Of a DNA stretch of 64,000 bases, positions 1-64,000 are shown one piece after another. The notes under the pieces were generated by a model. That model did no database searches. It was given only the letters and a program-made list of their open reading frames with translations, and had not been told where the DNA came from. Source of the stretch: a virus. The stretch covers positions 39,304 to 103,303 of the IMG/VR virus record IMGVR_UViG_3300045988_148533. One strand, written 5' to 3'. Numbering within the stretch: position 1 is the first letter of the stretch; every line of letters begins with the position of its first letter. The position numbers and the translations under genes were made by a program.

Positions 1-18
1 GCACAGACAGGGCTCATT

Positions 19-654
19 ATGATAAACAGGGTAAAATTTGGAAACTGCAAAGTCATTAATATTGATGGTTCATTGAATAGAACTGTTGGTGTTGGATATT
101 CACTGGAAAATGAAAGCATAGAAGGGTTCTTCAATGTCGGAGATGCAGGATTAGGTGGTCAGCTTCCGAATGGCTATGATGCTTATAAACTCACTGTAAG
201 CCCCAATCCTGGAACTGCCACAAGACAGAGCAGCTTTGCTTTTGTAACAAATAGATACAGTGGGGATAAAACATCTACGCCTCTGGCAAAACTTTATATA
301 TCAGTACGTCAGTGCGGTACGGATGAATATCTTTTGGTTTTTGATGTTTCTAAAAAGAGCAATGTAAAGGGCCTGTGGCTGTTTGCTTCATCAAGTATGC
401 CCACAGGCACACCCACATCACAGAATTATTTTATGCCTGACAATCGTATTCCAGTGGATTATGTGACTTGGCATGGAGGTTCATTTGGGAATCTAAAAGT
501 GAATGCTCTGAGCGGTTCAGCTGCTGGAACTACTGTTGCAGTTGGTTCTACTGTCTATTATAGAGTTTTATATGATGATGACAGTATGTGGGCACAGTCA
601 GTTCTAAAAAGTTTCACACTGCTTAATTCTGACCAAAAAATAACGCTGCTTTAA
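19..654 (+). CDS. hypothetical protein (only plus-strand gene; possible fibre/receptor-binding protein)
   Basis: 211-aa ATG ORF with no competing ORF. The composition is G/S/T/V-rich. It converges on the minus-strand gene ending at 659. Confidence 0.5.
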   Translation: MINRVKFGNCKVINIDGSLNRTVGVGYSLENESIEGFFNVGDAGLGGQLPNGYDAYKLTVSPNPGTATRQSSFAFVTNRYSGDKTSTPLAKLYISVRQCGTDEYLLVFDVSKKSNVKGLWLFASSSMPTGTPTSQNYFMPDNRIPVDYVTWHGGSFGNLKVNALSGSAAGTTVAVGSTVYYRVLYDDDSMWAQSVLKSFTLLNSDQKITLL

Positions 655-658
655 GCAT

Positions 659-1126
659 TCATGGAATCTGCTTTATTTTACACCGAACTGGTCCAGCTGT
701 AAAGCCGTTCACCTTTATGTAGTTAGTGTTATTGAGCACCCACACGAGAGCCATATAGAGTGCGTCTATGAAGCATATTCCGTGAATGCTTATTAATTCA
801 CTTGGGAAGTCCATGCTGCTGTTCAGGAACTCCATGTAGTCATAGGAGACTATATGCTCGGGGTATGATATATTTAGGAAGTACTGATGCTGCCTTTTAT
901 TGTACTCACCGACTATTTCCTGTGGAAGCAGTCTCAGGAGGTCATGAACGGTGAAGACAGGCTCGACGTGGAAGCTGAGCAGCGGTACAAGGTTGCTTTC
1001 ATATATGCCGATGACTGGACTGCCTCCGCTGCCTGTACGTATGTAGAGGAGAGCCTCCCTCTTGATGTCAATACCCAGAGACTTCAGCATAAGCATCTGC
1101 TCGGGCTGTAAGTACCATTTTTCCAT
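659..1126 (-). CDS. hypothetical protein
   Basis: 155-aa ORF in the co-directional minus-strand gene train. The antisense ORF 887..1111 is shorter. Confidence 0.5.
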   Translation of the reverse strand: MEKWYLQPEQMLMLKSLGIDIKREALLYIRTGSGGSPVIGIYESNLVPLLSFHVEPVFTVHDLLRLLPQEIVGEYNKRQHQYFLNISYPEHIVSYDYMEFLNSSMDFPSELISIHGICFIDALYMALVWVLNNTNYIKVNGFTAGPVRCKIKQIP

Positions 1127-1133
1127 ATTAATT

Positions 1134-1394
1134 CTATTTTACTGTAAGTGGATAGTTGTCATATATTGAAGTCCAGAATCTGCGAACGTTGGCGCATTTT
1201 GTGCCAAATGACTCCTTCACCCACAGTTCCGTTCTGAAGTACGTACCCTCCCTTACTGTCGAGTTCCACAGCCTGAGATGAATGGCTTCGGGAGTAATGA
1301 ACCCCACTTCCTTGCCATCACATATAATCTGTGCATAGGGTGTAGGCTTCGTGGAGCCGTAGCGAACCGTCGTTCTGATTATTTCCACTGTCAT
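1134..1394 (-). CDS. hypothetical protein
   Basis: 86-aa ORF with a 4-nt overlap with the upstream gene (1391). Confidence 0.45.
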   Translation of the reverse strand: MTVEIIRTTVRYGSTKPTPYAQIICDGKEVGFITPEAIHLRLWNSTVREGTYFRTELWVKESFGTKCANVRRFWTSIYDNYPLTVK

Positions 1395-2116
1395 TTCTCA
1401 AACTTCTTACGTAACTGTTCATACTGTCTGCGCTCGGCTTTCTCCTGTGCGGCTGCAATGCGAGCCGCCTCTTCCTCCTTGTATTTCAGGTATTCCTGAT
1501 GCTTCTGCGCAACATAGGAAATATGCTCCTCAGGGTGGAGGAGAAGTCTGAATGGAACCTGCACCCACTCAATGTCCTCATCAGTTTCGTAGAACAGCTT
1601 CACATCCCCACCTATGGTGCTACCCATACCCAGATACCCCTCGTAGAAGTGGATGAGGCCGACGTGGTACATCCTGTCCAGAAGCTTCTGAGCACTGTTC
1701 TCGAGCGTGCGCAGCATAGTCGCAGGCAGCATCATTTTCTCAGTAGTACTCTTCTCATTCTTATTAGCCCCATATTCAACGGTAAGAATGCTTGACTTAC
1801 GCATAATGTCCTCATAGGAATGGATGCTGTCGTCACCTGTAAACTGCTTTGTCATGCGCATCCACTCCGGATTCAGCACAAATCTGTTGATACCGTTGAG
1901 GGCTGCGACAGGATAGTAGGCAATATGTGGGTCAATGCGCTCATCATTGGGCTTTAGAATGCCAGCCCAGTGGAATGTCCACCGCTGACCCTGCCTGTCC
2001 ACTATAAGACCCCTTTTGGGCTGTGATGCTGCCACGTCCACGAGGCCACTGAACCACCGCTGAACAAAGTCCAGATGGGCGGTTACGTTGATTGGTGATT
2101 TAGGTGATATTGTCAT
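1391..2116 (-). CDS. hypothetical protein with charged coiled-coil C-terminus
   Basis: 241-aa ORF. The C-terminal tail reads KYKEEEAARIAAAQEKAERRQYEQLRKKFEK. Confidence 0.55.
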   Translation of the reverse strand: MTISPKSPINVTAHLDFVQRWFSGLVDVAASQPKRGLIVDRQGQRWTFHWAGILKPNDERIDPHIAYYPVAALNGINRFVLNPEWMRMTKQFTGDDSIHSYEDIMRKSSILTVEYGANKNEKSTTEKMMLPATMLRTLENSAQKLLDRMYHVGLIHFYEGYLGMGSTIGGDVKLFYETDEDIEWVQVPFRLLLHPEEHISYVAQKHQEYLKYKEEEAARIAAAQEKAERRQYEQLRKKFEK

Positions 2117-2117
2117 T

Positions 2118-2372
2118 TTAGTACATTCTACTTGATATTGATAATAAATCGCTCATTTCATCGGTATTGGAAACAAAATCAACCGTTTCCCAAAGCACCG
2201 TTCCCTTGACGAATTTCCTGAGTGTAGCATTAACTTTATCAGTTAATTTCACGTCAAAAATGTCATTCTTGGAAATTACGATGGTTCTGCCTGACGGTGA
2301 CTTTACCTTTAGACAGGCTTTTTCCAGACTGTCCATCCAGCGGTTTTCTACTTTTAGTGTAACTGTTCTCAT
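2118..2372 (-). CDS. hypothetical protein (start trimmed to MRTVTLK)
   Basis: The track ORF 2118..2474 runs through a promoter cassette. The ATG at 2370-2372 sits 25 nt downstream of the TATATTTG box. Confidence 0.5.
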   Translation of the reverse strand: MRTVTLKVENRWMDSLEKACLKVKSPSGRTIVISKNDIFDVKLTDKVNATLRKFVKGTVLWETVDFVSNTDEMSDLLSISSRMY

Positions 2373-2397
2373 GACCTTGCGTGTTTTGTTTACGCTG

Positions 2398-2450
2398 CAA
2401 ATATACGCACATTTCCGGAATATCCATGAACAGTTACTGAGAATTTTCAA
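2398..2450 (-). promoter_or_regulatory. degenerate copy of the phage promoter cassette (-7 box TATATTTG + GCAGCGTAAACAAAAC leader)
   Basis: The minus strand reads TATATTTGCAGCGTAAACAAAACACG followed by ATG. The upstream half (TTTGAAAATTCTCAG) only partly matches the cassette. Confidence 0.5.
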
Positions 2451-2614
2451 ATAGGAGGCTGTCAATGGCGTCATGTGCGGCTTGCAGTTCCTTGTCAGTC
2501 ATACCCTTAGCAAGGCGCACTCCGGAGGATTGGCCGCACAGTCCAGCAGATAGCGGTACATTCTACCGAGGCCGTCCACCACTTTTCTGTCAAGTTGCTC
2601 TCTTTCCTCCTTTG

Positions 2615-2827
2615 TCACAGCACACCTCCTATCATCTGCGCAACACTCTCCAGCGTCTGTTCTATCTGCATTGCAATATCCCACAAAGAGGGTATATCCA
2701 CTGCCTCCGCAATGCTGTCAACAGCATCAATGACCTCGGGATACTGCGCGTCAAAGGCAGCATCGGCCTGCGCGAATGCCTCCGAGAATCTGTTTACATT
2801 CTCCTCAATCATATCACTTTCCTCCAT
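2615..2827 (-). CDS. small highly acidic protein
   Basis: 70-aa ORF with about 17 D/E residues and a single R, and a helical-looking sequence. It overlaps the upstream gene end by 19 nt. Confidence 0.4.
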   Translation of the reverse strand: MEESDMIEENVNRFSEAFAQADAAFDAQYPEVIDAVDSIAEAVDIPSLWDIAMQIEQTLESVAQMIGGVL

Positions 2828-3285
2828 TTAAGAATCCCCAGTACGACAAGCAGTACCACCGCTCCGAGCAGTATGTACCCTCCATTCATCATTGCTTTCT
2901 GCCAGCCGTTCAGCTGTTTCTCCACCTCCACGGTGTCAACATGGTTGACGTAGATGGTGGTGTCGCGGTACTCCACTCTGTCCTTGTACACAATTTCTAC
3001 TTCCGGCTTGTAGGAGGGGTTGGAATACAGCGTATGCGTCAACTTTCCGTTGCTCACCGTAGCCGTGGAAGTGGCTGCACGTATGGTGAGAGTTGAGGTG
3101 GTGTCCGTGGTGACTGTTGAGGTTGAGTCCTGAGGTAGGGTTATCCTCACGGTGTCCCTCACGAGCTTTTCAACTATCTTCGTTTTGATGACCGTGACAG
3201 TATCCCTCTGCACAGGTATGATTTTCGGCGAGCAGCCCCACAGTAGAGCTGCTGCAATGATGATGGTAGTGATTGATTTTTTCAT
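2809..3285 (-). CDS. unimolecular spanin candidate (N-terminal lipoprotein signal + C-terminal TM)
   Basis: - N-terminus MKKSITTIIIAAALLWGC carries an LWGC lipobox.
- The middle is T/V-rich and looks like beta-strand.
- The C-terminal TM is GGYILLGAVVLLVVLGILKW, followed by RKVI.
- The start overlaps the upstream stop by 4 nt. Confidence 0.5.
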   Translation of the reverse strand: MKKSITTIIIAAALLWGCSPKIIPVQRDTVTVIKTKIVEKLVRDTVRITLPQDSTSTVTTDTTSTLTIRAATSTATVSNGKLTHTLYSNPSYKPEVEIVYKDRVEYRDTTIYVNHVDTVEVEKQLNGWQKAMMNGGYILLGAVVLLVVLGILKWRKVI

Positions 3286-3689
3286 GTCTTTCTATTCTTA
3301 TTATTTCGATTAATAGAGGCAAGTCTGTCGGCCCACTTTTCCGTATAAAAATGGTAGTACCCCTCAGAATGTCTGTCACAGCAGCCTATGACTCCGTTCA
3401 GCCATGCGTGAATGAGCGACGGCAGGCCTATCACAGGCAGATACAGAGGACCGAGGTAGCGACTCTGGAGCACGTGCCCGAACTCATGCCTTACCGTAAG
3501 ATTCTGCTTTGTTCCCACTATAATGTATTCTCCGAGGGTTATGCCTCCCGGAAATGTCCTTAGGAAGTAGAATCGTATGCTGCCGAGTCGGTGTCGCGTC
3601 TCACCCTGAAGTACAAGCAGCATGACAAGGGCCATAAGGTTCTGAGGGAGCTGCCATATCCACAGCATAACTGTCTTAAATGTGTTCAT
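3282..3689 (-). CDS. membrane-associated zincin-like protein (HExxH)
   Basis: N-terminal hydrophobic helix LMALVMLLVLQG and an HEFGH motif. Confidence 0.5.
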   Translation of the reverse strand: MNTFKTVMLWIWQLPQNLMALVMLLVLQGETRHRLGSIRFYFLRTFPGGITLGEYIIVGTKQNLTVRHEFGHVLQSRYLGPLYLPVIGLPSLIHAWLNGVIGCCDRHSEGYYHFYTEKWADRLASINRNNKNRKT

Positions 3690-3709
3690 TTTAGCGTCTT
3701 ATTAGAAAG

Positions 3710-3753
3710 AACGGCACTCCTGCGATATAAGTACATCGGTGGGGAGTGCCGTT
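3710..3753 (-). terminator. stem-loop downstream of 3771..4955 (11-bp perfect stem, 22-nt loop)
   Basis: AACGGCACTCC at 3710-3720 pairs with GGAGTGCCGTT at 3743-3753. The minus-sense hairpin is followed by CTTTCTAATAAG. Confidence 0.4.
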
Positions 3754-3770
3754 CCAGATTATGAATGATT

Positions 3771-4955
3771 TTACAGGATTATCGGAATATCCAGAATAGC
3801 CCCTGTCTCCTTGGAGACCTTGATGACATCCACCTCGTCGAACTGTATGCGGTGGATGTAGCTGCCGAGCAGCTTCGCAACCATTCTGGGGGTGTAGAAG
3901 TCTCTCTCGATGAGGTACGGTGACACGGCCACGAGCTGAGGCATGGACTGCTGCCTTCTACCGTCTGACCCGACGATGGTGTAGGTGTAGGTGACGGTAT
4001 AGTAGTATCTGTTTCTGAATGTATGCACGGTGTCATTGAAGTCCATGTCTCCGAAGATGGCCATGGGGGCCTCATTGTATCTGTCCACCGAGAACGCCAG
4101 TCTGGCGTCAGGCATACAGCCCTGCACACAGGCTGAGATGATGCGCCAGCGACTCTTCTCATCACCGAAGGGACGGAAGAACGGCAGATTGCACTCGTTC
4201 TCGAACCATGCCATTAGGGAAACTTCGTCCTCGCTGTCAGCCACAAATACCTCATCCGGAATGTACACGGTATTGTAGAACACGCTGCGAGCCGTCTTCT
4301 CCCCTGTCCTGTCCACCACACCCATAATCTTGACAGGTATCATAATGGGGTCATCAGCACCCCTGAATTCCTTAGTGCTGCCATCATCATCGTCCTCATC
4401 AGCATGGACGTCAGGTGCATCCTTCTCCACGTCCTTTTCAGGCTCTGGAGATGGAGCGGTGGCGTAGGGATTGTCCTCCCACAGGCGAATGTCATTCTCA
4501 GGGTCAGAGGGGTCTGTCAGCACACTGCCGTCTGACAGCATCACGTCCCACCCCTCTCCGGTGGCCACGGCAGGAACCCACTGTACATCCTTACAGAGGT
4601 TAGCCTTATCATTCACCAGCTTCAGACGTACCCACACCTTCTGATTCCTGGTGAGTCCGACAGGCTTCTCGTCCTTCTTAGGAGCCTGATTCACCGTCAC
4701 GATGACACGGCCTCGGCCGTCCACCTCACCCTGACATTCACAGTCTGTGAGGCTCCAGTCCTCAGCCTCCTTCTCACCTATTTTCTCGGCAAGAGACTTC
4801 TTCATAAGCCTGCACAGTGCGTCGTTCAGGACGTACTGCTCGTGAGACTCCGCCACAATGTTCATTCCAATTTCGGTGCGACCCTGAGCATCAGGCGTAG
4901 CACGCTTGAACGTCGCACGGTACATAAATTTCTTCATTTTGTTATTCTTCTTCAT
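3771..4955 (-). CDS. hypothetical protein with central acidic tract
   Basis: 394-aa ORF containing HADEDDDDGS. The alternative-frame ORF 3779..4165 is nested inside it and was rejected. Confidence 0.6.
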   Translation of the reverse strand: MKKNNKMKKFMYRATFKRATPDAQGRTEIGMNIVAESHEQYVLNDALCRLMKKSLAEKIGEKEAEDWSLTDCECQGEVDGRGRVIVTVNQAPKKDEKPVGLTRNQKVWVRLKLVNDKANLCKDVQWVPAVATGEGWDVMLSDGSVLTDPSDPENDIRLWEDNPYATAPSPEPEKDVEKDAPDVHADEDDDDGSTKEFRGADDPIMIPVKIMGVVDRTGEKTARSVFYNTVYIPDEVFVADSEDEVSLMAWFENECNLPFFRPFGDEKSRWRIISACVQGCMPDARLAFSVDRYNEAPMAIFGDMDFNDTVHTFRNRYYYTVTYTYTIVGSDGRRQQSMPQLVAVSPYLIERDFYTPRMVAKLLGSYIHRIQFDEVDVIKVSKETGAILDIPIIL

Positions 4956-5108
4956 CTTTCTGTTGTTTTCTACTGTTATTAACTGTAATTTCGTAGGAGG
5001 GTCTGACAGGCAGACTGCACGTGCCTACAAAGCCCACCTCGTGAGCCGTCACCGATACATTATAGGCAGGAAGCCACGGTGGAGGGCAGCTGTAATTGGA
5101 TTCCGCTC

Positions 5109-5498
5109 TCATAGTTCAATCGTGTACACTGGACGCTCATAGTAGCTTATCTTGCCTGTCACAAGCTTCTCCGTTGCAGGGTCAACCGTCTTGAACAGCA
5201 GCGGATGCTCCTGCTCGATGTGCTTCAGCCGTTCGTAGTACAGCTCGAGAGCGTTTAGGAGGGTCACGGTGGCCATCTGGCCCATCTCAGCCTCCTTTCT
5301 GGTGGTGTATGGGCGACTGTGGAGGTAGTGCTTAGTGCCGTCCGCACTTTGCACCACCACAAAGTAGCAGAATTCCTTTCTACTGTCCTCCTCACGAACG
5401 TCACTCACCTCGGTGATGTCCTGCAGACGCAGTGCTCGTGTTGCAAACTCATGCACACCGCTGTTCACTCCTGTTGAATATCTTACATATACAAGCAT
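5109..5498 (-). CDS. hypothetical protein
   Basis: 129-aa ORF in the gene train. Confidence 0.5.
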   Translation of the reverse strand: MLVYVRYSTGVNSGVHEFATRALRLQDITEVSDVREEDSRKEFCYFVVVQSADGTKHYLHSRPYTTRKEAEMGQMATVTLLNALELYYERLKHIEQEHPLLFKTVDPATEKLVTGKISYYERPVYTIEL

Positions 5499-5505
5499 AG
5501 TCTCG

Positions 5506-5868
5506 TCATTTTATTCTGTTTATAGTATGTGTCGCCGGAAGATACCGCCAGTCACCCATGTCACCGTGGAACTGATACACCGTCATGGGGTACTGACGCA
5601 TGATGCGTATCACTCTGACTGTTCTACTGTCAGGCTCTCTTACGTACAGAGTGGCGTAGGAGGCCACGTCCCACTCCGGAGACCACACCACGCTGACGTC
5701 ACACCCCATCCACCTGAGGAAGCACACCCACGTAACGACTTCCAGCCACCGCTCGTAGGTGTCACTGAGGAGGGCCTGAGCGTGTGCCTGTGAGGCCCTG
5801 AAGACCCACAGGACACGCCTCAGCGCACCGACTCTGTACTGTGTTCTACTCACCCTTTTCATTCTCAC
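5506..5868 (-). CDS. hypothetical protein
   Basis: 120-aa ORF that fills the gap between neighbours, with a 23-nt overlap with 5846..6625. It is R/W-rich, so the coding status is less certain. Confidence 0.35.
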   Translation of the reverse strand: MRMKRVSRTQYRVGALRRVLWVFRASQAHAQALLSDTYERWLEVVTWVCFLRWMGCDVSVVWSPEWDVASYATLYVREPDSRTVRVIRIMRQYPMTVYQFHGDMGDWRYLPATHTINRIK

Positions 5869-6625
5869 CGTCCTTATTGTTCTCCTTCACAGGCTCTATC
5901 GTTATACCGCTGTGAGGAATCACAGCATCAGAGGGTCTCCAGTGCATTGCCACCGGAGCGAACAGCAGCATTCCTGTCTGCTTATTAAGCTCCTCCACTC
6001 GGGTATTGGCCTGCTCCAGACTGAGATTCACGAGCTTCTTACGGTCACTCCGTCCCTCGGCCGTCTTCAGGGTGGTGGTGTTCACCACTCGGTAGCGTGG
6101 AGTGGGAATGAGTGCATCGTAGAATTCCTCCGGTGTGGCGTAGGGAATGTCGAGTGCCTTGGCCGCCTGACGACCGTCACCGTTGGCTCCTATGTACAGG
6201 CAGTCGTCGAGGGTGATGGGCTTCGCCTCATTTTCCTGACTGAACCGAGCCACACAGTCCCTTAGGATGCCCTCCAGCATGGCCGTTCCGGGGAAGTGTC
6301 TGTCCTTAATCTCGTCGTTGGAGGGGCTGTACTGTCCTCCGACCCACACGTTGCTACCCACGGTCTCCTGCACGCAGGCGATAATCCATCCGAGCTGTCC
6401 TCCGAACAGATTCTGCTCGTAGGAGGGCTGCCAATATGGAACATTGTCCACTATCATGATGGCGTTGGGGTGTAGTTCCTTGAGGCGGTTCATGAACTTG
6501 ATGTTCATCCTAATGTCCCACAGGGGGCGAGGTGCGAATACCTCCCCACCGTCCAGAGAGGTACACAGTGCCCTGATGTCCACGAAGACCCAGTGGCGAT
6601 TGATGTAGTCCTTTGCTGTTATCAT
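5846..6625 (-). CDS. PNKP/GmhB-type HAD-phosphatase-like protein with degenerate nucleophile motif
   Basis: The C-terminal block CLYIGANGDGRQAAKALDIPYATPEEF resembles the last HAD motif of PNKP-type phosphatases. The N-terminal FVDIRALCTSLDGG lacks a clean DxDxT. Confidence 0.35.
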   Translation of the reverse strand: MITAKDYINRHWVFVDIRALCTSLDGGEVFAPRPLWDIRMNIKFMNRLKELHPNAIMIVDNVPYWQPSYEQNLFGGQLGWIIACVQETVGSNVWVGGQYSPSNDEIKDRHFPGTAMLEGILRDCVARFSQENEAKPITLDDCLYIGANGDGRQAAKALDIPYATPEEFYDALIPTPRYRVVNTTTLKTAEGRSDRKKLVNLSLEQANTRVEELNKQTGMLLFAPVAMHWRPSDAVIPHSGITIEPVKENNKDGENEKGE

Positions 6626-6629
6626 ATTA

Positions 6630-6923
6630 TTATTTCGTTTGGTTATTGTTTGCCGTAGTAACGCATCTGTCCCTCAGTGTCACGACTGTGGTGGCATACC
6701 AGAAGTTCCAAGCACCGTCTGGAATTCCTCCTGGAATGCGGTTGCTTAGAGCATCCCACTTGCGACGTACCTCTCTCACAGCGTTGCTGAAGTCCCGAGG
6801 CGTCATGTGCTTCCTGAGGCGTAGGGTGAGTTCTTCCGTGAACACGGACAGCAGATGCTTCTGTCCTCTGGGGTTGTACCCCTGCTGCCAGCCGTACTGA
6901 GCGACTATTTCCTTTGTTGTCAT
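6630..6923 (-). CDS. hypothetical protein (start trimmed to MTTKEIV)
   Basis: The internal ATG at 6921-6923 removes the overlap with the upstream gene, which ends at 6947. Confidence 0.45.
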   Translation of the reverse strand: MTTKEIVAQYGWQQGYNPRGQKHLLSVFTEELTLRLRKHMTPRDFSNAVREVRRKWDALSNRIPGGIPDGAWNFWYATTVVTLRDRCVTTANNNQTK

Positions 6924-6946
6924 ATCTCTGTTGGATTTTGGAATAA

Positions 6947-7291
6947 CTAACGTATGTAGGAGAGTCCGTCTCTGCGCAGAGCAGCCTCGAGAGGCATGGG
7001 GTCGAAATAGCGGTCTCTCTCCACAGGCAGACCCCACGGCCCACGCAGGGCCTCCAGCTCCCTGAGACCGAAGTAGCCGTATTCAAAGTCTCTGCCGTTG
7101 AACACGAGGCCGAAGAATCTCCATTCACCGCTTGGGAGTCTATTGCCCTCGGTGACGTACCACGTATAGGAGCTGTCAGGGGTGAAGTACTTCACGACAG
7201 CCGTGGCCTCTCCACCCTTGCCGTCCTGACTGTACAGGGGGAACCCTGCAAGTACCCTCTCTATCTTCTTTGTCATCAGCTTCATTGCCAT
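6947..7291 (-). CDS. DUF2958-like protein
   Basis: The pattern LYSQDGKGGEATAVVKYFTPDSSYTWYVTEG ... GYFGLRELE ... VERDRYFDP is recalled from the DUF2958 family. Confidence 0.55.
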   Translation of the reverse strand: MAMKLMTKKIERVLAGFPLYSQDGKGGEATAVVKYFTPDSSYTWYVTEGNRLPSGEWRFFGLVFNGRDFEYGYFGLRELEALRGPWGLPVERDRYFDPMPLEAALRRDGLSYIR

Positions 7292-7303
7292 AGTCGTACC
7301 CTC

Positions 7304-7564
7304 CTATAGATTATTGGTTACATACACCGTGTCATTGTGACGTGTATAATTAATGATGTTTCTTGCAGGAACCACCGTGTTGGTGGCGGTGTCCACGTCA
7401 AAGGTGGAGATTGTTACGGTGTCACCGCTTTCACTTAGGAGTCTCTCCATATTTGCCTGAATGTAGGCTTCGCACTGACCGATGAGGCCTGTAAATACAT
7501 TGCTGCCTGTTGCGTCAAATACGCCGAAGAATGCTGTGTTGACTGTTTTCATGACCATTAACAT
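7304..7564 (-). CDS. hypothetical protein
   Basis: 86-aa ORF whose ATG lies 15 nt downstream of a cassette -7 box. Confidence 0.5.
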   Translation of the reverse strand: MLMVMKTVNTAFFGVFDATGSNVFTGLIGQCEAYIQANMERLLSESGDTVTISTFDVDTATNTVVPARNIINYTRHNDTVYVTNNL

Positions 7565-7567
7565 TTT

Positions 7568-7629
7568 GTTTTACGGGTGCAAATATAGGGTGAATTGAGG
7601 AATCTACCAAGAAAAATCCTGAAAAAATC
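7568..7629 (-). promoter_or_regulatory. phage promoter cassette copy
   Basis: The minus strand reads GATTTTTTCAGGATTTTTCTTGG-N19-TATATTTGCACCCGTAAAACAAA followed by ATG. Confidence 0.7.
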
Positions 7630-8069
7630 AGCGTCCCAACCGCAAATCCCTTCGTATCTGTGACGTGGGAGGGTCAGGACGCCTCATTAATTTTTAACCC
7701 TATATTATGGAACTGAATGCAGTAACGGTGTCAGGGCAGTATATTCAGAGTCCCCTCATACGTATGGACTACCGTTATGAGAGGACTCCTACTGTGCGGA
7801 GGTGTTGCTACCGCAATGGACATAATGAGTGCATGATGTCACATCTGGAAGGAAGCACTGCCTGTTCTTCACATTTTCCAGCGTTGACTCTGGAGGGCCT
7901 GTGCCCTCGGGTCCGCTGCTGCTCTCCTACCCCTGAGCGTCATGCAGGGTATTAACAGGCGTCACGCATGGTGCATCAGAATAGGAGGCAGTGCATCATC
8001 ACGACGAACTGCCTCCAGATGAATAAAAACAAGACCGATTGTTATAACAAAGTGGTATATAAACGAGGA

Positions 8070-8099
8070 GTCCCGGATGTCATCACGACAGCTCGGGAC
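8070..8099 (-). terminator. stem-loop 37 nt downstream of the HU gene
   Basis: GTCCCG at 8070-8075 pairs with CGGGAC at 8094-8099 around an 18-nt loop. In minus sense it is followed by TCCTCGTTTATATA. Confidence 0.4.
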
Positions 8100-8135
8100 C
8101 CCATGCACAATACAGCACAAAGATGCCTGTGTGTA

Positions 8136-8447
8136 TTAACGCTTCTTGGCGGTCTTCTTCCCCTTGGCCTCAACCTTGGGCTCCTCCTTCACCTTGTAGG
8201 TACGGCTGGACTTGAAGACGAGCCGACGTGTCTCACCGGACATGAACTTCTCCCCTGTCTGAGGGTTCAGCACCTGCCGAGGAGGTGTCACTTTCAACTT
8301 GAACTTTCCGATAGGAGTGAGCACTTCCTCACCGCCCATCACCACATCGGGAATTACCTCGAAAATACCGTTCAGAATCTCCTCCACGTCCACTTGGGTA
8401 CGCTCCAGTTTTGTGGCCACTGCTGCCACGAGTTCACTTTTTCTCAT
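8136..8447 (-). CDS. hup: HU/IHF-family DNA-binding protein
   Basis: N-terminus MRKSELVAAVA and an arm region with NPQTGE; the protein is 103 aa. Confidence 0.85.
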   Translation of the reverse strand: MRKSELVAAVATKLERTQVDVEEILNGIFEVIPDVVMGGEEVLTPIGKFKLKVTPPRQVLNPQTGEKFMSGETRRLVFKSSRTYKVKEEPKVEAKGKKTAKKR

Positions 8448-8994
8448 TGCTATTATCTATTTTATTGGTTGTTGGTTGTCTGTCCATGAATCCTATCAGC
8501 CACCTGATGACTGACTGGATGAATGCGTAGTCCTTGACTCTGCGATAGGCGCACTTACGGTCAAGAACGCTCCCGACCACGGCCCACTTCAGCCCCTCGG
8601 AGTCCTGTATGTAGCGGTGACTTATCGCCGATACCGCCCACACGTTGATGAGCGTGCCGCCCCACTTGAAGATGTACGGCTTGTGCTTCCACGTAACACG
8701 CTCCATGTATCGCTCAGCGTCTCTCGGATAGGAGGCTCCGGACGTAACGGTGTGAAACACGCTGCCCTGACTCTCCGCCAGAAGCCGGAGTCGGGACTCC
8801 ATGGCGTCGTCGCACACCATCTCTATGTCAATGTCGTGAGGCTGCACCACAGCGTCCAGTCCCAGTCTGGCGAGGGCCAGACTGCCCACCACGCACACGT
8901 CACAGGGGTGGGCTGAGTCCTGCACGGAGTGCAGAAACTGCTTGAGAGTGTTCAGATAGGGTATGTACCCGTTGAAGTTCATTTTTTCGTTCAT
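8434..8994 (-). CDS. putative minimal nucleotidyltransferase-fold protein
   Basis: VVGSLALARLG ... HDIDIEM gives a GS...DxD pattern. Confidence 0.35.
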   Translation of the reverse strand: MNEKMNFNGYIPYLNTLKQFLHSVQDSAHPCDVCVVGSLALARLGLDAVVQPHDIDIEMVCDDAMESRLRLLAESQGSVFHTVTSGASYPRDAERYMERVTWKHKPYIFKWGGTLINVWAVSAISHRYIQDSEGLKWAVVGSVLDRKCAYRRVKDYAFIQSVIRWLIGFMDRQPTTNKIDNSNEKK

Positions 8995-9012
8995 TTTCGG
9001 AATATTTTGAGA

Positions 9013-9543
9013 TTATAAACTGCTGTCCTGTATGATTCTCCGGAGACGGTCACTGTATCCCTTTTTGGAGGCATAGGTGCGGTCGAGGAGGGCGAGGTAC
9101 TCATCCCTGCTGAGCCCCCTCGCGAACGAGCTCTGCCACAGGGCATAGTCCAGTATGCAGTCCCGGACGGAGGCGTATCGGGCGTGGCCCTCAAGAGTGC
9201 CGACGGCAGTGGTGGGACGAGTGTAGGGAACCTTCATGCCGAGGCAGTTGTGGCCCTCTGTAAACAGGGTGGAGCGGAAGTGACCGCTCTCCTCTATGGC
9301 CTGAGCCATTACTATGTCAGGGTGGTCCAGACGGAGCTCGAATATAAGGTCATAGACCTGCGTGTAGACGTCCGGCCACTCGGGATGGACGGCAGCGGTG
9401 CTGCCAGTCAGGACGCACTCCACGTCCGTTCTGTGGCCGTTCCGCCACGCCTGCACCCACACGAGGAGTCCTGCAATTAGGAAGACTCCCAGTATCACTG
9501 CACAGTACGTTATAATGCGCCTGTCGGCTGTCGTGAGTCTCAT
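9013..9543 (-). CDS. GH73-type glucosaminidase endolysin with N-terminal signal-anchor
   Basis: The TM segment is IITYCAVILGVFLIAGLLVWV. MAQAIEESGHFRSTLFTEGHNCLGMK matches the FlgJ/LytD GH73 active-site block. Confidence 0.65.
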   Translation of the reverse strand: MRLTTADRRIITYCAVILGVFLIAGLLVWVQAWRNGHRTDVECVLTGSTAAVHPEWPDVYTQVYDLIFELRLDHPDIVMAQAIEESGHFRSTLFTEGHNCLGMKVPYTRPTTAVGTLEGHARYASVRDCILDYALWQSSFARGLSRDEYLALLDRTYASKKGYSDRLRRIIQDSSL

Positions 9544-10097
9544 AGTGTGCCCTCCTTTCCTTTAAGTATTCCATACCGCTGAACGAACTCCTCCACGTCC
9601 ATGTAGTCGCAGCCGTAGTTCTCAGCCGTGCGTCGGTCACTGTCGCTGAACTGTCCCTCCAGACCGGAAGCGTCTCCCACCATTAGGCACTGCTCCTTTG
9701 TCCACGGCCCGTATCTATTGCCGTTGTCGTCACCGTGTATGCAGTTCAGCCTCTGGAGCATCCCAGTGTTAGGCTTGCGGTCAGTGTGGTTAGGATTGTT
9801 GGTGGCGCACAGAGTATAGTCAGTCAGGACGCCTGTGTACTCCTCCACGGCAGTACAGATGTAGTTAATCTTTATTATGAAGGAGTCAATGTCCACGTGG
9901 CCTGCCTCTATTCCTCCCTGATTCGTCACTATACCCACGAACTCGGGCTGCAGAGCCTTTATGGCGTCAAGAACCTCATAGCGGAGCTTCATGTCCCATA
10001 TTCCCCTTGGAAAGGGCTTTCCGCTCTGTGTGACTATAAGCGTGCCGTCAAGGTCTATGAACAGGCACTTCTTACTTTCTTTTCCGTTTGTTTCCAT
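9540..10097 (-). CDS. HAD-superfamily phosphatase (PNKP 3-prime-phosphatase / GmhB-like)
   Basis: Motifs FIDLDGTLI (DxDxT), IVTNQGGI and MVGDASG...SDSD. Confidence 0.7.
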   Translation of the reverse strand: METNGKESKKCLFIDLDGTLIVTQSGKPFPRGIWDMKLRYEVLDAIKALQPEFVGIVTNQGGIEAGHVDIDSFIIKINYICTAVEEYTGVLTDYTLCATNNPNHTDRKPNTGMLQRLNCIHGDDNGNRYGPWTKEQCLMVGDASGLEGQFSDSDRRTAENYGCDYMDVEEFVQRYGILKGKEGTL

Positions 10098-10249
10098 TTC
10101 TATTTACTTTAGGTTTATAACTGTGGATAGGAGTGGACGTCCATCGGGCACAGCCCTCACTCAGCACCGCCTGTGTGTCAGGGCACATATAGTATCGTGC
10201 GCACCTGAAGCACGTGCGAGGTACTGGAGGACGTCCACGCCTGCCTCTG

Positions 10250-10759
10250 CTATTTCTCTTCTCCGTTTTCATCATTAGGTACATTAACCGTGTCAAGGAG
10301 GAGAAACTCCTCGCTGTATATTTCCCACGCTCCACAGGTGTCCTCCACGGTGGACGGCATGGACTGACTCGGTGTCACGAACACAGGTACGTAGTCATCG
10401 GCCGTTACGCAGAAGAACCCCTCCGGATTCTTGGACGTACTGGCGTACTCCACGACGTTCTTCGGTAGCCATGCAGCTCCCTCAGGAGCCACTATGCGCA
10501 CTGCCCTGTCCGTGCAGTGCGTAAGCACACCCACAACCATCCTATTTTCGTGCCATAGACGAACGTAGGCGGATGAACGAGTGTAGGAGTGGAGTGCAGG
10601 TCGGTCGGAGGCCCTCGTTCCCCCTGCGACCCTGTTTTGACGCTCTATGTGGCCGTCATGGATTAGGGTCAGCACAAGGGTGTCCTCCGTGCCGTCGGAC
10701 GTGTCAATCTGGACGCTGTACCGCTGTCCCTCGAGAGTTACTATATCTCCGTTTTTCAT
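10250..10759 (-). CDS. hypothetical protein
   Basis: 169-aa ORF in the gene train. Confidence 0.5.
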   Translation of the reverse strand: MKNGDIVTLEGQRYSVQIDTSDGTEDTLVLTLIHDGHIERQNRVAGGTRASDRPALHSYTRSSAYVRLWHENRMVVGVLTHCTDRAVRIVAPEGAAWLPKNVVEYASTSKNPEGFFCVTADDYVPVFVTPSQSMPSTVEDTCGAWEIYSEEFLLLDTVNVPNDENGEEK

Positions 10760-10777
10760 GGTAGGTATCTCCTATGC

Positions 10778-11326
10778 TTACTTACTCTCCTTTCTGGCTT
10801 CCTTGGCTGCAACTCGGGCTGCATTGGCAGCATCCCTCTGGAGTGCTGCCTGTGCCCTCTTTATCTTGCGGTGGAGACTGGCTATCCTCTTCCTTGTAGC
10901 AGCGTCAGGCTCCTTTATGGCTTCCTTGGCCTCCAGCTCGGCTGTATAGACCTCCAGTCGGTGCTGAGGGTCGCGACCCACACCCTTTGTCTCCTTTGCT
11001 GCTTTGCTCTCCTTCTTGGCTTTCTTTTCCTTAGTAGGTGCAGGGGCTGTTTCAGTCACACCCTCCTCCACTGCATCAGCGACCTCCTCCATAGCTGCCA
11101 TTTCCTCCTCACGGACGCTCTCATACAGGCTCACGCACTCCATGTACTTCTTATACATTGCTCCCTTGCCTGCATCGGGAGCACAGGCCTCGAAACTGGG
11201 GTTGATGTTTTCCTGAATGAACGCTACGAACTCGTCCACGGCCTTTCTCAGTGCCTCCTTGTTGACATACTTTAATACGTGCTTTTCGTTGAGGAACTTT
11301 TCGTTGTAGTTAAATTCTGCTTTCAT
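10778..11326 (-). CDS. hypothetical K/E/A-rich protein
   Basis: 182-aa ORF downstream of a cassette. The C-terminal half is a low-complexity charged helix. Confidence 0.5.
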   Translation of the reverse strand: MKAEFNYNEKFLNEKHVLKYVNKEALRKAVDEFVAFIQENINPSFEACAPDAGKGAMYKKYMECVSLYESVREEEMAAMEEVADAVEEGVTETAPAPTKEKKAKKESKAAKETKGVGRDPQHRLEVYTAELEAKEAIKEPDAATRKRIASLHRKIKRAQAALQRDAANAARVAAKEARKESK

Positions 11327-11354
11327 GGCTTTTAATTTTTAATTGGTTTGACTT

Positions 11355-11421
11355 GTTTTGTTTTACAGATGCAAATATAGGGGAGATAATTCTTTCTACC
11401 AAGAAAAATCTTGAAAATTTC
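11355..11421 (-). promoter_or_regulatory. phage promoter cassette copy
   Basis: The minus strand reads GAAATTTTCAAGATTTTTCTTGG-N19-TATATTTGCATCTGTAAAACAAAAC. Confidence 0.7.
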
Positions 11422-11430
11422 CCGAACTTT

Positions 11431-11706
11431 CTAATAATCCGCTGTAACTGCACGAAATACCATCTTCTGGCTTTCCTCGGTTATTTCCCTGAGGTTTTCC
11501 ACTCCGTACCCCTTTCTGTCACACAGGATGATGTGCTCTCCACGGCTATCCTTCCACGCCTTGAGCGCATACACCGTGCGCCTGTGGAACACCCTCCTAT
11601 TTACAACGCTCACAGGCTTATTGAATGGCACGTAGGTGGTGGAGTCAGTAAGTCCTCCTATGGCCTCAACAACGGCCCACCAATAGTCAATTTTTCGTGT
11701 TTCCAT
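11431..11706 (-). CDS. hypothetical protein
   Basis: 91-aa ORF. Confidence 0.5.
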   Translation of the reverse strand: METRKIDYWWAVVEAIGGLTDSTTYVPFNKPVSVVNRRVFHRRTVYALKAWKDSRGEHIILCDRKGYGVENLREITEESQKMVFRAVTADY

Positions 11707-11757
11707 GTCTCTTTTTATTCATAGTAAAACGTCCGTACGGATTCAGCCTTTTCCGTT

Positions 11758-11958
11758 TCAGCCCCAGATTATGTAGTTCAGAAACGGTACTACATTGTTA
11801 CACCACCACTCCATGATAACTATCAACAGGGTTAGGAGAAGGGCCACGGTGATGGACACGCTTACCCATCTCCACCCTCTGACATATTTCTCCTTTAGCT
11901 GCCATCTGCCAAACTGACCGCTGTAAAATCTGTCCAGTGCATCGATTATTCGTTCCAT
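11758..11958 (-). CDS. small single-pass membrane protein
   Basis: 66 aa, with TM segment VSVSITVALLLTLLIVIMEWW. Confidence 0.45.
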   Translation of the reverse strand: MERIIDALDRFYSGQFGRWQLKEKYVRGWRWVSVSITVALLLTLLIVIMEWWCNNVVPFLNYIIWG

Positions 11959-11964
11959 ATTGTC

Positions 11965-12201
11965 TCAGTATTTAATTATTCTGTTCTCCCTGTATGTATA
12001 TGTCGTGCGAGCGAGCAGCTCGCCACTGTCGTCGTAAATTTCGCTCAGTACCTTGGTTAGGGTTCTGGGAGTGTTCAGTCGCATCTTGCGCACCGCAAAC
12101 ACCTCGGCCTCCAGAGCGGACTGGGCCTCCGTGCAGAGGAAAGCCTTAGTTTCCACTCTGTCCTTCTTGAAACTTGTTATAACTACCTTTGCCATGGCCA
12201 C
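11965..12201 (-). CDS. hypothetical protein
   Basis: 78-aa ORF. Confidence 0.45.
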   Translation of the reverse strand: MAMAKVVITSFKKDRVETKAFLCTEAQSALEAEVFAVRKMRLNTPRTLTKVLSEIYDDSGELLARTTYTYRENRIIKY

Positions 12202-12206
12202 CCCTC

Positions 12207-12686
12207 CTATTTTCTGGTTATTTCAAACTGTATCTTAATAATTACCTGTCCACCTGTTCCCTGCCTGCTCTCCATCACTGAGTAGGAATTTATGCTGACG
12301 GAGGCATTAAATTTTTCAGGAATGACCTTTTCCAGTCTCCTGGCCATCCTGTCAGCCTTGGCACTTGCCCTGCCGTATCCGGACTCGTACTTTATATAGG
12401 TAAAATCCTCCGCTGTGTCAATATCGTAGGTGAGGAGGGCATGGCTCTGGAAGGAGTCGTTCACGCGGCTCAGTGACACACGTGTGTCAGCACCGCTGAG
12501 ATTCAGGTGGAGGGCTGGAAACAGCTTCTCCACGTGTGAGGCTATCTCCACAGCGTCCTCTGTGGCACGCTGCTGAAGCAGCATACAGGCTCTCATTTCC
12601 CGTATCCTAATTTCCATGTCCTCATTTCTGTCGTTAAGTACCTTTGTCAGGCTTTCTCTTGTACTGCTGTTAATTTCTCTTTTCAT
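12207..12686 (-). CDS. hypothetical protein (start trimmed to MKREINS)
   Basis: The track ORF extends into the promoter cassette. The ATG at 12684-12686 lies 27 nt downstream of the -7 box. Confidence 0.5.
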   Translation of the reverse strand: MKREINSSTRESLTKVLNDRNEDMEIRIREMRACMLLQQRATEDAVEIASHVEKLFPALHLNLSGADTRVSLSRVNDSFQSHALLTYDIDTAEDFTYIKYESGYGRASAKADRMARRLEKVIPEKFNASVSINSYSVMESRQGTGGQVIIKIQFEITRK

Positions 12687-12705
12687 GGCTCGTTTTGTTA
12701 TTGAT

Positions 12706-12763
12706 TTACGGTGCAAATATAGTCCGATTAATGATATCAACCAAGAAAAATCTTGAAAATTTC
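12706..12763 (-). promoter_or_regulatory. phage promoter cassette copy
   Basis: The minus strand reads GAAATTTTCAAGATTTTTCTTGG-N19-TATATTTGCACCGTAAATCAATAACAAAACGAGCC followed by ATG. Confidence 0.7.
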
Positions 12764-13049
12764 AATAATTTCTTGACATCGTCAAAATAAAAAGTTTCGT
12801 TTTGACGAGCCGAGTTTCGTTTTCCGTTTTTCGGGATGGTAACTCTTCCGTTACTTTGCCCTCTCCTCGGCAGTGAACACAGGCGTTCCACGACTCCGAA
12901 ACTCTCCGTCTAACCCCCTCAAGAGCGCGTATCACTGCACCGTCAACAAAGTTAGGGGACGATTCTCCGAGTTTTCCGTTCCCAAAACTCTGTACCCCTG
13001 CGTCCATGTGGACAAATTGCGAATTCGTCCAATGGGTGAGTCCGTTTTT

Positions 13050-13705
13050 CGTCTCTCCATGCCCCTGTACCCTGTTCTCCACGTGGAGAATCATACCCTC
13101 CACGCCTGCTTCTCCACACTCTCCATGGTATAACGAAAAGTTATCGTGGAGAGACAAAATTAGGCGTGGAGAAGGCTGTTTTCGGCAATTTTGCGATTTC
13201 TCCAAAACGGACCCACAGTCACCCTGCGCTTCGGTTGCCCTTAGGGGAAGTAGCGACCGTTTTCGCAAAGTCTCCAGCCATAACATTTTCTTATAGCTTG
13301 GACAACTTTTACACCTATGGACAGCGAAAATAGGAGAAAGTTTCGTTCCGTGACATTTACCCCTGCTGCATGGAGAAACGAACAGTTTCTCCACACCCAT
13401 CCTCCATAACTTATAATCCGTAAGTTTTGATGTATGCTTGACTTACAATTTATAACTAAATGAGCCTATGAACTTACAATCTATAAGTTTGTACAGCGGA
13501 AACGAGTTACTATTTGTTACATCGCTGGTTATTAGGGAAAGTTCCTCTCCTCGCTGATATAGTCAGCCTGTCGGTCAAATAAGCGAAAAGGGCCGAGAAC
13601 CGATGTAGTTCTCAGCCCACGGCCATGAAATTAACTATACGGATTATAAACGTCTCCACAGGCCCGACACGTACCCTGTGGAGGTATGAGTTGACGAGTG
13701 GAGGG
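13050..13705. repeat. iteron-like array of TCTCCAC / GTGGAGA motifs (both orientations)
   Basis: - At least 12 exact or one-off copies: 13076, 13083, 13098, 13111, 13120, 13146, 13166, 13199, 13271, 13371, 13388, 13653, 13678 and 13698.
- A 16-bp perfect palindrome, TTCTCCACGTGGAGAA, at 13075-13090.
- An inverted repeat CTCCACAGG-N13-CCTGTGGAG at 13654-13683. Confidence 0.6.
13404..13489. repeat. AT-rich segment with direct and inverted repeats
   Basis: - ACTTACAATTTATAA (13441-13455) and ACTTACAATCTATAA (13472-13486) are direct repeats with a 31-nt period.
- AACTTA-N7-TAAGTT lies at 13408-13426.
- TTATAATCCGT (13411-13421) is the reverse complement of ACGGATTATAA (13639-13649). Confidence 0.55.
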
Positions 13706-14040
13706 AAAGGGTTAGGAGAAGGAGCATATCACTGAAAAACTGACCCCTCTAAAATAATTTTACCGACCCCTCCTGACTCTCCAAAATAATCTTACTAACC
13801 GCTCTAAACTATCTAAAAACCCCTTTTTCCATGTCCCACTCTTAACACTCAAACCAGCCCATTTCCCTGCTCCCCTCCAAACCATCTACCGCCTCCTAAG
13901 CCCATTTCCTTTCTTTCCATTACCTCCATATATACCCTCAGTGAAGAGTACTGATAGGCAATGGTAGAAGGATGGAGTGGATGGATAGGGTGTGGATTCG
14001 GGGTAATGGATTAGGGGTCAGAGAAGTAGACTATGATGGA

Positions 14041-14063
14041 GAACCGACCTGTTCGGTCGGTTC
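14041..14063 (-). terminator. 9-bp perfect stem-loop 77 nt downstream of the sigma factor gene
   Basis: GAACCGACC pairs with GGTCGGTTC around a 5-nt loop. There is no U-tract. Confidence 0.4.
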
Positions 14064-14139
14064 ACTATCGGAAAGGGCTCTCTGAAAGGCGTTTATCAAC
14101 AATTTCCAGTCAGGAAGGAACGGTTCGCAGTCGAAACTT

Positions 14140-14766
14140 CTAATCCCCCTCCGAAAACCTTATCGAAAACTCACTCACAAGCACTGGGTCTGCTGCTGCA
14201 AGTCTCCTAAACAGACGCTTCGCTCTGTGGCACAGACGATGTGCCTCCCGTTCCTCCATACCGCACATCGCTCCCACCTCATCATACGGCATCTCGTACA
14301 CGTAGTGCAGGCGCAGAACCTTTGCCAGCTCCGCAGGCATCTCATCCAGCACAGCGGATATCCTCCTGCTGTTCTCATTCCTCTCTGCCTCCTCCTCAGG
14401 CGTAACCCCGTCGGGGTCGGGCAGCTGGAACTCCTGCTCATCGTCAGGGTCCCCGACGGGTGCGTCAATGCTTGTAAGGGTCAGCCGCTTCTTCCTTACG
14501 TAGTCTATGGCGCAGTTGCGTCCTATCCTCACGAGCCATGCGCTGAGCTGATATGTAGGGGTATAGGTGTCGAGCCTGTCAAAGGCCTTTGTGAATGTCT
14601 CCGAAACTATGTCCTCTATTGCAAAGGGGTCAGGCACTCTCTTATATACGTGCCACATCACCATGTTCTTGTATTTCCTGTATATCTTCTGGTAGGCACT
14701 CTGGTCTCCGCAGAGTGCCCTCTGCACGTAGTAGAAGTCGGTGCGCTTGTTGCTCTCCTGTTTCAT
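14140..14766 (-). CDS. sigma-70 family (ECF-type) RNA polymerase sigma factor
   Basis: Region 2 reads IVSETFTKAFDRLDTYTPTYQLSAWLVRIGRNCAIDYVRKKR. Region 4 reads LDEMPAELAKVLRLHYVYEMPYDEVGAMCGMEEREAHRLCHRAKRL. Confidence 0.85.
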   Translation of the reverse strand: MKQESNKRTDFYYVQRALCGDQSAYQKIYRKYKNMVMWHVYKRVPDPFAIEDIVSETFTKAFDRLDTYTPTYQLSAWLVRIGRNCAIDYVRKKRLTLTSIDAPVGDPDDEQEFQLPDPDGVTPEEEAERNENSRRISAVLDEMPAELAKVLRLHYVYEMPYDEVGAMCGMEEREAHRLCHRAKRLFRRLAAADPVLVSEFSIRFSEGD

Positions 14767-14789
14767 TTTCCTATATTGTTTTTCTTTGG

Positions 14790-15392
14790 TTATTCACTCA
14801 ACTGCCTGTGCGGATTGCGGTCACGGCTTATCACGTTGCTAAGGGTGCTCACCGCCAGCACCTCAGCCATGTCCGGCTCCTTTCTGTCGGCACTGTCATC
14901 CCTGTACTTCTCCCACTCAGCATCCTCCTCACAGGGGTACAGGCTGTAACGCGCGATGTAGGCCGACTGGAACAGCTTGCGCAGTCGTCTCCTCTCACGC
15001 TGGTAGTTATCCCTGTGCCATTCCCACAGATTGTTCAACTCAATATACTCAGCCTCCGTCATGGGGGCCTCAATTATATTGTAGTTGGCATCAGCGGTGC
15101 GGTATATCTTCACCTCATTCAAGTAGCGGGCATTGGCTCCATACAGGCTCGTCCACAGCTGCAAGAACAGCTTTACGACGGTGCTCCTGACGCGCCAGCT
15201 CCGCAGCCGCTTTTCATCGTCAAACATCTCCTCAACGGTTATGCCGTAACGGCTGCACAGGCTCTCAAGCATTCTCTGTGCATTGACCTGCTCACCGCCC
15301 ACCCCTCTCAGGGCGAGCTCCCTTAGCTTTGTCAGCTTCACCCTTACTGACTCGGGTATCTCAACAGTGTTAATTTCCATGGCCTTAATCAT
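14790..15392 (-). CDS. hypothetical protein
   Basis: 200-aa ORF immediately upstream of the sigma gene. Confidence 0.5.
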   Translation of the reverse strand: MIKAMEINTVEIPESVRVKLTKLRELALRGVGGEQVNAQRMLESLCSRYGITVEEMFDDEKRLRSWRVRSTVVKLFLQLWTSLYGANARYLNEVKIYRTADANYNIIEAPMTEAEYIELNNLWEWHRDNYQRERRRLRKLFQSAYIARYSLYPCEEDAEWEKYRDDSADRKEPDMAEVLAVSTLSNVISRDRNPHRQLSE

Positions 15393-15393
15393 T

Positions 15394-15741
15394 TTATTTT
15401 GTTATTTCATCAATCTTCTTCATAAAACTGTTATAGGCGTTGTAGAATTCACGTATAACCTCCTGATTCTTGTCATTCTGAGCAATGTTCAAAATAATAC
15501 CTATCTGAAGCATCGCCTTGCGCACCTCACTTGCGTGCTGAGCAAGTTCAACCTTGTCGCCCTGCATCTCATCAATGTAAAAGGCGTTTTCCCTGCTCTT
15601 CTCCAGCATATTCTCCTTACGCCACTTGCGGCAGAAGGTGTCCTTGTCATCAGTGCAGTTCATATATTCCTCATTGATTTGTTCCCACTGTACCTGTGTG
15701 GGGTAGAAATTGGTGCGGTCGGTAAATTCCTTGAGTGTCAT
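15394..15741 (-). CDS. hypothetical protein (start trimmed to MTLKEFT)
   Basis: The ATG at 15739-15741 lies downstream of the -7 box at 15776-15783. The longer track ORF crosses the promoter. Confidence 0.5.
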   Translation of the reverse strand: MTLKEFTDRTNFYPTQVQWEQINEEYMNCTDDKDTFCRKWRKENMLEKSRENAFYIDEMQGDKVELAQHASEVRKAMLQIGIILNIAQNDKNQEVIREFYNAYNSFMKKIDEITK

Positions 15742-15764
15742 AGCTTGTTTCCTCCTTTCGTTTT

Positions 15765-15830
15765 GTTTTACACTGCAAATATAGTTACTAATCTGGAACC
15801 GCAATGAAATTTTCTGAATTTTTCGTAAAA
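15765..15830 (-). promoter_or_regulatory. promoter cassette copy with divergent upstream half
   Basis: The minus strand reads CGAAAAATTCAGAAAATTTCATTGCGG...TATATTTGCAGTGTAAAACAAAACG. Confidence 0.55.
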
Positions 15831-15917
15831 TTTTCGCACAGCCTCTTCCTTGCAGTAATTCTCCTCTGCAGCTTGCAGCAGTACATCTGCCCCACCTGAG
15901 GATTGCTCCAGAACCAG

Positions 15918-15941
15918 ACTCACTCATTGCAGTGAGTGAGT
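15918..15941 (-). terminator. 9-bp stem-loop downstream of 15979..16578
   Basis: ACTCACTCA pairs with TGAGTGAGT around a 6-nt loop. There is no U-tract. Confidence 0.35.
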
Positions 15942-15978
15942 ATGTCCTTGGTACTTTTCTGAACGTTCTGGTTCATGG

Positions 15979-16578
15979 CTATCTTCGGTTCATGTACTGC
16001 AAGTGCTCCTCCATCCAGCTGTTAATCCACCCTCCGGGATTGAGGCGGTGTATCCATCTGCGGTGCAGCGTATATATCTCCTTCAGGTTCTTAGTGTTTA
16101 TATCCGGCCATATATCAAAGTATATGGTGTCATAATGCTCGTCCTTGGGCGGCCTGTACTCCAGTATGTCTGCACACACTATTTTTATCGGCAGGTCGCT
16201 TAATTTCGGTCCTACAACGTCTATAACGTCCTGATACTTCTCATACACGGTTATTGACCTAACGTCACCGCTGTCAATCTTTTCCCTGAGTGCGTTGAGT
16301 ATCAGCCCAATACCCAGTCCGGCCACCATCACGTCACCGTAGGCGTGCTGCACAAAGGACTGATTGCTGCTGCGTTCCATGTCGGTGTCGCTCATGTACA
16401 ACTGACCGTTCACATATAATTTCACGTACTCTCCGGGGGACACGTTCATTCCCAGACAGCCGTTCAACAGGTTTCCAAAATTATACGCCTCAGCCTCCTG
16501 ATTAGAAATGGTGAATCTCTCTATGCGACACAGGCCCTGCTGCTCATTCTGTTTATACAGTTCTGCTACTCCTTCCAT
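15979..16578 (-). CDS. class I SAM-dependent methyltransferase / spermidine-synthase-like fold protein
   Basis: GDVMVAGLGIGLILNAL supplies the GxGxG motif I, followed by ITVYEKY and TIYFDIWPD. Confidence 0.45.
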   Translation of the reverse strand: MEGVAELYKQNEQQGLCRIERFTISNQEAEAYNFGNLLNGCLGMNVSPGEYVKLYVNGQLYMSDTDMERSSNQSFVQHAYGDVMVAGLGIGLILNALREKIDSGDVRSITVYEKYQDVIDVVGPKLSDLPIKIVCADILEYRPPKDEHYDTIYFDIWPDINTKNLKEIYTLHRRWIHRLNPGGWINSWMEEHLQYMNRR

Positions 16579-16586
16579 AGTCCCCC

Positions 16587-16913
16587 TTATCTCAACAGGT
16601 TTATAACATGGGAATTGACTGAACTGTTCTCCACTGCAACAATACCGCTGCCACAGCAGTTGAACCAGTAAATGCCGATGTATCCATCACCCTTCCACAG
16701 GCGATAGCTCGTACTCTTAGTAACCCACACCTCCCCGATGCCGAGGGTGTAGTCCAGATTGTCAGCGGTGCGTGTAGGCTTCTTGAACTTACTGTCGGGG
16801 TTTGTCTCCACACAGTCAGTGTAGGGGTTGATGTCGCTTATTTCCCTTACTACGAGGGCCTCTCCTGCCCTGTTGATGAATGCCTTTAATGTGCTTTTAG
16901 TAATCTTTTTCAT
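16587..16913 (-). CDS. hypothetical protein (start trimmed to MKKITKS)
   Basis: The ATG at 16911-16913 lies 25 nt downstream of the -7 box. Confidence 0.5.
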   Translation of the reverse strand: MKKITKSTLKAFINRAGEALVVREISDINPYTDCVETNPDSKFKKPTRTADNLDYTLGIGEVWVTKSTSYRLWKGDGYIGIYWFNCCGSGIVAVENSSVNSHVINLLR

Positions 16914-16924
16914 GGCTCTTTGTT

Positions 16925-16987
16925 TTTTGTTTACGATGCAAATATAGTCCATGATTTTGTAACCGCCAAGAAAAATCCTGAAATTTT
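16925..16987 (-). promoter_or_regulatory. phage promoter cassette copy
   Basis: The minus strand reads AAAAATTTCAGGATTTTTCTTGG-N19-TATATTTGCATCGTAAACAAAAAACA. It abuts the stop codon of the upstream gene. Confidence 0.7.
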
Positions 16988-17827
16988 TCAGGAAAACTTC
17001 ACATAATTTAAAATTGTTGTCTTAATCCCCATAATTTCAACATTTTTCTTTATTCTGGCCATCTTAATGTGCAGCTCATCACCCACCTTATAACCGTTAT
17101 CACAATGTGGGTAATTAGCTGTCTTACTACCAAAATCCATCCTAAACTCATTACCCCTGTCATCCACTGCCTTAATCTTACAGGTACAGGCGGATGCGTA
17201 TGGACTGTCAAGCAGTTCGTTTTTAACAATCTTAACGGATGTTATTCTTACACGTAAATCAAGAATTTTATCACCCTCAGCACCGATATACTCACTCCTG
17301 CTGTTAGCCTTATTTTTCTCTCTTTTTGCCGTAAAATAGGCCTCCACCTGATTGTCAATATTGGTGAAATTATTTATAATCCTTGCAGAGTTTGTCGTAA
17401 ATCTGTTCTTGCTTATGTAAATCAGATAGTTAATGTCCTTTTCAGCTACTTCAGAAATTTTTTCACCCTTGTATTTACCAAACTGAAAAATGTCTCCACT
17501 ATAATCATACTCCACAGTGGCTTCGTCATAAATTCTAAGCACCTTGCCGGAATTACCCATAAAATCCAATGCCTTTTCAACAGCTATATTAAAGTTGTTG
17601 GAAAGAGTGCGTATGTACCTGTATGGATTGTAAAGGGGCATATTTTTAATGTCCTTAGGATAATAGTACCGCCACAGAGTGAACATGGCCAACTTTTTAC
17701 CGACTGTTATAAAGAAATAGTCGTTATCGCTGATATTATCGGTTAGGGTTGAATTATACCTGTCAACCATTTCAAGCCCCTTTGTAGTGTCAATTTCCCT
17801 AAAACCCTTAGAAACTGCTGTATTCAT
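16988..17827 (-). CDS. hypothetical protein with FGKYKG...YL motif (DUF3820-like segment)
   Basis: 279-aa ORF that looks visibly AT-rich. It contains FQFGKYKGEKISEVAEKDINYLIY. Confidence 0.5.
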   Translation of the reverse strand: MNTAVSKGFREIDTTKGLEMVDRYNSTLTDNISDNDYFFITVGKKLAMFTLWRYYYPKDIKNMPLYNPYRYIRTLSNNFNIAVEKALDFMGNSGKVLRIYDEATVEYDYSGDIFQFGKYKGEKISEVAEKDINYLIYISKNRFTTNSARIINNFTNIDNQVEAYFTAKREKNKANSRSEYIGAEGDKILDLRVRITSVKIVKNELLDSPYASACTCKIKAVDDRGNEFRMDFGSKTANYPHCDNGYKVGDELHIKMARIKKNVEIMGIKTTILNYVKFS

Positions 17828-17839
17828 ATCATTACGTTT

Positions 17840-17901
17840 TGTTTACAGGCGCAAAATTGGGTTTTTAAGATTGGATATCCAAGAAAAATCTTGAAAATTT
17901 C
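17840..17901 (-). promoter_or_regulatory. phage promoter cassette copy (-7 box CAATTTTG variant)
   Basis: The minus strand reads GAAATTTTCAAGATTTTTCTTGG-N19-CAATTTTGCGCCTGTAAACAAAACG. Confidence 0.6.
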
Positions 17902-17915
17902 AATAAAAATCGTAA

Positions 17916-17936
17916 GGGCCGACCACTGGTCGACCC
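17916..17936 (-). terminator. intrinsic terminator after dps
   Basis: In minus sense, GGGTCGACC-AGT-GGTCGGCCC (one mismatch) is followed by TTACGATTTTTATTG. Confidence 0.6.
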
Positions 17937-18001
17937 CTAACTATGTAAACAAAACGAGTCATGAAAGGAGGAACCTCCTCTTAGACCCTCTATTAACGGT
18001 G

Positions 18002-18463
18002 CTACTCCGTTCGACTCCGAATCATCCACGCCTCCTTCTCCATCTCCACAAGAGTGTCCTCAAGCAGCGTTCTCGTACCTAAGTCGTCCTCAGGGAGCTG
18101 ACCGTGCACCATCTTAATGCCCCCTATCAGCGTCTTCCAGTCAGCGTGTACGGCCACCCATATCTCCTTTCCGGTGGGCACAGGGGCTGTTGCAGGCACT
18201 TCCTGAATGTGGTTGCGCTCAAGCATTTCTCTCATGCTGCTCACAGGGCGTCCATCCAGAACTCGTATGCGCTCGGCGAGAGCGTCAATGCGGTCATACT
18301 CCTTCTCGTAGAGCTCCTGAAGGTAGGCGTGATTGTTTCCGAACATCGTTCCCCTTACATTCCAGTGGTACTGCCACAGCTTCAGGAACATTGTAAAACT
18401 GTCGGCCAACAGGCCATTGAGCATCACTACCGTTCTGCTCTGATTGCTTTCATTGTTTTCCAT
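18002..18463 (-). CDS. dps: Dps / ferritin-like DNA-protection protein
   Basis: WQYHWNVRGTMFGNNHAYLQELYEKEYDRIDALAERIRVLDGRP matches the Dps ferroxidase-site helices. The protein is 153 aa. Confidence 0.8.
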   Translation of the reverse strand: MENNESNQSRTVVMLNGLLADSFTMFLKLWQYHWNVRGTMFGNNHAYLQELYEKEYDRIDALAERIRVLDGRPVSSMREMLERNHIQEVPATAPVPTGKEIWVAVHADWKTLIGGIKMVHGQLPEDDLGTRTLLEDTLVEMEKEAWMIRSRTE

Positions 18464-18465
18464 TT

Positions 18466-20046
18466 TTACTCCTCATTTTTATCGTTGTTACTGTCTTTCT
18501 TACGTGCCTCTCTGCGCTCCTTTCTGCGTGCAGCCACCCTCTCTCTGCGTGCCCTCTCGTCCTCCTGTGCCTTTGCATTCCGCAGTTTTTGCTTCTTTTC
18601 GTTCCTCCTGCGTCGTTCTGCCTCGTCCCTACGTACATTCACCTCGCCTGCCTCCTTCATCGCCTTATGACGAGCAATTGACTCTCCTATCGCCCCCTTA
18701 ATACGCATCCCCTTGGGCTGGGGATAATGCTTGTTAAGGGCATAGTCCACCTCGAACTCGTGCTTAGGGTCTGGGCCGTCACTGTCCACAGGTGTAAGGT
18801 CCTGATAGCCTTCCGACTCATCAAGCTCCGTAACATTACGGCTGTCCGGTGTAGTGGGGTTGGCTCGGTGTGTCTCTCTGGCTTTGCTTTCCTTGAGGCT
18901 TCGCAGACGCATTAGAATGTCCTTGCGGTGTGCCTCGGCCTGCTCGGCAGCAGTGGGGTCGGCTTCCTCCACAACCTCCGCAATAGGAGAAAACTCCTTT
19001 ATGAATTTCTTGCTGTTCTCCTTTATTTCCTCCCAGTTGTACGTCTTTATAAGCGCAGAGGGCAGGGTTACGCTCGTTTCGTCAAGGACATTGCCGTTAA
19101 ATCCGTTCATGCGGCTGTACCAGCTGCTCGCGAGCTGTCCTATCAGCACGGCTGGATTCAGTCCGGCCTTAGCTGCCGTCAGTCCTATCACGAGACTGTT
19201 GATGCTCAGGGTACGCATCACCTCCATGACGTTCGTCTCAGCGTGCAGGGTGGCATTAATGTCTATTCGGCCGTCAATAGTCATCTTTAGGTCATTGCCC
19301 TTCACCTCCTTGCGTGCCTGCTCCAGTATCCTGATTATCAGATTGCAGTAGTCAACATTGCTGCCTCCTGCCGCCTTGTTCTTAATCTCTATGTCCACAA
19401 GCATCTGGTTCAGCACCTCCAGACGGCCTGTCTCAGTGGCCACCCTGAAGTCCTTACTGTGCAGCACGTACTCCGCTCTACGCTTAGTGATAATATCACG
19501 ATTATCCACATAGAACTTCTTTAGCTCGTCCTCCGGCACCTTAATTCGGTACTCCTTCGCCATCACCTTGGCTACATCAGTAACGGTGTAGAACTTGCCG
19601 AACATCTCCAGTATAGGAGCGGTGTAGTCCACTATGTTTCGGGGCTTTCGACTGTTTATCCCCATTGCCTTATTCAGCGTCAGGACAGCATTCTGATACT
19701 CCCTGTCCAGTCTAAGGTACTGCATCCTGAGCGCATTTGCCCGACGCACGGCACTCATGTCACCGCCCTGAGTCTTTATGTAGGCGGTTACGTTCACCGT
19801 TGTCTGAAAGTCAATCGTAAGCGTGTGTTCCTGCTCCGTTCCGACCTGCACCTGCACCTCTCCATAGCGCACAGGGCTGAGGTCTCTTACCTCCTTGGCC
19901 CACTCCGCAGCTATCCACAGGTCCATGATATCGTCACTTGCATCCACTATGTAGTCGGGAGCCTGCTTACGCAGACGCTCCACGTCCTCCTCGGTTATCC
20001 TTCTGCTTACGTATCTCTTGGGTTTCTCTTCCTCTGCCATAGTCAT
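18466..20046 (-). CDS. hypothetical protein with extremely basic/charged C-terminal tail
   Basis: 526-aa ORF. The last ~60 aa read RRDEAERRRRNEKKQKLRNAKAQEDERARRERVAARRKERREARKKDSNNDKNEE. Confidence 0.6.
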   Translation of the reverse strand: MTMAEEEKPKRYVSRRITEEDVERLRKQAPDYIVDASDDIMDLWIAAEWAKEVRDLSPVRYGEVQVQVGTEQEHTLTIDFQTTVNVTAYIKTQGGDMSAVRRANALRMQYLRLDREYQNAVLTLNKAMGINSRKPRNIVDYTAPILEMFGKFYTVTDVAKVMAKEYRIKVPEDELKKFYVDNRDIITKRRAEYVLHSKDFRVATETGRLEVLNQMLVDIEIKNKAAGGSNVDYCNLIIRILEQARKEVKGNDLKMTIDGRIDINATLHAETNVMEVMRTLSINSLVIGLTAAKAGLNPAVLIGQLASSWYSRMNGFNGNVLDETSVTLPSALIKTYNWEEIKENSKKFIKEFSPIAEVVEEADPTAAEQAEAHRKDILMRLRSLKESKARETHRANPTTPDSRNVTELDESEGYQDLTPVDSDGPDPKHEFEVDYALNKHYPQPKGMRIKGAIGESIARHKAMKEAGEVNVRRDEAERRRRNEKKQKLRNAKAQEDERARRERVAARRKERREARKKDSNNDKNEE

Positions 20047-20477
20047 TCAAATGTTATCCCGCTGTACTTTCCACGCAGCACTACACCGCAGCAGTCCTTC
20101 ATTTCAAGCACAGCGACATATTTTCCAGTGTTATAGTGTATTCTACCGTACTCAGACAGCACCCCCTCAGCCTCCTCACGACTGTTCGCACGTACAATCA
20201 CCTCCACCGCTGCACCCTTGGGAGAAGTATTCACATAGCCTCGGTAGTATCCGTAGCCGTCCTCCATGTCGGCCAGAGGCAGTCCAGCAACGTCCGTGAA
20301 TTTAGTAGGGGTAAAGGAATCAGGGGTGGCGTCAGCATGGGGTATTGCAGTACCCATTTCAGCTGCCATTGACACAAAGCGACCCCACAGTCGGCAGGCA
20401 TCCTCAGGGGTGGAGGCCTCAACGTACCACCACCCCTCGGGATTCAAAAATGTATAGAATGTTCTGCTGCTATTCAT
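20043..20477 (-). CDS. hypothetical protein (start trimmed to MNSSRTF)
   Basis: The ATG at 20475-20477 gives an 8-nt overlap with the upstream gene. Confidence 0.5.
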   Translation of the reverse strand: MNSSRTFYTFLNPEGWWYVEASTPEDACRLWGRFVSMAAEMGTAIPHADATPDSFTPTKFTDVAGLPLADMEDGYGYYRGYVNTSPKGAAVEVIVRANSREEAEGVLSEYGRIHYNTGKYVAVLEMKDCCGVVLRGKYSGITFE

Positions 20478-20691
20478 CGTCCTCAGTTCTTGGTCTCCGC
20501 TTGAACATCGTAACGTCCTCCACACCCACGTACCACCACTCCGTCCTCGTGCCTACCTTCAGTCGTGTGGGAACTTCCTGTCGTGGGGGGTATGTCTCCA
20601 GCACCACTCCGAGAGTATTCTCGGCAAAGTAGTGACCGCTGCCGTTGTGGCGTATGCGAACGATGTCCCCCTTGCGTATTATCTTCTTCAT
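20470..20691 (-). CDS. hypothetical small protein (SH3/KOW-like look)
   Basis: 73-aa ORF directly downstream of groEL. It begins KGDIVRIRHNGSGHYF. Confidence 0.45.
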   Translation of the reverse strand: MKKIIRKGDIVRIRHNGSGHYFAENTLGVVLETYPPRQEVPTRLKVGTRTEWWYVGVEDVTMFKRRPRTEDDE

Positions 20692-20694
20692 AGG

Positions 20695-22275
20695 TTACTT
20701 CTTTTCAGGTTCTATCGCTATTGCACAGGACGTTGTCAGAAACTGCATTGTGACGGACACGGCATTTTCAAGGGCCACCCTGAACACCTTTGCAGGGTCA
20801 ACGATGTTCTCGTCCTGCTCAAGGGTCTCATAGTTCAACCCCTTGTTCTCCTCGTTCATGGACATAACTATGTCATCCTCCGTAAGGGAGGCGTTCACTG
20901 CAAGCTGATGCAGTATGCCGTACACGGCCTCCATAACGGAGCGATATCCAGCAGTGAAGCTCTCATTCCAGCCACTGTCAATATTCCTGCGAAGCAGTCC
21001 ATACACAAGCAGCTGAATAACACCTCCTCCGGGAACAACCCCCTCAGCCACGGCAGCACGAACGGCTGCAACGGCATCGTCAACCCTGTCCTTGCGCTCG
21101 GCCATCTCAACCTCACTCCTTCCTCCTACCGCAATAGTGGCTGCACCGCCTGTGATGTTGGCTATTCTCTCACGACATTTCTCTTTATCGTAGGTAGAGG
21201 AGGCCGTCTCAGCCAGAGCCTCTATCTCGGCCACGGCCCTGTCAACCCTGTCAGCACTGCCACTACCGCCCACGATATTAGTGGAATTGACATTCACGAC
21301 AACCTTGTCAGCCTCGCCGAGGACGCTCATGTCAATGTTGTCAAGGGTGTACCCAGTGCCACTGCCTACCACGTCTCCTCCGGTGCGTGCAGCAAGGTCA
21401 CTGAGCAGGTCTTTCTGCATGGAGCCGTATCCGGGAGCCTTCACGAAGCACGCAGACAGACCGTTCTGCTGCCTTACATTTGCCACGATGAACTGCATTA
21501 CATCGGCACTTGCATCCGGAGCAACAATCAGGAGGGAACGCTTCTCGCTGTACACCGTCTGAACTGTCGGCAGGATAGACTGCACATAGTTTATCGGCTC
21601 ACTGCTTAATAGAATGTAGGGGTGATGCAGCACGCACTCCATTCTGTCACTGTTGGTTACAAAGTAGGCATTCGTCAACCCCTTGTTCCACTTAAATCCG
21701 TTGGTGACTGTAACAGTCACACCCTCATCGCTGCCCTCCTCAACGGTAATAACACCGTAGTCACCGACACGGAACAGGGCCTCAGCCACGGCAGCAGCAG
21801 CCTCCTCATCACCGTTGGTGCTTATAAGTGCAACGCTCCTGACGGCATCCACGTCGTCGCCTGCAAGGGGTCTGGCCATGCGCTTGATTTCCTCGACGGC
21901 AAGACTGAGGGCCTCCTGCATACCCTTGCGAAACTCCCTAACATTCAGCTTCTCTATCCCCATGGAAATGGCATTTCTAAGAATGCCGTCTGTCAGGATT
22001 GTGGCCGTAGTCGTTCCGTCTCCGGCATCATCACAGGTTCGGGCTGCTGCGAGCTTCAGCATGGTAGCACCCATTCTCCTAACAGGGTCTTCAGTGTCGT
22101 AGGCACGTGCAACGGTCACACCGTCCTTTGTGACATGGGGTATGCCGTACCCCTTGTCTATTATTACATTGTGGCCGTAAGGGCCGAGAGTTGAGCCGAC
22201 CGCCTTGGCGACCTCACTTACACCCTCATACAGGGCTGTAAGTGCCTCTCTGTCAAACAGAATCTTTACATTCAT
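20695..22275 (-). CDS. groEL: GroEL-family chaperonin (Cpn60)
   Basis: Blocks TLGPYGHNVII, VTKDGVTVA and AGDGTTTATILT. The protein is 526 aa and co-linear with bacterial GroEL. Confidence 0.9.
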   Translation of the reverse strand: MNVKILFDREALTALYEGVSEVAKAVGSTLGPYGHNVIIDKGYGIPHVTKDGVTVARAYDTEDPVRRMGATMLKLAAARTCDDAGDGTTTATILTDGILRNAISMGIEKLNVREFRKGMQEALSLAVEEIKRMARPLAGDDVDAVRSVALISTNGDEEAAAAVAEALFRVGDYGVITVEEGSDEGVTVTVTNGFKWNKGLTNAYFVTNSDRMECVLHHPYILLSSEPINYVQSILPTVQTVYSEKRSLLIVAPDASADVMQFIVANVRQQNGLSACFVKAPGYGSMQKDLLSDLAARTGGDVVGSGTGYTLDNIDMSVLGEADKVVVNVNSTNIVGGSGSADRVDRAVAEIEALAETASSTYDKEKCRERIANITGGAATIAVGGRSEVEMAERKDRVDDAVAAVRAAVAEGVVPGGGVIQLLVYGLLRRNIDSGWNESFTAGYRSVMEAVYGILHQLAVNASLTEDDIVMSMNEENKGLNYETLEQDENIVDPAKVFRVALENAVSVTMQFLTTSCAIAIEPEKK

Positions 22276-22309
22276 GGGCTTTAATGATTTTATAATGATG
22301 ATACAATAA

Positions 22310-22340
22310 ACGTCTCCCCATTTGGTGAACAGGGAGACGT
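22310..22340 (-). terminator. stem-loop between nrdJ and groEL
   Basis: ACGTCTCCC pairs with GGGAGACGT (9 bp) around a 13-nt loop. In minus sense it is followed by TTTATTGTATC. Confidence 0.5.
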
Positions 22341-22347
22341 CACTGCA

Positions 22348-24684
22348 TTATTTCCGCTTAAATTCAATTTCGCAGCTTCCGCCTGTGCAGGCCGAGGCCA
22401 CTTCACTGCCTGCCTCCCTGATTGGCTCGTCCCACTTAATGCTGCTGTAATCCACAGCCCTCATTCTACTTAGGACGCACCATCTGTGCAGAGCGTCCAC
22501 GTGCTTCAGACAATGACTGGTTTTAACCCTGTCACCTTCCATGTAGCGGTTAGCAAAATTGTTGAAGCGTCGTATCCAGTCCTTGCGCTTGGCTATCTTG
22601 TTGCGCAGATAGTCCAGCACGCAGTTGATGTCACTGAAGGACACACCGTCTATGCTCGCAATAAAGTGTCCATCTGTTATATTCTCCACAACAAAGGAGG
22701 CTATCTCCTCGTTTGTCATTTCAAGCAAGTTCTGCTTGCGCCCGAGGGCCACCTCACACGCCTCCCATATACTGCTGAATACCTCCAGCGCATCGACAAT
22801 CAGTCCGCTGCTTAGAATAGCTCCACTGCCGTATTCAGCAACAAGCTCTTCCTCCGAGAGCACCTCCATGAACGGAGCCTGTGGGTAGTCAAGGTCTCCA
22901 GTTGCAGGCAGGAGGCTGACACCGCTGAAATTGTTCCTGTTTTCCCATAGGAACTCTCTAACGTCACCCCATTCGCCCTCACGAACAACGCACGTATTTG
23001 AAACATTCATGCTTAGCTTAGGTGTGGCAAGGGTTGAGGGGTGCTCGGGGTTCCTACCGCAGTCTATCCAGTTGCGCTTGGTAAGCAGCACCACGTCCCT
23101 CAGGAACTGAACAGCAGTCAGATTCTTCTTAATAAGCGTATTTTCCGGCAGTGTTACAGGGAAGGATATCACCTTTTCCATCGTGGGGTTCCACACGCTC
23201 GGCTCAACCGCCTCGGGATTCACCCTTTCAAACTCCTGTAGACACTGCTCCGTGTCATTGGCCTGTATATGCCGTATGTAATGTCTGCTGTGTCCTGGAG
23301 TTATACCGCTTAAAGTACCCAACAGCTGACTGCTGTTTCCCGAGGGCTTCACGACTGTGCATCGTGCAGCCGGACTGATGTGCAGCAGCTTGGCCAGTGT
23401 CTCATTCGTCCTGCGCACTATCATCGCACCGTTGCTCTGTATGTCAGGATTCAGCAATATATCTGGGTTCTCACATATACCTGTTATCCCGACTCCTATC
23501 AGGGCATCTCTCCGTGCTATCCTCTCCGACCATTCGGTGAGCATAGGAGCAAAGTCGGTGTATCCAGCCTGAAGTGTGGCTATAATCGCAGCTGCCTCAC
23601 AGGCCAGATAGAAGTCGTTCTCAGTCTTGACCTTGCCACCGTTTATCTCCACTAAGTTGCAGAAGCCCCACCCACTGTGCCATTCACCACTATCATCCTG
23701 ATACTTAGGGAATAAGCCTACCTCTGCGCAGGGATTCAGGATAAAATCAGGACTTTCCAGAAATACAAATCCGGGCTCTCCGTATGCCTTTACACTCTCA
23801 AATATCCTGTCAAACTGTTCCTTAGGAGTGTCAGGCAGGATAACAGCGGAATTATTGCAGCGACACAGTTCTGGCATTGTCTCCATCCAATTGCCTGTCT
23901 TGCAGTTAGCCATCTCAGCATCGTCGGCATCGAATAAACTAATCATCGCACTACGACGCACCCCACCGCTGACAACGGCATTGGCACAGATGCACATTAT
24001 ATGGTGAACCTCAAAGGGCGTCAGCCTCCTGCCTCTAATTCCTCTCAGAACGGAGAAAATTTTATCCAGTGCTCTTTTCAGAGGTAAGTGTCCGGGAGCC
24101 CTGAAGCCTCCTCTTATATAAGCCCCTTTCGGGCGAATAAGAGAATAATCATAGTCAGGTACACCATAGCCGAAGAAAAAGCTCCTCATCATGGCATCCA
24201 CGGCCTCGGCCCACCCCTCTATTGTATCGGGTATTACAACCTTGCTCCTCTCGGACATATTGAATCCTACTGCAATAGGCAGCTTCTCAACGTGTCGCTT
24301 CTGCACGCTGTATCCAGTGCCTGCACCGCACAGCAGCAGATATGTCAGTTCCTTGAACACCTCCACTCTGTCCGCATAGGTTCCGGCACAGTTATACATT
24401 CGTGGGTGCTTCTCAAGCAGCAGCTCGCCTCCGTACTGAAGAGCTCTCTGCGCACCCAGAATTCTCTTTTCCATGTAGGCTGCTCCGGCCAGTGTCATGT
24501 AATTCTTAAGGTAGGTGATTTCCTTGGGGTCAAGACGCCTGCTGTAATATGCAAGGTGCATATCAAGCACCCTGCGAACAGCCTCCTGCCATGTTTCCTT
24601 TTTTCCAGTGTTCCTGTTGAATTTTGAATACTTGCTTAGGAAGACATACTGTCCTATTTCCCCTCTACTGTCAATTGGCTTCAT
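22348..24684 (-). CDS. nrdJ: class II (adenosylcobalamin-dependent) ribonucleotide reductase, RTPR-like
   Basis: - ILNPCAEVGL...GFCNLVEINGG is the thiyl-radical loop.
- The C-terminal cysteine pair is ACTGGSC.
- The protein is a single 778-aa chain, and no nrdB-like partner is present. Confidence 0.8.
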   Translation of the reverse strand: MKPIDSRGEIGQYVFLSKYSKFNRNTGKKETWQEAVRRVLDMHLAYYSRRLDPKEITYLKNYMTLAGAAYMEKRILGAQRALQYGGELLLEKHPRMYNCAGTYADRVEVFKELTYLLLCGAGTGYSVQKRHVEKLPIAVGFNMSERSKVVIPDTIEGWAEAVDAMMRSFFFGYGVPDYDYSLIRPKGAYIRGGFRAPGHLPLKRALDKIFSVLRGIRGRRLTPFEVHHIMCICANAVVSGGVRRSAMISLFDADDAEMANCKTGNWMETMPELCRCNNSAVILPDTPKEQFDRIFESVKAYGEPGFVFLESPDFILNPCAEVGLFPKYQDDSGEWHSGWGFCNLVEINGGKVKTENDFYLACEAAAIIATLQAGYTDFAPMLTEWSERIARRDALIGVGITGICENPDILLNPDIQSNGAMIVRRTNETLAKLLHISPAARCTVVKPSGNSSQLLGTLSGITPGHSRHYIRHIQANDTEQCLQEFERVNPEAVEPSVWNPTMEKVISFPVTLPENTLIKKNLTAVQFLRDVVLLTKRNWIDCGRNPEHPSTLATPKLSMNVSNTCVVREGEWGDVREFLWENRNNFSGVSLLPATGDLDYPQAPFMEVLSEEELVAEYGSGAILSSGLIVDALEVFSSIWEACEVALGRKQNLLEMTNEEIASFVVENITDGHFIASIDGVSFSDINCVLDYLRNKIAKRKDWIRRFNNFANRYMEGDRVKTSHCLKHVDALHRWCVLSRMRAVDYSSIKWDEPIREAGSEVASACTGGSCEIEFKRK

Positions 24685-24687
24685 AAA

Positions 24688-25068
24688 TTACTGTTTAATT
24701 GGTTCATTCTCATCTGCTTCAGCCGTAAGGACACAGCATGGAATCGGCCCACCGAGCGTCAAGGCTATGCCACGCCTCAGCTCATTCTTGCGTATTCGGC
24801 CGTATTTACTGATTAATTCCTCACAGGCGTCTGCAAATATAGCACTTTGCAACTGCAAAAACAACGGCATAGGTCTAAAGGGCTGCTTCTCATACGCGGC
24901 TTTTTGCCGAAGAACGTACTGTGTCTCAAAATGCGTCTCAAGTATCTCTCGTGTAGGGAGAAACCTGCGAATGGCAGTACACCTTTCCGCATTGACATAC
25001 ATATACCCCTGATGTCCACAGGGGAGCATGATATACAGCTTTACATGATGCTGCTGTGGCACGGCCAC
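24688..25068 (-). CDS. hypothetical protein
   Basis: 126-aa ORF. Confidence 0.45.
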   Translation of the reverse strand: MAVPQQHHVKLYIMLPCGHQGYMYVNAERCTAIRRFLPTREILETHFETQYVLRQKAAYEKQPFRPMPLFLQLQSAIFADACEELISKYGRIRKNELRRGIALTLGGPIPCCVLTAEADENEPIKQ

Positions 25069-25092
25069 TTTTCTTCTTTACTGCTTTCCATA

Positions 25093-26556
25093 TTATTTCT
25101 GACAATATATTAGATTTTCCTTTGCTCTCGTTATACCCACGAACTTCAAACACTTCTCCGCATACAGCTCCAGTTCCGTGCTTGCATACTTGCTCGGCAG
25201 CAGCTCCGGACACAGAAAGTACACGTTTCTCGCCTCAAGCCCCTTGGATTTGTGTATAGTGCTGAGTATTATTCCAGTATTGTCGGCATTCGCGACAAAT
25301 ATCTCATGTATCTTGCTGCGCACCGTATCAAGGTCTCCAAAGTAGTCATACAGGTCGAGAAGGATAGCCACCTTCTCATCAGCCTTCTCATACTTCTCCG
25401 TCTTCATGGGGTTCTTCACACCTTTCTTCATCAGCTTGCGTATAATGTCATCAAGCATCCTTTCAAAGTCATAGATGGAGCCAACGCTGTCTATCATACC
25501 TACAAGCTCGTCGCCCAGTTCCTTTCCAAGAATCGTGCATTTCTTTCCCTTCTTGATTAACTTCAGAAAAGCCTCCACCAGAGGTGCATTGTTGCGACAT
25601 ATAATGTAGTCACCGCCCTCAGCGTTCATGTAGTCACCGTAGGACACAGAACCCTTAATTGCATTGGGGGCTGAGAATATCTCTCCTGGAAACACCTTTG
25701 CAGCCTCATCGACTATGTCCATGGCGCATCGGTAGGTGACGCTCAACGGTAGAACTACTGTATTCGGTGCATTCTGTATCTCGTGCAGGCTGTCCAGATT
25801 GCTGCCCATAAAGGAGTATATGCTCTGCTTCGCATCCCCGACGGCAACAGTGCGTCCGTGAGGAGTTCGAAGCTTCTTTACAAGAGAATACTGCAAAGGA
25901 GAAATATCCTGACTCTCGTCAAGCATCACTACATTGTAGTGCTTCATGTCGCTGTCCTCCAAATATTTCACTGTATAGTACAGCATATCAGTGTAGTCCA
26001 TCGTGAGCTTGCCTGAACATCCTCCGGCAAAGAATCGCTCCATGTCGGCAGTATCCTTCATATACAGCTTGATGGCACGTTCCGCAATATCCTCATTGAC
26101 ATCCTCACCGTACCTGTCTGCAAGTGCTATAATATCAGGCACATCCGGTGCCACAAGATTAAACCTCATCAGGTCATATATTCGGGATATCTTCATGCAC
26201 AGTCCCGGAATTCTCTTAGGGTGGACACCCTTCCAGTCAAGCCCCTTTTCTGCAATGGTAAAGTACTTTGCCTCGTTCACCGCTATGTTGCAGTGATATG
26301 CCTTCAAAAAAGAGGACAGGCCGCACGAGTGCAGTGTGCTCGCCTTTACAGTACTCGGCAGGCGACTGGATAGTTCCTCCGCTATTGACTTGTTGAACGC
26401 CAAGAAGATAGCTCTGCGAGCAGGAGGCGTGGCGTTCGCGAGCTGCACAAGAGTAGTAGTCTTGCCGCTCCCTGCTGTGGCACTCACGAATATGTTCTTG
26501 TTCGTGGTGCGATATGTATCCAGAACTTTCTGTTGGTATTTGTCTAACTTCATCAT
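25093..26556 (-). CDS. UvrD/Rep-family SF1 DNA helicase
   Basis: Walker A SATAGSGKTTTL, plus VMLDESQDISP, VTYRC and TIHKSKGLE. Confidence 0.8.
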   Translation of the reverse strand: MMKLDKYQQKVLDTYRTTNKNIFVSATAGSGKTTTLVQLANATPPARRAIFLAFNKSIAEELSSRLPSTVKASTLHSCGLSSFLKAYHCNIAVNEAKYFTIAEKGLDWKGVHPKRIPGLCMKISRIYDLMRFNLVAPDVPDIIALADRYGEDVNEDIAERAIKLYMKDTADMERFFAGGCSGKLTMDYTDMLYYTVKYLEDSDMKHYNVVMLDESQDISPLQYSLVKKLRTPHGRTVAVGDAKQSIYSFMGSNLDSLHEIQNAPNTVVLPLSVTYRCAMDIVDEAAKVFPGEIFSAPNAIKGSVSYGDYMNAEGGDYIICRNNAPLVEAFLKLIKKGKKCTILGKELGDELVGMIDSVGSIYDFERMLDDIIRKLMKKGVKNPMKTEKYEKADEKVAILLDLYDYFGDLDTVRSKIHEIFVANADNTGIILSTIHKSKGLEARNVYFLCPELLPSKYASTELELYAEKCLKFVGITRAKENLIYCQK

Positions 26557-26571
26557 GGCCCAATTAACGTA

Positions 26572-27114
26572 TCAAGGCTGCACCCCAAAGGCATCCTCCC
26601 GACTTATTCTTATATTCTCATGCCCATCAGCTATCAAGTCCTCATCATAGAAGTCCTGCTGCCGATAGTCTGCAAGGGCATCCGCACAGGCATTGCCGTA
26701 TATAATGTCATCGCACAGGTCAGCACCGTGGCCTCTAACCCATGTCACTCTAAAGTTCACCCCTGCTGTTCGCCTTGTTTCCATAGCAGCCACTATCCTC
26801 TTCCACAGGTCGCTGTTCGCCACACCCTGCCATCCGTTCAGTCTCCACTTGCGAATCCACCCCCTGCGGAAGGCGTTTACAAGGAACTGACTGTCGCAGT
26901 AGATGGTGACATTGCAGGGCAGTGTGCCGTCTATCGCCTCTATTCCCCTCAATAAGGCCATCATTTCCATTCGAGGAGTAGTAGTATTCCACCACCCACC
27001 ATGCATCGCTATAATGCGCCTTTTTGACACAATATAGACACCCCACCCTCCATAGTGATGAGGTTCCTTGGCATTACAGCTGCCGTCAGTAAATATGCTA
27101 ATCTCTTGCTTCAT
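26572..27114 (-). CDS. rnhA: ribonuclease HI
   Basis: FTDGSC, MEMMALL, IYCDSQ and HG...NACADALA supply the DEDD catalytic pattern. Confidence 0.85.
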   Translation of the reverse strand: MKQEISIFTDGSCNAKEPHHYGGWGVYIVSKRRIIAMHGGWWNTTTPRMEMMALLRGIEAIDGTLPCNVTIYCDSQFLVNAFRRGWIRKWRLNGWQGVANSDLWKRIVAAMETRRTAGVNFRVTWVRGHGADLCDDIIYGNACADALADYRQQDFYDEDLIADGHENIRISREDAFGVQP

Positions 27115-27334
27115 CAGGTAGTTCCCTAAATTTCAGGTTGTGAATCACTTCCCACCCACCGCATCGCAGTGCGTCTTCAACACTCATGGTGCTGCGTACC
27201 TGAATTATTTCCTTGACCTGTGTCAACTGGCCCTTTCTACTCCTTGAGCCGAAGAATCTAACCTTGTAGAACTTACTATTATTTTCCATGCTTAGAACTA
27301 AATATTCTGAATAACCTCTCTCTGTCACCCTCAA
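27098..27334 (-). CDS. hypothetical protein
   Basis: 78-aa ORF. It overlaps both neighbours, so its status is less certain. Confidence 0.35.
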   Translation of the reverse strand: MRVTERGYSEYLVLSMENNSKFYKVRFFGSRSRKGQLTQVKEIIQVRSTMSVEDALRCGGWEVIHNLKFRELPDEARD

Positions 27335-28940
27335 CCCCTCTGTTAATAGTGCTGACGACCTGCTCCTTGTTGTATATTGTCTCCATCATTTCAACATCTA
27401 TCGTTCGGCTGTTCATCAGGTAGGTGACATTGATGCTGCCTTTCTGACCCATGCGCTCAAGTCGGGAGGTTGTCTGCTCCATCTCGGTGGATGTATCCGG
27501 CAGCTCAATGTAGAACAGATTACTGCACACCTCCTGCAGACCGTCAGTGCCTGTGCCTGCTGACTGAATATTAGCAAACAGCAGACGAAATTCTCTATTC
27601 CTGAACCTATTGACAATATCGTGCTTCTGCTTTGGAGAAATGCCACCCTGTATCACAGGGCTGCTGAATTCATCTGCCAGCACCTGCAACGGCTCTCGAT
27701 GCACACCGAAAACAACCAGAGAAACACCTTCATTGGCCTCCAACCACTCCGCTATGTATTTCTTGATAAAATTCAATTTGCCCTTAATGCTTAACTGCCT
27801 AAGTGTGTTTAACATAACAAGATACGGTGCATTAACGGCTCCAGCCACCTTATCCACGTCATTCTCCTGTAAATAGGTAACTACATCACTCTCAGCATCA
27901 AGGTATTCCACCATATTGCTGATAGGGGTATCAATCACCTGTTCCACGAGAGGAGGCAGTTCATCCAGTACCTCTCTCTTGTTGCGACGAATATACCCTC
28001 CCATAGTCAGCAGCACGTACAGCTCCTCCAAATTGCAGCTGCCGGAACAGTCCATCCCAAACTGCGTTCTGCGTGCGTTGCAGTACCGGAAGTTGAATGC
28101 CGTCACCGAGCCGAACATCTCATCAAATCTGCGTAGAACCTTATAGGGCATAATCAGCTCTGAAGGTCTGTTCTGAGTAAGCGTACCTGTCAACCCCCAC
28201 ACGTTCGGAATGCGCCTGCAAATCTGCATAGTGAGCTTTGTCCGGATGGCCTTGCGACTCTTTAGGAAGTGAATCTCGTCTATTATGCAGCTTCCCCACA
28301 TTCGCTTGATAAGTTCCTTAAACTTCACCTTTGGCTTCTCAGTCTTCTCTCGTGCGTACAGGTTGTCATAGTTAATCACAACTACATCAGCAGCCCAGTC
28401 GTTCTGCTTATTACTGCTGTCTATGACACTCACACTCCGGTCGGGCTGCACCCTGCCCCACTCGTCTCTCCAGTTGAACTTCACTGATGCAGGGGTTATG
28501 ACAAGACACGGAAACACGCTTAGGAGCTCAACGGTTATTATCGCCTGCGTCGTCTTACCGAGACCACAGTCATCACCGTTGATACAGTTACCGTGATTCA
28601 CCATATAGGCTATGCCCTCAGCCTGATACAGTCGAGGCATTCTTCTAAGATTAAGTCCGGAGCAGGCCATAAGCACCCCCTCGGCATCAATAATGGGCTG
28701 AGGCTCAGCATATTCAAGAACCCTTCTGGAAGGTGTATAGACACGACCCTCTACGAAATGATTGTCCTCAAGCCACTTGCGCAACGGTGCAACTGTCGTC
28801 AAGGAATATGGAATATACCACTCCCTGTTCTCAGGGTTGTAGGCTGCTCCAGAAAACTTCTTAACCTCTCTGACAAGCTGCTCAGAATAGGAAAATCCTA
28901 TATAGTAATAGCCGTCCTCTATGTAGTAGTACCGCTTCAC
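27279..28940 (-). CDS. SNF2-family helicase/translocase
   Basis: Motifs GDDCGLGKTTQAI, IIDEIHFLKS, LTGTLTQNR and QSAGTGTDGLQ. Confidence 0.85.
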   Translation of the reverse strand: MKRYYYIEDGYYYIGFSYSEQLVREVKKFSGAAYNPENREWYIPYSLTTVAPLRKWLEDNHFVEGRVYTPSRRVLEYAEPQPIIDAEGVLMACSGLNLRRMPRLYQAEGIAYMVNHGNCINGDDCGLGKTTQAIITVELLSVFPCLVITPASVKFNWRDEWGRVQPDRSVSVIDSSNKQNDWAADVVVINYDNLYAREKTEKPKVKFKELIKRMWGSCIIDEIHFLKSRKAIRTKLTMQICRRIPNVWGLTGTLTQNRPSELIMPYKVLRRFDEMFGSVTAFNFRYCNARRTQFGMDCSGSCNLEELYVLLTMGGYIRRNKREVLDELPPLVEQVIDTPISNMVEYLDAESDVVTYLQENDVDKVAGAVNAPYLVMLNTLRQLSIKGKLNFIKKYIAEWLEANEGVSLVVFGVHREPLQVLADEFSSPVIQGGISPKQKHDIVNRFRNREFRLLFANIQSAGTGTDGLQEVCSNLFYIELPDTSTEMEQTTSRLERMGQKGSINVTYLMNSRTIDVEMMETIYNKEQVVSTINRGVEGDRERLFRIFSSKHGK

Positions 28941-30856
28941 ATTCCTATCTCCTTTGCAAAATTTTCCCTTGTTACTATTCTTATGCCGCGCTCCTGAGCC
29001 TTTTTCATCTTGGACGAAGTGCTGTCCATGCTTGCCACGACGAGCACGGTGCAGTCCTTTGTGACGCTTGGTACGACTCTATGCCCCTGTTTCAGCAGAG
29101 AGGCTTCCATGGAGCCGTCACGAAATCCAGTCATACATACCACCATTTGATTCTCAGCCTTAACGGCTTCTTCCTTGGCATCAATGATTACAGTATAGGG
29201 GAATTCGGGGTTATTCCTCATAAAATCATCATAACGCTCGCAACCCGTCAAAAAGGCGTCCACGAATGACTCACCTATGCCGTCTATGTCCAGCAGTTCC
29301 TCAACTGCCTGTTCATACGTTCTTGACGCTGCATATATGCGAGGGTCGCCCGTTTCACACAATATCTTATGTGCTATGTTTTCGGCTATTTTACCGCCAA
29401 AGACATTCAGGGCTGTCATAATACGTGACAGGGGTTGTTCCTTCTGTATTGACGCTGAAATGGCCGAAAAAACATTCATGCCGCGCACCTTTCCAAATAT
29501 CTTCTGCAATGCCGGAATCGTGGCACCGAGAACATCCATTAGGGTAATGTATCCATTGTCATACAGTGTCCCAACTGTCGGCTCACCGAAGCCTTCCACA
29601 CCCAGTGTCTTGAAGAAATACACCATGCCGGAAACGGCTCTCTGCCGACATTCTGGATTATAACATACAAGATTAACACTGTTGTCATCCCACTGCATCA
29701 CCCTGCCACATGACGGACATATCTGCATATCATTCATCTGCTGTGTATAGGAAGGCACGGGCCAGCTCAGTGTGTTCACGTGCTTAGGTATCACATCGCC
29801 TGAACGACAGATTTCTATGAGTGCTCCAGGACACACGCCATTATTGGAGATATAGCGAGCATTATACCCCGTACAGCATGACACTGTAACACCGTTCATG
29901 ACAACAGGTTCAATCACTATAACTGGACTGTAAATGCCGTCCTTGCTTATATTGCCCGTAACTCGCACGACCTTTGCAGTATATATGTCACACCACTCGG
30001 GACGCTTGAACGCCACGGCATAGCGAGGATTACCATTCGGCAGTCTACCCAGCCCCTCTCTGACACCCTGCTCATCAACTTCCAGCACAACCCCATCAAT
30101 GGTAAATTCTTGACCCATTTCATGATGGACATTGTCCAAATACCCCTCCAGCCCACTTGCACCCAAATTGAGAAGCAAGTTTACGAGAACACGCCTGTAC
30201 GGGGTTGCACCGTCCTTGAACTCACCCTGCATTCTTCGTATTATTTCAGATTTACTGCCTTCAGCGTCAGCACCATAGCGAACGAATTTTACAGCATCTA
30301 TATGCGTATTGCTGAACCCCTTGGGACTGTTAAGTATGCCCGCAACCATATTTCGAGCATTCTTATACCCAGCACCTTTTTCCTGTAATTCAGCAAATTT
30401 CCTCTTAGGAATAATGGCCTCACCCCACACGTGATGAAAAACACCGGAACCCCAACCACTATCCATCATGGAAAAATGCCTGTCACAGTTCTGCCCCTCA
30501 ACACCGTCACCGCGAGTCCACGCTCTATGGTTTACGTCATCAGTGAGCAGACTCACACCGTCATACTTGGGGGTAATGACGACATACTTGCAGCCAGCCT
30601 TCTGCATGGACTGGAGCCATGCAAGGAGCTTGCGACCTGTCTTAATCTTCTCAAGAGAGAACATGGGTACGGGTAGAGGTTCCATTCTTTCGTCAGCCTT
30701 TTCCACTATGCCCGACGCAAAGAATTCATCGTTAGGAGAAGCCTTGCGCAGTTTCTCAACCAATTCATCATATTCATTGTCACTTATGACAGGCTCGCCT
30801 CTGCGATATGCCTCATTGTACCTTACAAGCTGTTCTCTAAGTTCTTCAATTTTCAT
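28937..30856 (-). CDS. ligA: NAD-dependent DNA ligase
   Basis: - N-terminal Ia-like block NEAYRRGEPVISDNEYD.
- Adenylation site ITPKYDGVS.
- Zn-finger CPSCG...CYNPEC.
- BRCT-like C-terminus. Confidence 0.9.
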   Translation of the reverse strand: MKIEELREQLVRYNEAYRRGEPVISDNEYDELVEKLRKASPNDEFFASGIVEKADERMEPLPVPMFSLEKIKTGRKLLAWLQSMQKAGCKYVVITPKYDGVSLLTDDVNHRAWTRGDGVEGQNCDRHFSMMDSGWGSGVFHHVWGEAIIPKRKFAELQEKGAGYKNARNMVAGILNSPKGFSNTHIDAVKFVRYGADAEGSKSEIIRRMQGEFKDGATPYRRVLVNLLLNLGASGLEGYLDNVHHEMGQEFTIDGVVLEVDEQGVREGLGRLPNGNPRYAVAFKRPEWCDIYTAKVVRVTGNISKDGIYSPVIVIEPVVMNGVTVSCCTGYNARYISNNGVCPGALIEICRSGDVIPKHVNTLSWPVPSYTQQMNDMQICPSCGRVMQWDDNSVNLVCYNPECRQRAVSGMVYFFKTLGVEGFGEPTVGTLYDNGYITLMDVLGATIPALQKIFGKVRGMNVFSAISASIQKEQPLSRIMTALNVFGGKIAENIAHKILCETGDPRIYAASRTYEQAVEELLDIDGIGESFVDAFLTGCERYDDFMRNNPEFPYTVIIDAKEEAVKAENQMVVCMTGFRDGSMEASLLKQGHRVVPSVTKDCTVLVVASMDSTSSKMKKAQERGIRIVTRENFAKEIGM

Positions 30857-30858
30857 AT

Positions 30859-31095
30859 CTAAATATTTTTACAGTTCCTAATCTCTGACACCATCCTTCC
30901 CCTTACTCTAACGGTACTCACCATATATAAACAGTTTTCCTCGGCTTCATCCCATACCCAATAAAGGGTGCTCACCCCATTGTATTTCATTATGTCTCTA
31001 CTCATACTGCGAGCCATACGAGCTGCCTCACGAGGGGTTGAAGCCTCCACTGGGAAACTTTCACCGCCATTTAGATTAATAATGAATCGTGCCAT
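30859..31095 (-). CDS. hypothetical protein
   Basis: 78-aa ORF whose ATG lies 26 nt downstream of a cassette -7 box. Confidence 0.45.
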   Translation of the reverse strand: MARFIINLNGGESFPVEASTPREAARMARSMSRDIMKYNGVSTLYWVWDEAEENCLYMVSTVRVRGRMVSEIRNCKNI

Positions 31096-31104
31096 AATGC
31101 TTAT

Positions 31105-31172
31105 CGTTTTGTTTTACGATGCAAATATGGCACGAATTTTATGAAAAACCAAGAAAAATCCTGAAAACTTCA
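31105..31172 (-). promoter_or_regulatory. phage promoter cassette copy (-7 box CATATTTG)
   Basis: The minus strand reads GAAGTTTTCAGGATTTTTCTTGG-N19-CATATTTGCATCGTAAAACAAAACGAT. Confidence 0.65.
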
Positions 31173-32651
31173 TTAATCCACAGGCTGGCCGTCACGCAGC
31201 CATTTATTCGCCTGCATACAGTACATGGCATCTTCATGAGGGTCGTCAGTGTCCACGAGGTCATAGCCCCATCCTTCCCTCTCCTCGGGCGAGGCGGCCT
31301 GAAATCTGCGCTTGAATTCCTTGTCACTTTCATCGGGAACAAAATTCCTGAACGACTTTTCAATTTTTTCTGTCATAACAAAATCCTTTTTATTTAAAAA
31401 CTGTTTAAACTTCTCCTTATCAAGAATTGCAGGTTTTTTAGTGGAATCAAAGATTAACTCTGGATTCTTACCTGTATTATCATATAACTTCACATCATCA
31501 ACAATTCCATCATTCAGTAGTCTTATAAATGTTTCAGTGGAACCCTTGTGTGTCTTAATTATTTTATCAAGAGGCACTTTTCTATTTGTTTTCTGTGCTC
31601 TTTCTTGAGCTCTCTTAATTGCTTCCTCAACAGGAATGGTAACATGAACAATCCTTGTTTCATACCCCTTATTTTTAGCTGCTAATATCTGCTTCTTCAC
31701 CTTATCATAGTTGGCCAGAGTACCATCCTTAACATAATCATTTTCAGCAGCCTGTATCGCTTCTACTGCTTTTGTGGCAACTTTGCTGCTTTCATCATGC
31801 AATCGACTGGCAGCACTATCTTTATTCTGTGCATTATAAGCCAAAAAATCAGAATAGTAGGCTTCTGTCTTAATATCATCACTGTCAACAACTACCACTT
31901 TATTATAAAATCTATCCTTCTGCTTCAGTCCATCCAGAACAGTTGACTTTCCGGACCCTGAACCACCACCTGTAAACACGGCTATCGGCTTCTCAGGGTT
32001 ATATCTCGAACTCTTAGCTACATAGGAAGCTACTATTTCACTGTTGAACTGCTGCCTGTTCTCATCGTTGGCATATTCATCCAAAGAAAAAGTGTCATAA
32101 TCAAGACCCTTCTCTTTATATTTCGCATTCTTCTCCTTCAAGTACTCATCAGGCTTCTCACCCCTATAAAACCCCCACCTCTTAAATGTCTGGCCGTGCT
32201 CCGTAACCTTACGATAGCCATAGAACACACCCTTGAATCCAAGAGTGTAATAAATCTCATTTATTGTCTGAAGTGGGTTATGCCTATTGAAATGAATCTC
32301 ATCCATAACCCTGTGAGCACTTGTTACGGAATGGTCACTGAAGCGCACCTTTGCCTCTCTGCCGTTAGCGGACACTGTATAATAAACTGATGCTCCATTG
32401 GCAGTGCTCTCTCCGGAAGGTCTAATGCTCACACCCCTGAGATTATTGAGGAATTTCTTAGAAGAATCCTTTATCCGTGTAAGCTCAGCACGCTTTCTGT
32501 TTTCCTGCAACATCCATTCCTCTCTTTCAGCCTGTGCTCTTGTCTTATAGGGCTGGCCGACTCGATGCAGTCTGCGATTCTCAGCGTTATCAGCATAGAC
32601 ACCCTGTCTGGTTCTGGATTTTAATATATGTATGTCAAGTAAACTTTTCAT
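31173..32651 (-). CDS. zeta-toxin/PNK-like P-loop kinase with ~230-aa unknown N-terminal domain
   Basis: Walker A AVFTGGGSGSGKSTV followed by VVVVDSDD. The start was moved from the track TTG (32672) to the ATG at 32649-32651. Confidence 0.5.
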   Translation of the reverse strand: MKSLLDIHILKSRTRQGVYADNAENRRLHRVGQPYKTRAQAEREEWMLQENRKRAELTRIKDSSKKFLNNLRGVSIRPSGESTANGASVYYTVSANGREAKVRFSDHSVTSAHRVMDEIHFNRHNPLQTINEIYYTLGFKGVFYGYRKVTEHGQTFKRWGFYRGEKPDEYLKEKNAKYKEKGLDYDTFSLDEYANDENRQQFNSEIVASYVAKSSRYNPEKPIAVFTGGGSGSGKSTVLDGLKQKDRFYNKVVVVDSDDIKTEAYYSDFLAYNAQNKDSAASRLHDESSKVATKAVEAIQAAENDYVKDGTLANYDKVKKQILAAKNKGYETRIVHVTIPVEEAIKRAQERAQKTNRKVPLDKIIKTHKGSTETFIRLLNDGIVDDVKLYDNTGKNPELIFDSTKKPAILDKEKFKQFLNKKDFVMTEKIEKSFRNFVPDESDKEFKRRFQAASPEEREGWGYDLVDTDDPHEDAMYCMQANKWLRDGQPVD

Positions 32652-32659
32652 ATCCGAGG

Positions 32660-32702
32660 CAAATATAGTCAATAATTACGATTACTCCAAGAAAATTCTC
32701 GA
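32660..32702 (-). promoter_or_regulatory. promoter cassette copy placed 8 nt from the ATG
   Basis: The minus strand reads GAGAATTTTCTTGG-N19-TATATTTGCCTCGGAT followed by ATG. Confidence 0.55.
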
Positions 32703-33323
32703 TTAATCCGTACTTGTCATATTCTGGTACATTTCTATCTTCATAGCGGAATATATGGCTTCCACATTGGTATATGCTCTGCCGTTGTTCTCACCGTTAG
32801 GATTGTAAATTTCCCCCTCAACGACATTTGCAACCTTTTCCACCCACTTTGGAGAAGTGTATGCTGACAGTTTCTTACCCCTGAAGAAAAAGGCATCAAA
32901 CTTGCTATTGCGGTCGTCATGTATGTTCTGGAGCATTCTACGAATCTTCTTTGCCGTAGCCTCTCTGTCCTTGATATGGTTCTCCTCCCGAACTTTCTTA
33001 ATAAGACGACACACTTTCTCAATTGAAAGGTCGAATGCTATGCTCGTCACAGTCTTCATCCTAAGCAGCGTCTCGGGCATAAGCCCCTCAGAAATGCTTG
33101 CCAACTGCTCATTCTGACTCTTAGCCTCCTCAAGAAGCTCCATAAGCGTGGACTTCTGAGAATCAAAGGTGCTGTTTATTATCTTCATGAACCACTTAAA
33201 GAGGAACACCCACATGATGGCTGTCAGTACAAGAAAGAATCCGGCAGTGACAGCCAACATACCGAATTCGCTTATATGCCTGCCTGTTTCCAGTGCGGAG
33301 CCGATTACATTTGTTGTATCCAT
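32703..33323 (-). CDS. membrane-anchored hypothetical protein
   Basis: The N-terminal TM is FGMLAVTAGFFLVLTAIMWVFLF, and the remainder looks helical. Confidence 0.5.
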   Translation of the reverse strand: MDTTNVIGSALETGRHISEFGMLAVTAGFFLVLTAIMWVFLFKWFMKIINSTFDSQKSTLMELLEEAKSQNEQLASISEGLMPETLLRMKTVTSIAFDLSIEKVCRLIKKVREENHIKDREATAKKIRRMLQNIHDDRNSKFDAFFFRGKKLSAYTSPKWVEKVANVVEGEIYNPNGENNGRAYTNVEAIYSAMKIEMYQNMTSTD

Positions 33324-33350
33324 TATATAACTTTTTATTCATTGATTATA

Positions 33351-33381
33351 CAAATGTAACTGGCTCAATGCCCCCTGCAAA
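33351..33381 (-). promoter_or_regulatory. Bacteroidota-type promoter (TTTG-N19-TACATTTG)
   Basis: The minus strand reads CTTTGCAGGGGGCATTGAGCCAGTTACATTTGTATAATC, about 25 nt upstream of the ATG at 33323. Confidence 0.55.
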
Positions 33382-33394
33382 GCCTCAGTTCAAA

Positions 33395-33712
33395 TCACCT
33401 GTTTATATCACACTTTGTAATCCAGTAGTAGTCATCCGTACCGAACTGCATCGTCACCTTAGGGATGGACTGTGTCCTTTCCATAAGCACCTGATTTGAA
33501 AATCCTATCGGGAAATTTGACTCATACTGCTCAACAAGCACGGTTATATCTCTTGCACCGTCCACACGGCTGAACATAACCCTGCCGTCCTTAGGGGAGA
33601 AGCTGTCCACAATAAATGCTCTATAAGCACCCATCAGATTCACAATCAACATTGTAACATCACAGCGCATCGCAATGTTCTTGCACGTATCAAAGAAATT
33701 ACTGTTTATCAT
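33395..33712 (-). CDS. hypothetical protein
   Basis: 105-aa ORF. Confidence 0.45.
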   Translation of the reverse strand: MINSNFFDTCKNIAMRCDVTMLIVNLMGAYRAFIVDSFSPKDGRVMFSRVDGARDITVLVEQYESNFPIGFSNQVLMERTQSIPKVTMQFGTDDYYWITKCDINR

Positions 33713-34040
33713 ATCCTATACCCTTGCTTATCATTCTTTTACGATTCTCATGTATCTCATCCTTATTGATACCCTTCTGGTATCTCTTTAGGAGAATTTC
33801 ATGCTTCTGTGCATCAGACAGCCCACTGAAGCTGTCAACATACACCTGCCCCATCACAAATCCATCAGTGAGCCCATACAGTACTTTCTCACATCCACAC
33901 ACAGGACACCTGTTGTTCTTCACAACAGGCCTCATCTCACTGCTTTCCCTGTCCCACTTAAAGGAACCACCCTTAATCTCATTAAGAACGTTATACTCAG
34001 AACATTCCTCATTCTGACAGTACGTGTACCACCTTTTCAT
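33699..34040 (-). CDS. zinc-ribbon protein
   Basis: Paired cysteines: CQNEEC ... CPVCGC. Confidence 0.5.
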   Translation of the reverse strand: MKRWYTYCQNEECSEYNVLNEIKGGSFKWDRESSEMRPVVKNNRCPVCGCEKVLYGLTDGFVMGQVYVDSFSGLSDAQKHEILLKRYQKGINKDEIHENRKRMISKGIGYDKQ

Positions 34041-34537
34041 CTGTAATTCCTCCTTGCATACTCTGCTATCAATAGGCTGTCCGTTAGATTGTCATCAGGC
34101 TTTGTGCATCTTTCACCTCTTCTAAGGTCATGACTGGGAAACAGGCTGCGAGCTGCCATGACGGACATGACTTTCTTGTCCACATTGGGCTTTACGCCTA
34201 CATACATCTCCTTCTGCCACTTCTTAGGAGAAATGAGCACGACTGGAAAGCCCACCATGATGAACCCCATCCTGAGGGCATAGCAGATTCCACCGAATGT
34301 GAACGTTGCACTTGCAGCACTTCCCGGAATTGCATGAACATTCTCTATTGCTACAAGTGTTGATTCCGTGTCCATATTCTCTGCAAGACACAGGATAAGC
34401 TCACTCAGTGCGTGCAGGTCCACCTCATTTTTCTTTGTTGGGATGGGATAATGGGTTATACCACCGTCATCAGTCATGACGGTGATAAACCCCTTCTTTC
34501 CGGGGTCAACCCCTATAATGTTCTTATATCTAATCAT
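34037..34537 (-). CDS. RuvC-like Holliday junction resolvase
   Basis: IIGVDPGKKG and VAIENVHA carry the acidic catalytic residues. Confidence 0.7.
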   Translation of the reverse strand: MIRYKNIIGVDPGKKGFITVMTDDGGITHYPIPTKKNEVDLHALSELILCLAENMDTESTLVAIENVHAIPGSAASATFTFGGICYALRMGFIMVGFPVVLISPKKWQKEMYVGVKPNVDKKVMSVMAARSLFPSHDLRRGERCTKPDDNLTDSLLIAEYARRNYR

Positions 34538-36536
34538 TTACATTCATTTCTACACGACTGTAACCATCCTCCTTAACAACCGTCATGGTATTGATTCCAG
34601 CACGTATGTTCATAACGTGGCTAATAACGTACACAGGAGATTCTACCTCCTGCAACGATTCAAGCAGCAGTGCAAGGCCAAGAGGGTCTGTACCCTCAAG
34701 AACCTCATCTATCATTAGGAAATGCAGGCCTCCGTATGGATTGGTTGCATTAATCATTTCCTGAAATGCCTGTATAAGTGCCATCTCAATTCTTGCACGC
34801 TCACCGCCACTGAACGACCAGAAAGACTTATATTCCCCCTCACCATTGATTACAAGAACCGTTATCTCAGACTTCACCTGCCCCTTTGCGTTCACCTTGA
34901 ACCCATCGATGGAAAGTCTCAGCTCAGAATGCTGCTTCTGAAGAGAAAGGTTGGCTGCATCCTGAATCAGCTTCAACTGCTCAACGGCCAGAGACATCCT
35001 GAATTCCTTAAACCGCTGCCCCCACTGCCTCATGTCGCTTATGCAGTTATTCACCTCATCAATCTGTGCCTGCAATTTTTCCTTCTGCTTCTCAGCTATT
35101 ACCAACAGACCCTCAATTTCCTTCTCTCGTGTCTCTATAACGGAATTCTGTGCCTTTTCAAGCTGTACTGCAAGCAGCTCACTTTCCTTGTCATACTGCT
35201 GCATAGCGAGTGTTAGAGAGTCCATCTCCTTTAAATACTGTTCCTTCTCAGCCTCAGCCGTTACAACAGCCCTCTTCAGAGCGGTAATATTTCCCTCAAC
35301 CCTGCGTACCTGTTCAAGCGAAAGTTTTTCCTTCCGCCTAAATTCCATGAATTCATCGTTGAATTTCTTCATTCTGGCATTAATATTCTCCTTACGAGCA
35401 CTGCATTCAGCCTTTCTGCTCTTAATAGACTCAACGTCCAAATTTGCATCATCAACGGCCCTGTTAATCTCAGCAACGGACATCTCTGAATTAAGCACAA
35501 ATTCATGCTTGCAGTTAGGGCATACTATCCTACTCTCCAAGAGGGAATTCAACTTAGCTATCTTAGTAGTGGCATCATAGTAGGAGGAGGCTATCTGTCG
35601 TTCTTCCTTCTGCACCTTATCCAGTTCACCGCTCATGGCAGTCATATTGCTCTCCACCTTGTTCACCTTCCCCCTCCAGTCGGTGCTGTTCAACTGCTTC
35701 AGCTCCTCAGTGGCAGCATCAATGGCAGCATTCTTCTCATCCATCACCCTGTGCTGCACGGCTATCAGCTGCCTGCATTCCTTAATACGTTCCTTGGCCC
35801 TGTCGTATTTGGCCAGAACGGAGTCAATTTGCCCCTCTATCCCCTCTATAATGGATTGTTTCTCTGCATCAGTGTTACGCTCTCGCTCAGCCTGCAACTG
35901 CTCACTGTAAGCCTTTATTTGACCCTCAATTCGGTACATTCTTGACGACAGCTCATCAGCCTCAGCCTGCAAGGGCTTCACCTCCTCATTTATCACACTA
36001 TCCGCCTCGTCAAGCCTCTCCACCTTGATGAATCGGTTGATAAGAGCCAGTTTGTCCGTGTTGGAGGCGGTAATAAATGACCTATAATTCTCCTTGTTCA
36101 GAATATAGTAGTTCTTCAAGTCCTCAACGCTTATGCCTACCCATCGAATGATATAGGCATTACCGTCATTTACGGTTGCAAACGACACGGCCTCATCATT
36201 GATGAACAGTTCCAGACTTGCAGAACCCTTCACCCTTAGAGTGCGGTGTATCGTCAGCGTCTGCTTTCTCATGGGACATTCTATGTAGAGCCATATCTCA
36301 GCTTCTGACTCACCCCACGTTATCAACTCCCTGTCAAGTGTCTGCTTCCTAAGTGCTGATGCAAAGAGGGCATAGGCTATACCAGCCTCCAGAGTGCTCT
36401 TTCCAGAACCATTCGTCTCCTTTGACTCAGGCTCCGAAAGATTCCTACCCTGTACAAGCAGAGGCCCATTCACGAAGGAATGGTCAAGTTCCCTGAATGA
36501 CAGGAAATTCTTCAACTTTATTCTTACAAGTCTCAT
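34530..36536 (-). CDS. Rad50/SbcC-like ATPase
   Basis: - Walker A NGSGKSTLEAGI.
- Long coiled coil with a CPNC zinc-hook-like motif.
- Signature FSGGERARIEMAL.
- Walker B LMIDEVLEG. Confidence 0.85.
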   Translation of the reverse strand: MRLVRIKLKNFLSFRELDHSFVNGPLLVQGRNLSEPESKETNGSGKSTLEAGIAYALFASALRKQTLDRELITWGESEAEIWLYIECPMRKQTLTIHRTLRVKGSASLELFINDEAVSFATVNDGNAYIIRWVGISVEDLKNYYILNKENYRSFITASNTDKLALINRFIKVERLDEADSVINEEVKPLQAEADELSSRMYRIEGQIKAYSEQLQAERERNTDAEKQSIIEGIEGQIDSVLAKYDRAKERIKECRQLIAVQHRVMDEKNAAIDAATEELKQLNSTDWRGKVNKVESNMTAMSGELDKVQKEERQIASSYYDATTKIAKLNSLLESRIVCPNCKHEFVLNSEMSVAEINRAVDDANLDVESIKSRKAECSARKENINARMKKFNDEFMEFRRKEKLSLEQVRRVEGNITALKRAVVTAEAEKEQYLKEMDSLTLAMQQYDKESELLAVQLEKAQNSVIETREKEIEGLLVIAEKQKEKLQAQIDEVNNCISDMRQWGQRFKEFRMSLAVEQLKLIQDAANLSLQKQHSELRLSIDGFKVNAKGQVKSEITVLVINGEGEYKSFWSFSGGERARIEMALIQAFQEMINATNPYGGLHFLMIDEVLEGTDPLGLALLLESLQEVESPVYVISHVMNIRAGINTMTVVKEDGYSRVEMNVND

Positions 36537-37492
36537 ATTGTCTGCATTATGGCATCCTCAATTTCGTTGAACAACTTAGGGTCTGCGAGCAGTGTCTCTC
36601 GTGCCTTTTCCAACCCCTGTCCGATGTTTCTGCCCTTGTAGTTGTAAAAACTGCCTTTCTTGTCAATAATCTCCTTTTCACAGCCAATGGCAAGCAGTTC
36701 TCCAGCCCTGTCAATACCCTCACCGAAGCGAATGTCAAATTCCGCCTTGCGGAATGGCGGTGCAACCTTGTTCTTCTCAACCTTGACCTTGATGTGATTG
36801 GCCACCTCCTCACCCTTGTCACCTATCACACCGCTCTTTGCAATGTCAAGTATCTGTGAGGAATAGAATCCAAGGGCCTTACCTCCAGGAGTTGTCTTGG
36901 GGTTCCCATACACGACACCTATCTTGTCACGATACTGATTAATGAAAAGTACCAACTGACTGTTTCTCTTTATATCACCTATAAGTCCGGGAAGCCACGT
37001 AGCCATCAAGCGAGCCAGAACACCCATCTTTGCATCACCCACGTCAGCCTCAAGATAGCACTTAGGAAACATAGCAGCAACTGAATCAAGCACTACACCG
37101 CCAATCTCCTTGGAGCGACACGCCTCACGCATCAGCTCAAAGCACTCCTCTGCCACTCCGGGCTGACTGAGTATGAACTTGTTAGGAGAAATATCCACGC
37201 CAAGAGCCTCAACATAGTCCATGTCAATAGCATTTTCCCTGTCTATATAGAGTACTGCCTTACCTGTATTTTCCTGAATGCTTCGGCAGGCTGTAAGGGC
37301 CAGTGTCGTCTTTCCGGATGACTCATACCCTCGCAGTTCCACAATTCTTCCAAGCGGATAGCCTCCTCCAAGAGCTATGTCCAGCCCCAGACTGCCTGAG
37401 GATATGAACTCTATGCCCTGTTGATTGTTTCCGGAAACAATTTCCTTTCCGAACTTTTTCTGAAGTAAACTTACAAAATCCTCTACTCCCAT
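36533..37492 (-). CDS. recA: RecA/UvsX-family recombinase
   Basis: SGSLGLDIALGGGYPLGRIVELRGYESSGKTTLAL. The protein is 319 aa. Confidence 0.85.
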   Translation of the reverse strand: MGVEDFVSLLQKKFGKEIVSGNNQQGIEFISSGSLGLDIALGGGYPLGRIVELRGYESSGKTTLALTACRSIQENTGKAVLYIDRENAIDMDYVEALGVDISPNKFILSQPGVAEECFELMREACRSKEIGGVVLDSVAAMFPKCYLEADVGDAKMGVLARLMATWLPGLIGDIKRNSQLVLFINQYRDKIGVVYGNPKTTPGGKALGFYSSQILDIAKSGVIGDKGEEVANHIKVKVEKNKVAPPFRKAEFDIRFGEGIDRAGELLAIGCEKEIIDKKGSFYNYKGRNIGQGLEKARETLLADPKLFNEIEDAIMQTI

Positions 37493-38520
37493 TGCATTAT
37501 CTGATTTAATATTAATAACCCCTCCTCAACATCATACCCCTTATCCTCACAGAACGACTTGAACTTGTCAGCAATATCACCGTCACTCAGCTCTCTGCAC
37601 ACGGCCTCCTCGGTAACAGTACCGTCAACCTCAACGTCATTATATTTTGTCTTAACGGATATACCCTTATCCGTAAACATCTTCTTATTCACACCCTTGA
37701 TGGACTGTTGGTCTCCCTTCAGCGTCACACGCAGATGTACACCCTCCGTTGACTCCTCAGCAACAGCCTTGATGTCCTCACGACTTGCCGTCAGGGTATC
37801 AATCACTATCTCTCGATAGGGTGTGAAGTCAGACCTCAGGAGGTCAAACGACAGGTCATCATACAGCACGGTGAAGCCCTTGTCCTCATCCTCACCGAAG
37901 TTGTTCTGAATAACACTCGGCAGATGAAACACATTTCTCGCAGGCTGCTGTGCATTGTGATAATGCCCGAGAAATACCCTGTCAAAATCCTTGAACATGG
38001 ACGCCTTGATGCTGCTCTGAACAGTGCTGCCGTCATTGTTGATGGAACCCTCTATTGCCGTATGGCTGAACAGAATACTTCCATTGCCATGACCCAGACC
38101 CTGTATTGAATTGAAATGTCGTATCCATGTCTCGGTAGCATAGAAAGGAACGAAATACACTGCTACACCCTTAATTAGCACCCCTGTTTCCTTTTCATAC
38201 AGATGGAAATTAGGGTGGTATCGGTAAGGAGTAAGGAAGGATTCATCAGCAGTATAGTCTGTTTTGTCATGATTTCCTGGAATGCAGTGTACGGAAAGGC
38301 CCTGATTGGTATGAATGTCTATAACCGCATCAAAACAGTTCAGCATATCCTGCCTCTGGCTGACACGGCTGTCAAACATATCCCCGAGCCATATCACATC
38401 CCGTACTTTCAGCCTTTCCGCCAGAGCCGCCTCCTGACGAGCAACATCGAGAAGCTCAGAGGCATTTGTCTCCTTGAGATGCCAATCCGTACTAATTATT
38501 GCTATTGGTTTCTTACTCAT
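37483..38520 (-). CDS. Mre11/SbcD-like nuclease (start trimmed to MSKKPIA)
   Basis: Phosphoesterase motifs ISTDWHL, WLGDMFD, GNHD, FSHTAI and GHYH. Confidence 0.8.
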   Translation of the reverse strand: MSKKPIAIISTDWHLKETNASELLDVARQEAALAERLKVRDVIWLGDMFDSRVSQRQDMLNCFDAVIDIHTNQGLSVHCIPGNHDKTDYTADESFLTPYRYHPNFHLYEKETGVLIKGVAVYFVPFYATETWIRHFNSIQGLGHGNGSILFSHTAIEGSINNDGSTVQSSIKASMFKDFDRVFLGHYHNAQQPARNVFHLPSVIQNNFGEDEDKGFTVLYDDLSFDLLRSDFTPYREIVIDTLTASREDIKAVAEESTEGVHLRVTLKGDQQSIKGVNKKMFTDKGISVKTKYNDVEVDGTVTEEAVCRELSDGDIADKFKSFCEDKGYDVEEGLLILNQIMQWE

Positions 38521-38581
38521 ATTTTCTTTTTGAAAAAGAGGGGGCTGGTGTGCCCCCTCAGGAATGTATATAGGCAGAAAA

Positions 38582-39967
38582 TTAGGACTTCTTCTGTCGT
38601 GCCTCACGCATCTTACGTATGCGCTCTATTGCACTCATGGCAGAATCACTGCTCTCAGCGGATACACCGTCGGCTTCCTCGGGTTCAGGCTCAGGCTGAG
38701 GCTTAGGCCTTGCAGCAGGCTTCGGCTTAGGCTTTGCCTCCACAGCAGGAGCATCCCAGCCCTCAAGATGAGGTCTGTCATACCCCAAATCCTCCTTCTT
38801 GAGTGCCACAGGGTACAGTTCCTCAACCTCATCAGGTTCCGGCTCATAGTCATACTCGTCACCGTACTGCCGAATGAACTCGGCTATCACAACCTGTTTC
38901 TTCTCCTCAGGTGTAGGTTCAGCAGGCTGAGGGGCTGCTTTCTTCTTCATAAGGGGCTTCTTTGCAGGTGCAGGAGCAGCCTCAGCGGCAGGGTCAGGGA
39001 AAGGCAGATTGTCCTCTCTGTCGGAGGTATCAGCACCACTCTTTTCCTCAACGGCCTTCTGAAGCTCCTCAACCATGTCCAGATACTCCTCATCGGCGAA
39101 AATCTTATACACGTTTTCCTCGTCGAACCGCTTCAACCCCTCAAGTGCGAGATTGAAGTCACGAATGCCGTAGCAGTCCACATACAGCTTCTGAAGCGAA
39201 GGATATGTTTCCAGTTCCTCAAGAATCTTGTCAGGTACGGCATTCTTCTCGAAATAGTCCTCCCATGTCTGACCCATCTTCAAAGGTAGAGCCTTGATTG
39301 TCTCAACCGTCTTGTTGTTGTCATCCTTGCTCCTATCCCACTGAAGAGGAAAACCAGTGTTAGGGTCGCTGAACATATCTATTGCAGCGGTATCGTTCTG
39401 CGCACACAGGTCAGCGGACTCCTTGTTAAGGGCCTCCATCTGCTTAGGCTTCAGTGAATCCCTGTACACCTTGCCCTCTATGTAGGCATAGTAGACATAT
39501 TCCAGCTGTGGACGGATTCCGGGAACCCACGTACCGTTCTTACCGCCCATCCTATATCCTGTGATAGGATTGAGGAATCTGGAACGTTCATCCTTATCCT
39601 GAATCTGTTCAGCCTTTTCGTACACCCTCTTAATGTACTCCTCAACTATGTCATAGGGGTAATGGCCGTGCAGGGTGGCCAAGAAAATTTTCTTATTGAC
39701 GATTTTCTTACCGATTACATTGCCGTCCTTGTCCTTGTCATCAGCAACGCACTTGAGCATCGTTGTGAGCATCGGCACATAGGGGGAATCTCCTGCAACG
39801 TGTGCTGGAAGCACTCTCTTAATTGTAATACCGTCTCTGTTTTTCCAAAACGGTGCATAATCACCCTTGTTTCCACCAAAGTATGTGTCATAGGGCTTCG
39901 TCTGTGCCACTGTATCATTCACTGTTGAAAGAGGAGCGGCTCTGTACTTGTTTCTGTCAAATGCCAT
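38582..39967 (-). CDS. hypothetical protein, possible ssDNA-binding/recombination accessory protein with P/A/E/K-rich tail
   Basis: 461-aa ORF lying between the recombination genes and dnaE. The N-terminus (GITIKRVLP) is loosely gp32-like. The C-terminal ~120 aa are low-complexity (PAPAKKP, KPKPKPAARPKPQPEPEPEE). Confidence 0.3.
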   Translation of the reverse strand: MAFDRNKYRAAPLSTVNDTVAQTKPYDTYFGGNKGDYAPFWKNRDGITIKRVLPAHVAGDSPYVPMLTTMLKCVADDKDKDGNVIGKKIVNKKIFLATLHGHYPYDIVEEYIKRVYEKAEQIQDKDERSRFLNPITGYRMGGKNGTWVPGIRPQLEYVYYAYIEGKVYRDSLKPKQMEALNKESADLCAQNDTAAIDMFSDPNTGFPLQWDRSKDDNNKTVETIKALPLKMGQTWEDYFEKNAVPDKILEELETYPSLQKLYVDCYGIRDFNLALEGLKRFDEENVYKIFADEEYLDMVEELQKAVEEKSGADTSDREDNLPFPDPAAEAAPAPAKKPLMKKKAAPQPAEPTPEEKKQVVIAEFIRQYGDEYDYEPEPDEVEELYPVALKKEDLGYDRPHLEGWDAPAVEAKPKPKPAARPKPQPEPEPEEADGVSAESSDSAMSAIERIRKMREARQKKS

Positions 39968-39972
39968 AATTC

Positions 39973-40254
39973 TTATTTCTTTAATAGTTCCTTAATTTCT
40001 CTTGTCAATTCCTTTCTACTTGCAATAATCCTGTCAATAAGTTTCTGTATCGTGTCTGATTCCTCAATGCTTTCTCTATGTGCTATAATATCCAGTGCCC
40101 TATCTAAAGGTACACCCCAACAAACGTTATCCAGCTTGCCGTCCGGATGCTTAGGGGTGACTTTGATTTGATAAACGTCATAGAACCATGTCGACCCCTC
40201 ACTCTGCTGTATAAGGTGCTTTTCACCAACAGGTATCAATCTATCTGCTTCCAT
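39973..40254 (-). CDS. hypothetical protein
   Basis: 93-aa ORF. Confidence 0.45.
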   Translation of the reverse strand: MEADRLIPVGEKHLIQQSEGSTWFYDVYQIKVTPKHPDGKLDNVCWGVPLDRALDIIAHRESIEESDTIQKLIDRIIASRKELTREIKELLKK

Positions 40255-40256
40255 GG

Positions 40257-40787
40257 TTAGAACCCTTTCTTAGTTATATAGAAGCTATTCACCTCACCCT
40301 CAACCAAATCATTGACAAATTCCTGAGGGGTTACAGGCTTCAGCATATTATTCAACTTCTTGCTCTTGTCCTGCACACTCCACTGCAAGCTGTCAAGCAT
40401 ACTGAAATTCCTCTGTGCATCAATGAACTCCATTGACAAATCCTGATAACCGTCATCAAGAAGCAGGGCCTCATCAAGAGCCTTTTCAGACAGCTTCACT
40501 TCCTCGCCATCAACAGTAAACTTTCCAGAATTGGCATTAGCCTCTCTGCGCCACACACGCTTCTTCTCAGCCTCGTAGACATCCCTCTCGAGCTTTTTCT
40601 CAGCCATTGTTTTCTCAGCCTCAGCCCTCAGTAGACCTATCTTATTAAGCAGCGCACTGACGGTAACTGCCTCTCCGTAGAGGTTGCTGTAATCGATTGC
40701 AGTCAGCCTGTCTACATCCACCGTGCCCTCAAAGCCGTCGGTGGAAAGTGTTACAGGCACATTGTTGAAATGTACTAAAATTTCCAT
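40257..40787 (-). CDS. hypothetical protein
   Basis: 176-aa ORF. Confidence 0.5.
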   Translation of the reverse strand: MEILVHFNNVPVTLSTDGFEGTVDVDRLTAIDYSNLYGEAVTVSALLNKIGLLRAEAEKTMAEKKLERDVYEAEKKRVWRREANANSGKFTVDGEEVKLSEKALDEALLLDDGYQDLSMEFIDAQRNFSMLDSLQWSVQDKSKKLNNMLKPVTPQEFVNDLVEGEVNSFYITKKGF

Positions 40788-40802
40788 GATAAAATCTCCT
40801 TT

Positions 40803-42824
40803 TTACATTAACGCAAATATCAGCATTCGTGTTGTCATATCAGCACGAATTATGTTCACACCTTTCTTGCTGTCGTTGGACAGTGAACCATTAATTAGAA
40901 TAATGTTGCTCTTAGCCTTTTTCACGAACTCCTGAAGCCTGTCATAATCCCCTCCAAATATCAGGACTTCTATGAACTCATAGTTGCTTTCAAGCGTCAT
41001 CTTGCAGAATGTCTTAGGGGCTGTTCTACGACCACCCTTTGTCGTCTTAACCTCAACATCAGCCACATAACCACCCACAACAACCATTCCTTCTCCAGCC
41101 TTGACTTTCCGAGAGGTATCATTGCACTGCTCCACCGTCACATAGGAATACTCATCTGGGAAGCTACCTCTGTTATTCTCATACAGCCTATCATACCTGA
41201 AGAACGCGAACCCAGAAAGCTGCTTCTGCATAAGTCGCCACCACCACCCATCCTCACGATGCACGTATGCACCATTGAGGAGAGGGTCACTGTCATCAAT
41301 CTTAATCCTGTTCTTCTCAAAATACCTTCGCAGCAGAGACACCCTTTCCCGTACATCGGTAATGTTCTCTATGCTGTCAAACGCACCGCTCAGAATGAGG
41401 TTCTTAATTACTCGGCTGTTCACTGCCGTACCCTTCCAGTTATGGCGACTGACAAAGTCCTCAATTGACCAGTACTGCCCATTCTCATCTCTCTCCTTGA
41501 GTATCTGGTCAGCAGCCTTGTCGGCTACCTGTTTAACACCCATAATTGACCAATATAAAGACTGTGTCTTAAAGTCTATCACAACATTCTTAGTAGAGAT
41601 GTTAATATCCACAGGTTTCACTTCACACACGCCTGTCTTATTAATCTCAGCAATATAGCGTGGATAGTCATCATCCGTAGCATACTTAAAGGCCACACTC
41701 CAGTACTCAATAGGATAATGAACTTTCAGCCACTGAGATATATACCCTGTAATTGCATAGGCAGCTGCGTGACTCCGATTAAATAGGTAGAGGGATGCTT
41801 TATCAATAGCTTCCCACACACTCTCAGCATAATCATGGCTGACGCCAAAATGCTCCATATAATATGGGGTGAACCTCTCATGATACTGATGCAGTGCCTC
41901 ATATTTCTTCTTCACCATCGCCTTACGCACATCATCAGCCTCAACCAATGACAAACCTCCTAAAACCTTACACAACTCCATAACAGACTCCTGATATATC
42001 ACAAGGCCAAATGTCTTCTCAAGCACTTTTTCAGCACCCACCCAATATTTCACCTTACTCGGGTCTGCCTTACGAATAATATAATCCTCATGGAATCCAT
42101 TCTCCATTGCTCCAGGACGATATAGGGAAATGGCAGCTATCAGGTCTTCAATGTTGCGTGGCTGCATCTGCTTACAGTATCCAGTCAACCCTCTACTGCC
42201 AAAGTGGAAATTATCCTCATTCCAGCCGTTGCAGAAATACCTGTACACCTCTCTATCATCAAGAGGTGTGCTGTATATATCCACGTCCACACCCTCATTC
42301 TCCTTTATTAAGGTAATCATCTCCTGAAACTTATCCAGCTGCTTCACACCCAGAATATCCTGTTTCAAGAATCCAGCACTGTCCATCTCACCACCTTCCC
42401 ATTCGCTGACATATTCCTCACCCTGTTTTCTGATTGGAACCCAGTGGAACATATCGTGTTCCTTAGGAAAAATCATCGTAGCACAGGCATGAATGGACTG
42501 TGCCTTGGGGGCAGGCATAAGCAGCATCACCTCATTCACTATATCAGGGTGCTCTGTCACGAATTTCTTAACATTCTCATCCGCACAGGCTATCTTGAAC
42601 AGGTCTTCCGGCTTACGGTCACTAACATCAAATACTTTCATCATCTCATTCACCGTCTGGAATTCCAACCCGTATATTCTGGACATGTCCTTAATGGCCG
42701 CTCGCAGTTGCAGTGCGCTGTACGTACCCACGGAACATACTCTACTCCACCCGTATCGTTCTTCCATATATTTCTTCACCCGAGGTCTATCAACCGAGGG
42801 GAAGTCAACATCGATTTCACTTCG
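40803..42824 (-). CDS. dnaE: DNA polymerase III alpha subunit, exon 2 (catalytic DxD motif to C-terminus); 5-prime boundary approximate
   Basis: The frame is open from 42833 and reads WWGRSEIDVDFPSVDRPRVKKYMEERYG. EIDVDF corresponds to the PDxDxDF catalytic aspartates, yet it lies upstream of the first possible start (GTG at 42779). The remainder is co-linear with DnaE fingers and OB domains. Confidence 0.75.
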   Translation of the reverse strand, partial: RSEIDVDFPSVDRPRVKKYMEERYGWSRVCSVGTYSALQLRAAIKDMSRIYGLEFQTVNEMMKVFDVSDRKPEDLFKIACADENVKKFVTEHPDIVNEVMLLMPAPKAQSIHACATMIFPKEHDMFHWVPIRKQGEEYVSEWEGGEMDSAGFLKQDILGVKQLDKFQEMITLIKENEGVDVDIYSTPLDDREVYRYFCNGWNEDNFHFGSRGLTGYCKQMQPRNIEDLIAAISLYRPGAMENGFHEDYIIRKADPSKVKYWVGAEKVLEKTFGLVIYQESVMELCKVLGGLSLVEADDVRKAMVKKKYEALHQYHERFTPYYMEHFGVSHDYAESVWEAIDKASLYLFNRSHAAAYAITGYISQWLKVHYPIEYWSVAFKYATDDDYPRYIAEINKTGVCEVKPVDINISTKNVVIDFKTQSLYWSIMGVKQVADKAADQILKERDENGQYWSIEDFVSRHNWKGTAVNSRVIKNLILSGAFDSIENITDVRERVSLLRRYFEKNRIKIDDSDPLLNGAYVHREDGWWWRLMQKQLSGFAFFRYDRLYENNRGSFPDEYSYVTVEQCNDTSRKVKAGEGMVVVGGYVADVEVKTTKGGRRTAPKTFCKMTLESNYEFIEVLIFGGDYDRLQEFVKKAKSNIILINGSLSNDSKKGVNIIRADMTTRMLIFALM

Positions 42825-43917
42825 CCCCCACCATTACTGATGGGGGCATAACATCAGGCAGGGATACCGGAACGAATCCCTGCCTGAACTCCTTTTCAAT
42901 TTTTACTATTTTCGACATACTTAAAAAATTTACCTATCTGCCCTGAATATAACCCCATTTCCTTCATACCATTAGAATCATACCCCTGTTTCCAAAGCTG
43001 AACCATGCGGTATGCACCATAATATTTGGAGTCACACTCATTTAATATATAACGTTCTATCTCCTTTTGCGTAGACAATTTTCTGTCCGAAATTAAATAT
43101 CTATATTTACGAATTTTCTTCAACCCATACATTCCAAGAAAATCCGCTTCACGCATATAACTGTAAAAATTACATTCCCCTGTCCATAAATCATACACCC
43201 AACATGATTTCGCCTTCACATTTTTACCGCCCTTGCTTTTACCATTCTCCCTTCTCTTAATGGAAAGATTTTTCTTTTGTTCATCAGTCCATCTACGACC
43301 ATAATTAGGATTGGTCTCACCCTCAAAACGCGGAGGAAGCCCACCTCCCACCATCATATTTAAAACATCTGGTCGAGAAATAAAGGCCTCATCCACAATC
43401 CTCGCTTCGGACTCTAAAGCATCCTTAATGGAATGAAAATAACAAATAATCCTCTTTTTAAAATTCAAGTACCCATATTGTAGCAATGCTTTTCTAAATT
43501 TCGTTTCCTTCTCCTTATGACGTTTATATAAAACACCGCTTTTCCTTATTAAACACCCATTCCCTATATAAGTGTCAAATTCCGGGTGTAACCCCTTATA
43601 AACCCTGACACCAATATAAATATCATTAGTTATTACACACTTGGTTTCGTACAAATAAACCACGCGACGACCACCCAAATCAACGGGTATTTCAGAATAA
43701 TTAATACACTTGCTTAAATAGTCCATAATTCAATAAATTTAAGCAAACACTAAAGTCAAAATCAATAAGCAAGCAATTCGTCATTGACTTTAAAATCCTT
43801 TGCCTTGGCAATTATCTTATTTCCACCCCTGAACAAAACAAGTTCTTTATTTTCATCAAATTCCAAGATTCTGCCATTATCAAGAGTAATTTTAACAATA
43901 TTCTGCTTACGTACATA
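42825..43917 (-). mobile_element. intron-like insertion (probable group I intron) carrying a GIY-YIG homing endonuclease; boundaries +/- ~10 nt
   Basis: - It separates FERFLNKGRVG (exon 1) from SEIDVDF (exon 2), which are contiguous in bacterial DnaE.
- Candidate junctions obey the rule that the exon ends in U and the intron ends in G.
- Two strong hairpins occupy the 3-prime 70 nt. Confidence 0.6.
42896..43726 (-). CDS. GIY-YIG homing endonuclease (I-TevI-like, NUMOD-type linker)
   Basis: - VVYLYETKCVITNDIYIGV supplies GIY-N11-YIG.
- The mid-section block is KFRKALLQYGYLNF...ESEARIV.
- NPNYGRRWTDEQKKNLS is NUMOD3-like.
- The gene is visibly AT-rich. Confidence 0.8.
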   Translation of the reverse strand: MDYLSKCINYSEIPVDLGGRRVVYLYETKCVITNDIYIGVRVYKGLHPEFDTYIGNGCLIRKSGVLYKRHKEKETKFRKALLQYGYLNFKKRIICYFHSIKDALESEARIVDEAFISRPDVLNMMVGGGLPPRFEGETNPNYGRRWTDEQKKNLSIKRRENGKSKGGKNVKAKSCWVYDLWTGECNFYSYMREADFLGMYGLKKIRKYRYLISDRKLSTQKEIERYILNECDSKYYGAYRMVQLWKQGYDSNGMKEMGLYSGQIGKFFKYVENSKN

Positions 43918-45372
43918 ACCAACTCGGCCCTTATTCAAGAACCTTTCAAACAGCAGCCCATACTCCAGAGGGTCAAGTTTTGTAATCCCTATAAGATAGG
44001 AAATAAGACATCCTCCAGCACTGCCCCTACTTATACCTGTCAATATGCCGTTTTCATGACACCAATTGACAATGTCTCGAGTTATTAGGAAGTAGTCAAT
44101 TACATTACCGAACTTAATCACGTCTATTTCCCTCTCTAATCGCTCCAATACGACATCTTCACCCCACCTGTCAACCAACTCAGGATGAGCAGCCAGACCT
44201 TCCTCTATGAGGCCTAAAAACATCTCCTCATTGGTTGTGTACTTAGCAGCCTCATCAGGCTTCATCTCGTACTTAGGAAGATGCCTGTTGGCTGTGTCTA
44301 TCGTAAAGTCACACCCATCCGCAATGTCATTCAACAGCTGCATTGACTCGAGAAACAACTCTGCACCCACCTCTTCTTCAGAGAATAACTGCAAGAATTC
44401 CTCATACACAGCCTCATTTGACTTAAAATACTGATTATCACTTGCATACCCCATTCTGCCTGCAATACGATGCAGCCTATCCGGAATATCCGCATATTCA
44501 GCATCTATGTACCATGCATCACTAAACACCAGAGGCACAAGATTAGTGTCATAGAAGAATTTCTTAAGGTTCTTCAAGTACCACTCATCATGCCTCTCAT
44601 CACTGTAAGCACACGTGTCAAGCTGATAGAAAGCTGTATCAATATTCGCCTTACGAAATTCTTCGTAATCAAGTGTCTTAGGGTCAAGAATAACAGTAAT
44701 ATCATCATTGTTTCCTACAATTTCCCTAAATCTGTCAAGTGCCACCCACCCTGAATTGACACAGTTAATCTCAGTGTTGATTGTTAAAAGGGTCTGCCAC
44801 CCTTCAAAATTTCGGGCATAGACTTTCACTACAAAACGCACATCACTGTCAATGTCATACACGGTACACCCCATCCCGATGATGGGTTTAATGCCGAACT
44901 TCTGACATTCCATCTGAAATTTTAAAGCCCCTGCAAGAGAATTAACTTCACAGACACCCAGATTCCTTACCCCAAGAAACTTAGCCTTGCGACACCAATC
45001 CGTGTAAGTACCGCTTCCTGAAAGAATCTCATACTGTCCATGAACCCCCAAAAAAGTGTCCGTAGGAAGAGGAAAGGTACTTTCACCGAGGTATTTCAGC
45101 CTGTTCAACTTGACATCATTCTCCTGCCCCCTGTCCAGCCAGTACCACACCCCTCCGAACCTATACACGTACCTGTCGGCAAGTGTTTCATTATCCTCAT
45201 GTGGTTCAGTGTTGTATGGCTTGCCTATAAAGCAAAAGCCGTCATCAAACAGTGAACCGTCATCGGCAGGCACATACAGCTCATACGTCCTGTCCCCTAT
45301 TTCCACAACGGCATCAGACACCTCTGTGTAGGCTATACCATTTTCCTTGAGATATGCTATCAGTTCTTCCAT
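43918..45372 (-). CDS. dnaE: DNA polymerase III alpha subunit, exon 1 (PHP + palm N-part); 3-prime boundary approximate
   Basis: GISRGSAGGCLISYLIGITKLDPLEYGLLFERFLN matches the conserved DnaE palm block. The track ORF reads 51 codons further into the insertion before its stop at 43762. Confidence 0.75.
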
Positions 45373-46016
45373 CTGTACATTTCTACTCTTGCCTGAATAA
45401 TATCCGTAACATCATCACCGTCATGACGGCCTATCCCAATCAGTGACTGAGCCAGACGCTCACTCTCATGATTGTTAATCTCATAAGCATCAGAATGATA
45501 GTCACACAGTATAATCTGTGCCTCCTTACCTGTTTCAGCTGCTACCCTGAACATCTCCTTAGCTTCATATATGAAGCGTAGGCTCCCGAAGAGTATGTCA
45601 CAGTTATCACGCTCAACCTCAGGCATTTTGGCAAACTTAGCAAGTGCTCTGTCCGCTGCCGTTCTCGCCCAGACATCATCGCCTGCAAGATGCTTTATCT
45701 CTTCACCGACACGCTGCAACAGCTCTCTGCCTGTAACGGATACTGAAGCCAGAGAGCCTCCGCTGCAGAAGTCGTATGGCTTGTGTGGGAGGTAAACAGT
45801 ACTGCGCATCTTCTTCCACATAGCATATTCCTGACTGAGAGTATTCACAGGCATTCTATTACCTGTGATGACGAAATACACGAAATCTCTTATTGCATCA
45901 GAAAAATCCACCTCTATAACAGAACGACCCTCAATAGCAGCCTTCTGCCTGTAAAGATTGGCGGTGTATGACTTACCACCGCCAATCACACCTATGAATC
46001 CATAAACCTTACTCAT
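45360..46016 (-). CDS. deoxynucleoside monophosphate kinase-like P-loop protein
   Basis: Walker A GVIGGGKSYT, with RELLQRVGEEIKHLAGDDVW and NNHESE blocks resembling T4 gp1-type dNMP kinase. Confidence 0.5.
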   Translation of the reverse strand: MSKVYGFIGVIGGGKSYTANLYRQKAAIEGRSVIEVDFSDAIRDFVYFVITGNRMPVNTLSQEYAMWKKMRSTVYLPHKPYDFCSGGSLASVSVTGRELLQRVGEEIKHLAGDDVWARTAADRALAKFAKMPEVERDNCDILFGSLRFIYEAKEMFRVAAETGKEAQIILCDYHSDAYEINNHESERLAQSLIGIGRHDGDDVTDIIQARVEMYRWKN

Positions 46017-46542
46017 ACATCGAAATATATGCAAGAATACGTGGAAAATCCTTACCGTGCCTGTGAATCAGCTTCATACACGTATCACGTGTCTCAAGTA
46101 TTTCCTTACTGCGATTACCATACGTTATCTCCTTGATACAGAAAATCAGCAGTTCAAGATAGTCGCAGCACTTAAACAGCGCATACTGTCTCTCATTCAA
46201 TGCAGCCTTGATATTCTCATCAGAATATTTCTCGAGATGAGTGCCCTGTGTCAATTCCTTCTCTATAACAGCCCATGCCCTCTTAGTTTCCTCACTGAAA
46301 TTCTTAACAGGATACGTCAGGTCGCCTGTAATGGCTTCCACGGCATCATGCTGAAGCACAATGTCAAACTCGTGCATGGTATATGCCACATCCTCAATTG
46401 AGGCCCACCACTTGAAAAGAATGGCGGTACGATAGCAGTGCTCCGCTATATTGTAGTGCTGATGGTGAAATGTACCTGTGAATCTTTCCACGTTGGACAT
46501 CCTGTACAGATTCTGTATGTCCTCTATAATATTACGCATCAT
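46009..46542 (-). CDS. HD-domain 5-prime-deoxynucleotidase (YfbR-like)
   Basis: NIAEHCYRTA ... LQHDAVEAITGDLTYPVK gives the H...HD...D pattern. Confidence 0.7.
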   Translation of the reverse strand: MMRNIIEDIQNLYRMSNVERFTGTFHHQHYNIAEHCYRTAILFKWWASIEDVAYTMHEFDIVLQHDAVEAITGDLTYPVKNFSEETKRAWAVIEKELTQGTHLEKYSDENIKAALNERQYALFKCCDYLELLIFCIKEITYGNRSKEILETRDTCMKLIHRHGKDFPRILAYISMYE

Positions 46543-47639
46543 AGTCCAAACACCTCATTAAGAATAGGGTTCTCAAATCTTTCCTGTGCAACAGGACATC
46601 CAAAGTGGTGAACCTTTTCCCACTTCCGAGCAAATACACGTATCCAGTCACGCTCCAGAGCGGACTTCGCCTTTTCAAGAGTATATTCCTTCATGCAGTC
46701 AACACCTTCTCTGAACAGTCTTTCCTGAGTGGCAATGCTAACCATAGCGTCATCAAAGTCAAACAGACTATTGAACGCCTTAGGATAGTAATAGCTGTGA
46801 ACAGGGAATTCCTCTCCATAGTACTTATTAGCGACATCCTCAACGAGAGGCACAAAATCCTCATACACGTGCAGATTGTCTGCCTTGTGATAGTACACAC
46901 CCACAGGCACACCCAGAATATTCGCAACATATTCCTGCATTAGGGTGAAGTTGAAAACATTCACTGCACTAAATCCCCATATCAGGTCATTGCTGCGAAT
47001 GTCCACATAACAGTTCAGCTTACCGTTCACAATCATAAAGTGAATGGAACGTGTACAGGGTGTATCCTTGGTAGGGAGAACCTGAAGATTCGTGTCAACA
47101 GGTTTCAGCCTAAACAGAAAGTCATCTGCAATGGGGTTGTGAATTGTGATGCACGCCTCACGAGTGGTTATATCCTCCTTGAACTTTTCCAAGACAAATC
47201 TAAGCTGGTCAACTCTACCCTTTGCAAGCAGCGGTGACTGCCAATCCTCCATGTACTGATTACCTGTCATTACATCGCTGTCCTTATACTGCATTACTCT
47301 CTTGAATGAATCATAGGCTCTTATGCGAGGGCCGTATCCAGCTCTCATATACTTGCCGTCATCCGAGAAATTATTCAAATTAGTGACATAGGCAGCAGGC
47401 ATTGTCATGCTGTTACTGCCTAATGCAAGCCACAGAGACTCCACCCATCCGAGTGTCCTGTTCCACTTGCGCTCTGGAACAGTAACATATCTCTCACATG
47501 GATTGGTTATAGCTATCATCACAGGCTCTGGAAACTCATAGCACCTGTGGCCACGCCTCATCTGTTCAATGCCGTGTTCCTTCAGTTCACGACAGAGGCG
47601 TATAAATGCCTGATTAAGACTGTCAAATTCAAAATACAT
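46539..47639 (-). CDS. divergent thymidylate synthase (ThyA) family enzyme; candidate dUMP hydroxymethylase or thymidylate synthase
   Basis: TPCTRSIHFMIVNGKLNCYVDIRSNDLIWGFSAVNVFNFTLMQEYVA aligns by eye to the ThyA block PCH..QFYV.DGKLSCQLYQRSxDxxLGxPFNIASY. The catalytic Cys and the uracil-reading Asn are retained. There is an extra C-terminal extension of about 90 aa. Confidence 0.65.
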   Translation of the reverse strand: MYFEFDSLNQAFIRLCRELKEHGIEQMRRGHRCYEFPEPVMIAITNPCERYVTVPERKWNRTLGWVESLWLALGSNSMTMPAAYVTNLNNFSDDGKYMRAGYGPRIRAYDSFKRVMQYKDSDVMTGNQYMEDWQSPLLAKGRVDQLRFVLEKFKEDITTREACITIHNPIADDFLFRLKPVDTNLQVLPTKDTPCTRSIHFMIVNGKLNCYVDIRSNDLIWGFSAVNVFNFTLMQEYVANILGVPVGVYYHKADNLHVYEDFVPLVEDVANKYYGEEFPVHSYYYPKAFNSLFDFDDAMVSIATQERLFREGVDCMKEYTLEKAKSALERDWIRVFARKWEKVHHFGCPVAQERFENPILNEVFGL

Positions 47640-47641
47640 AA

Positions 47642-48682
47642 CTAAATATTTTTAAGTAATACACTATTTCTATCGGGAAGTTTACATTTACCCCATTTGG
47701 GAGGGAAAACGTACTCCAAGCCACCATGAGGAGAATACATTCTCTTTATCCTCTCCTTGCTACCTGACTTGAAGGTAGCTCCAAGCCCCTTTGCATACTT
47801 GCTAATCTCACAGAAGCAGTTCTGCAAGTTGGTAAGCGTTGGAACAGGTTCCCACGGCAGAGGATGCCACTCCATGCCTGACTCTCTGCAGAAATCGTGC
47901 ATAAGTTCCTCAAAATTACTCTGAAGCCACCTTATTGCACCGACATAGTCATACTTCTTACCGTTAGCACCCTCAAATACCCACCGAATCCCCCTAAGAC
48001 TTCCTGGCCCTGTAACCACGAAATCATTCTCTGTAAAGTTGAATATAGAGGAGTAATTAAGGTCTATCGCGTACTGCTGCGCTATGAAATCACCATATAT
48101 GCGCATCGAGCGAAATTCCCTATATAGAGCCTCAAAGGAATCCGCCCTCAAAAAGTCCCACAGCCTGTCATTTCCAAAAATTTCATTCTGAAAAACTCTG
48201 AAATATGCCCTGTGCTTACTCAGCCCCTCCATCCAGCTGTACTCCGGCAGCTGATAGAAATATCCGGTAACAATGTATGCACTGTTGTATATGTTCACAC
48301 CCTCTTCAAGCAGTGTGTCCACATAGTCAGCCATCGCCTCAAGATAAGTACCTGTGTTCACATTATAGCGTATATCCCCGAATTCCTTTTCAAGGAGCTG
48401 CCACGTCTCAATCTTGTTAAAATGCTTGAACAACAGCACTCTAAAGAATATGTCCTCAGGGGTGTACTGCCTGCCATTATACAGAACATTCCGAATAAGG
48501 TACTGACTGACCCTGTCAAGACACCTGTAAACATTCGTAAAGGAATACTCACAGAGTATAGGGTCTGATGTCCACGGCTGCTCATCACCCCTGTACTTGT
48601 GCCAGAAAATATTCATCCGTTCACACATCCAGTACAGCAGCCATGTTAGATTCTCTTTATTCGGGATTATTCTGCTCTGCAT
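47642..48682 (-). CDS. aGPT-Pplase-like protein (putative DNA base hypermodification enzyme); start uncertain
   Basis: The motifs PWTSDPIL, FTNVYRCLDRVSQ and GDFIAQQYAIDLNYS...GPGSLRGI match my recollection of the alpha-glutamyl/putrescinyl thymine pyrophosphorylase family. This is not verified by search. Confidence 0.45.
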   Translation of the reverse strand: MQSRIIPNKENLTWLLYWMCERMNIFWHKYRGDEQPWTSDPILCEYSFTNVYRCLDRVSQYLIRNVLYNGRQYTPEDIFFRVLLFKHFNKIETWQLLEKEFGDIRYNVNTGTYLEAMADYVDTLLEEGVNIYNSAYIVTGYFYQLPEYSWMEGLSKHRAYFRVFQNEIFGNDRLWDFLRADSFEALYREFRSMRIYGDFIAQQYAIDLNYSSIFNFTENDFVVTGPGSLRGIRWVFEGANGKKYDYVGAIRWLQSNFEELMHDFCRESGMEWHPLPWEPVPTLTNLQNCFCEISKYAKGLGATFKSGSKERIKRMYSPHGGLEYVFPPKWGKCKLPDRNSVLLKNI

Positions 48683-49397
48683 ACCTATTCTGATTGATAT
48701 AGTTACCCTTATTAACGTATTCTCTAAATTCCCCACAAATTTCGGGAACACCAAAGAATTCAAAGATGCTGCACCCCAAATCCCACACAGGAGAACTGTA
48801 CGCTTCCTCCTTAATCACCACATTTGCCCCCTCAGCATTCAGCAGTGCAGCTTCCTCTCGTGACTTAGCAATGTCACTCTCAAAGCCACTTCTCTTGTGC
48901 CACATTGCGTCCCCCTTCGGAGGTTTTCCCGAACGGTACACCACCCTGTCATAGTACTCCTCATGTTCCTTTTCTGTAAAGTCATAGCGCACATATAGGA
49001 TGTTCATGAATTCACACACGGCTATAAGTTCCATCGGTCTAAGCCTCCATGAGACTGACGTGCCTGCCCCCTCCAGAAGAACATTCATCCTCTTCATGCC
49101 TACTTCCTTTAGGAAGTCTGACACACCTGCCGAATTGACAAATCTGCTTGTAACACTGTCCAGCCCCTGCCACCGCCTTACACCTTGATTTTCATAGAAC
49201 TTGCCTATCACAATTAAGTTGAATTCCGGAACATATACCCCCACTTCCTTCTCCTTGCCCTCAGAATTGACCCATCTGTACGGCTGAAATTCCACACCAA
49301 TGCTTTCCAGAAAATCAAGAAAGCAGTAAACCCGAGTGGATTTACCGCTTCCAGACGTACCCTTGACAAGGACTATGGTTCCGTAGTCCTTTATCAT
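48657..49397 (-). CDS. stand-alone P-loop kinase (candidate 5-hmdU DNA kinase)
   Basis: Walker A VKGTSGSGKST and Walker B-like MNVLLEGAG. The functional call rests on genomic context only. Confidence 0.4.
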   Translation of the reverse strand: MIKDYGTIVLVKGTSGSGKSTRVYCFLDFLESIGVEFQPYRWVNSEGKEKEVGVYVPEFNLIVIGKFYENQGVRRWQGLDSVTSRFVNSAGVSDFLKEVGMKRMNVLLEGAGTSVSWRLRPMELIAVCEFMNILYVRYDFTEKEHEEYYDRVVYRSGKPPKGDAMWHKRSGFESDIAKSREEAALLNAEGANVVIKEEAYSSPVWDLGCSIFEFFGVPEICGEFREYVNKGNYINQNRYAEQNNPE

Positions 49398-49401
49398 GAT
49401 G

Positions 49402-49992
49402 CTATTTCTTTTTTATGAGTGAAACAGATGTAACACGCTTCTTGACAGGCTTTGCATCGCCAATCTTGACCATGCACTTCTCCTTGCCGTCGCTGCTGCG
49501 ATACAGCCTTACAACTTCACCCTTTTCGTCAGTACCGGACAGCATGACATTGCATCCGACTTTCAGTCCGGGATTCTCGGTAGACTCCTCAATGTCCTCA
49601 CGCTTTGTAGCCACCTTTTCCTTCTTGGGCTTAGGAGCAGGCTTCGGAGCCATGTTCTTGTCTTTCTTGGTAGGTGACTTGCGCTTTGCCTGCCTCTCCT
49701 CGAATTCCTTCTCAGCCTCCTCAAGACGAGCCTGTTCCTCTTCAGAAATCGGGCTCTCCTCTTCGGGCTGAGGGTCAGGCTCAGGTTCCTTCTTGGATTT
49801 AGGTGCAGGCTTTTTCTTAGGTGCAGGCTTCGCTGCTTCCGATGCACTTTCGCCGAGTTTCTTGTCCAGAATGGACTGTGCTACTTTCTTTTCAGTTTCA
49901 GAGGATTCCTCGCTTTCTACGATAGCTTGCAGTTCCTCAATGCTTTTCCTGTTGTAGGAAAATTTCAGTGCTAATTCTTTGTTGTTTGCCAT
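49402..49992 (-). CDS. K/P/E-rich histone-H1-like low-complexity protein with C-terminal SH3/KOW-like module
   Basis: AAKPAPKKKPAPKSKKEPEP and MAPKPAPKPKKEK repeats. The C-terminus reads VGCNVMLSGTDEKGEVVRLYRSSDGKEKCMVKIGD. Confidence 0.5.
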   Translation of the reverse strand: MANNKELALKFSYNRKSIEELQAIVESEESSETEKKVAQSILDKKLGESASEAAKPAPKKKPAPKSKKEPEPDPQPEEESPISEEEQARLEEAEKEFEERQAKRKSPTKKDKNMAPKPAPKPKKEKVATKREDIEESTENPGLKVGCNVMLSGTDEKGEVVRLYRSSDGKEKCMVKIGDAKPVKKRVTSVSLIKKK

Positions 49993-50012
49993 AATCGTTT
50001 TTGTTTGTGATG

Positions 50013-50044
50013 CAAAATTAATACTTGTTATTTAATCTACCAAA
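50013..50044 (-). promoter_or_regulatory. Bacteroidota-type promoter (TTTG-N20-TAATTTTG)
   Basis: The minus strand reads AAATTTGGTAGATTAAATAACAAGTATTAATTTTGCATCACAAACAAAAACG followed by ATG. Confidence 0.6.
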
Positions 50045-50052
50045 TTTTTCTC

Positions 50053-50496
50053 TTATTTTCCCGTATGACCAAAACCACCCTCACCTCTTTCAGAACTGTC
50101 AAGCATGCTCTCACTGTCAACACTAATCATCGAGACATCATGTGTTTTCACTATCACCATCTGAGCTATTCTGTCATGATTGTGGACAACAAACGGCTCT
50201 TCTCCGTGATTCATCAGGATGACTCCAACTTCTCCACGGTAATCTGCATCAATAGTCCCAGGAGAATTAAGCACAGTAATTCCATGCTTTAAGGCAAGGC
50301 CACTTCGAGGTCTTATCTGGGCCTCAACACCTTCCGGCAGCTGCATCTTGATTCCTGTCGGAATCAATGACCTTTCATGAGGCATTATCATAATATTCTC
50401 ATTAAGACAGGCATAAATATCATATCCTGCCGAGAGCCTTGTCTGCTTCATTGGCATGATAGCCCCCTCCTTGAGGTAAATCTTTACTACTTCCAT
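50053..50496 (-). CDS. dut: dUTP pyrophosphatase
   Basis: Motifs SAGYDIYA, RSGLALKHGI, GTIDADYRGEV and ERGEGGFGHTG. Confidence 0.9.
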   Translation of the reverse strand: MEVVKIYLKEGAIMPMKQTRLSAGYDIYACLNENIMIMPHERSLIPTGIKMQLPEGVEAQIRPRSGLALKHGITVLNSPGTIDADYRGEVGVILMNHGEEPFVVHNHDRIAQMVIVKTHDVSMISVDSESMLDSSERGEGGFGHTGK

Positions 50497-50499
50497 TTT

Positions 50500-50958
50500 C
50501 TATATCAACTTGTAATTATTAATGATTGTCACATCTGTATAATTAACGTCATACGTCTCAGAACCAACCCTTATCCTCAGGGAATCCTTAGCTGGATTAT
50601 TACTTATAACTCTTGCCTCCTGACGATTATACCTGACAACAGTACCTCTGTATAGGAGATACCACTTGTCATAGTTCCCCTGTATTTTTCTCTGACTATC
50701 ATCTTTATACATAAATCGTGGAAGCCCATACGCCTGCCAGAACTCATTCCTAATGAAATTCTCACCATACAGTCTATCAGTGAATATATTAGGAACGCCC
50801 ATTCTTGCAGACACTTCCATTATCTTGGTAGCCTTTTTCTCTGCAATGTCCTCCGCAACCTTAGCATACGCAGTATCCCTGTATATCATGGAACGGAGCT
50901 TCTGTGTAAGATACTCCAACTGCAACACATACAGAAATTTCCTCTTTTCTTCTTTCAT
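50500..50958 (-). CDS. hypothetical protein
   Basis: 152-aa ORF. Confidence 0.5.
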   Translation of the reverse strand: MKEEKRKFLYVLQLEYLTQKLRSMIYRDTAYAKVAEDIAEKKATKIMEVSARMGVPNIFTDRLYGENFIRNEFWQAYGLPRFMYKDDSQRKIQGNYDKWYLLYRGTVVRYNRQEARVISNNPAKDSLRIRVGSETYDVNYTDVTIINNYKLI

Positions 50959-50963
50959 ATCAA

Positions 50964-51992
50964 CTAAATATGATTAAGGTAAAAATTCATCGGGTCCTGA
51001 GCATTAGCAAGAACCTCATTCAGCTGACTTACAGTTATATTTCCGGGGTCAACTCCTGGAATATCTATATTAGCGACCCTGACACTTTCAAAGTTTTTCG
51101 ACAGCAGCAGGGATGTTTCCTTGCTCTCCTGCACAGTCCCGTAGTCGTACAAAAGTAGTATATTTTTCACTCTCTTATGCTGTAACATATCTATCTGTCC
51201 CCTGCCTATGCTGTTACCGAATGTGAAACAGCATTTAAGCCACTCAATATCTCTTAGACCAAGAATATTCCAAATGTTGACAAAATCAAAAATACCCTCT
51301 ACAAGAATAACTGTATCAGTCACACCCTCCTGCAAAAAATCATAGCCCCCCAGTAAGTCCTGAAAGTTATTCTCACTATTGCGATACCTAAGCATCAAGT
51401 CTTCCTTATGTGCCTTGTATGCCTCAAGATTCCTCTTATGCCACTCCTTTGAATACCTACTTCTCGCCCACCACGCAACAGGCACACCATCTATCTTCAT
51501 CTTAAAGATAATGTAGTTATTCAGTCGCTTCTCCAAAGCAGAATCTGTGTAGGAGGGTTCAAACTCACGATAGTGTTCCTCTCTAAAACCTCTCTTATTT
51601 AAATATTCATCATCCGTCAATGGTTTTATACGCAAAGGCAGATTAATCGGCTTTAACGACTTAAAATCCTCCTTAGTTGAAGTATCCTGCATCCATTCCG
51701 ACACCTCACCCTGTGCTTCGAGCTTAGGCAGTCTGACATTTGCTGCTGTTTCCCTATAATTGATATGGCACAGGTCTTTTCTACCTATCTTCTGTAAAAA
51801 GTCGTACAGGGAAGTCTTACGTGGACATTTCCAACAGTGAAATGTGGCCACCCCATTTTCATTAAAAATGACACCCCATTTTCCTTTCTTACCGCAGAAG
51901 GGACATTCCATGTTCTTATTTGAAAACCACCCCTGCGACCCGAAAGGTGCAAGATTAAGCTCTGATATTATCTTATTCTTATCAAACCGCAT
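50964..51992 (-). CDS. DnaG-like DNA primase (zinc ribbon + TOPRIM)
   Basis: CPFCGKKGKWG...FHCWKC forms the zinc ribbon. VILVEGIFDF and LLLYDYG are TOPRIM acidic motifs. Confidence 0.7.
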   Translation of the reverse strand: MRFDKNKIISELNLAPFGSQGWFSNKNMECPFCGKKGKWGVIFNENGVATFHCWKCPRKTSLYDFLQKIGRKDLCHINYRETAANVRLPKLEAQGEVSEWMQDTSTKEDFKSLKPINLPLRIKPLTDDEYLNKRGFREEHYREFEPSYTDSALEKRLNNYIIFKMKIDGVPVAWWARSRYSKEWHKRNLEAYKAHKEDLMLRYRNSENNFQDLLGGYDFLQEGVTDTVILVEGIFDFVNIWNILGLRDIEWLKCCFTFGNSIGRGQIDMLQHKRVKNILLLYDYGTVQESKETSLLLSKNFESVRVANIDIPGVDPGNITVSQLNEVLANAQDPMNFYLNHI

Positions 51993-53532
51993 TTCTCTTC
52001 CTGTTGAAGTAATCCTTCAATGACTCCTTGTTTTCCTCCTTGGGAACAACAGCATCCTCACTGCCAAACACTCCTGGAGCAACCTCCTTTATCTGCTGTG
52101 GAGCACTGTCACTCTTACGCCTCTTCGGACGCCTTTCCTCAGCGGTTGTAAGCACCGAAACATCCAGTACGGCTTCCTCCTGTACAGACCGTGTCATATC
52201 ATAGAAGAAGCCATGCTCATAGTCAGTAGGTATTCTCACTATAATGCCGTTGTTCTTATAATTCCTAAGTTTGTCACAGAATATACGTGCAATGTTCTTA
52301 TCACTTTCCTCTATCGTTATGTTACCTGTGAACACAAATGAGAAAGGCTTCACAAGTGTCCTGTCCCCCTCAGTGTTATGCCTTGTAATCACTCTTGAGG
52401 GGTCATTCCATATCTCCATGGGGACATCGCTTGTCTGACAGGCCGTTATCACGACACAGTCATATTTCACGGCTATATCCTTCATCCTCTGGGCATTCCT
52501 CTGCAGCCTGTACTTCAAATAATTAGGGTCATAGTCCAGCTTCTTGGAATCCCCTGTAAGCAGCAGGTCAAGACTGTCAACCGTTATCAGGTCAGGATAG
52601 TACCCATATTCCTTCTTGTAATCCTCTATGGCCTGCACAAGCTCTCCGAATGTCATGTCAAGCATCTCCTCAGAGGCATACACGTCTATATCACTGTTTA
52701 CAGTTGCAGCTCTCTTAATGAGTGCAGCAACTTTCTTACGTGTGCTCTCACTGAGCTCCCCCTTGACAATCTTTGTATATGTCGTCTTAGCAAGCATCTG
52801 GTCAAACTTGAACACTGCTTCGTCAACACCACCCTCAAGCTGAAAATGCAGGCAGTGATTGTGAGCAATGCTCGTGTTATACCAACAGAAGAATTTCAAA
52901 GCCGTCGACTTACCCACTCCAGAACGCATTATCCACAGTGCTGTATCCTTTCGTGGTATGCCTCCGTCGGTAAGTTCATCCAGCTTAGTAATTCCAAGAG
53001 GCATCTTGCTGCGACGTACCTCATCCTCGGCTCTCATCTGTGCTGCTGTGGTATTCTTATAAAAGTCCCGATACACTCGTGAAAACTTATGTCTGTCAGT
53101 CAAGGAAAAGGCATTCACCTCTCTGATACGCTTTTCCATCAACTGCATTGCCTCCTCAGAACGACCCTCATTGTAAATATCCACAACCTCTCTCTGAGAA
53201 GCTACAAACATCTGTCTCCTGAGAAATATTTCCAGCTGCTCAACCATAGGCTCCACATCCGGAACCTTTAAACTCTTGACTTCCTTAATCTTATCCTGAA
53301 TATCCTTATTATTAGGATAAGTCATCTCAACAGTACCAAATGTTGCAAGATTCCCCCCATTGTTCATAGTATCTGCAAGAACTTTCAACATAGCCTTGCA
53401 GGCTCCCATCTCACGAGGGAAATTACTTACGTCAACATTGCTGACGACCATCTGTGCAAACTGCCTGTTCGCAAATGCAAGCCTAAGCAGTTCCTCAACG
53501 AAATTCGGACTCAACACCGCATCAACAGCCAT
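51982..53532 (-). CDS. DnaB-like replicative helicase
   Basis: Walker A IMRSGVGKSTA, Walker B LITVDSLD, and ITACQTS. The N-terminal domain is helical. Confidence 0.7.
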   Translation of the reverse strand: MAVDAVLSPNFVEELLRLAFANRQFAQMVVSNVDVSNFPREMGACKAMLKVLADTMNNGGNLATFGTVEMTYPNNKDIQDKIKEVKSLKVPDVEPMVEQLEIFLRRQMFVASQREVVDIYNEGRSEEAMQLMEKRIREVNAFSLTDRHKFSRVYRDFYKNTTAAQMRAEDEVRRSKMPLGITKLDELTDGGIPRKDTALWIMRSGVGKSTALKFFCWYNTSIAHNHCLHFQLEGGVDEAVFKFDQMLAKTTYTKIVKGELSESTRKKVAALIKRAATVNSDIDVYASEEMLDMTFGELVQAIEDYKKEYGYYPDLITVDSLDLLLTGDSKKLDYDPNYLKYRLQRNAQRMKDIAVKYDCVVITACQTSDVPMEIWNDPSRVITRHNTEGDRTLVKPFSFVFTGNITIEESDKNIARIFCDKLRNYKNNGIIVRIPTDYEHGFFYDMTRSVQEEAVLDVSVLTTAEERRPKRRKSDSAPQQIKEVAPGVFGSEDAVVPKEENKESLKDYFNRKRNAV

Positions 53533-53556
53533 ATTGAACCCTCCTTATATCTATAA

Positions 53557-56500
53557 TCATACTGTATCAATTTTAATCTGTACATTACCCTCTCTGAGGT
53601 AATTAATAGCCATATAGGATGATGATAACGTATCATCGTGGCCGCTTATACTCTCCAATGTTCCCTTGTCACTTCTAAAGGCAACGGAATTAAATTCACC
53701 GAAAAGCATATTTATCTTGTCCCTGTCATCATGATGATACGGTACTTTTATCACACCTCTCTCAAAAAGAGCAGCCAATGACGGCCACCCACTCCGCAAA
53801 TCCTTCTTATTGTTAGTGGTTGTAAATCTTATAATATTCTTGACACCACCGTCTATCGCCAGACTACCCAGCACCGACTGGAAGTTATTGTTCTCCACCA
53901 CAACAGCATTCGGCCTGAATATCGTATTCAAAGTGATAATCCTCTGCACCTGTTCATCATACGGCATACCCTTTGCCCTGTATAGATGCAGAAGATAATA
54001 AATACCCATCCTATCCCTGCCCCACACTGTGAAACAAGTATAGTCAGCACCGACAGCACCGCTTATTCCAAAATCCACTCCAACAGCTACTGCATCCAGT
54101 TTGTAGGGGAAAGACTCTTGATTGTTCACAAGGTGAACATTCTCCATTCCAATTGTGCTTCGCTTTAGAATGTCCCACGGAAATATTGTGCTATCGTCCG
54201 ATATCGGCACCACCAGATACTCCCTCGAAAATACCAAGGAGCCTGCGGATTCCCTCTCAGCCATCAACTTCTCGAACGTAAATCTATCCGGAGCCAACAA
54301 CCTACCATCAGGAAAAACAGCAGGGTATTCAAATACCTTGAACTTACCGTCTTTCTTCAAGGAATCATAAAGGTCAGTCGATTGGTACGGGGTATTATGA
54401 GAAATGATGCCATTTGAAAGAAATGTATGAGTTTTACCCATTGTAAAATCAACCGTTATACTCCTACCCTTTCCAATTGACTTCACCCTCAAAAAAGTGT
54501 ACCCTCTTTCGGCATTAGCTTTCAATTCAAATGCTTCCTCACTTACGACTCCAGATGCAGCCACCCATTTTCCAACATTTTGAATATCCCTTAACTTATG
54601 AATACTCACTTTCTTTTTACCCCACATCTTCAACCTCTCCAAACCAAAAGTTTTTCTATCAGAAATCGTAAGGGGTTTTTGCTTTCTAACAGCCTTAATC
54701 AATCTACTCTGATACGGTACACGCAACAAGGAAAGACTATTACGGTATTTAAAAGTGTGCCATTTATCACCCTTTCCGGAATTAGGAAATCCAATTTCCT
54801 TCATAAAAAGGTTAATCATCTCTTCACTGTCAATCCTAAGCAGATACCCCATTCTGTTGGACTTAACCCTTTCAGAACTCTGACATTTCTTAACCTTAAC
54901 TGAAGACAGTATTCCAAGATTGAGTAGTGCAAACTGTATCTGACGTATTAACTCCATGCTGACAGAAAAACAGCTTATATTTCCATCAATTGAAAAACAT
55001 CCATCACCATCAAAATAACCCGACAAAAACTTTGTAATTTCTCTCTTTCCAGCATGAAATATCTTTTCAGGAATCACCTTAGTATGGCTATACCACCCCA
55101 ATTCATATCCCAAAGAAGCCCATAATTCACGCTTATCAGCTTTATAATATCTTAAATGAATTCCATCATAAACACCGTTCACCTCCCTCCATCCTCTATC
55201 AATTAAATACTGCCTAATACCAGCATTTCTCTTTGCAATAGTTATTCTATCACTGGATAAATGCCCATCGGCAATACTTAATCCTATTTGATACAATTCA
55301 TCATCACTTATATTAAGAGACTCTCCCCATATATTTGCACCCACTTTCATAGCCACAAAATCACCGATACAAATATCTTCAGCCTTCTTCCATTTATAAC
55401 AGCCGTCATCACCACATACCATAATAGGATGAATCATGCTCGTTTCCAGCGTAAACCCTTTTTCCAACTGAATCAACCTTGTCTCCGTTTCACCATTTAT
55501 ATAATATTTTTCAGCCAGCTCTAATTCCTGACCATTATAAATGAATTTATTGAAAGAATAATACCCCTTAGGACTTGTGAGTGGTACAGGGCAAAGTTCT
55601 CCTATCATACGAATACCCCTATCCGTAAGTACAAATGTATCCGGTGAAACACAACCGTCCACAATGTTATACCCATAAGGTTCCACAATAGGAGAGATGG
55701 AACCTTTGAAAATATTTTCCAGCTTCTGCCTCTGTTCCAAGGAGTAGATACTACTCTCATCAGGGAGGTCATCACTAACAGCTGCTCCAACGTGCAGACC
55801 TCGAATAAATCCTCCTGCTCCTCTGAGGTGTAGCTTAGTACCATTCTCACCCTCAACTGACTTCTCTGCCAGAACCGCCTTGCCGTTAGGGTTTATGACA
55901 TGACATAGAATGTCATTAGCCTTTATCTCCTCAACTATCTTATCCACGTGTTCCTTTCCAAGAGTTTCCGTATTGGTTATAATACACGTTTCCTGTCGAT
56001 TCTTATTATCAGGGGTATCAGGCTTCATATAGTTTGGTCTGCGATAGCTGTACAGCCTCCACAGCGGGAAGGCGAAGCAGAACTCATAGGAGTTGTGAAC
56101 CACTGTACCGTCCTCCAACTGAAATAGATGGTCTCCATCCGTCATGAACCCATAATAGGATTCCTTTCCAATAGGCTCTATAACTATATCCATCTTCTCC
56201 AGTACAGGCGTATCAGGAGAAAACACTCTGTACCCCTTGAACCTCTTACGCCTGAGGGGTGTCAATGAATAATACCTCTCAGCCTCAATCTCGACATATT
56301 CCTTCTTCTTAGTGTCAAACAGGCATAGGATGTGTGGTGCGTTTACAGCATACGCCATACCTCCTTCCTGCTCTATACGGTACATATCACTGAATCCTAT
56401 GTGCCTCGTCAATACCTTTCTTGGGGTATAGTCTATGCCCATCACCTCCATCCCAGGATATATATCTTCAACATTCTTGACAGTAAAGTCTGCCATCAAT

Positions 56501-56913
56501 ATTCTCGTGCCTCGAATAAAGCACTTTCCATGAGAACGAGCAGCAAGATAGGCACTGTTCTGATACAGCTGAATCAAATTACCCCACTCAAGATTCCTCC
56601 ACCCCTGCCTGAAGTTATTCAAAACTGTCGTCTTGAAATAATTATAGGAATGAATTTTCAGGGTATCATCCATGCTCTCACCGAGCTGCTCGATGTAGCT
56701 CAATTTCTCTGTTTCGAGAGTCCTATTCAGTGTCAGAACACTGTCCGTCTGCCGAAAAATCTCAGTAAGCAGCGCATCTATATCTCCATTATAGGCAGTA
56801 AGCAGTTGATTGACAGCCTTATTAGGAAGAGACTCTATAATGCTGAATGCCGTGTTATAGACATTATCCAGCTGCTTGTAGCTTAATTTTAAATCTTCAT
56901 TGAAGTAAATCAT
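53557..56913 (-). CDS. terL: terminase large subunit precursor containing two inteins
   Basis: After removing both inteins, the 554-aa extein has Walker A AARSHGK-S, an acidic Walker B-like block (AAVSDDLPDE), NIVDG-TPYQSTDLY, and a C-terminal RNase H-like nuclease (VGVDFG ... GHDD). Confidence 0.8.
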   Translation of the reverse strand: MIYFNEDLKLSYKQLDNVYNTAFSIIESLPNKAVNQLLTAYNGDIDALLTEIFRQTDSVLTLNRTLETEKLSYIEQLGESMDDTLKIHSYNYFKTTVLNNFRQGWRNLEWGNLIQLYQNSAYLAARSHGKCFIRGTRILMADFTVKNVEDIYPGMEVMGIDYTPRKVLTRHIGFSDMYRIEQEGGMAYAVNAPHILCLFDTKKKEYVEIEAERYYSLTPLRRKRFKGYRVFSPDTPVLEKMDIVIEPIGKESYYGFMTDGDHLFQLEDGTVVHNSYEFCFAFPLWRLYSYRRPNYMKPDTPDNKNRQETCIITNTETLGKEHVDKIVEEIKANDILCHVINPNGKAVLAEKSVEGENGTKLHLRGAGGFIRGLHVGAAVSDDLPDESSIYSLEQRQKLENIFKGSISPIVEPYGYNIVDGCVSPDTFVLTDRGIRMIGELCPVPLTSPKGYYSFNKFIYNGQELELAEKYYINGETETRLIQLEKGFTLETSMIHPIMVCGDDGCYKWKKAEDICIGDFVAMKVGANIWGESLNISDDELYQIGLSIADGHLSSDRITIAKRNAGIRQYLIDRGWREVNGVYDGIHLRYYKADKRELWASLGYELGWYSHTKVIPEKIFHAGKREITKFLSGYFDGDGCFSIDGNISCFSVSMELIRQIQFALLNLGILSSVKVKKCQSSERVKSNRMGYLLRIDSEEMINLFMKEIGFPNSGKGDKWHTFKYRNSLSLLRVPYQSRLIKAVRKQKPLTISDRKTFGLERLKMWGKKKVSIHKLRDIQNVGKWVAASGVVSEEAFELKANAERGYTFLRVKSIGKGRSITVDFTMGKTHTFLSNGIISHNTPYQSTDLYDSLKKDGKFKVFEYPAVFPDGRLLAPDRFTFEKLMAERESAGSLVFSREYLVVPISDDSTIFPWDILKRSTIGMENVHLVNNQESFPYKLDAVAVGVDFGISGAVGADYTCFTVWGRDRMGIYYLLHLYRAKGMPYDEQVQRIITLNTIFRPNAVVVENNNFQSVLGSLAIDGGVKNIIRFTTTNNKKDLRSGWPSLAALFERGVIKVPYHHDDRDKINMLFGEFNSVAFRSDKGTLESISGHDDTLSSSYMAINYLREGNVQIKIDTV
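54394..55653 (-). mobile_element. intein 2 of TerL (420 aa, LAGLIDADG homing endonuclease type)
   Basis: It starts at Cys421 (CVSPDTFVLTDRG) and ends with SHN followed by Thr841. The two LAGLIDADG motifs are LSIADGHL and SGYFDGDGCF. The junction codons were checked on the DNA (aca at 55651-55653, att at 54394-54396). Confidence 0.75.
56092..56523 (-). mobile_element. intein 1 of TerL (144-aa mini-intein in the P-loop)
   Basis: It starts at Cys131 (CFIRGTRILMAD) and ends with VVHN followed by Ser275. Excision restores GK-S of the Walker A motif. The Cys codon was checked at 56521-56523. Confidence 0.75.
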
Positions 56914-57584
56914 ACCAACTGGAATTTTTCTCTGAATCTGGAAGTTATTCTGCCTGCCGTAACAGGTGCTGAACCGACTTCCTCACCGCCTGAACCACGC
57001 AGATATTTTAAATACTGAATCATCAGCTGTGCATTGGCGCGAGTATCGTCAAGAGCTCTGTGTGCATTTATCAACGTCACCCCCTCCTTGCGACAGCACG
57101 TACTCAATTTGAAATCTTCCTGCTCAAGACTGCGATAGTAGGCCAGTTTCATTGTGTCTTCCACAAACGAAACATAATTCCAGAGACTATCCTTATTGAA
57201 CTCAAACAACCCTTCATAGAAGGGAATATCAAAACTCTGAAAATTATGTCCACACAGGACACAGCCCATCTTATCATTCTTATATTTCTTGAGTAGGTCT
57301 CTTGTCTTTCTATACACTTCCGCAACCTCAACCCCCTTGCTCTTCATAATGTCAATAGTGAGCTGGTTCACTGCAAGTGCCTGCGGATTATATTCCAGAC
57401 CATCCTTATAGAATGGAAGTACTATATCACTGTATTCCTCAATGCAGCGCAGCTCAACACAGTCAACGACTACAAAGGCTACTTCACAGAGTGCCACATC
57501 CCAGAATGCCCTCTTATCCTTATTAGGAAGACCTCCAGTCTCCGTATCAGAGACTATTATGTACCTTATCTTACTCTTTTTCAT
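56910..57584 (-). CDS. DnaQ/epsilon-like DEDDh 3-prime-5-prime exonuclease
   Basis: VSDTETGGL (ExoI), GHNFQSFDIPF (ExoII) and HRALDDTRA (ExoIII). Confidence 0.8.
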   Translation of the reverse strand: MKKSKIRYIIVSDTETGGLPNKDKRAFWDVALCEVAFVVVDCVELRCIEEYSDIVLPFYKDGLEYNPQALAVNQLTIDIMKSKGVEVAEVYRKTRDLLKKYKNDKMGCVLCGHNFQSFDIPFYEGLFEFNKDSLWNYVSFVEDTMKLAYYRSLEQEDFKLSTCCRKEGVTLINAHRALDDTRANAQLMIQYLKYLRGSGGEEVGSAPVTAGRITSRFREKFQLV

Positions 57585-57985
57585 ATTGCTAACCTCAAAA
57601 TTTCCAAGTCATAATCCCTGTCATCTATGTCATCATATTCCAGACACAGATTAACAACAGGATTCTTATCACCCTTTAGACCGAGCGGAAATTCATTTAT
57701 CATGATAAATGGAACCCCCTCCTCGGTTATACCGTCATAATAACTCAAGATATATGCCTTTCGCAGCCTGTATTTCAGCCTGTCCCTAAAGTAAATTACA
57801 GGCTTGACACTATTCTCAATCTTGTCCACAAGATTGTTAAATCTGTCAATAAATTCCTTGCTCTCAATGCCATGCTCAAGAATTATTCCCTCAATATCAC
57901 TTCTGTGATAACTCTTTACAAGCCGGAGAAGTATGTCAGTCAGATTATTTTCCATTTCCAAACTCATATTTATGGTGGCACTCAA
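57581..57985 (-). CDS. hypothetical protein
   Basis: 134-aa ORF. Confidence 0.45.
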   Translation of the reverse strand: MSATINMSLEMENNLTDILLRLVKSYHRSDIEGIILEHGIESKEFIDRFNNLVDKIENSVKPVIYFRDRLKYRLRKAYILSYYDGITEEGVPFIMINEFPLGLKGDKNPVVNLCLEYDDIDDRDYDLEILRLAI

Positions 57986-58319
57986 TACAGAGCAGCTCTA
58001 TATTTTCCTTGCATAAACGCAACTCCGGATATGCCCCCTTTGACTTGATGTGACTAAAGTAATGAACTCTCATAGGTTCTGAAAGCCTCTTACCGCACTT
58101 CACACACACGTGTTCTCTTTCCATCCAAATTTCCTTGAACATAGAAAGCTCTCCAGTAGGAATTCTGAACTGAGGCTTCCGTTCCCTGTGCTTTTGATAC
58201 GCCACGTCCTTTCTTGACAGACCGTTGTGCAACCTCCGGTAGTTGCATTCGTCACACAGGCACTTAGTGCGATTAACAATATATCGCACCTTACCACATC
58301 TCTTACATACTGCGTACAT
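57945..58319 (-). CDS. HNH endonuclease
   Basis: Two CxxC pairs (CKRCG...CDEC and CVKCG...) and HIKSKGAYPELRLCKENIELLCIECHHKYE. Confidence 0.6.
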   Translation of the reverse strand: MYAVCKRCGKVRYIVNRTKCLCDECNYRRLHNGLSRKDVAYQKHRERKPQFRIPTGELSMFKEIWMEREHVCVKCGKRLSEPMRVHYFSHIKSKGAYPELRLCKENIELLCIECHHKYEFGNGK

Positions 58320-58926
58320 TCCCTCTAATCTTAATCATACTGGATTCTTCCACCACTGCTGAAGCTACTTCACGATACACATCACCGCTTCCACCAAAGA
58401 GAACATTACAGTCAGTTGTAAAGGGACATCCTGCACAGCACCCTTGATTAGGGGTGAACGGTGAACTGAACTTCATTCCACAGTAGTTCGGGCCAGAAAT
58501 TCTTGACATTCTGTATCGTTCTCTTTCCATTTCATCCGCTGTTACACCTGTGTATGACACTCTTAGAACGGGATTCCTAAATCCAAGAGAATAACACCAT
58601 TCCCGAGCATACCACTTCGCCTCCTCGCTTGCCTGTCGCCACCTTTCAAAAGCCTCCTTTCCGAGAAACCACGAAATCGTGGGGCGAACGGTGTGATTCT
58701 GATTCTCATACAGATAGAACTGGTATACAATGAAGTTCCAGATAAAATCTGCTCCAGCATCTTCAGGCAGTCTATTGCAGAACCTCTCAACATTCTTAGA
58801 GTGACTCTCCTTAAAGCAGTGAGGGTCTTTTCTGACCCTCACCTGCAAATATTCATATATCCGAACTGTTATGTTATACAACTCTTCCTTGGAATACATA
58901 CTACTGCCATTCAAATATAATGTCAA
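58303..58926 (-). CDS. hypothetical protein with Cys-rich C-terminus
   Basis: 207-aa ORF containing GCCAGCPFTTDC. Confidence 0.5.
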   Translation of the reverse strand: MTLYLNGSSMYSKEELYNITVRIYEYLQVRVRKDPHCFKESHSKNVERFCNRLPEDAGADFIWNFIVYQFYLYENQNHTVRPTISWFLGKEAFERWRQASEEAKWYAREWCYSLGFRNPVLRVSYTGVTADEMERERYRMSRISGPNYCGMKFSSPFTPNQGCCAGCPFTTDCNVLFGGSGDVYREVASAVVEESSMIKIRGNVRSM

Positions 58927-59473
58927 ATGATTCTTCCTTCGGGTGTGTTACAGGCCGATAGCGTCTACCTGTCGGGTCAGTGGGGTCAGGTTCCGCAACA
59001 TCATTATAATTCTGCTTTGCCTTTTCACTGTCTATATGCCTGCATATCCACAGGCCCACTTCCTCCTCAGGCTTCAATTCCGGTACAGTAACACGTGCAT
59101 CAGCAGTCATCTCGACAAACTGTGCCTTGAAGGGCTTTGAATAGGGAGAAAGAACATTTTCCATCTTCTTATTACCGTACTTATCAGCCACCTCCATCTG
59201 AACAGCAGCCATCTTGTAGGAGCATACAGCATCCTCTGTATGCGGCTTCATGGATATCCGTATGTTTCTATGTGCAACACTGTCCTCATTTCTAAGCACC
59301 AGTGCCCGATACTCATCTCTGCCACTGCGAATTGACATAACGGACACCTCGTCGAAAAGATTACCAAAGTCATCATTAGTTACAGGTGTGGCTGAACGAA
59401 AGCCTCCAAGTGACCTGTCAACATTCGGCTGCTCATTTCCTGTACCGCTTGATATTGTATAATATAGCCTCAT
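58901..59473 (-). CDS. hypothetical (probably virion) protein
   Basis: 190-aa ORF with N-terminus YYTISSGTGNEQPNVDRSLGGFRS. Confidence 0.45.
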   Translation of the reverse strand: MRLYYTISSGTGNEQPNVDRSLGGFRSATPVTNDDFGNLFDEVSVMSIRSGRDEYRALVLRNEDSVAHRNIRISMKPHTEDAVCSYKMAAVQMEVADKYGNKKMENVLSPYSKPFKAQFVEMTADARVTVPELKPEEEVGLWICRHIDSEKAKQNYNDVAEPDPTDPTGRRYRPVTHPKEESFDIIFEWQ

Positions 59474-59476
59474 ATC

Positions 59477-60022
59477 TTATTTAACTTTAACAAACAATCC
59501 TTCATATTCACCTGTACCATTAGGAGTTGGAACTGAGAACACATCATATTCCCCACTTCCAGTCTTAACTTCAAAGTCCCAGTAATCCGCCTCAGTGGCA
59601 AGAACAAACTTAGCTACATAAACGATATCATTCTCAGCTATAACATCCAAGATAGGTTCTGAACTGAATGTAGTGCCGTTCTTAGTCCACTCTCTGAATG
59701 TGTACCCCTCCGCTGACTTAGCACATATCTGCACACTTGTGCCTAACTCAACGGAAATAGAATCCGTGGCCTTGTCAATTACTATCTGATTGTTAATTGA
59801 TACAAAGCCCTGAGAAGTAGTGCTGTCCTCTGTCTGAACTATTATTGATACCTTGCCTCCTTCTCCAGTATCCTCATCAAGCTCAACCTCAAGTTCAACA
59901 TCTGAACCGTCAACTACCAGACTTCCTGTCTTAGTAACATATCCAGGACATGACACTGACCAGATGACATTCGTCCCGTCAGCTGCCTGCATGGAATTTC
60001 TTACAATTCCATTCAACATCAC
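59477..60022 (-). CDS. structural protein with Listeria/Bacteroides-repeat-like module
   Basis: AEGYTFREWTKNGTTFSSEPILDVIAENDIVYVAKF resembles the GY.F.GW repeat. Confidence 0.45.
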   Translation of the reverse strand: MMLNGIVRNSMQAADGTNVIWSVSCPGYVTKTGSLVVDGSDVELEVELDEDTGEGGKVSIIVQTEDSTTSQGFVSINNQIVIDKATDSISVELGTSVQICAKSAEGYTFREWTKNGTTFSSEPILDVIAENDIVYVAKFVLATEADYWDFEVKTGSGEYDVFSVPTPNGTGEYEGLFVKVK

Positions 60023-60035
60023 CTGAGCCTGTGCA

Positions 60036-60077
60036 GGGGTCGGGACTATCGTGATGGAATATGTCTGTCCCGACCCC
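60036..60077 (-). other. 11-bp perfect GC-rich stem with 20-nt loop between structural genes
   Basis: GGGGTCGGGAC at 60036-60046 pairs with GTCCCGACCCC at 60067-60077. Confidence 0.5.
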
Positions 60078-60081
60078 CCAC

Positions 60082-60855
60082 CTACCCCAAGGCCCAGAAC
60101 TCCGTTCTCTCATCAAGAACGGTAACTGAGCCTCCGTTATTCCTTACACGTGCTATATAATACTCATTGTCTTCCTTGACAGGCGCACTGCCCTGAGAGG
60201 GTTCCTCAACAAGAAGAATCTCATAGGTATCAAAGGTGTACAGCCCCTCCAGCTGCTCATCGGTAAATCTACGGCCCATCGGTATGCTGCCAAGAACGAT
60301 GACTCTCAAGTTGCTTTCTGCCTTGAAAGCAGTACCACCGGAAAGAATGATGTTATTGTCGTTGACAATATCAACAACCTGATATACACCGCTGTTCAAA
60401 GGCTGACTCCCATCATCCTTAACGAATCTAATGCACGTCGGCACACCGCTGCTCTGCCCCCTGACAATTCCGTTGAAACTTACGCTTCCGGATACATTGC
60501 CTGATGTATCCACCTGAACATAACCATCCTCATAATTATGCTGTACATAACGAACTTTCATCCAGTAATACTTAGAATCATTCGGGATAGGAAAATCAAT
60601 GTGGTTATTCACTCGGTATGCCCTCAAATTTGAGTCAATCACATACCCCCCGACAATATTCACAGAACCCAGTACATCTGTCGATGTAGTAACCTTAAAC
60701 GGAGCAGCAGGCTTCCCCTGAGGAGAAACAAGTCCAAATGAAACGCTCGCTGAGAACATAGCCATCGTGTCAGGCTTCTCATCCAGAAAACGCACCATTC
60801 TTGTCAATTCCTCCTTTTCCAAGAATGTGCCTCTGTGTATGTTTATCTTACTCAT
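60082..60855 (-). CDS. hypothetical structural protein
   Basis: 257-aa ORF in the structural block. Confidence 0.5.
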   Translation of the reverse strand: MSKINIHRGTFLEKEELTRMVRFLDEKPDTMAMFSASVSFGLVSPQGKPAAPFKVTTSTDVLGSVNIVGGYVIDSNLRAYRVNNHIDFPIPNDSKYYWMKVRYVQHNYEDGYVQVDTSGNVSGSVSFNGIVRGQSSGVPTCIRFVKDDGSQPLNSGVYQVVDIVNDNNIILSGGTAFKAESNLRVIVLGSIPMGRRFTDEQLEGLYTFDTYEILLVEEPSQGSAPVKEDNEYYIARVRNNGGSVTVLDERTEFWALG

Positions 60856-60866
60856 AATGTGTTAAT

Positions 60867-63221
60867 TTATCCCTTTTTAGTAATTTCTACATTAACAGTT
60901 GTCACACCACTGCTGCCTGTTGCAGGATTCAATTCAGCCCAATCCTCACTGTAACTTTCAACTTCCCACTTTTTATTTGAAGTAATTGAAAGCTGCTTAG
61001 AAGCACCGTCAGCAGCAATAGTTATCTTATCCGTGGACAGTGTAAGCACCGGAGTCAATTCAAATACTGCCTGAACGTCAATATCATGGTCAGTTATATT
61101 GTAATCCAAAGGATTATCCTGTGAAGTAAAGCTATCAGTAGGAATAACCCACTTAATAAATGTGTAACCGCTTGCAGGTGTAGCAGTAAGAACTATATCC
61201 GTATAAGGCAGACGACTACCGCTTACTTTTGCACTTCCCCAGCTGCTTTCCTCAAGAATGGTAAAGTTTACGTCCATAGGAATGTTCATAACAACATCAA
61301 CCCTCTTGTCACCATCAATAGTGATACTTCCCTTATGAACTATTCCCTTCGCTGTAATGGTATATTGAACTGTTATACCGTTACGGATATCAAACCTAAG
61401 ATATCCAGCCTCATCCGTCTTAGCCTTGAAACCATTACTAAGGGAAATCTCAGCCCCCTCAATAGGAGCACCGTCCAATTCCCTTGTCAAGTAGAATGTA
61501 AGGAATCTCGTTAGACGCTCAGTAAGCTGTATCCACTTATATTTCACGATATTCTTGTAACTTACAAGATATCTTCTAACAAATTCCTCTATATCTTGCT
61601 GTGTACGTGCAGAACGAATAACAGAATACATCGCTATAACATTCTTCTGCCCCAGATAGCCCTGAGAAAACGGCAGCTCAAGAGGCTTCATTGTCACTCC
61701 AGCTATTATTATATCTGCAACATCACTGCTTCTATCCTGAACTATATAGGGAGCCATATACTTTACATCTCCTATGAATCTTAGAGGTCGACCCCCTTCA
61801 AAATTCAAGTACAGCCCCTCGTCCTTCTCCTCCGTTAGATTGTACACAATACCTCTCAGTCGGTAGTACAGACCTGGAATCTTGCAGGGGCTGTGATACC
61901 CCTCTGTATCAAAAAAGCTGTTTGATTCTCTAAAGTCAGTTATTCTGACCTGTGTTATCTGGTTCAAATTGGCATCAAAGCACTGTATTCCAAAGTCTAT
62001 GTTCTGTGGCCTTGAATCCCGTGCCTGTACCCATACTGTAATCTCATAGTCCATGCCATAGTACACCTCCATCAACTTACTCTTATCCACCTCAGAAGAA
62101 ATTCCACTCACACCACTGCCAACAAGCTGAAACACATAGATATTATTCACAAATTTTCGTGTAACATCCCCTACAATAGGATAATTCTTCTCGGGGCCGA
62201 CTCCAATGGAAATAGCTTCCAAAAATTCCGCAGGCACATCCTCACCGACATACAGCTGCCACGGATATTCAGTAATAATACTAATATTCTGTGTAGTACC
62301 CTCCTTTGGAAGAGTCACCTCCTCATCAGAAAATCCAAGTGCGTCATCATTGACAACACCTGCATAGTCAATTCCATAGTCATAGCCCTTGCTCACAGCA
62401 TTGACAGTCTCCGTGCCGAACCACGTAGGAGAAGACCACCCGAGACACCACCCAACATCCTGAGGGGCAAGTCTGCCAAAAATAAACTCATTCGGCTTAG
62501 TGTACCCCACCAGCCTCCTAAGCTCCCCCTCAAGAGTACCCCCTGTATCAGCTATCTGCTCAGTACCCCTCTTGCTAAATTCATAAATCCAGTTGTTAAA
62601 CAGCCATTTCCTCTGCTCTAAGGTATCAACATTCTCATACACAAGCCCCCACCCCTCAATAAATGCCTTCATTAATGCCTCACTATTTTCAAGCTGTCTG
62701 AACTGTCTGGCATACAGTACAATATATGCAAAATAATGTGTAACAGCCAAGAAGAAAGCATTAAAGTCCTCAGCATTATCTCTTTTAACAAAAGTAGGGA
62801 GAATTCCGGGTTCAAACAGCTTTTCCAGAACATTCAAAGCCCACGCGACCACATTCACATCATTGCTCTCAAAAAACTGACTGAATACCGTCTTACTGTA
62901 TATGCTGCTGTTCTTAGGTATCGAATTTATGTCTAAAACTGCTCTATTTTTAACCTTATTGGCTGTAACAGGTACATAGTTCAGTACGGTATTGTAAGTC
63001 CCCCTAATCGTGGATAAGGAGTGAATAACCGCATCTGTAACCTCAGTCCAGTCAGTATAGGTAACTCCACCGTCAAGCGAATACCGCATTATACCACCTA
63101 CTTCGTGAATAATGCTCCGAAGCACTGAAGTAGTACCGGATATAGGCAGCACCGTCGTGGATACCTCATACCCCTTACCAACCCCCTGATAGTATTTAAC
63201 CCCTATTTTCGCCATTTTCAT
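60867..63221 (-). CDS. tail fibre / receptor-binding-type protein with CarboxypepD_reg-like, Listeria/Bacteroides-repeat-like and C-terminal BACON-like domains
   Basis: - LDGAPIEGAEISLSNGFKAKTDEAGYLRF.
- ASGYTFIKWVIP.
- C-terminal LTLSTDKITIAADGASKQLSITSNKKWEVESYSEDWAELNPATGSSGVTTVNVEI. Confidence 0.5.
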   Translation of the reverse strand: MKMAKIGVKYYQGVGKGYEVSTTVLPISGTTSVLRSIIHEVGGIMRYSLDGGVTYTDWTEVTDAVIHSLSTIRGTYNTVLNYVPVTANKVKNRAVLDINSIPKNSSIYSKTVFSQFFESNDVNVVAWALNVLEKLFEPGILPTFVKRDNAEDFNAFFLAVTHYFAYIVLYARQFRQLENSEALMKAFIEGWGLVYENVDTLEQRKWLFNNWIYEFSKRGTEQIADTGGTLEGELRRLVGYTKPNEFIFGRLAPQDVGWCLGWSSPTWFGTETVNAVSKGYDYGIDYAGVVNDDALGFSDEEVTLPKEGTTQNISIITEYPWQLYVGEDVPAEFLEAISIGVGPEKNYPIVGDVTRKFVNNIYVFQLVGSGVSGISSEVDKSKLMEVYYGMDYEITVWVQARDSRPQNIDFGIQCFDANLNQITQVRITDFRESNSFFDTEGYHSPCKIPGLYYRLRGIVYNLTEEKDEGLYLNFEGGRPLRFIGDVKYMAPYIVQDRSSDVADIIIAGVTMKPLELPFSQGYLGQKNVIAMYSVIRSARTQQDIEEFVRRYLVSYKNIVKYKWIQLTERLTRFLTFYLTRELDGAPIEGAEISLSNGFKAKTDEAGYLRFDIRNGITVQYTITAKGIVHKGSITIDGDKRVDVVMNIPMDVNFTILEESSWGSAKVSGSRLPYTDIVLTATPASGYTFIKWVIPTDSFTSQDNPLDYNITDHDIDVQAVFELTPVLTLSTDKITIAADGASKQLSITSNKKWEVESYSEDWAELNPATGSSGVTTVNVEITKKG

Positions 63222-63684
63222 TCAATATTGTTATGAATACCTCCTTCCCTGCATCAATAGCACCCTTGACAATCTTCTTTACATTTCTCGAAGCTACAAA
63301 CTGTCCACTCAACCGTTCCCTATTCGGCACTCTTGTGCCGACAAGAATACACCCCTCCGTATGTTCCACTGTTGCTCCGGCATGAATCAGTATGCCTGTA
63401 AAATGAGGCACATTCTCAAGTGCTGGATACATCTTGCCATATCTCGGACTGTATCTATACACAACCCTATACCTCCCAATCGGGATACACGTCTCACCAT
63501 AGACTTTCTCAGGACACTTACAGTTCTGCCCCTTTGAAGTATAGGGGCACTGCAATGGCAGTCTGCGATATGTATCTTCAAGTGTATCACAGATAAACTT
63601 ATTTCCCTCCATAAAATACAGCTTTCCAATCGTTGCTGACTTGGAGAAATAACTTCTTATAAGTTTCAATTCAAGTGTTTCCAT
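63196..63684 (-). CDS. conserved phage protein with YkuD-like H...GC motif (DUF5675-like); start trimmed to METLELK
   Basis: ATIGKLYFMEGNKFICDTLED ... CIPIGRYRV ... GILIHAGATVEHTEGCILVG. Confidence 0.4.
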   Translation of the reverse strand: METLELKLIRSYFSKSATIGKLYFMEGNKFICDTLEDTYRRLPLQCPYTSKGQNCKCPEKVYGETCIPIGRYRVVYRYSPRYGKMYPALENVPHFTGILIHAGATVEHTEGCILVGTRVPNRERLSGQFVASRNVKKIVKGAIDAGKEVFITILNENGENRG

Positions 63685-63688
63685 GACA

Positions 63689-64000
63689 TCAATTGTTAGA
63701 AGGATAAAACACTGGGGAAAACTGGTCCTCGGAGTCAAACATCACATTACCCTCCAAATCTCTCATAATGAATTTCTTAACACGAGGAAGCATGAACTCT
63801 GATACTGTCTCATCATAATTCGGCTTGAACCATTCCGAAGCCACATAACGAACACCCTCCGTATTCTTAACAATATCCAACAGGTCATCCCACTCAACCT
63901 TGCTCCCAGCCTCCCAGTACCTAAAGTCCAGATACTTTGTTATTCCAACCTGTATATTCTTACGTACATCAGCGGTATTATACCCTGCCTCCAGCTCACA
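63689..64000 (-). CDS. hypothetical protein, 5-prime truncated by window end
   Basis: Hand translation shows the frame is open from the window edge (…ELEAGYNTADVRKNIQVGITKYLDFRYWEAGSKVEWDDLLDIVKN…) to the stop at 63689. The start in the track is a TTG inside this frame. Confidence 0.5.
   Translation of the reverse strand, partial: CELEAGYNTADVRKNIQVGITKYLDFRYWEAGSKVEWDDLLDIVKNTEGVRYVASEWFKPNYDETVSEFMLPRVKKFIMRDLEGNVMFDSEDQFSPVFYPSNN

What the first reader, a model, noticed from the sequence alone, without database searches (positions are those of the whole stretch)
12764..14139. 1.4-kb gene-free region downstream of the sigma factor gene with iterons, a 16-bp palindrome and an AT-rich repeat core: candidate origin of replication or regulatory hub
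**Seen in the sequence**
- This is the longest non-coding stretch in an otherwise tightly packed window.
- At least 12 copies of TCTCCAC/GTGGAGA occur in both orientations within ~650 bp.
- They include TTCTCCACGTGGAGAA (13075-13090), CTCCACAGG-N13-CCTGTGGAG (13654-13683) and GAGAAAC-N5-GTTTCTC (13373-13391).
- Between the two iteron clusters lies an AT-rich core (13404-13489). It holds a 15-bp direct repeat with a 31-nt period and an 11-bp inverted repeat whose partner is 215 bp away.

**Established knowledge**
Iterons flanking an AT-rich unwinding element are the classic architecture of plasmid and phage origins.

**Inference**
The region is an ori, or alternatively a pac site or a cluster of operators for a phage DNA-binding protein.
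Basis: partly seen in the sequence, partly recalled or inferred. Interest (0 to 1): 0.65.

Follow-up and report, generated by a model that had tools for sequence, protein, structure and literature searches.

The report
Conserved non-coding control region in gut phage
The 1.4-kb gap after the phage sigma-factor gene is truly non-coding and conserved across a family of uncultured gut phages, but its best-conserved parts are RNA features, not the repeats first flagged, so a replication origin is possible, not shown.

Summary
The repeats, palindromes and AT-rich core are at the stated coordinates. The TCTCCAC cluster is the densest in the window: 7 exact 7-mers and about 15 degenerate copies.

The 212-aa ORF is not a gene. 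Its substitutions show no codon periodicity, and it is frameshifted or deleted in relatives.

The gap has two parts, read on the minus strand, which is the gene-sense strand.
- **Part 1 (14139-13580)** is the untranslated tail of the early sigma operon. It holds a stem-loop with an invariant GAACA loop, where 8 of 10 stem pairs covary across six lineages. A C-rich tract follows, then the most G-rich, C-poor tract of the window. That tract is hypervariable (about 40% divergence where flanks differ by 1-4%). An intrinsic terminator ends the part.
- **Part 2 (13579-12770)** is modular DNA. It holds three phased 19-bp palindromes, a 95-nt near-invariant core and the inverted-repeat TCTCCAC cluster.

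Two palindromes are deleted in natural variants. The cluster is absent from a sister lineage, and its motif positions are no more conserved than their surroundings.

My best guess is a transcription-coupled, R-loop-type replication origin (about 0.35). A purely regulatory RNA or antitermination module is nearly as likely (about 0.3).

The parts
14018..14085 (-). Composite stem-loop ('block A'). Basal stem 14085-14079/14024-14018, middle stem 14069-14067/14037-14035, top stem 14063-14055/14049-14041, invariant loop GAACA at 14054-14050.
   Evidence: RNAalifold consensus over 8 sequences. For the top stem across six lineages, 8 of 10 pairs change on both sides, 96.7% of cells are paired, and 0 of 500 shuffles reach the observed score. 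U.G pairs are possible only on this strand. The same hairpin sits on the gene-sense strand in 7 distant loci.
13955..14030 (-). C-rich, G-poor tract on the sense strand.
   Evidence: It has the strongest C-over-G skew of the 64-kb window: -0.52 in 150 nt.
13745..13939 (-). Extremely G-rich, C-poor, hypervariable tract with loose TTTAGAGNGG repeats.
   Evidence: Skew is +0.82 in 150 nt (window mean 0.18, sd 0.15), the extreme of the window. Every lineage has the same composition, with skew 0.48-0.97. Divergence is about 40% with many indels, while the flanks differ by 1-4%. There is no second copy in the window.
13690..13744 (-). Conserved pyrimidine block TTTTCAGTGA..CCTTCTCCTAACC.TTTCCCTC.
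   Evidence: It is conserved in the L030/L031 lineage, whose sigma is 71% identical. Divergence is 1-3% among three of the four close relatives compared.
13654..13683 (-). Hairpin CCTCCACAGG-N12-CCTGTGGAG. It is specific to the window's lineage.
   Evidence: It is replaced by a different hairpin around the conserved GGAGACGTT in L030.
13580..13618 (-). Intrinsic terminator: a 12-bp stem, a 5-nt loop and a U-run.
   Evidence: A hairpin plus T-run sits at the same place in three lineages, with a different stem sequence in L028. Folding is better on the sense strand in 3 of 5 sequences, equal in 1 and worse in 1. The T-run exists only on the sense strand.
13495..13579 (.). Conserved block after the terminator (CCCTAATAACCA..GTAACAAATAGTAAC).
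   Evidence: It is conserved in L030/L031 and L028 and partly in L021.
13408..13489 (.). AT-rich core (30% G+C) with three 19-bp palindromes AACTTAyrrATTrTAAGTT at 13471-13489, 13440-13458 and 13408-13426, spaced 31 and 32 bp. A degenerate fourth copy lies at 13636-13653.
   Evidence: The units are unique to this place in the window. They are kept in 5 close relatives; two are present in L028 and one in L021. Units 2 and 3 are deleted in L042 and L045.
13371..13393 (.). Palindromic hairpin TGGAGAAAC-GAACA-GTTTCTCCA. The GAACA loop is on the plus strand here.
   Evidence: In L025 and L036 the stem changes A:T to G:C on both arms, and the loop is reverse-complemented so that GAACA is on the sense strand. 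It is deleted in L042 and L045.
13165..13259 (.). Near-invariant core (..CCCCTAAGGGCAACCGAAGCGCAGGGTGACTGTGGGTCCGTTTTGGAGAAATCGCAAAATTGCC..).
   Evidence: Divergence is 1.1-4.2%, against 3.8-15.8% at sigma third codon positions. A 40-nt stretch is 87.5% identical in L030/L031.
13036..13216 (.). Nested inverted-repeat cluster that carries most TCTCCAC/GTGGAGA copies, including the 16-bp palindrome at 13075-13090. The outer arms are 13204-13216 and 13036-13048.
   Evidence: z = -4.5 folded as minus-strand RNA and -5.2 folded as plus-strand DNA. There are no compensatory changes; Watson-Crick pairs changed to G.U 6 times, to A.C 8 times and to other mismatches 4 times. The cluster is absent from L030/L031, which carry 5-6 (GC)TGACGC copies in both orientations at the same place.
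12800..13003 (.). Dispensable non-coding segment.
   Evidence: It is deleted in L025, and L036 has a 20-nt deletion inside it.
12714..12808 (-). Hairpin at 12779-12808, then the Bacteroidota-type early promoter of the next operon. The 28-bp box lies at 12741-12768 and the -7 element TATATTTG at 12721-12714.
   Evidence: The same extended box precedes at least six other minus-strand genes. It is conserved in all lineages.
12762..13400 (-). 212-aa ORF. It is spurious, not a gene.
   Evidence: Substitutions by codon position are 8/8/6, 14/11/10, 18/21/14 and 34/31/30, against 1/0/8, 2/0/21, 5/4/31 and 10/3/33 for sigma. It is truncated to 139 and 124 aa, or not called at all, in relatives. It has no Pfam or PHROG match. 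No alternative-code ORF covers the gap.

Best explanation
**Shown**
- The interval is a truly non-coding, two-part control region. It sits at the boundary between two early operons of a large virulent phage that probably infects Bacteroidota.
- Part 1 (14139-13580, minus strand) has RNA-level features on the gene-sense strand. These are a covarying stem-loop with an invariant GAACA loop, a C-rich tract, an extremely G-rich hypervariable tract, a conserved pyrimidine block and an intrinsic terminator.
- Part 2 (13579-12770) is modular DNA. It holds phased palindromes in an AT-rich core, a near-invariant 95-nt core and a lineage-specific cluster of short inverted motifs. It shows no RNA covariation.

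**Inferred: the mechanism I think most likely**
1. The region is a transcription-coupled origin of replication of the ColE1 / T4 oriF-oriG / mitochondrial-OH kind.
2. Host RNA polymerase starts at the early promoter at about 15.75 kb and reads through the sigma gene into the G-rich tract.
3. The G-rich RNA forms a persistent hybrid (R-loop) with the C-rich template.
4. The hybrid is processed, and the phage encodes an RNase HI that could do this.
5. The processed RNA primes leading-strand synthesis in the direction of transcription.
6. Synthesis runs into the easily melted, hairpin-rich part 2, where the helicase and primase would load.

Only the composition of the G tract would matter. That would explain why it is hypervariable in sequence but constant in skew.
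For: **Non-coding and conserved**
-.

**Sense-strand RNA features**
- The hairpin covaries: 8 of 10 pairs change on both sides, and 0 of 500 shuffles reach the observed score.
- It is found only on the gene-sense strand in 7 distant loci.
- A terminator with a U-run is kept in three lineages.

**G tract**
- It has the most extreme G-over-C skew of the 64 kb.
- The skew is kept in all 12 lineages examined while the sequence is scrambled.
- G-rich transcripts over C-rich templates are the known requirement for stable R-loops at ColE1, T4 and mitochondrial origins (PMC4412123, read).

**Transcription input**
- A host-type early promoter lies upstream.
- The scan covering 12000-15000 finds no terminator before 13618.

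**Downstream features**
- An AT-rich 30% G+C core lies downstream.
- Palindromes and hairpins follow, with z = -4.5 to -5.2.
- The two lineages carry different short motifs at the same position: GTGGAGA against TGACGC.

**Phage toolkit**
- RNase HI (PF00075), a UvsX-like recombinase, helicases, a DnaE-type polymerase and a ligase. This resembles the T4 toolkit.

**Skew**
- The uniform skew of the window is compatible with unidirectional replication co-oriented with transcription.
Against: - There is no direct evidence of initiation.
- There is no skew inflection.
- No initiator gene lies adjacent.
- The replication genes lie 11-30 kb away.
- Distant relatives (L004, L018, L002) keep the hairpin and the G tract. 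They lack the AT-rich core, the palindromes, the motif cluster and a canonical terminator.
- Two palindromes and one hairpin are dispensable.
- A canonical G-quadruplex motif is absent from the window's tract and present in only 6 of 12 lineages.
- An RNase H gene is common in phages for removing Okazaki primers, so it is weak support.
- A conserved hairpin followed by a terminator is explained equally well by transcriptional control.
Confidence: 0.35

Rival explanations
1. The region is a transcription-control module with no replication role. The GAACA stem-loop would be a protein-recognition hairpin in the nascent early transcript, working like a lambda nut/boxB site or an RNA stability or processing site. 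It would decide whether polymerase stops at the terminator at 13590 or reads on. Part 2 would be a long regulated leader and operator region for the next operon.
For: - The stem covaries while the pentaloop is invariant.
- GAACA fits the GNRA-like pentaloop with an extruded fourth base that is known for lambda boxB (GAAAA/GAAGA). This is established knowledge, not a test made here.
- The element always sits at the end of an early operon and before a fresh early promoter.
- An intrinsic terminator lies about 450 nt downstream in three lineages.
- The palindromes are phased at 31/32 bp, as operators often are.
Against: - It does not explain the extreme, composition-conserved, hypervariable G tract.
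- No conserved boxA-like sequence lies upstream of the hairpin.
- No N-like protein has been identified.
- The stem is 9-10 bp, against 5 bp in boxB.
- Distant relatives have no canonical terminator downstream of the hairpin.
- Part 2 has no host-type promoter of its own with the extended box.
Confidence: 0.3
2. The region is a classic iteron-type origin. A phage initiator would bind the TCTCCAC repeats and/or the 19-bp palindromes and melt the AT-rich core.
For: - The motif cluster is real and unique to this place.
- Three 19-bp palindromes are phased at three helical turns inside a 30% G+C core.
- The sister lineage has a different short motif at the same place, as expected if the sites co-evolve with a binding protein.
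- P4 ori/crr uses an octamer in both orientations (from memory, not tested).
Against: - The motif copies are mostly inverted-repeat arms with variable geometry.
- They are no more conserved than the neighbouring bases.
- The cluster is absent from L030/L031.
- Two of the three palindromes are deleted in circulating variants.
- There is no adjacent initiator gene.
- There is no perfect DnaA box; four 8-of-9 matches arise from the same motif.
- There is no skew inflection.
Confidence: 0.1
3. Part 1 is a stand-alone, trans-acting non-coding RNA of about 550 nt. It would be released from the sigma transcript and act as a protein sponge, a decoy or a counter-defence RNA. The G-rich domain would be a fast-evolving interaction surface.
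For: - Sense-strand structure, covariation and a defined 3' end.
- Family-wide conservation with a hypervariable central domain.
- Fold z-score of -3.0.
Against: - There is no Rfam family, even at E up to 10.
- No dedicated promoter was found between the sigma stop codon and the hairpin.
- The G tract does not covary with the adjacent pyrimidine tract.
- It leaves part 2 unexplained.
Confidence: 0.12
4. The region is a packaging (pac/cos), partition or other DNA-handling site.
For: Clustered short repeats and palindromes in non-coding DNA.
Against: - The terminase gene lies about 40 kb away, at 53557-56913.
- The ends of related contigs do not coincide with the element.
- No partition genes were seen.
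Confidence: 0.05
5. Part 2 is largely decaying or neutral DNA at a hotspot of gene gain and loss. The repeats would be by-products of palindrome-driven template switching. Only short blocks would be functional.
For: - Distant relatives carry small genes between sigma and the element.
- There are large natural deletions at microhomologies.
- One hairpin loop is flipped between close relatives.
- Motif positions are not preferentially conserved.
Against: - The core at 13165-13259 is 1-4% divergent, and the cluster evolves at about 0.6 times the divergence of sigma third codon positions.
- No remnant of the relatives' small genes is detectable.
Confidence: 0.05
6. The 212-aa ORF (12762-13400, minus strand) is a real gene, so the gap is only about 740 nt.
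For: Gene callers called it in three assemblies.
Against: - Substitutions are flat across codon positions.
- Close relatives have 1-nt, 20-nt and about 200-nt indels.
- It is truncated or absent in relatives.
- It has no family match.
- Its only homologues are near-identical copies.
Confidence: 0.02

Closest known systems
R-loop-primed origins: ColE1 RNA II/ori, phage T4 oriF/oriG, mitochondrial OH (CSB II)
   Same: - An upstream promoter is followed by a G-rich transcript over a C-rich template, then an easily melted or hairpin-rich region.
- RNase H is available.
- The transcribed, structured lead-in is about 550 nt, similar in length to RNA II.
- The architecture is as described in PMC4412123.
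   Different: - No initiation has been shown.
- The G tract here is about 200 nt and hypervariable.
- An intrinsic terminator separates it from the AT-rich core.
- The AT-rich core is missing in distant relatives.
- There is no sequence similarity to any of these origins.
Iteron origins (lambda ori, P1/R6K/F plasmid origins, P4 ori/crr)
   Same: - There are clustered short repeats, including three phased 19-bp palindromic units, next to an AT-rich core.
- The two lineages carry different motifs at the same place.
   Different: - The repeats are mostly inverted arms of 7-9 bp, not tandem 17-22-bp iterons.
- They are not preferentially conserved and are partly dispensable.
- No initiator gene lies adjacent, and the region is not inside an initiator gene as in lambda.
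Lambda-type nut sites (boxA + boxB)
   Same: - A stem-loop in an early transcript has an invariant purine-rich pentaloop compatible with a GNRA-like fold.
- Its stem covaries.
- It lies upstream of a terminator.
   Different: - The stem is twice as long.
- There is no conserved boxA.
- No N-like protein has been identified.
- It sits at the 3' end of an operon rather than just after a promoter.
Large structured phage-associated RNAs (GOLLD, ROOL and other Rfam families)
   Same: It is a long, conserved non-coding transcript in a phage genome, with at least one covarying helix.
   Different: - It matches none of the 4227 Rfam models.
- Most of its length is low-complexity and hypervariable rather than ornate conserved structure.

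Membership tests
Iteron-type replication origin | Tandem, directly repeated 17-22-bp iterons that are conserved as binding sites | tested here: not met
   The TCTCCAC copies are 7-9 bp and mostly inverted. They are not more conserved than their flanks and are absent from L030/L031. Three 19-bp palindromes are phased at 31/32 bp, but two of them are deleted in L042 and L045.
Iteron-type replication origin | AT-rich unwinding element next to the repeats | tested here: met
   The stretch 13400-13519 is 30% G+C, against about 47% in the surroundings. It is absent in the distant relatives L004, L018 and L002.
Iteron-type replication origin | An initiator gene adjacent to or overlapping the origin | tested here: not met
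   The neighbouring genes have no Rep, O, DnaA or DnaD-like match in Pfam or PHROGs.
Iteron-type replication origin | Strand-skew inflection, or replication initiation mapped at the site | tested here: not met
   Cumulative GC skew falls steadily across the whole window. Initiation mapping cannot be done with these tools.
DnaA-dependent origin | A cluster of DnaA boxes (TTATCCACA) | tested here: inconclusive
   The region has no perfect box. It has four 8-of-9 matches, against 30 matches (perfect or 8-of-9) elsewhere in the window. Two of the four are TTCTCCACA copies of the repeated motif itself, and one (14093-14101) lies outside the cluster.
R-loop-primed origin (ColE1 / T4 oriF-oriG type) | A promoter-driven transcript enters the site | tested here: inconclusive
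   A host-type early promoter lies at about 15.75 kb, and the scan from 15000 downwards finds no terminator before 13618. This is predicted from sequence only.
R-loop-primed origin (ColE1 / T4 oriF-oriG type) | A G-rich RNA over a C-rich template that can form a persistent hybrid | tested here: met
   Skew is +0.82, the extreme of the window, and is conserved in all lineages. Hybrid formation itself was not tested.
R-loop-primed origin (ColE1 / T4 oriF-oriG type) | RNase H processing and DNA synthesis primed from the RNA 3' end | not testable with these tools
   The phage encodes an RNase HI (26572-27114; PF00075, E = 2e-22). Priming needs experiments.
Lambda-type nut site | A boxB-like hairpin with a conserved pentaloop and a covarying stem | tested here: met
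   The GAACA loop is invariant, and 8 of 10 stem pairs covary.
Lambda-type nut site | A conserved boxA upstream, and an N-like arginine-rich protein | tested here: not met
   No boxA-like block is conserved between lineages upstream of the hairpin. I did not search for an N-like protein.
Known RNA family (Rfam 15) | A covariance-model match | tested here: not met
   No match at gathering scores in the window or in 7 related loci. Only chance-level hits appear at E up to 10.
Protein-coding gene (212-aa ORF) | A substitution bias towards third codon positions, and a reading frame kept in relatives | tested here: not met
   Substitutions are flat across codon positions, and relatives carry frameshifts and deletions.
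Diversity-generating retroelement target | A template repeat elsewhere, plus a reverse transcriptase | tested here: not met
   The 64-kb window holds no second copy of the hypervariable tract.

The most novel reading that the evidence does not exclude
A family of about 105-kb uncultured gut phages, probably of Bacteroidota, carries a previously undescribed non-coding element. It consists of a covarying GAACA stem-loop followed by a G-rich, C-depleted tract that is constant in composition but hypervariable in sequence. In the most novel reading, this element works through a co-transcriptional R-loop. It would either prime phage DNA replication or act as a programmed hotspot of instability or recombination. 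That would make it the first R-loop-type origin described outside T4-like phages and ColE1-type plasmids.
Probability: 0.3. Interest if true: 0.75.

Novelty: new variant of a known kind. Interest (0 to 1): 0.55.

Why it matters
- Origins and non-coding control elements of uncultured gut phages are almost unknown.
- This element is recognisable from sequence alone. Its signature is an invariant-loop hairpin with a covarying stem, followed by a tract with the most extreme strand skew in the genome.
- It is conserved across phages whose sigma factors are only about 40% identical.
- If it is a transcription-primed origin, it gives a handle for replication studies, for reading coverage profiles in metagenomes, and for engineering these phages.
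- If it is an RNA control element, it adds a new phage RNA motif with a defined protein- or RNA-recognition loop.
- The hypervariable tract is also a natural strain marker.
- The result also shows that an eye-catching repeat cluster can be the least constrained part of a region.

Tried and rejected
**Searches that found nothing useful**
- Rfam at gathering and at permissive thresholds, and tRNA/tmRNA scans of the window: nothing.
- DNA search of the phage collection: no match.
- Exact-pattern scans of IMG/VR for two conserved blocks: no match.
- The scan of JGI metagenomes gave one chance 22-nt hit.
- The GTDB genome scan with sigma found only cellular ECF sigma factors, so it gave no prophage and no host clue.
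- The literature search found no description of this element.

**Ideas tested and dropped**
- Alternative genetic codes or read-through ORFs across the gap: none.
- A DGR template copy of the hypervariable tract: none.
- The G-quadruplex idea: the canonical motif is absent from the window's own tract and inconsistent across lineages.
- The long pyrimidine/purine hairpin predicted by MFE: the purine arm is scrambled while the pyrimidine arm is conserved, so no helix-level covariation supports it.
- The RNA structure of the TCTCCAC cluster: stable in silico on both strands, but with no compensatory changes and no strand preference among wobble substitutions.
- TCTCCAC as a promoter element of the phage sigma factor: there are no copies in any other intergenic region.
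- Remnants of the small genes that relatives carry after sigma: none.

**A correction to my own reading**
- I first thought the terminator substitutions in L030 were all wobble-compatible. That was too generous. Folding shows the sense strand is better in 3 of 5 sequences, equal in 1 and worse in 1.

**A lineage I could not complete**
- I tried to recover part 2 of the L028 lineage through a downstream gene. The contig I found starts only at the promoter.
Full report
**Context**

The window comes from a large phage.
- It encodes a GroEL-like chaperonin, a class II ribonucleotide reductase, two helicases and an NAD ligase.
- It also encodes SbcCD, a UvsX-like recombinase, an RNase HI, and a DnaE-type polymerase split by a homing-endonuclease gene.
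- A 5-hmdU DNA kinase, a large terminase and an ECF-type sigma factor are present too.
- Almost all genes lie on the minus strand.
- The polymerase is closest to those of phages of Bacteroidota (Tenacibaculum, Cellulophaga, Chryseobacterium, Bacteroides).
- Promoters have the Bacteroidota form: TTG, about 20 nt, then TAnnTTTG. They sit inside a longer box, GAAATTTTCAAGATTTTTCTTGG, that recurs before at least seven minus-strand genes.
- The finding lies between the sigma gene (14140-14766) and the next gene (12207-12686). That gene has its own copy of the early promoter at 12714-12768.

**Check of the observation**

- All named sequence features are present at the stated coordinates, apart from a one-base error in one spacer.
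- The AT-rich core is 30% G+C.
- The exact heptamer TCTCCAC/GTGGAGA occurs 7 times, not 12. The looser forms reach 10 to 15 copies.
- The cluster is not chance. It is the densest 650-bp window of the 64 kb, where the median is zero. All 21 other copies lie inside coding ORFs, where GTGGAG codes Val-Glu.
- Most copies are arms of inverted repeats. Together they form a nested 180-nt structure (13036-13216) that folds far better than shuffled sequence on either strand (z = -4.5 and -5.2).

**Is the region non-coding?**

- Gene callers called the 212-aa ORF in some assemblies.
- I found related loci by exact look-up of sigma and ORF homologues: L025-L027, L030, L031, L036 and L042-L045.
- Across four close relatives, substitutions in the ORF are flat over codon positions: 8/8/6, 14/11/10, 18/21/14 and 34/31/30.
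- The neighbouring sigma gene shows the strong third-position bias expected of a real gene: 1/0/8, 2/0/21, 5/4/31 and 10/3/33.
- Relatives carry 1-nt, 20-nt, about 150-nt and about 200-nt indels in the ORF.
- No reading frame, even with a reassigned stop codon, covers the gap. No part of the gap shows three-base periodicity.
- The gap is therefore non-coding, yet its length (1.1-1.45 kb) and layout are kept.

**Anatomy from comparison**

I read the region on the minus strand, which is the gene-sense strand. The three lineages compared (the window's group, L030/L031 and L028) have sigma factors 71-100% identical to the window's, and all show the same order of elements.

1. *A composite stem-loop (14085-14018).*
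   - Its top stem encloses an invariant GAACA loop.
   - The same hairpin, with a completely different stem sequence, occurs in seven loci of a more distant group whose sigma is only about 40% identical. It is always on the gene-sense strand.
   - There it lies 1.5-3.6 kb after sigma, behind several small genes.
   - Across six distinct sequences, 8 of 10 stem pairs change on both sides, 96.7% of cells stay paired, and no shuffle of 500 reaches the observed covariation.
   - Several pairs are U.G, which is possible only on this strand.
   - This is the clearest evidence that the element acts as a single strand in the sense orientation, most simply as RNA.
2. *A C-rich tract, then a tract of about 195 nt (13939-13745) that is G-rich and almost free of C.*
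   - These two tracts are the most extreme skews of either sign in the whole window.
   - The G tract keeps its composition in every lineage, with skew from 0.48 to 0.97.
   - Its sequence is scrambled, however. Divergence is about 40% with many indels between genomes whose flanks differ by 1-4% and whose sigma third positions differ by 4-16%.
   - The distant group shows the same pattern.
   - The window has no second copy of the tract, so a diversity-generating retroelement is not the cause.
   - A canonical G-quadruplex motif is not consistently present.
3. *A conserved pyrimidine block and a lineage-specific hairpin.*
4. *An intrinsic terminator at 13618-13580.*
   - All three lineages have a hairpin plus T-run at this place.
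   - In L028 the stem sequence is different.
   - The T-run exists only on the sense strand.
5. *Modular DNA from 13579 down to the next promoter.*
   - A conserved block comes first, then the AT-rich core. The core holds three 19-bp palindromes spaced 31 and 32 bp, a motif found nowhere else in the window.
   - A palindromic hairpin follows. Its loop is reverse-complemented and its stem compensated in two relatives.
   - Next is a 95-nt core that is almost invariant, at 1-4% divergence. Part of it is recognisable in L030/L031.
   - The TCTCCAC cluster comes next, then a 200-nt segment that L025 lacks.

**How the flagged features fare**

- Motif positions are no more conserved than the neighbouring bases (15.7% against 18.0% variable).
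- The whole cluster is missing from L030/L031. Those loci carry five or six copies of (GC)TGACGC, in both orientations, at the same place.
- Palindromes 2 and 3, the flanking hairpin and a conserved 16-mer are removed by a deletion of about 150 nt between CATAGG microhomologies. This deletion is seen in contigs from two different samples.
- The predicted structure of the cluster has no compensatory change. Substitutions at its paired positions favour neither strand: 6 are wobble-compatible on the sense strand, 8 on the antisense strand and 4 on neither.
- Part 2 therefore behaves as DNA with redundant, exchangeable modules around a small essential core. It does not behave as a structured RNA.

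**Interpretation**

Two facts need explaining together.
- A sense-strand hairpin with an invariant loop marks the end of an early operon throughout the family.
- It is followed by a tract for which only composition is conserved.

A G-rich transcript over a C-rich template is the known recipe for a persistent RNA-DNA hybrid. Such hybrids prime replication at ColE1, at T4 oriF/oriG (a promoter plus a downstream unwinding element) and at the mitochondrial heavy-strand origin (PMC4412123).

The phage has the matching tools: an RNase HI, a UvsX-like recombinase, helicases and its own polymerase. An AT-rich, hairpin-rich stretch lies just downstream in the window's lineage.

I therefore rank a transcription-coupled origin first, at about 0.35. 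The steps from R-loop formation onwards are inference.

The uniform skew of the window neither supports nor excludes this. All genes are co-oriented, and a unidirectional origin would leave no inflection.

Nearly as likely, at about 0.3, is a purely transcriptional role. The hairpin would be a boxB-like recognition site that governs termination at 13590, and part 2 would be a regulated leader. That reading explains the hairpin and the terminator, but not the G tract.

The remaining rivals are:
- a trans-acting RNA (0.12);
- a packaging site (0.05);
- largely neutral DNA (0.05);
- a real ORF (0.02).

**Comparison with known systems**

- No Rfam family matches.
- The element is not a member of the iteron-origin class, because several defining features were tested and not met.
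- It resembles R-loop origins in architecture only.
- It resembles nut sites in one hairpin only.
- I file it as a new variant of a known kind of phage cis-control region, with its function unproven.

**Limits**

- All relatives are metagenomic contigs, and the host is not established.
- Only three lineages cover part 1 with a terminator. Only two cover part 2.
- Nothing here measures transcription, hybrids or replication.

Noticed in passing
window 40803-45372 (minus strand): The DnaE-type (Pol III alpha-like) DNA polymerase is split into two ORFs (43762-45372 and 40803-42779). A 276-aa homing-endonuclease gene (42896-43726) and a structured 128-nt spacer (42768-42895) lie between them. This could be an intron or a split gene. 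Rfam found no intron.
   Followed up: partly
window 47642-48763 and 46539-47639 (minus strand): A 5-hmdU DNA kinase domain (PF18723, E = 1.5e-72) lies next to a thymidylate-synthase-like gene. This suggests that the phage hypermodifies thymidine in its DNA.
   Followed up: no
window 53557-56913 (minus strand): The large terminase ORF is 1118 aa. The terminase match covers only the C-terminal part (residues 834-1112), behind a long N-terminal extension of unknown function.
   Followed up: no
window 7614, 11406, 12748, 15806, 16973, 17886, 31156 (plus-strand coordinates of the box): An extended early-promoter box, GAAATTTTCAAGATTTTTCTTGG-N20-TATATTTGCAyCGTAAAACAAAAC, recurs before at least seven minus-strand genes. 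It is a Bacteroidota-type -33/-7 promoter with a conserved upstream and downstream context. A 28-bp stretch is identical at 12741-12768 and 17879-17906.
   Followed up: partly
L028 3489-4911: A sister lineage (sigma 76% identical) carries a tmRNA gene (84 bits) and four tRNA genes upstream of its sigma operon. The window itself has no tRNA or tmRNA.
   Followed up: no
window 12527-12551: Two further TCTCCAC copies, 18 nt apart (TTCTCCACG and ATCTCCACA), lie inside the 5' part of the next gene, just outside the non-coding region. They may be extra sites or may be chance Val-Glu codons.
   Followed up: no
window 13371-13393, compared with L025 5045-5075 and L036 1756-1786: The loop of a palindromic hairpin is reverse-complemented between close relatives (TGTTC against GAACA on the sense strand), and both stem arms change A:T to G:C. 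This is the footprint of a hairpin inversion or template switch. The loop matches that of the family-wide GAACA hairpin.
   Followed up: partly
L042 and L045, against window 13313-13463: A deletion of about 150 nt between CATAGG microhomologies is present in contigs from two samples. L044 has a run of N at the same place.
   Followed up: yes
L001, L004, L006, L007, L011, L012, L014-L016, L022, about 1.4-1.9 kb after sigma, antisense strand: The distant group carries a second, weaker hairpin with a GAACA loop (TTCGTCAGGC-GAACA-GCCTATCGAA, two mismatches). In L001 and L004 it falls in a gap between the ORFs I listed.
   Followed up: no
window 26572-27114 (minus strand): The phage encodes a type 1 RNase H (PF00075), next to a UvrD-like helicase (25093-26556).
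   Followed up: partly

What the first reader, a model, noticed from the sequence alone, without database searches (positions are those of the whole stretch)
45360..50496. Candidate thymidine-hypermodification block: ThyA-family enzyme + aGPT-Pplase-like protein + stand-alone P-loop kinase, flanked by HD nucleotidase, dNMP kinase and dUTPase
**Seen in the sequence**
- Six co-directional, overlapping genes.
- The 366-aa protein (46539..47639) keeps the ThyA catalytic block (PC...RSNDLIWG...N) but is highly divergent and has a ~90-aa C-terminal extension.
- The next gene (47642..48682) carries PWTSDPIL, FTNVYRCLDR and GDFIAQQYAIDLNYS...GPGSLRGI. I recall these as hallmarks of the alpha-glutamyl/putrescinyl-thymine pyrophosphorylase (aGPT-Pplase) family.
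- The next gene (48657..49397) is a small P-loop kinase with no other domain.

**Established knowledge**
In phages SP10, PhiW-14, ViI and M6, thymidine hypermodification uses three steps. A ThyA-like dUMP hydroxymethylase acts first, a 5-hmdU DNA kinase second, and aGPT-Pplase third. dUTPase and dTMP/dTTP-degrading enzymes bias the nucleotide pool.

**Inference**
This Bacteroidota phage may replace T with a 5-hmdU-derived base. No PLP or radical-SAM tailoring enzyme is adjacent, so the final adduct is unknown and could be new.
Basis: partly seen in the sequence, partly recalled or inferred. Interest (0 to 1): 0.8.

Follow-up and report, generated by a model that had tools for sequence, protein, structure and literature searches.

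The report
Phage thymine-modification cluster lacking known transferase
A roughly 103-kb gut phage carries the genes to replace thymine with 5-hydroxymethyluracil and phosphorylate it in DNA, but it has only an uncharacterised enzyme where the known final-step transferase should be, so its DNA base is unknown and the cluster is a clean test case for that enzyme.

Summary
Window 45360-50496 (minus strand) holds seven co-directional genes:
- dUTPase
- a conserved K/E-rich protein
- a P-loop kinase of Pfam family HMUD2 ("5-hmdU DNA kinase 2", the family of ViI gp243)
- a 346-aa protein that hits PF18723 at 1e-72
- a ThyA-like enzyme closest to the SPO1 gp29 and M6 gp58 dUMP hydroxymethylases
- a YfbR-like HD nucleotidase
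- a dNMP kinase

PF18723, now named "HMUDK_hel", is the family GenBank annotates as aGPT-Pplase clade 1. That clade is clade 2 (Pfam ADDT).

I found no ADDT, PLP, radical-SAM, FAD, GNAT or glycosyltransferase gene in about 95% of the 103,182-bp genome.

The cluster is conserved at 47-64% identity in 25 IMG/VR relatives. In other relatives, the slot upstream of the clade-1 gene instead holds either sugar-activation and glycosyltransferase genes, or amidoligase/GNAT/GATase/ADDT genes.

Clade 1 has an invariant Cys-Glu pair and no assigned function in the papers I could read. Its most constant neighbour is the hydroxymethylase, in phages and in bacteria.

Verdict: a new variant of the known thymidine-hypermodification system, with the product unknown.

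The parts
50053..50496 (-). Trimeric-type dUTPase (147 aa). It supplies dUMP and removes dUTP. This is the first gene of the block.
   Evidence: Pfam dUTPase 2.2e-34; PHROG 135 5e-57. Conserved at this position in all relatives.
49402..49992 (-). K/E-rich 196-aa protein with a conserved C-terminal ~60-aa domain. Function unknown. It always lies just upstream of the modification genes.
   Evidence: No Pfam or PHROG hit. The C-terminal residues 131-192 are 60-73% identical in relatives. A similar K-rich protein lies just upstream of the clade-1 gene in the glycosyltransferase-cassette relative L023.
48657..49397 (-). P-loop kinase of the HMUD2 / 'Kinase2' type (246 aa). Predicted 5-hmdU DNA kinase that makes 5-phosphomethyl-dU in DNA.
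   Evidence: Pfam HMUD2 5.5e-20, 72 bits against a cut-off of 25. tblastn finds Ackermannviridae orf243-type genes (CBA120 orf243, 26%, 4e-7). Walker A, D80, E109-G110, R151, R155, G157-K158 and K178 are shared with M6 gp54 and CBA120 orf243. Activity of ViI gp243 and M6 gp54 is reported in PMC8989533.
47642..48682 (-). aGPT-Pplase clade 1 protein (Pfam PF18723 'HMUDK_hel', 346 aa). All-alpha, with an invariant Cys291-Glu292. Function not established. Proposed here to act on 5-PmdU or 5-hmdU in DNA.
   Evidence: Pfam 1.1e-72. Phage homologues are annotated aGPT-Pplase1. hhalign against M6 gp55 gives prob 98.9, E 2.6e-17. AF2 model pLDDT 93.4, pTM 0.91. Best structural match is SP10 gp186, a kinase/clade-1 fusion (E 1.6e-11, TMq 0.71). 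Invariant residues are listed.
46539..47639 (-). ThyA-superfamily pyrimidine hydroxymethylase, predicted dUMP hydroxymethylase (366 aa) with a C-terminal helical extension.
   Evidence: Pfam Thymidylat_synt 1.7e-16; PHROG 5131 2.9e-61. Best phage hits are SPO1 gp29 (33%, 6e-29) and Goe9/Goe10 'deoxyuridylate hydroxymethyltransferase'. M6 gp58 29%, 1e-29. Best PDB match is the CMP hydroxymethylase MilA at 1.8e-18, against thymidylate synthases at >=1.8e-8. C195, R215-S216, D218, N227 (= E. coli N177, uracil-specific), H257 and Y259 are kept. The TS W80/W83 segment is replaced by FSDDG and there is no TS C-terminus.
46009..46542 (-). HD-domain YfbR-like 5'-deoxynucleotidase (177 aa). Inferred to drain dTMP/dNMP from the pool.
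   Evidence: Pfam YfbR-like 6.4e-20, HD_3 2.3e-7. Syntenic with, and 24% identical to, the M6 gp59 HD protein (E 9.5e-7). Adjacent to the ThyA-like gene in relatives.
45360..46016 (-). dNMP kinase-like P-loop protein (218 aa from the ATG). Inferred to phosphorylate 5-hmdUMP.
   Evidence: PHROG 139 'deoxynucleoside monophosphate kinase' 1.6e-10. No Pfam hit. Conserved after the HD gene in relatives.

Best explanation
**What the block is**
It is a thymidine-replacement and modification module of a roughly 103-kb Bacteroidota-type myovirus.

**Pre-replicative steps (inferred from homology)**
- The dUTPase supplies dUMP.
- The ThyA-like enzyme hydroxymethylates dUMP to 5-hmdUMP.
- The HD nucleotidase depletes competing dTMP/dNMP.
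- The dNMP kinase starts the route to 5-hmdUTP.
- The phage PolIII-alpha-type polymerase then builds 5-hmdU DNA.

**Post-replicative steps**
- The HMUD2 kinase transfers one phosphate to the 5-hydroxymethyl group, giving 5-PmdU. This is inferred from family membership and conserved catalytic motifs.
- The clade-1 aGPT-Pplase, encoded in an overlapping gene directly downstream, is the enzyme that consumes 5-PmdU.
- My committed guess for its mechanism: it flips the base out, Cys291 attacks C6, and phosphate leaves to give the exocyclic C5 methylene known from clade-2 enzymes.
- That intermediate is then resolved without an ADDT enzyme. The product is either thymine (the unassigned polymer-level thymine-forming branch described for SP10 and PhiW-14) or a simple adduct from an abundant cellular nucleophile, as must happen in SP10, which has only a fused kinase/clade-1 protein.

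The chemistry of this last step and its product are inference, not shown.
For: - **Family assignments:**
- **Hydroxymethylase, not TS:**
- **Kinase:** its motifs are shared with validated 5-hmdU DNA kinases (PMC8989533).
- **Gene order:** the kinase-then-clade-1 order matches the N-to-C order of the SP10 gp186 fusion (PMC5889632 Table 3). SP10 gp186 is also the best structural match of the AF2 model.
- **Synteny with M6 gp54-gp55...gp58-gp59:**
- **Conservation:** the block is conserved at 47-64% identity in 25 IMG/VR relatives, always as two separate genes.
- **Likely active site in clade 1:** it has 21 invariant residues, including C291-E292 in QNCFCExxKY, plus R22, D56, N89, K156, Q203, D207 and K295. 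That pattern fits an active site rather than a mere DNA-binding surface.
- **Slot for the missing genes:** in the phage-like contig L040, an ADDT gene plus amidoligase, GNAT and GATase genes sit exactly between the kinase and the clade-1 gene. That is the junction where the two genes overlap by 26 nt in the window.
- **No other modification genes found:** no ADDT, aGPT-Pplase3, PLP, rSAM, FAD, GNAT or GT gene appears in about 97.7 of 103.2 kb.
- **hmU-only Bacillus phage records:** 88 have the ThyA-like gene but only 6 have clade 1, and Bacillus is not among the organisms listed for the kinase hits.
- **Fate of 5-hmdU elsewhere:** virion DNA of SP10, PhiW-14, M6 and ViI contains no 5-hmdU, which becomes either the hypermodified base or thymine (PMC8989533).
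Against: - No activity has been shown for any clade-1 protein. M6 gp55 and ViI gp160 were dispensable for adduct formation in vitro (PMC8989533).
- Clade 1 shows no significant profile similarity to clade 2. Foldseek did not retrieve PUGT 8Z2M/8Z2N from the PDB. Only a weak BFVD hit to an AADT-domain protein was found (E 0.04, TMq 0.37). Equivalence of C291 to the clade-2 catalytic Cys247 is therefore unproven.
- Clade 1 also occurs without any recognisable P-loop kinase. Examples are LuckyBarnes with TAGT glycosyltransferases, relatives L023-L027, L030 and L039 with a sugar-activation/GT cassette, and bacterial Nmad2 / clade 1 / ThyA-like operons. A phosphorylated substrate may therefore not be required.
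- Many ORFans in the genome have no family hit.
- About 5.5 kb of the genome was never seen.
Confidence: 0.5

Rival explanations
1. The pathway stops at 5-hmdU or 5-PmdU. The clade-1 protein is a non-catalytic DNA-binding or base-flipping subunit that targets the kinase, which is the reading implied by the Pfam name '5-hmdU DNA kinase, helical domain'. Virion DNA would carry 5-hmdU and/or phosphomethyl-dU.
For: - The clade-1 domain is fused to the kinase in SP10 gp186 (PMC5889632).
- Its gene overlaps the kinase gene in the window.
- Clade 1 was dispensable for adduct formation in vitro (PMC8989533).
- No downstream enzyme is encoded.
Against: - The SP10 kinase domain alone is active without the C-terminal domain (PMC8989533).
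- Clade 1 occurs widely without any kinase.
- An invariant Cys-Glu pair and many invariant polar residues suggest catalysis.
- 5-hmdU is absent from virions of the four characterised kinase-encoding phages (PMC8989533).
Confidence: 0.2
2. The clade-1 protein acts independently of the kinase as a glycosylase-like enzyme on DNA. It could excise or exchange misincorporated T/U, or protect or survey 5-hmdU. It would then be a partner of the hydroxymethylase rather than of the kinase.
For: - Its most constant neighbour is the ThyA-like gene. Of the best 80 bacterial loci, 46 also carry a ThyA-like gene (35 with Nmad2, 9 ThyA-like only, 2 with Nmad2 and rSAM), and only 1 carries a kinase.
- All 45 bacterial ThyA-like partners keep the uracil-type Asn.
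- The best, though non-significant, PDB fold hits are OGG-type HhH glycosylases (prob 0.2).
- The original prediction was a glycosylase-like HhH fold (PMC5889632, PMC8989533).
Against: - The PDB fold matches are not significant.
- The fusion to a kinase in SP10 and the tight kinase/clade-1 linkage in this phage family argue for consecutive steps.
Confidence: 0.15
3. This is the canonical pathway after all. A divergent amino-acid:DNA transferase and tailoring enzymes are encoded elsewhere, either in the unseen ~5.5 kb or among the ORFans. The cluster would then be an ordinary dispersed hypermodification system like that of ViI.
For: - In Ackermannviridae the genes are dispersed (PMC5889632).
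- Several 250-530-aa window proteins have no Pfam or PHROG hit.
- About 5% of the genome was not inspected.
Against: - Pfam ADDT readily detected the divergent homologue in L040 at 4.5e-19 but nothing in this genome.
- The unseen stretch lies between a giant repeat virion protein and the capsid module.
- In relatives the variable genes sit at one locus next to the clade-1 gene.
Confidence: 0.1
4. The ThyA-like protein is an ordinary thymidylate synthase, and the block is plain nucleotide metabolism with no base modification.
For: It hits Pfam Thymidylat_synt, and all the residues needed for dUMP binding and Cys catalysis are present.
Against: - It is much closer to SPO1 gp29, M6 gp58 and MilA than to any TS.
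- It lacks the TS W80/W83 segment and the TS C-terminus.
- It is flanked by two families known only from 5-hmdU systems.
Confidence: 0.03

Closest known systems
Pseudomonas phage M6 gp51-gp59 cluster (5-NedU; Lee et al. 2018, 2021)
   Same: - Same order: kinase (gp54), clade-1 aGPT-Pplase (gp55), ThyA-like hydroxymethylase (gp58), HD hydrolase (gp59).
- hhalign of the window clade-1 family against gp55 gives prob 98.9.
- ThyA-like is 29% identical to gp58 and HD is 24% identical to gp59.
   Different: - M6 also has gp51 (clade 2/ADDT glycine transferase), gp52 (PLP decarboxylase) and gp53 (rSAM isomerase). None of these is in this genome.
- The M6 kinase is the shorter gp54 type, while the window kinase is the HMUD2/'Kinase2' type.
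Bacillus phage SP10 gp186 (5-hmdU DNA kinase fused to a clade-1 domain; alpha-glutamylthymidine)
   Same: - Kinase followed by clade 1 with no clade-2 enzyme detected (PMC5889632 Table 3).
- It is the best structural match of the window model (E 1.6e-11, TMq 0.71).
   Different: - One fused 637-aa polypeptide in SP10, against two overlapping genes here. The genes are separate in all 25 relatives.
- SP10 also has an adjacent rSAM (gp185) and a second kinase (gp218).
- Sequence identity is only about 22%.
Ackermannviridae (ViI/CBA120): gp243 Kinase2, gp160 clade 1, gp247 ADDT, gp226 PLP (5-NeOmdU)
   Same: - The window kinase's homologues among cultured phages are the orf243/gp243 type.
- The clade-1 homologues are ViI-like genes annotated aGPT-Pplase1.
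   Different: - The genes are dispersed in ViI.
- ViI has a serine transferase and a decarboxylase that are absent here.
SPO1-type hmU phages (gp29 dUMP hydroxymethylase)
   Same: - The best sequence match of the ThyA-like enzyme, including the C-terminal extension.
- The same pool-biasing logic (PMC8989533 introduction).
   Different: Most Bacillus phage records with the ThyA-like gene lack the clade-1 gene (6 of 88). No Bacillus record is listed among the kinase hits.
Bacterial Nmad2 / clade 1 / ThyA-like operons (e.g. Alistipes, Prevotella, Paludibacter, Fibrobacter), some beside Thoeris-like TIR/SLOG genes
   Same: - The same adjacent clade-1 / ThyA-like gene pair.
- Clade 1 is 35-42% identical, and the ThyA-like proteins are about 35-40% identical in the loci examined (E 1e-63 to 1e-72).
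- The uracil-type Asn is kept.
   Different: - No kinase, dUTPase, HD or dNMP-kinase genes.
- An Nmad2 protein or a radical-SAM protein is present instead.
- Chromosomal, defence-island-like context. Function unknown.

Membership tests
dUMP hydroxymethylase (ThyA superfamily, SPO1 gp29 type) | Thymidylate-synthase fold or domain | tested here: met
   Pfam PF00303 1.7e-16, 60.6 bits against a cut-off of 24.3; PHROG 5131 2.9e-61.
dUMP hydroxymethylase (ThyA superfamily, SPO1 gp29 type) | Catalytic Cys, Arg-Ser-x-Asp, His/Tyr, and Asn (uracil) rather than Asp (cytosine) at the E. coli N177 position | tested here: met
   C195, R215-S216, D218, N227, H257 and Y259 are invariant in alignment A2 with E. 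coli ThyA, SPO1 gp29 and M6 gp58.
dUMP hydroxymethylase (ThyA superfamily, SPO1 gp29 type) | Closer to characterised hydroxymethylases than to thymidylate synthases, with loss of TS-specific folate-closure elements | tested here: met
   SPO1 gp29 6e-29; M6 gp58 1e-29; MilA 1.8e-18 against the best TS at 1.8e-8. E. coli WDEWAD (W80/W83) is replaced by FSDDG, and the TS C-terminus is replaced by a helical extension.
dUMP hydroxymethylase (ThyA superfamily, SPO1 gp29 type) | Produces 5-hmdUMP rather than dTMP | not testable with these tools
   Needs an enzyme assay or a thyA complementation test.
5-hmdU DNA kinase, type 2 (Pfam PF18747 HMUD2; ViI gp243) | Profile match above the curated threshold | tested here: met
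   5.5e-20, 72.2 bits against a cut-off of 25; residues 7-201 match profile positions 3-194 of 298.
5-hmdU DNA kinase, type 2 (Pfam PF18747 HMUD2; ViI gp243) | P-loop and other catalytic motifs shared with biochemically validated members | tested here: met
   G13...G18-K19-[ST], D80, E109-G110, R151, R155, G157-K158 and K178 are invariant with M6 gp54 and CBA120 orf243. Activity is reported in PMC8989533.
5-hmdU DNA kinase, type 2 (Pfam PF18747 HMUD2; ViI gp243) | Phosphorylates 5-hmdU in DNA | not testable with these tools
   Needs an assay on 5-hmdU DNA with ATP.
aGPT-Pplase clade 1 (Pfam PF18723, now 'HMUDK_hel') | Profile match, and homology to ViI gp160, M6 gp55, PhiW-14 gp72 and SP10 gp186C | tested here: met
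   Pfam 1.1e-72. tblastn finds genes annotated aGPT-Pplase1. hhalign against M6 gp55 gives prob 98.9. Foldseek finds SP10 gp186 and a PhiW-14 protein annotated as containing the 5-hmdU DNA kinase helical domain.
aGPT-Pplase clade 1 (Pfam PF18723, now 'HMUDK_hel') | All-alpha, HhH DNA-glycosylase-like fold | tested here: inconclusive
   The AF2 model is all-alpha with high confidence. PDB hits to OGG glycosylases are not significant (E 3.5, prob 0.2, TM 0.23-0.27).
Amino-acid:DNA transferase (aGPT-Pplase clade 2; Pfam PF18724 ADDT; PUGT 8Z2M) | Profile match to ADDT | tested here: not met
   The window protein hits only HMUDK_hel. hhalign against M6 gp51 gives prob 0.2, and against a five-member clade-2 alignment gives prob 0.07. 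No other ORF of the genome hits ADDT, although L040's homologue does at 4.5e-19.
Amino-acid:DNA transferase (aGPT-Pplase clade 2; Pfam PF18724 ADDT; PUGT 8Z2M) | Fold similarity to the solved clade-2 structures | tested here: inconclusive
   No clade-2 structure (PUGT) appears among the 32 PDB matches with E <= 10. There is a weak BFVD hit to an AADT-domain protein (E 0.04, prob 0.99, TMq 0.37).
Amino-acid:DNA transferase (aGPT-Pplase clade 2; Pfam PF18724 ADDT; PUGT 8Z2M) | Catalytic Cys with a nearby acidic residue near the C-terminus (Cys247 in PUGT and M6 gp51) | tested here: inconclusive
   Clade 1 has an invariant C291-E292 at a comparable position (QNCFCExxKY against ETxLCxWK). No significant alignment links the two.
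Complete thymidine-hypermodification pathway (Lee et al. 2021): hydroxymethylase + 5-HMUDK + ADDT (+ tailoring enzymes) | An ADDT transferase encoded in the genome | tested here: not met
   None in window ORFs. None in the precomputed Pfam lists for the rest of the 103,182-bp genome. About 5.5 kb was not seen.

The most novel reading that the evidence does not exclude
The clade-1 aGPT-Pplase (PF18723) is itself a Cys-dependent enzyme that resolves 5-phosphomethyl-dU in DNA without an ADDT partner. It would be either the long-unassigned activity that turns 5-hmdU back into thymine at the polymer level (known from SP10 and PhiW-14 labelling work), or a second, independent class of DNA group transferase that makes an undescribed base in gut Bacteroidota phages. 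In this phage family the slot next to it swaps between kinase, kinase+ADDT+tailoring, and sugar-activation/glycosyltransferase cassettes. That would make clade 1 the constant core of a diversifying hmU-modification locus, one also shared with bacterial Nmad2 / clade 1 / hydroxymethylase operons in defence-island-like contexts.
Probability: 0.3. Interest if true: 0.85.

Novelty: new variant of a known kind. Interest (0 to 1): 0.6.

Why it matters
Thymidine hypermodification protects phage DNA from restriction enzymes. It is also a source of enzymes that act on bases within DNA.

One family found in the characterised hypermodifying phages, clade-1 aGPT-Pplase, still has no assigned function in the literature I could read. 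That family had more than 7,500 matches in the protein search here. The enzyme that converts 5-hmdU to thymine in DNA is likewise unassigned.

This phage family offers a natural minimal context: hydroxymethylase, kinase and clade 1, with no known transferase or tailoring gene. Two synthesised genes plus 5-hmdU DNA would test the question directly.

It also shows that abundant gut Bacteroidota-type myoviruses probably carry non-canonical thymidines. That matters for virome sequencing bias, for restriction and defence evasion, and for host-range work.

Tried and rejected
**Nucleotide search**
- Megablast of the block against 50,697 phage records found nothing.

**Literature**
- A search for HMUDK_hel, PF18723 and HMUD2 returned only irrelevant papers.
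- Iyer et al. 2013 and the Witmer papers of 1981 and 1985 are not held. Statements about them come second-hand from PMC5889632 and PMC8989533.

**Is kinase + clade 1 a frameshifted SP10-like fusion?**
- Rejected. They are separate genes in all 25 relatives.

**Do the 0.8-0.95-kb inserts between kinase/clade 1 or clade 1/ThyA in relatives L016, L019, L020 and L021 encode a small transferase?**
- Rejected. They are GIY-YIG homing endonucleases.

**A redox CxC (C289/C291) mechanism**
- Rejected. C289 is Thr in L016 and L020 and is absent in M6 gp55.

**Sequence and structure comparisons**
- phmmer of clade 1 and of the kinase against PDB sequences gave nothing significant.
- Foldseek against the PDB gave nothing significant.
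- hhalign of clade 1 against clade 2 gave nothing significant.

**Annotating ORFans**
- A PHROG scan of ten unannotated window proteins gave no modification-related hit.

**Closing the genome**
- Two protein searches allowed walking to about 95% of the genome.
- Contigs of close relatives break inside a giant repeat protein, so about 5.5 kb stays unseen.

- In one search I scanned the C-terminal half of the Zeta-toxin-like protein instead of the N-terminal half, because it lies on the minus strand. The N-terminal ~220 aa remain unassigned.

Full report
**1. What is in the sequence**

All genes in this part of the window lie on the minus strand. Reading 5' to 3' on that strand, the block is:
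- dUTPase, 50496-50053
- a K/E-rich 196-aa protein, 49992-49402
- a 246-aa P-loop protein, 49397-48657
- a 346-aa protein, 48682-47642, whose start overlaps the previous gene by 26 nt
- a 366-aa ThyA-like protein, 47639-46539
- a 177-aa HD protein, 46542-46009
- a 218-aa P-loop protein, 46016-45360, which overlaps the start of a PolIII-alpha N-terminal gene

Pfam gives dUTPase 2.2e-34, HMUD2 ("5-hmdU DNA kinase 2") 5.5e-20, HMUDK_hel 1.1e-72, Thymidylat_synt 1.7e-16 and YfbR-like 6.4e-20. PHROGs adds dNMP kinase at 1.6e-10.

**2. The middle gene is aGPT-Pplase clade 1**

The current Pfam name "5-hmdU DNA kinase, helical domain" hides the older one. tblastn finds 318 phage records. Some of the matching genes in Ackermannviridae and other phages are annotated "aGPT-Pplase1 domain-containing protein" or [quoted passage not shown].

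Other links to known clade-1 proteins:
- The family profile matches M6 gp55 over its full length (hhalign prob 98.9, E 2.6e-17).
- A high-confidence AF2 model (pLDDT 93.4, pTM 0.91, all-alpha) is most similar to SP10 gp186, a 637-aa "5-hmdU DNA kinase". It is also similar to proteins from PhiW-14, phiRSL1 and Nodularia phages.
- Lee et al. 2018 (PMC5889632, Table 3) list SP10 gp186 as a kinase (N-terminal) / PPlase1 (C-terminal) fusion. That explains the Pfam name.

**3. It is not the clade with a known activity**

Lee et al. 2021 (PMC8989533) showed that clade 2 is the amino-acid/amine:DNA transferase. Its members include M6 gp51, ViI gp247, PhiW-14 gp109 and PaMx11 gp46, and Pfam now calls it ADDT (PF18724). 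It has an essential Cys and a neighbouring Glu. The structure paper (PMC11472151) identifies Cys247 as the catalytic residue. Reactions without M6 gp55 still made the adduct, so clade 1 was not needed in vitro.

I found no function for clade 1 in the papers I could read, which run up to August 2026.

Tests for a link between the window protein and clade 2:
- No significant profile similarity.
- No PDB sequence match.
- No significant PDB fold match, and the solved clade-2 structure was not retrieved.
- Only a weak BFVD hit to an AADT-domain protein (E 0.04, TMq 0.37).

Clade 1 nevertheless looks like an enzyme. In 37 sequences down to 37% identity, 21 positions are invariant. They include C291-E292 in the motif QNCFCExxKY, plus R22, D56, N89, K156, Q203, D207 and K295.

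**4. The other two core enzymes**

*ThyA-like protein.*
- It is closest to SPO1 gp29, the classical dUMP hydroxymethylase (33%, 6e-29). It is also close to SP8 and Goe9/Goe10 "deoxyuridylate hydroxymethyltransferase", Ackermannviridae genes and M6 gp58.
- Among solved structures, the CMP hydroxymethylase MilA scores 1.8e-18, while the best thymidylate synthase scores 1.8e-8.
- It keeps the catalytic Cys, Arg-Ser-x-Asp, His/Tyr and the uracil-specifying Asn.
- It replaces the TS W80/W83 segment with FSDDG, as in SPO1 gp29 and four of the other five hydroxymethylase-type sequences in the alignment (M6 gp58 has YSDDG).
- It has a helical extension instead of the TS C-terminus.

*Kinase.*
- Its cultured-phage homologues are the Ackermannviridae orf243/gp243 type. 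ViI gp243 was shown to phosphorylate 5-hmdU DNA (PMC8989533).
- It shares the Walker A motif, D80, E109-G110, R151, R155, G157-K158 and K178 with M6 gp54 and CBA120 orf243.

**5. Genome and relatives**

The window is part of a 69-kb Logan contig. The same phage occurs as 99.6-kb and 103.3-kb ENA contigs. The longer contig closes on itself with a 99-nt overlap, giving a genome of 103,182 bp.

It is a myovirus with portal, SU10-type capsid, tail tube and Baseplate_J genes. It carries a BACON-domain protein and Listeria-Bacteroides repeat proteins, which fits a Bacteroidota host.

I scanned window ORFs with Pfam and read the precomputed Pfam lists for the flanks. About 97.7 kb of the genome contains no ADDT, aGPT-Pplase3, PLP, radical-SAM, FAD-oxidoreductase, acetyltransferase, amidoligase or glycosyltransferase gene. 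About 5.5 kb was not seen. It lies between a giant repeat virion protein and the capsid module.

Twenty-five IMG/VR relatives (L007-L031) were recovered. Those closest to the window (clade 1 about 55-64% identical) keep the same order of dUTPase, K-rich protein, kinase, clade 1, ThyA-like, HD, dNMP kinase and PolIII-alpha, wherever the contig extends that far. The kinase and clade-1 genes are always separate. Extra DNA in some relatives encodes GIY-YIG homing endonucleases.

**6. The slot next to clade 1 is variable**

- In more distant relatives (L023-L027, L030, L039) the P-loop kinase is absent. Between the dUTPase and clade 1 lie a HAD-like/APH-like ~350-aa protein, a cytidylyltransferase-like protein, a GT1-type glycosyltransferase and, in L026, a TET-associated glycosyltransferase.
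- Brevibacterium phage LuckyBarnes has a ThyA fusion, two TAGT glycosyltransferases and clade 1.
- In contig L040, an HMUD2 kinase (42% identical) is followed by amidoligase-like, GNAT, GATase and ADDT genes, and then clade 1.
- In the window, the same junction is a 26-nt overlap.

The window therefore represents a stripped version of the cluster. Its closest characterised analogue is the fused SP10 gp186. SP10 has no recognised clade-2 gene (PMC5889632), yet it makes both alpha-glutamylthymidine and thymine from 5-hmdU in DNA (PMC8989533 introduction).

**7. Bacterial homologues**

A scan of GTDB genomes found 391 clade-1 homologues. Among the best 80 loci:
- 35 carry Nmad2 plus a ThyA-like gene
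- 10 carry Nmad2 plus a radical-SAM gene
- 9 carry a ThyA-like gene only
- 6 carry Nmad2 only
- 4 carry a radical-SAM gene only
- 2 carry Nmad2, a ThyA-like gene and a radical-SAM gene
- 1 (L040) carries a kinase
- 13 carry none of the query genes

The ThyA-like partners are about 35-40% identical to the window's in the loci examined, and all keep the uracil-type Asn.

Examples sit beside Thoeris-like TIR/SLOG or SIR2 genes and an integrase. A 2026 paper lists aGPT-Pplase and NMAD domains among predicted, unvalidated defence domains (PMC13092281).

The hydroxymethylase, not the kinase, is thus the most constant partner of clade 1.

**8. Interpretation**

*Well supported by homology.* The phage makes 5-hmdUTP and builds 5-hmdU DNA, and it encodes a kinase that should phosphorylate that base in DNA.

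*Inferred.* The clade-1 enzyme consumes 5-PmdU through Cys291 chemistry, and the product is thymine or a simple adduct.

*Rivals.*
- Clade 1 is a non-catalytic kinase partner, and 5-hmdU or 5-PmdU is the final base.
- Clade 1 is a glycosylase-like enzyme tied to the hydroxymethylase rather than the kinase.
- A transferase is hidden in the unseen DNA or among the ORFans.
- The ThyA-like protein is a plain thymidylate synthase, which I consider very unlikely.

**9. Verdict**

The finding is genuine and the family calls are right. The mechanistic claim for the last step goes beyond the evidence. The system is a new variant of the known thymidine-hypermodification pathway. Its value is as a minimal, conserved context for assigning a function to clade-1 aGPT-Pplase. 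Interest 0.6.

Noticed in passing
L023:6464-9992, L026:7679-9993, L030:7017-9921, L039:4046-6992: In more distant relatives of this phage family the P-loop kinase is replaced, at the same locus upstream of the clade-1 gene, by a different cassette. It holds a HAD-like + APH/choline-kinase-like ~350-aa protein, a cytidylyltransferase-like protein (6.6e-14) and a GT1-type glycosyltransferase. L026 also has a TET-associated glycosyltransferase (4.7e-11). This suggests glycosylated 5-hmdU in those phages.
   Followed up: partly
L040:1-7000 (Cloacimonadota MAG contig JAKQQL010000281.1): A phage-like contig with HD, dNMP kinase, HMUD2 kinase, Amidoligase_2 (weak), GNAT, GATase, ADDT (4.5e-19) and clade 1. 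This is a full hypermodification cluster. Its extra genes occupy exactly the kinase/clade-1 junction, which is a 26-nt overlap in the window.
   Followed up: partly
L060:2991-9741 (Alistipes MAG chromosome), L038:2464-10892, and 44 further ThyA-like-containing loci among L040-L119: A bacterial operon of Nmad2, clade-1 aGPT-Pplase and ThyA-like hydroxymethylase (or radical SAM). It is widespread in Bacteroidales and other phyla. In the two loci examined it sits beside Thoeris-like TIR/SLOG/SIR2 genes, and in L060 also beside an integrase. No kinase is present. Function unknown.
   Followed up: partly
L002 (Brevibacterium phage LuckyBarnes NC_047851.1, 31993-36008): A cultured actinophage with a 517-aa ThyA-like fusion protein, two TAGT-family glycosyltransferases and a clade-1 aGPT-Pplase homologue (34% identical to the window's). 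No kinase is annotated. It is a tractable system for testing clade 1.
   Followed up: partly
window 40803-45372: The PolIII-alpha-type polymerase is encoded in two ORFs: the PHP + N-terminal part at 43762-45372, and the finger/HhH part at 40803-42779. A 276-aa GIY-YIG-like gene (42896-43726) separates them. Most relatives lack that gene. Some relatives carry further ~0.8-kb interruptions inside the C-terminal part.
   Followed up: partly
window 53557-56913: A 1118-aa large terminase carries intein-type insertions: Hom_end_hint, LAGLIDADG_3 and Intein_splicing domains together with Terminase_6C.
   Followed up: no
window 31173-32672: A 499-aa protein with a C-terminal Zeta-toxin/AAA_33 P-loop kinase domain (1.2e-31) and an unassigned ~220-aa N-terminal half. 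This is a second stand-alone kinase in the replication module, and its substrate is unknown.
   Followed up: no
window 18002-24684: The phage encodes a GroEL-type chaperonin (20695-22275), a ferritin-like protein (18002-18463) and a divergent class II-like ribonucleotide reductase (22348-24684). An ECF-type sigma factor lies at 14140-14766.
   Followed up: no
L034:15470-16795 (outside the window, between portal and capsid genes): A 441-aa NUDIX-domain protein is encoded inside the head-morphogenesis module.
   Followed up: no
window 1-64000: G+C content is uneven: 0.50-0.55 in most of 4-12 kb and in 18-24 kb, against 0.40-0.46 in most of 30-64 kb. GC skew is negative in nearly every 2-kb bin, consistent with one-strand coding.
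   Followed up: no
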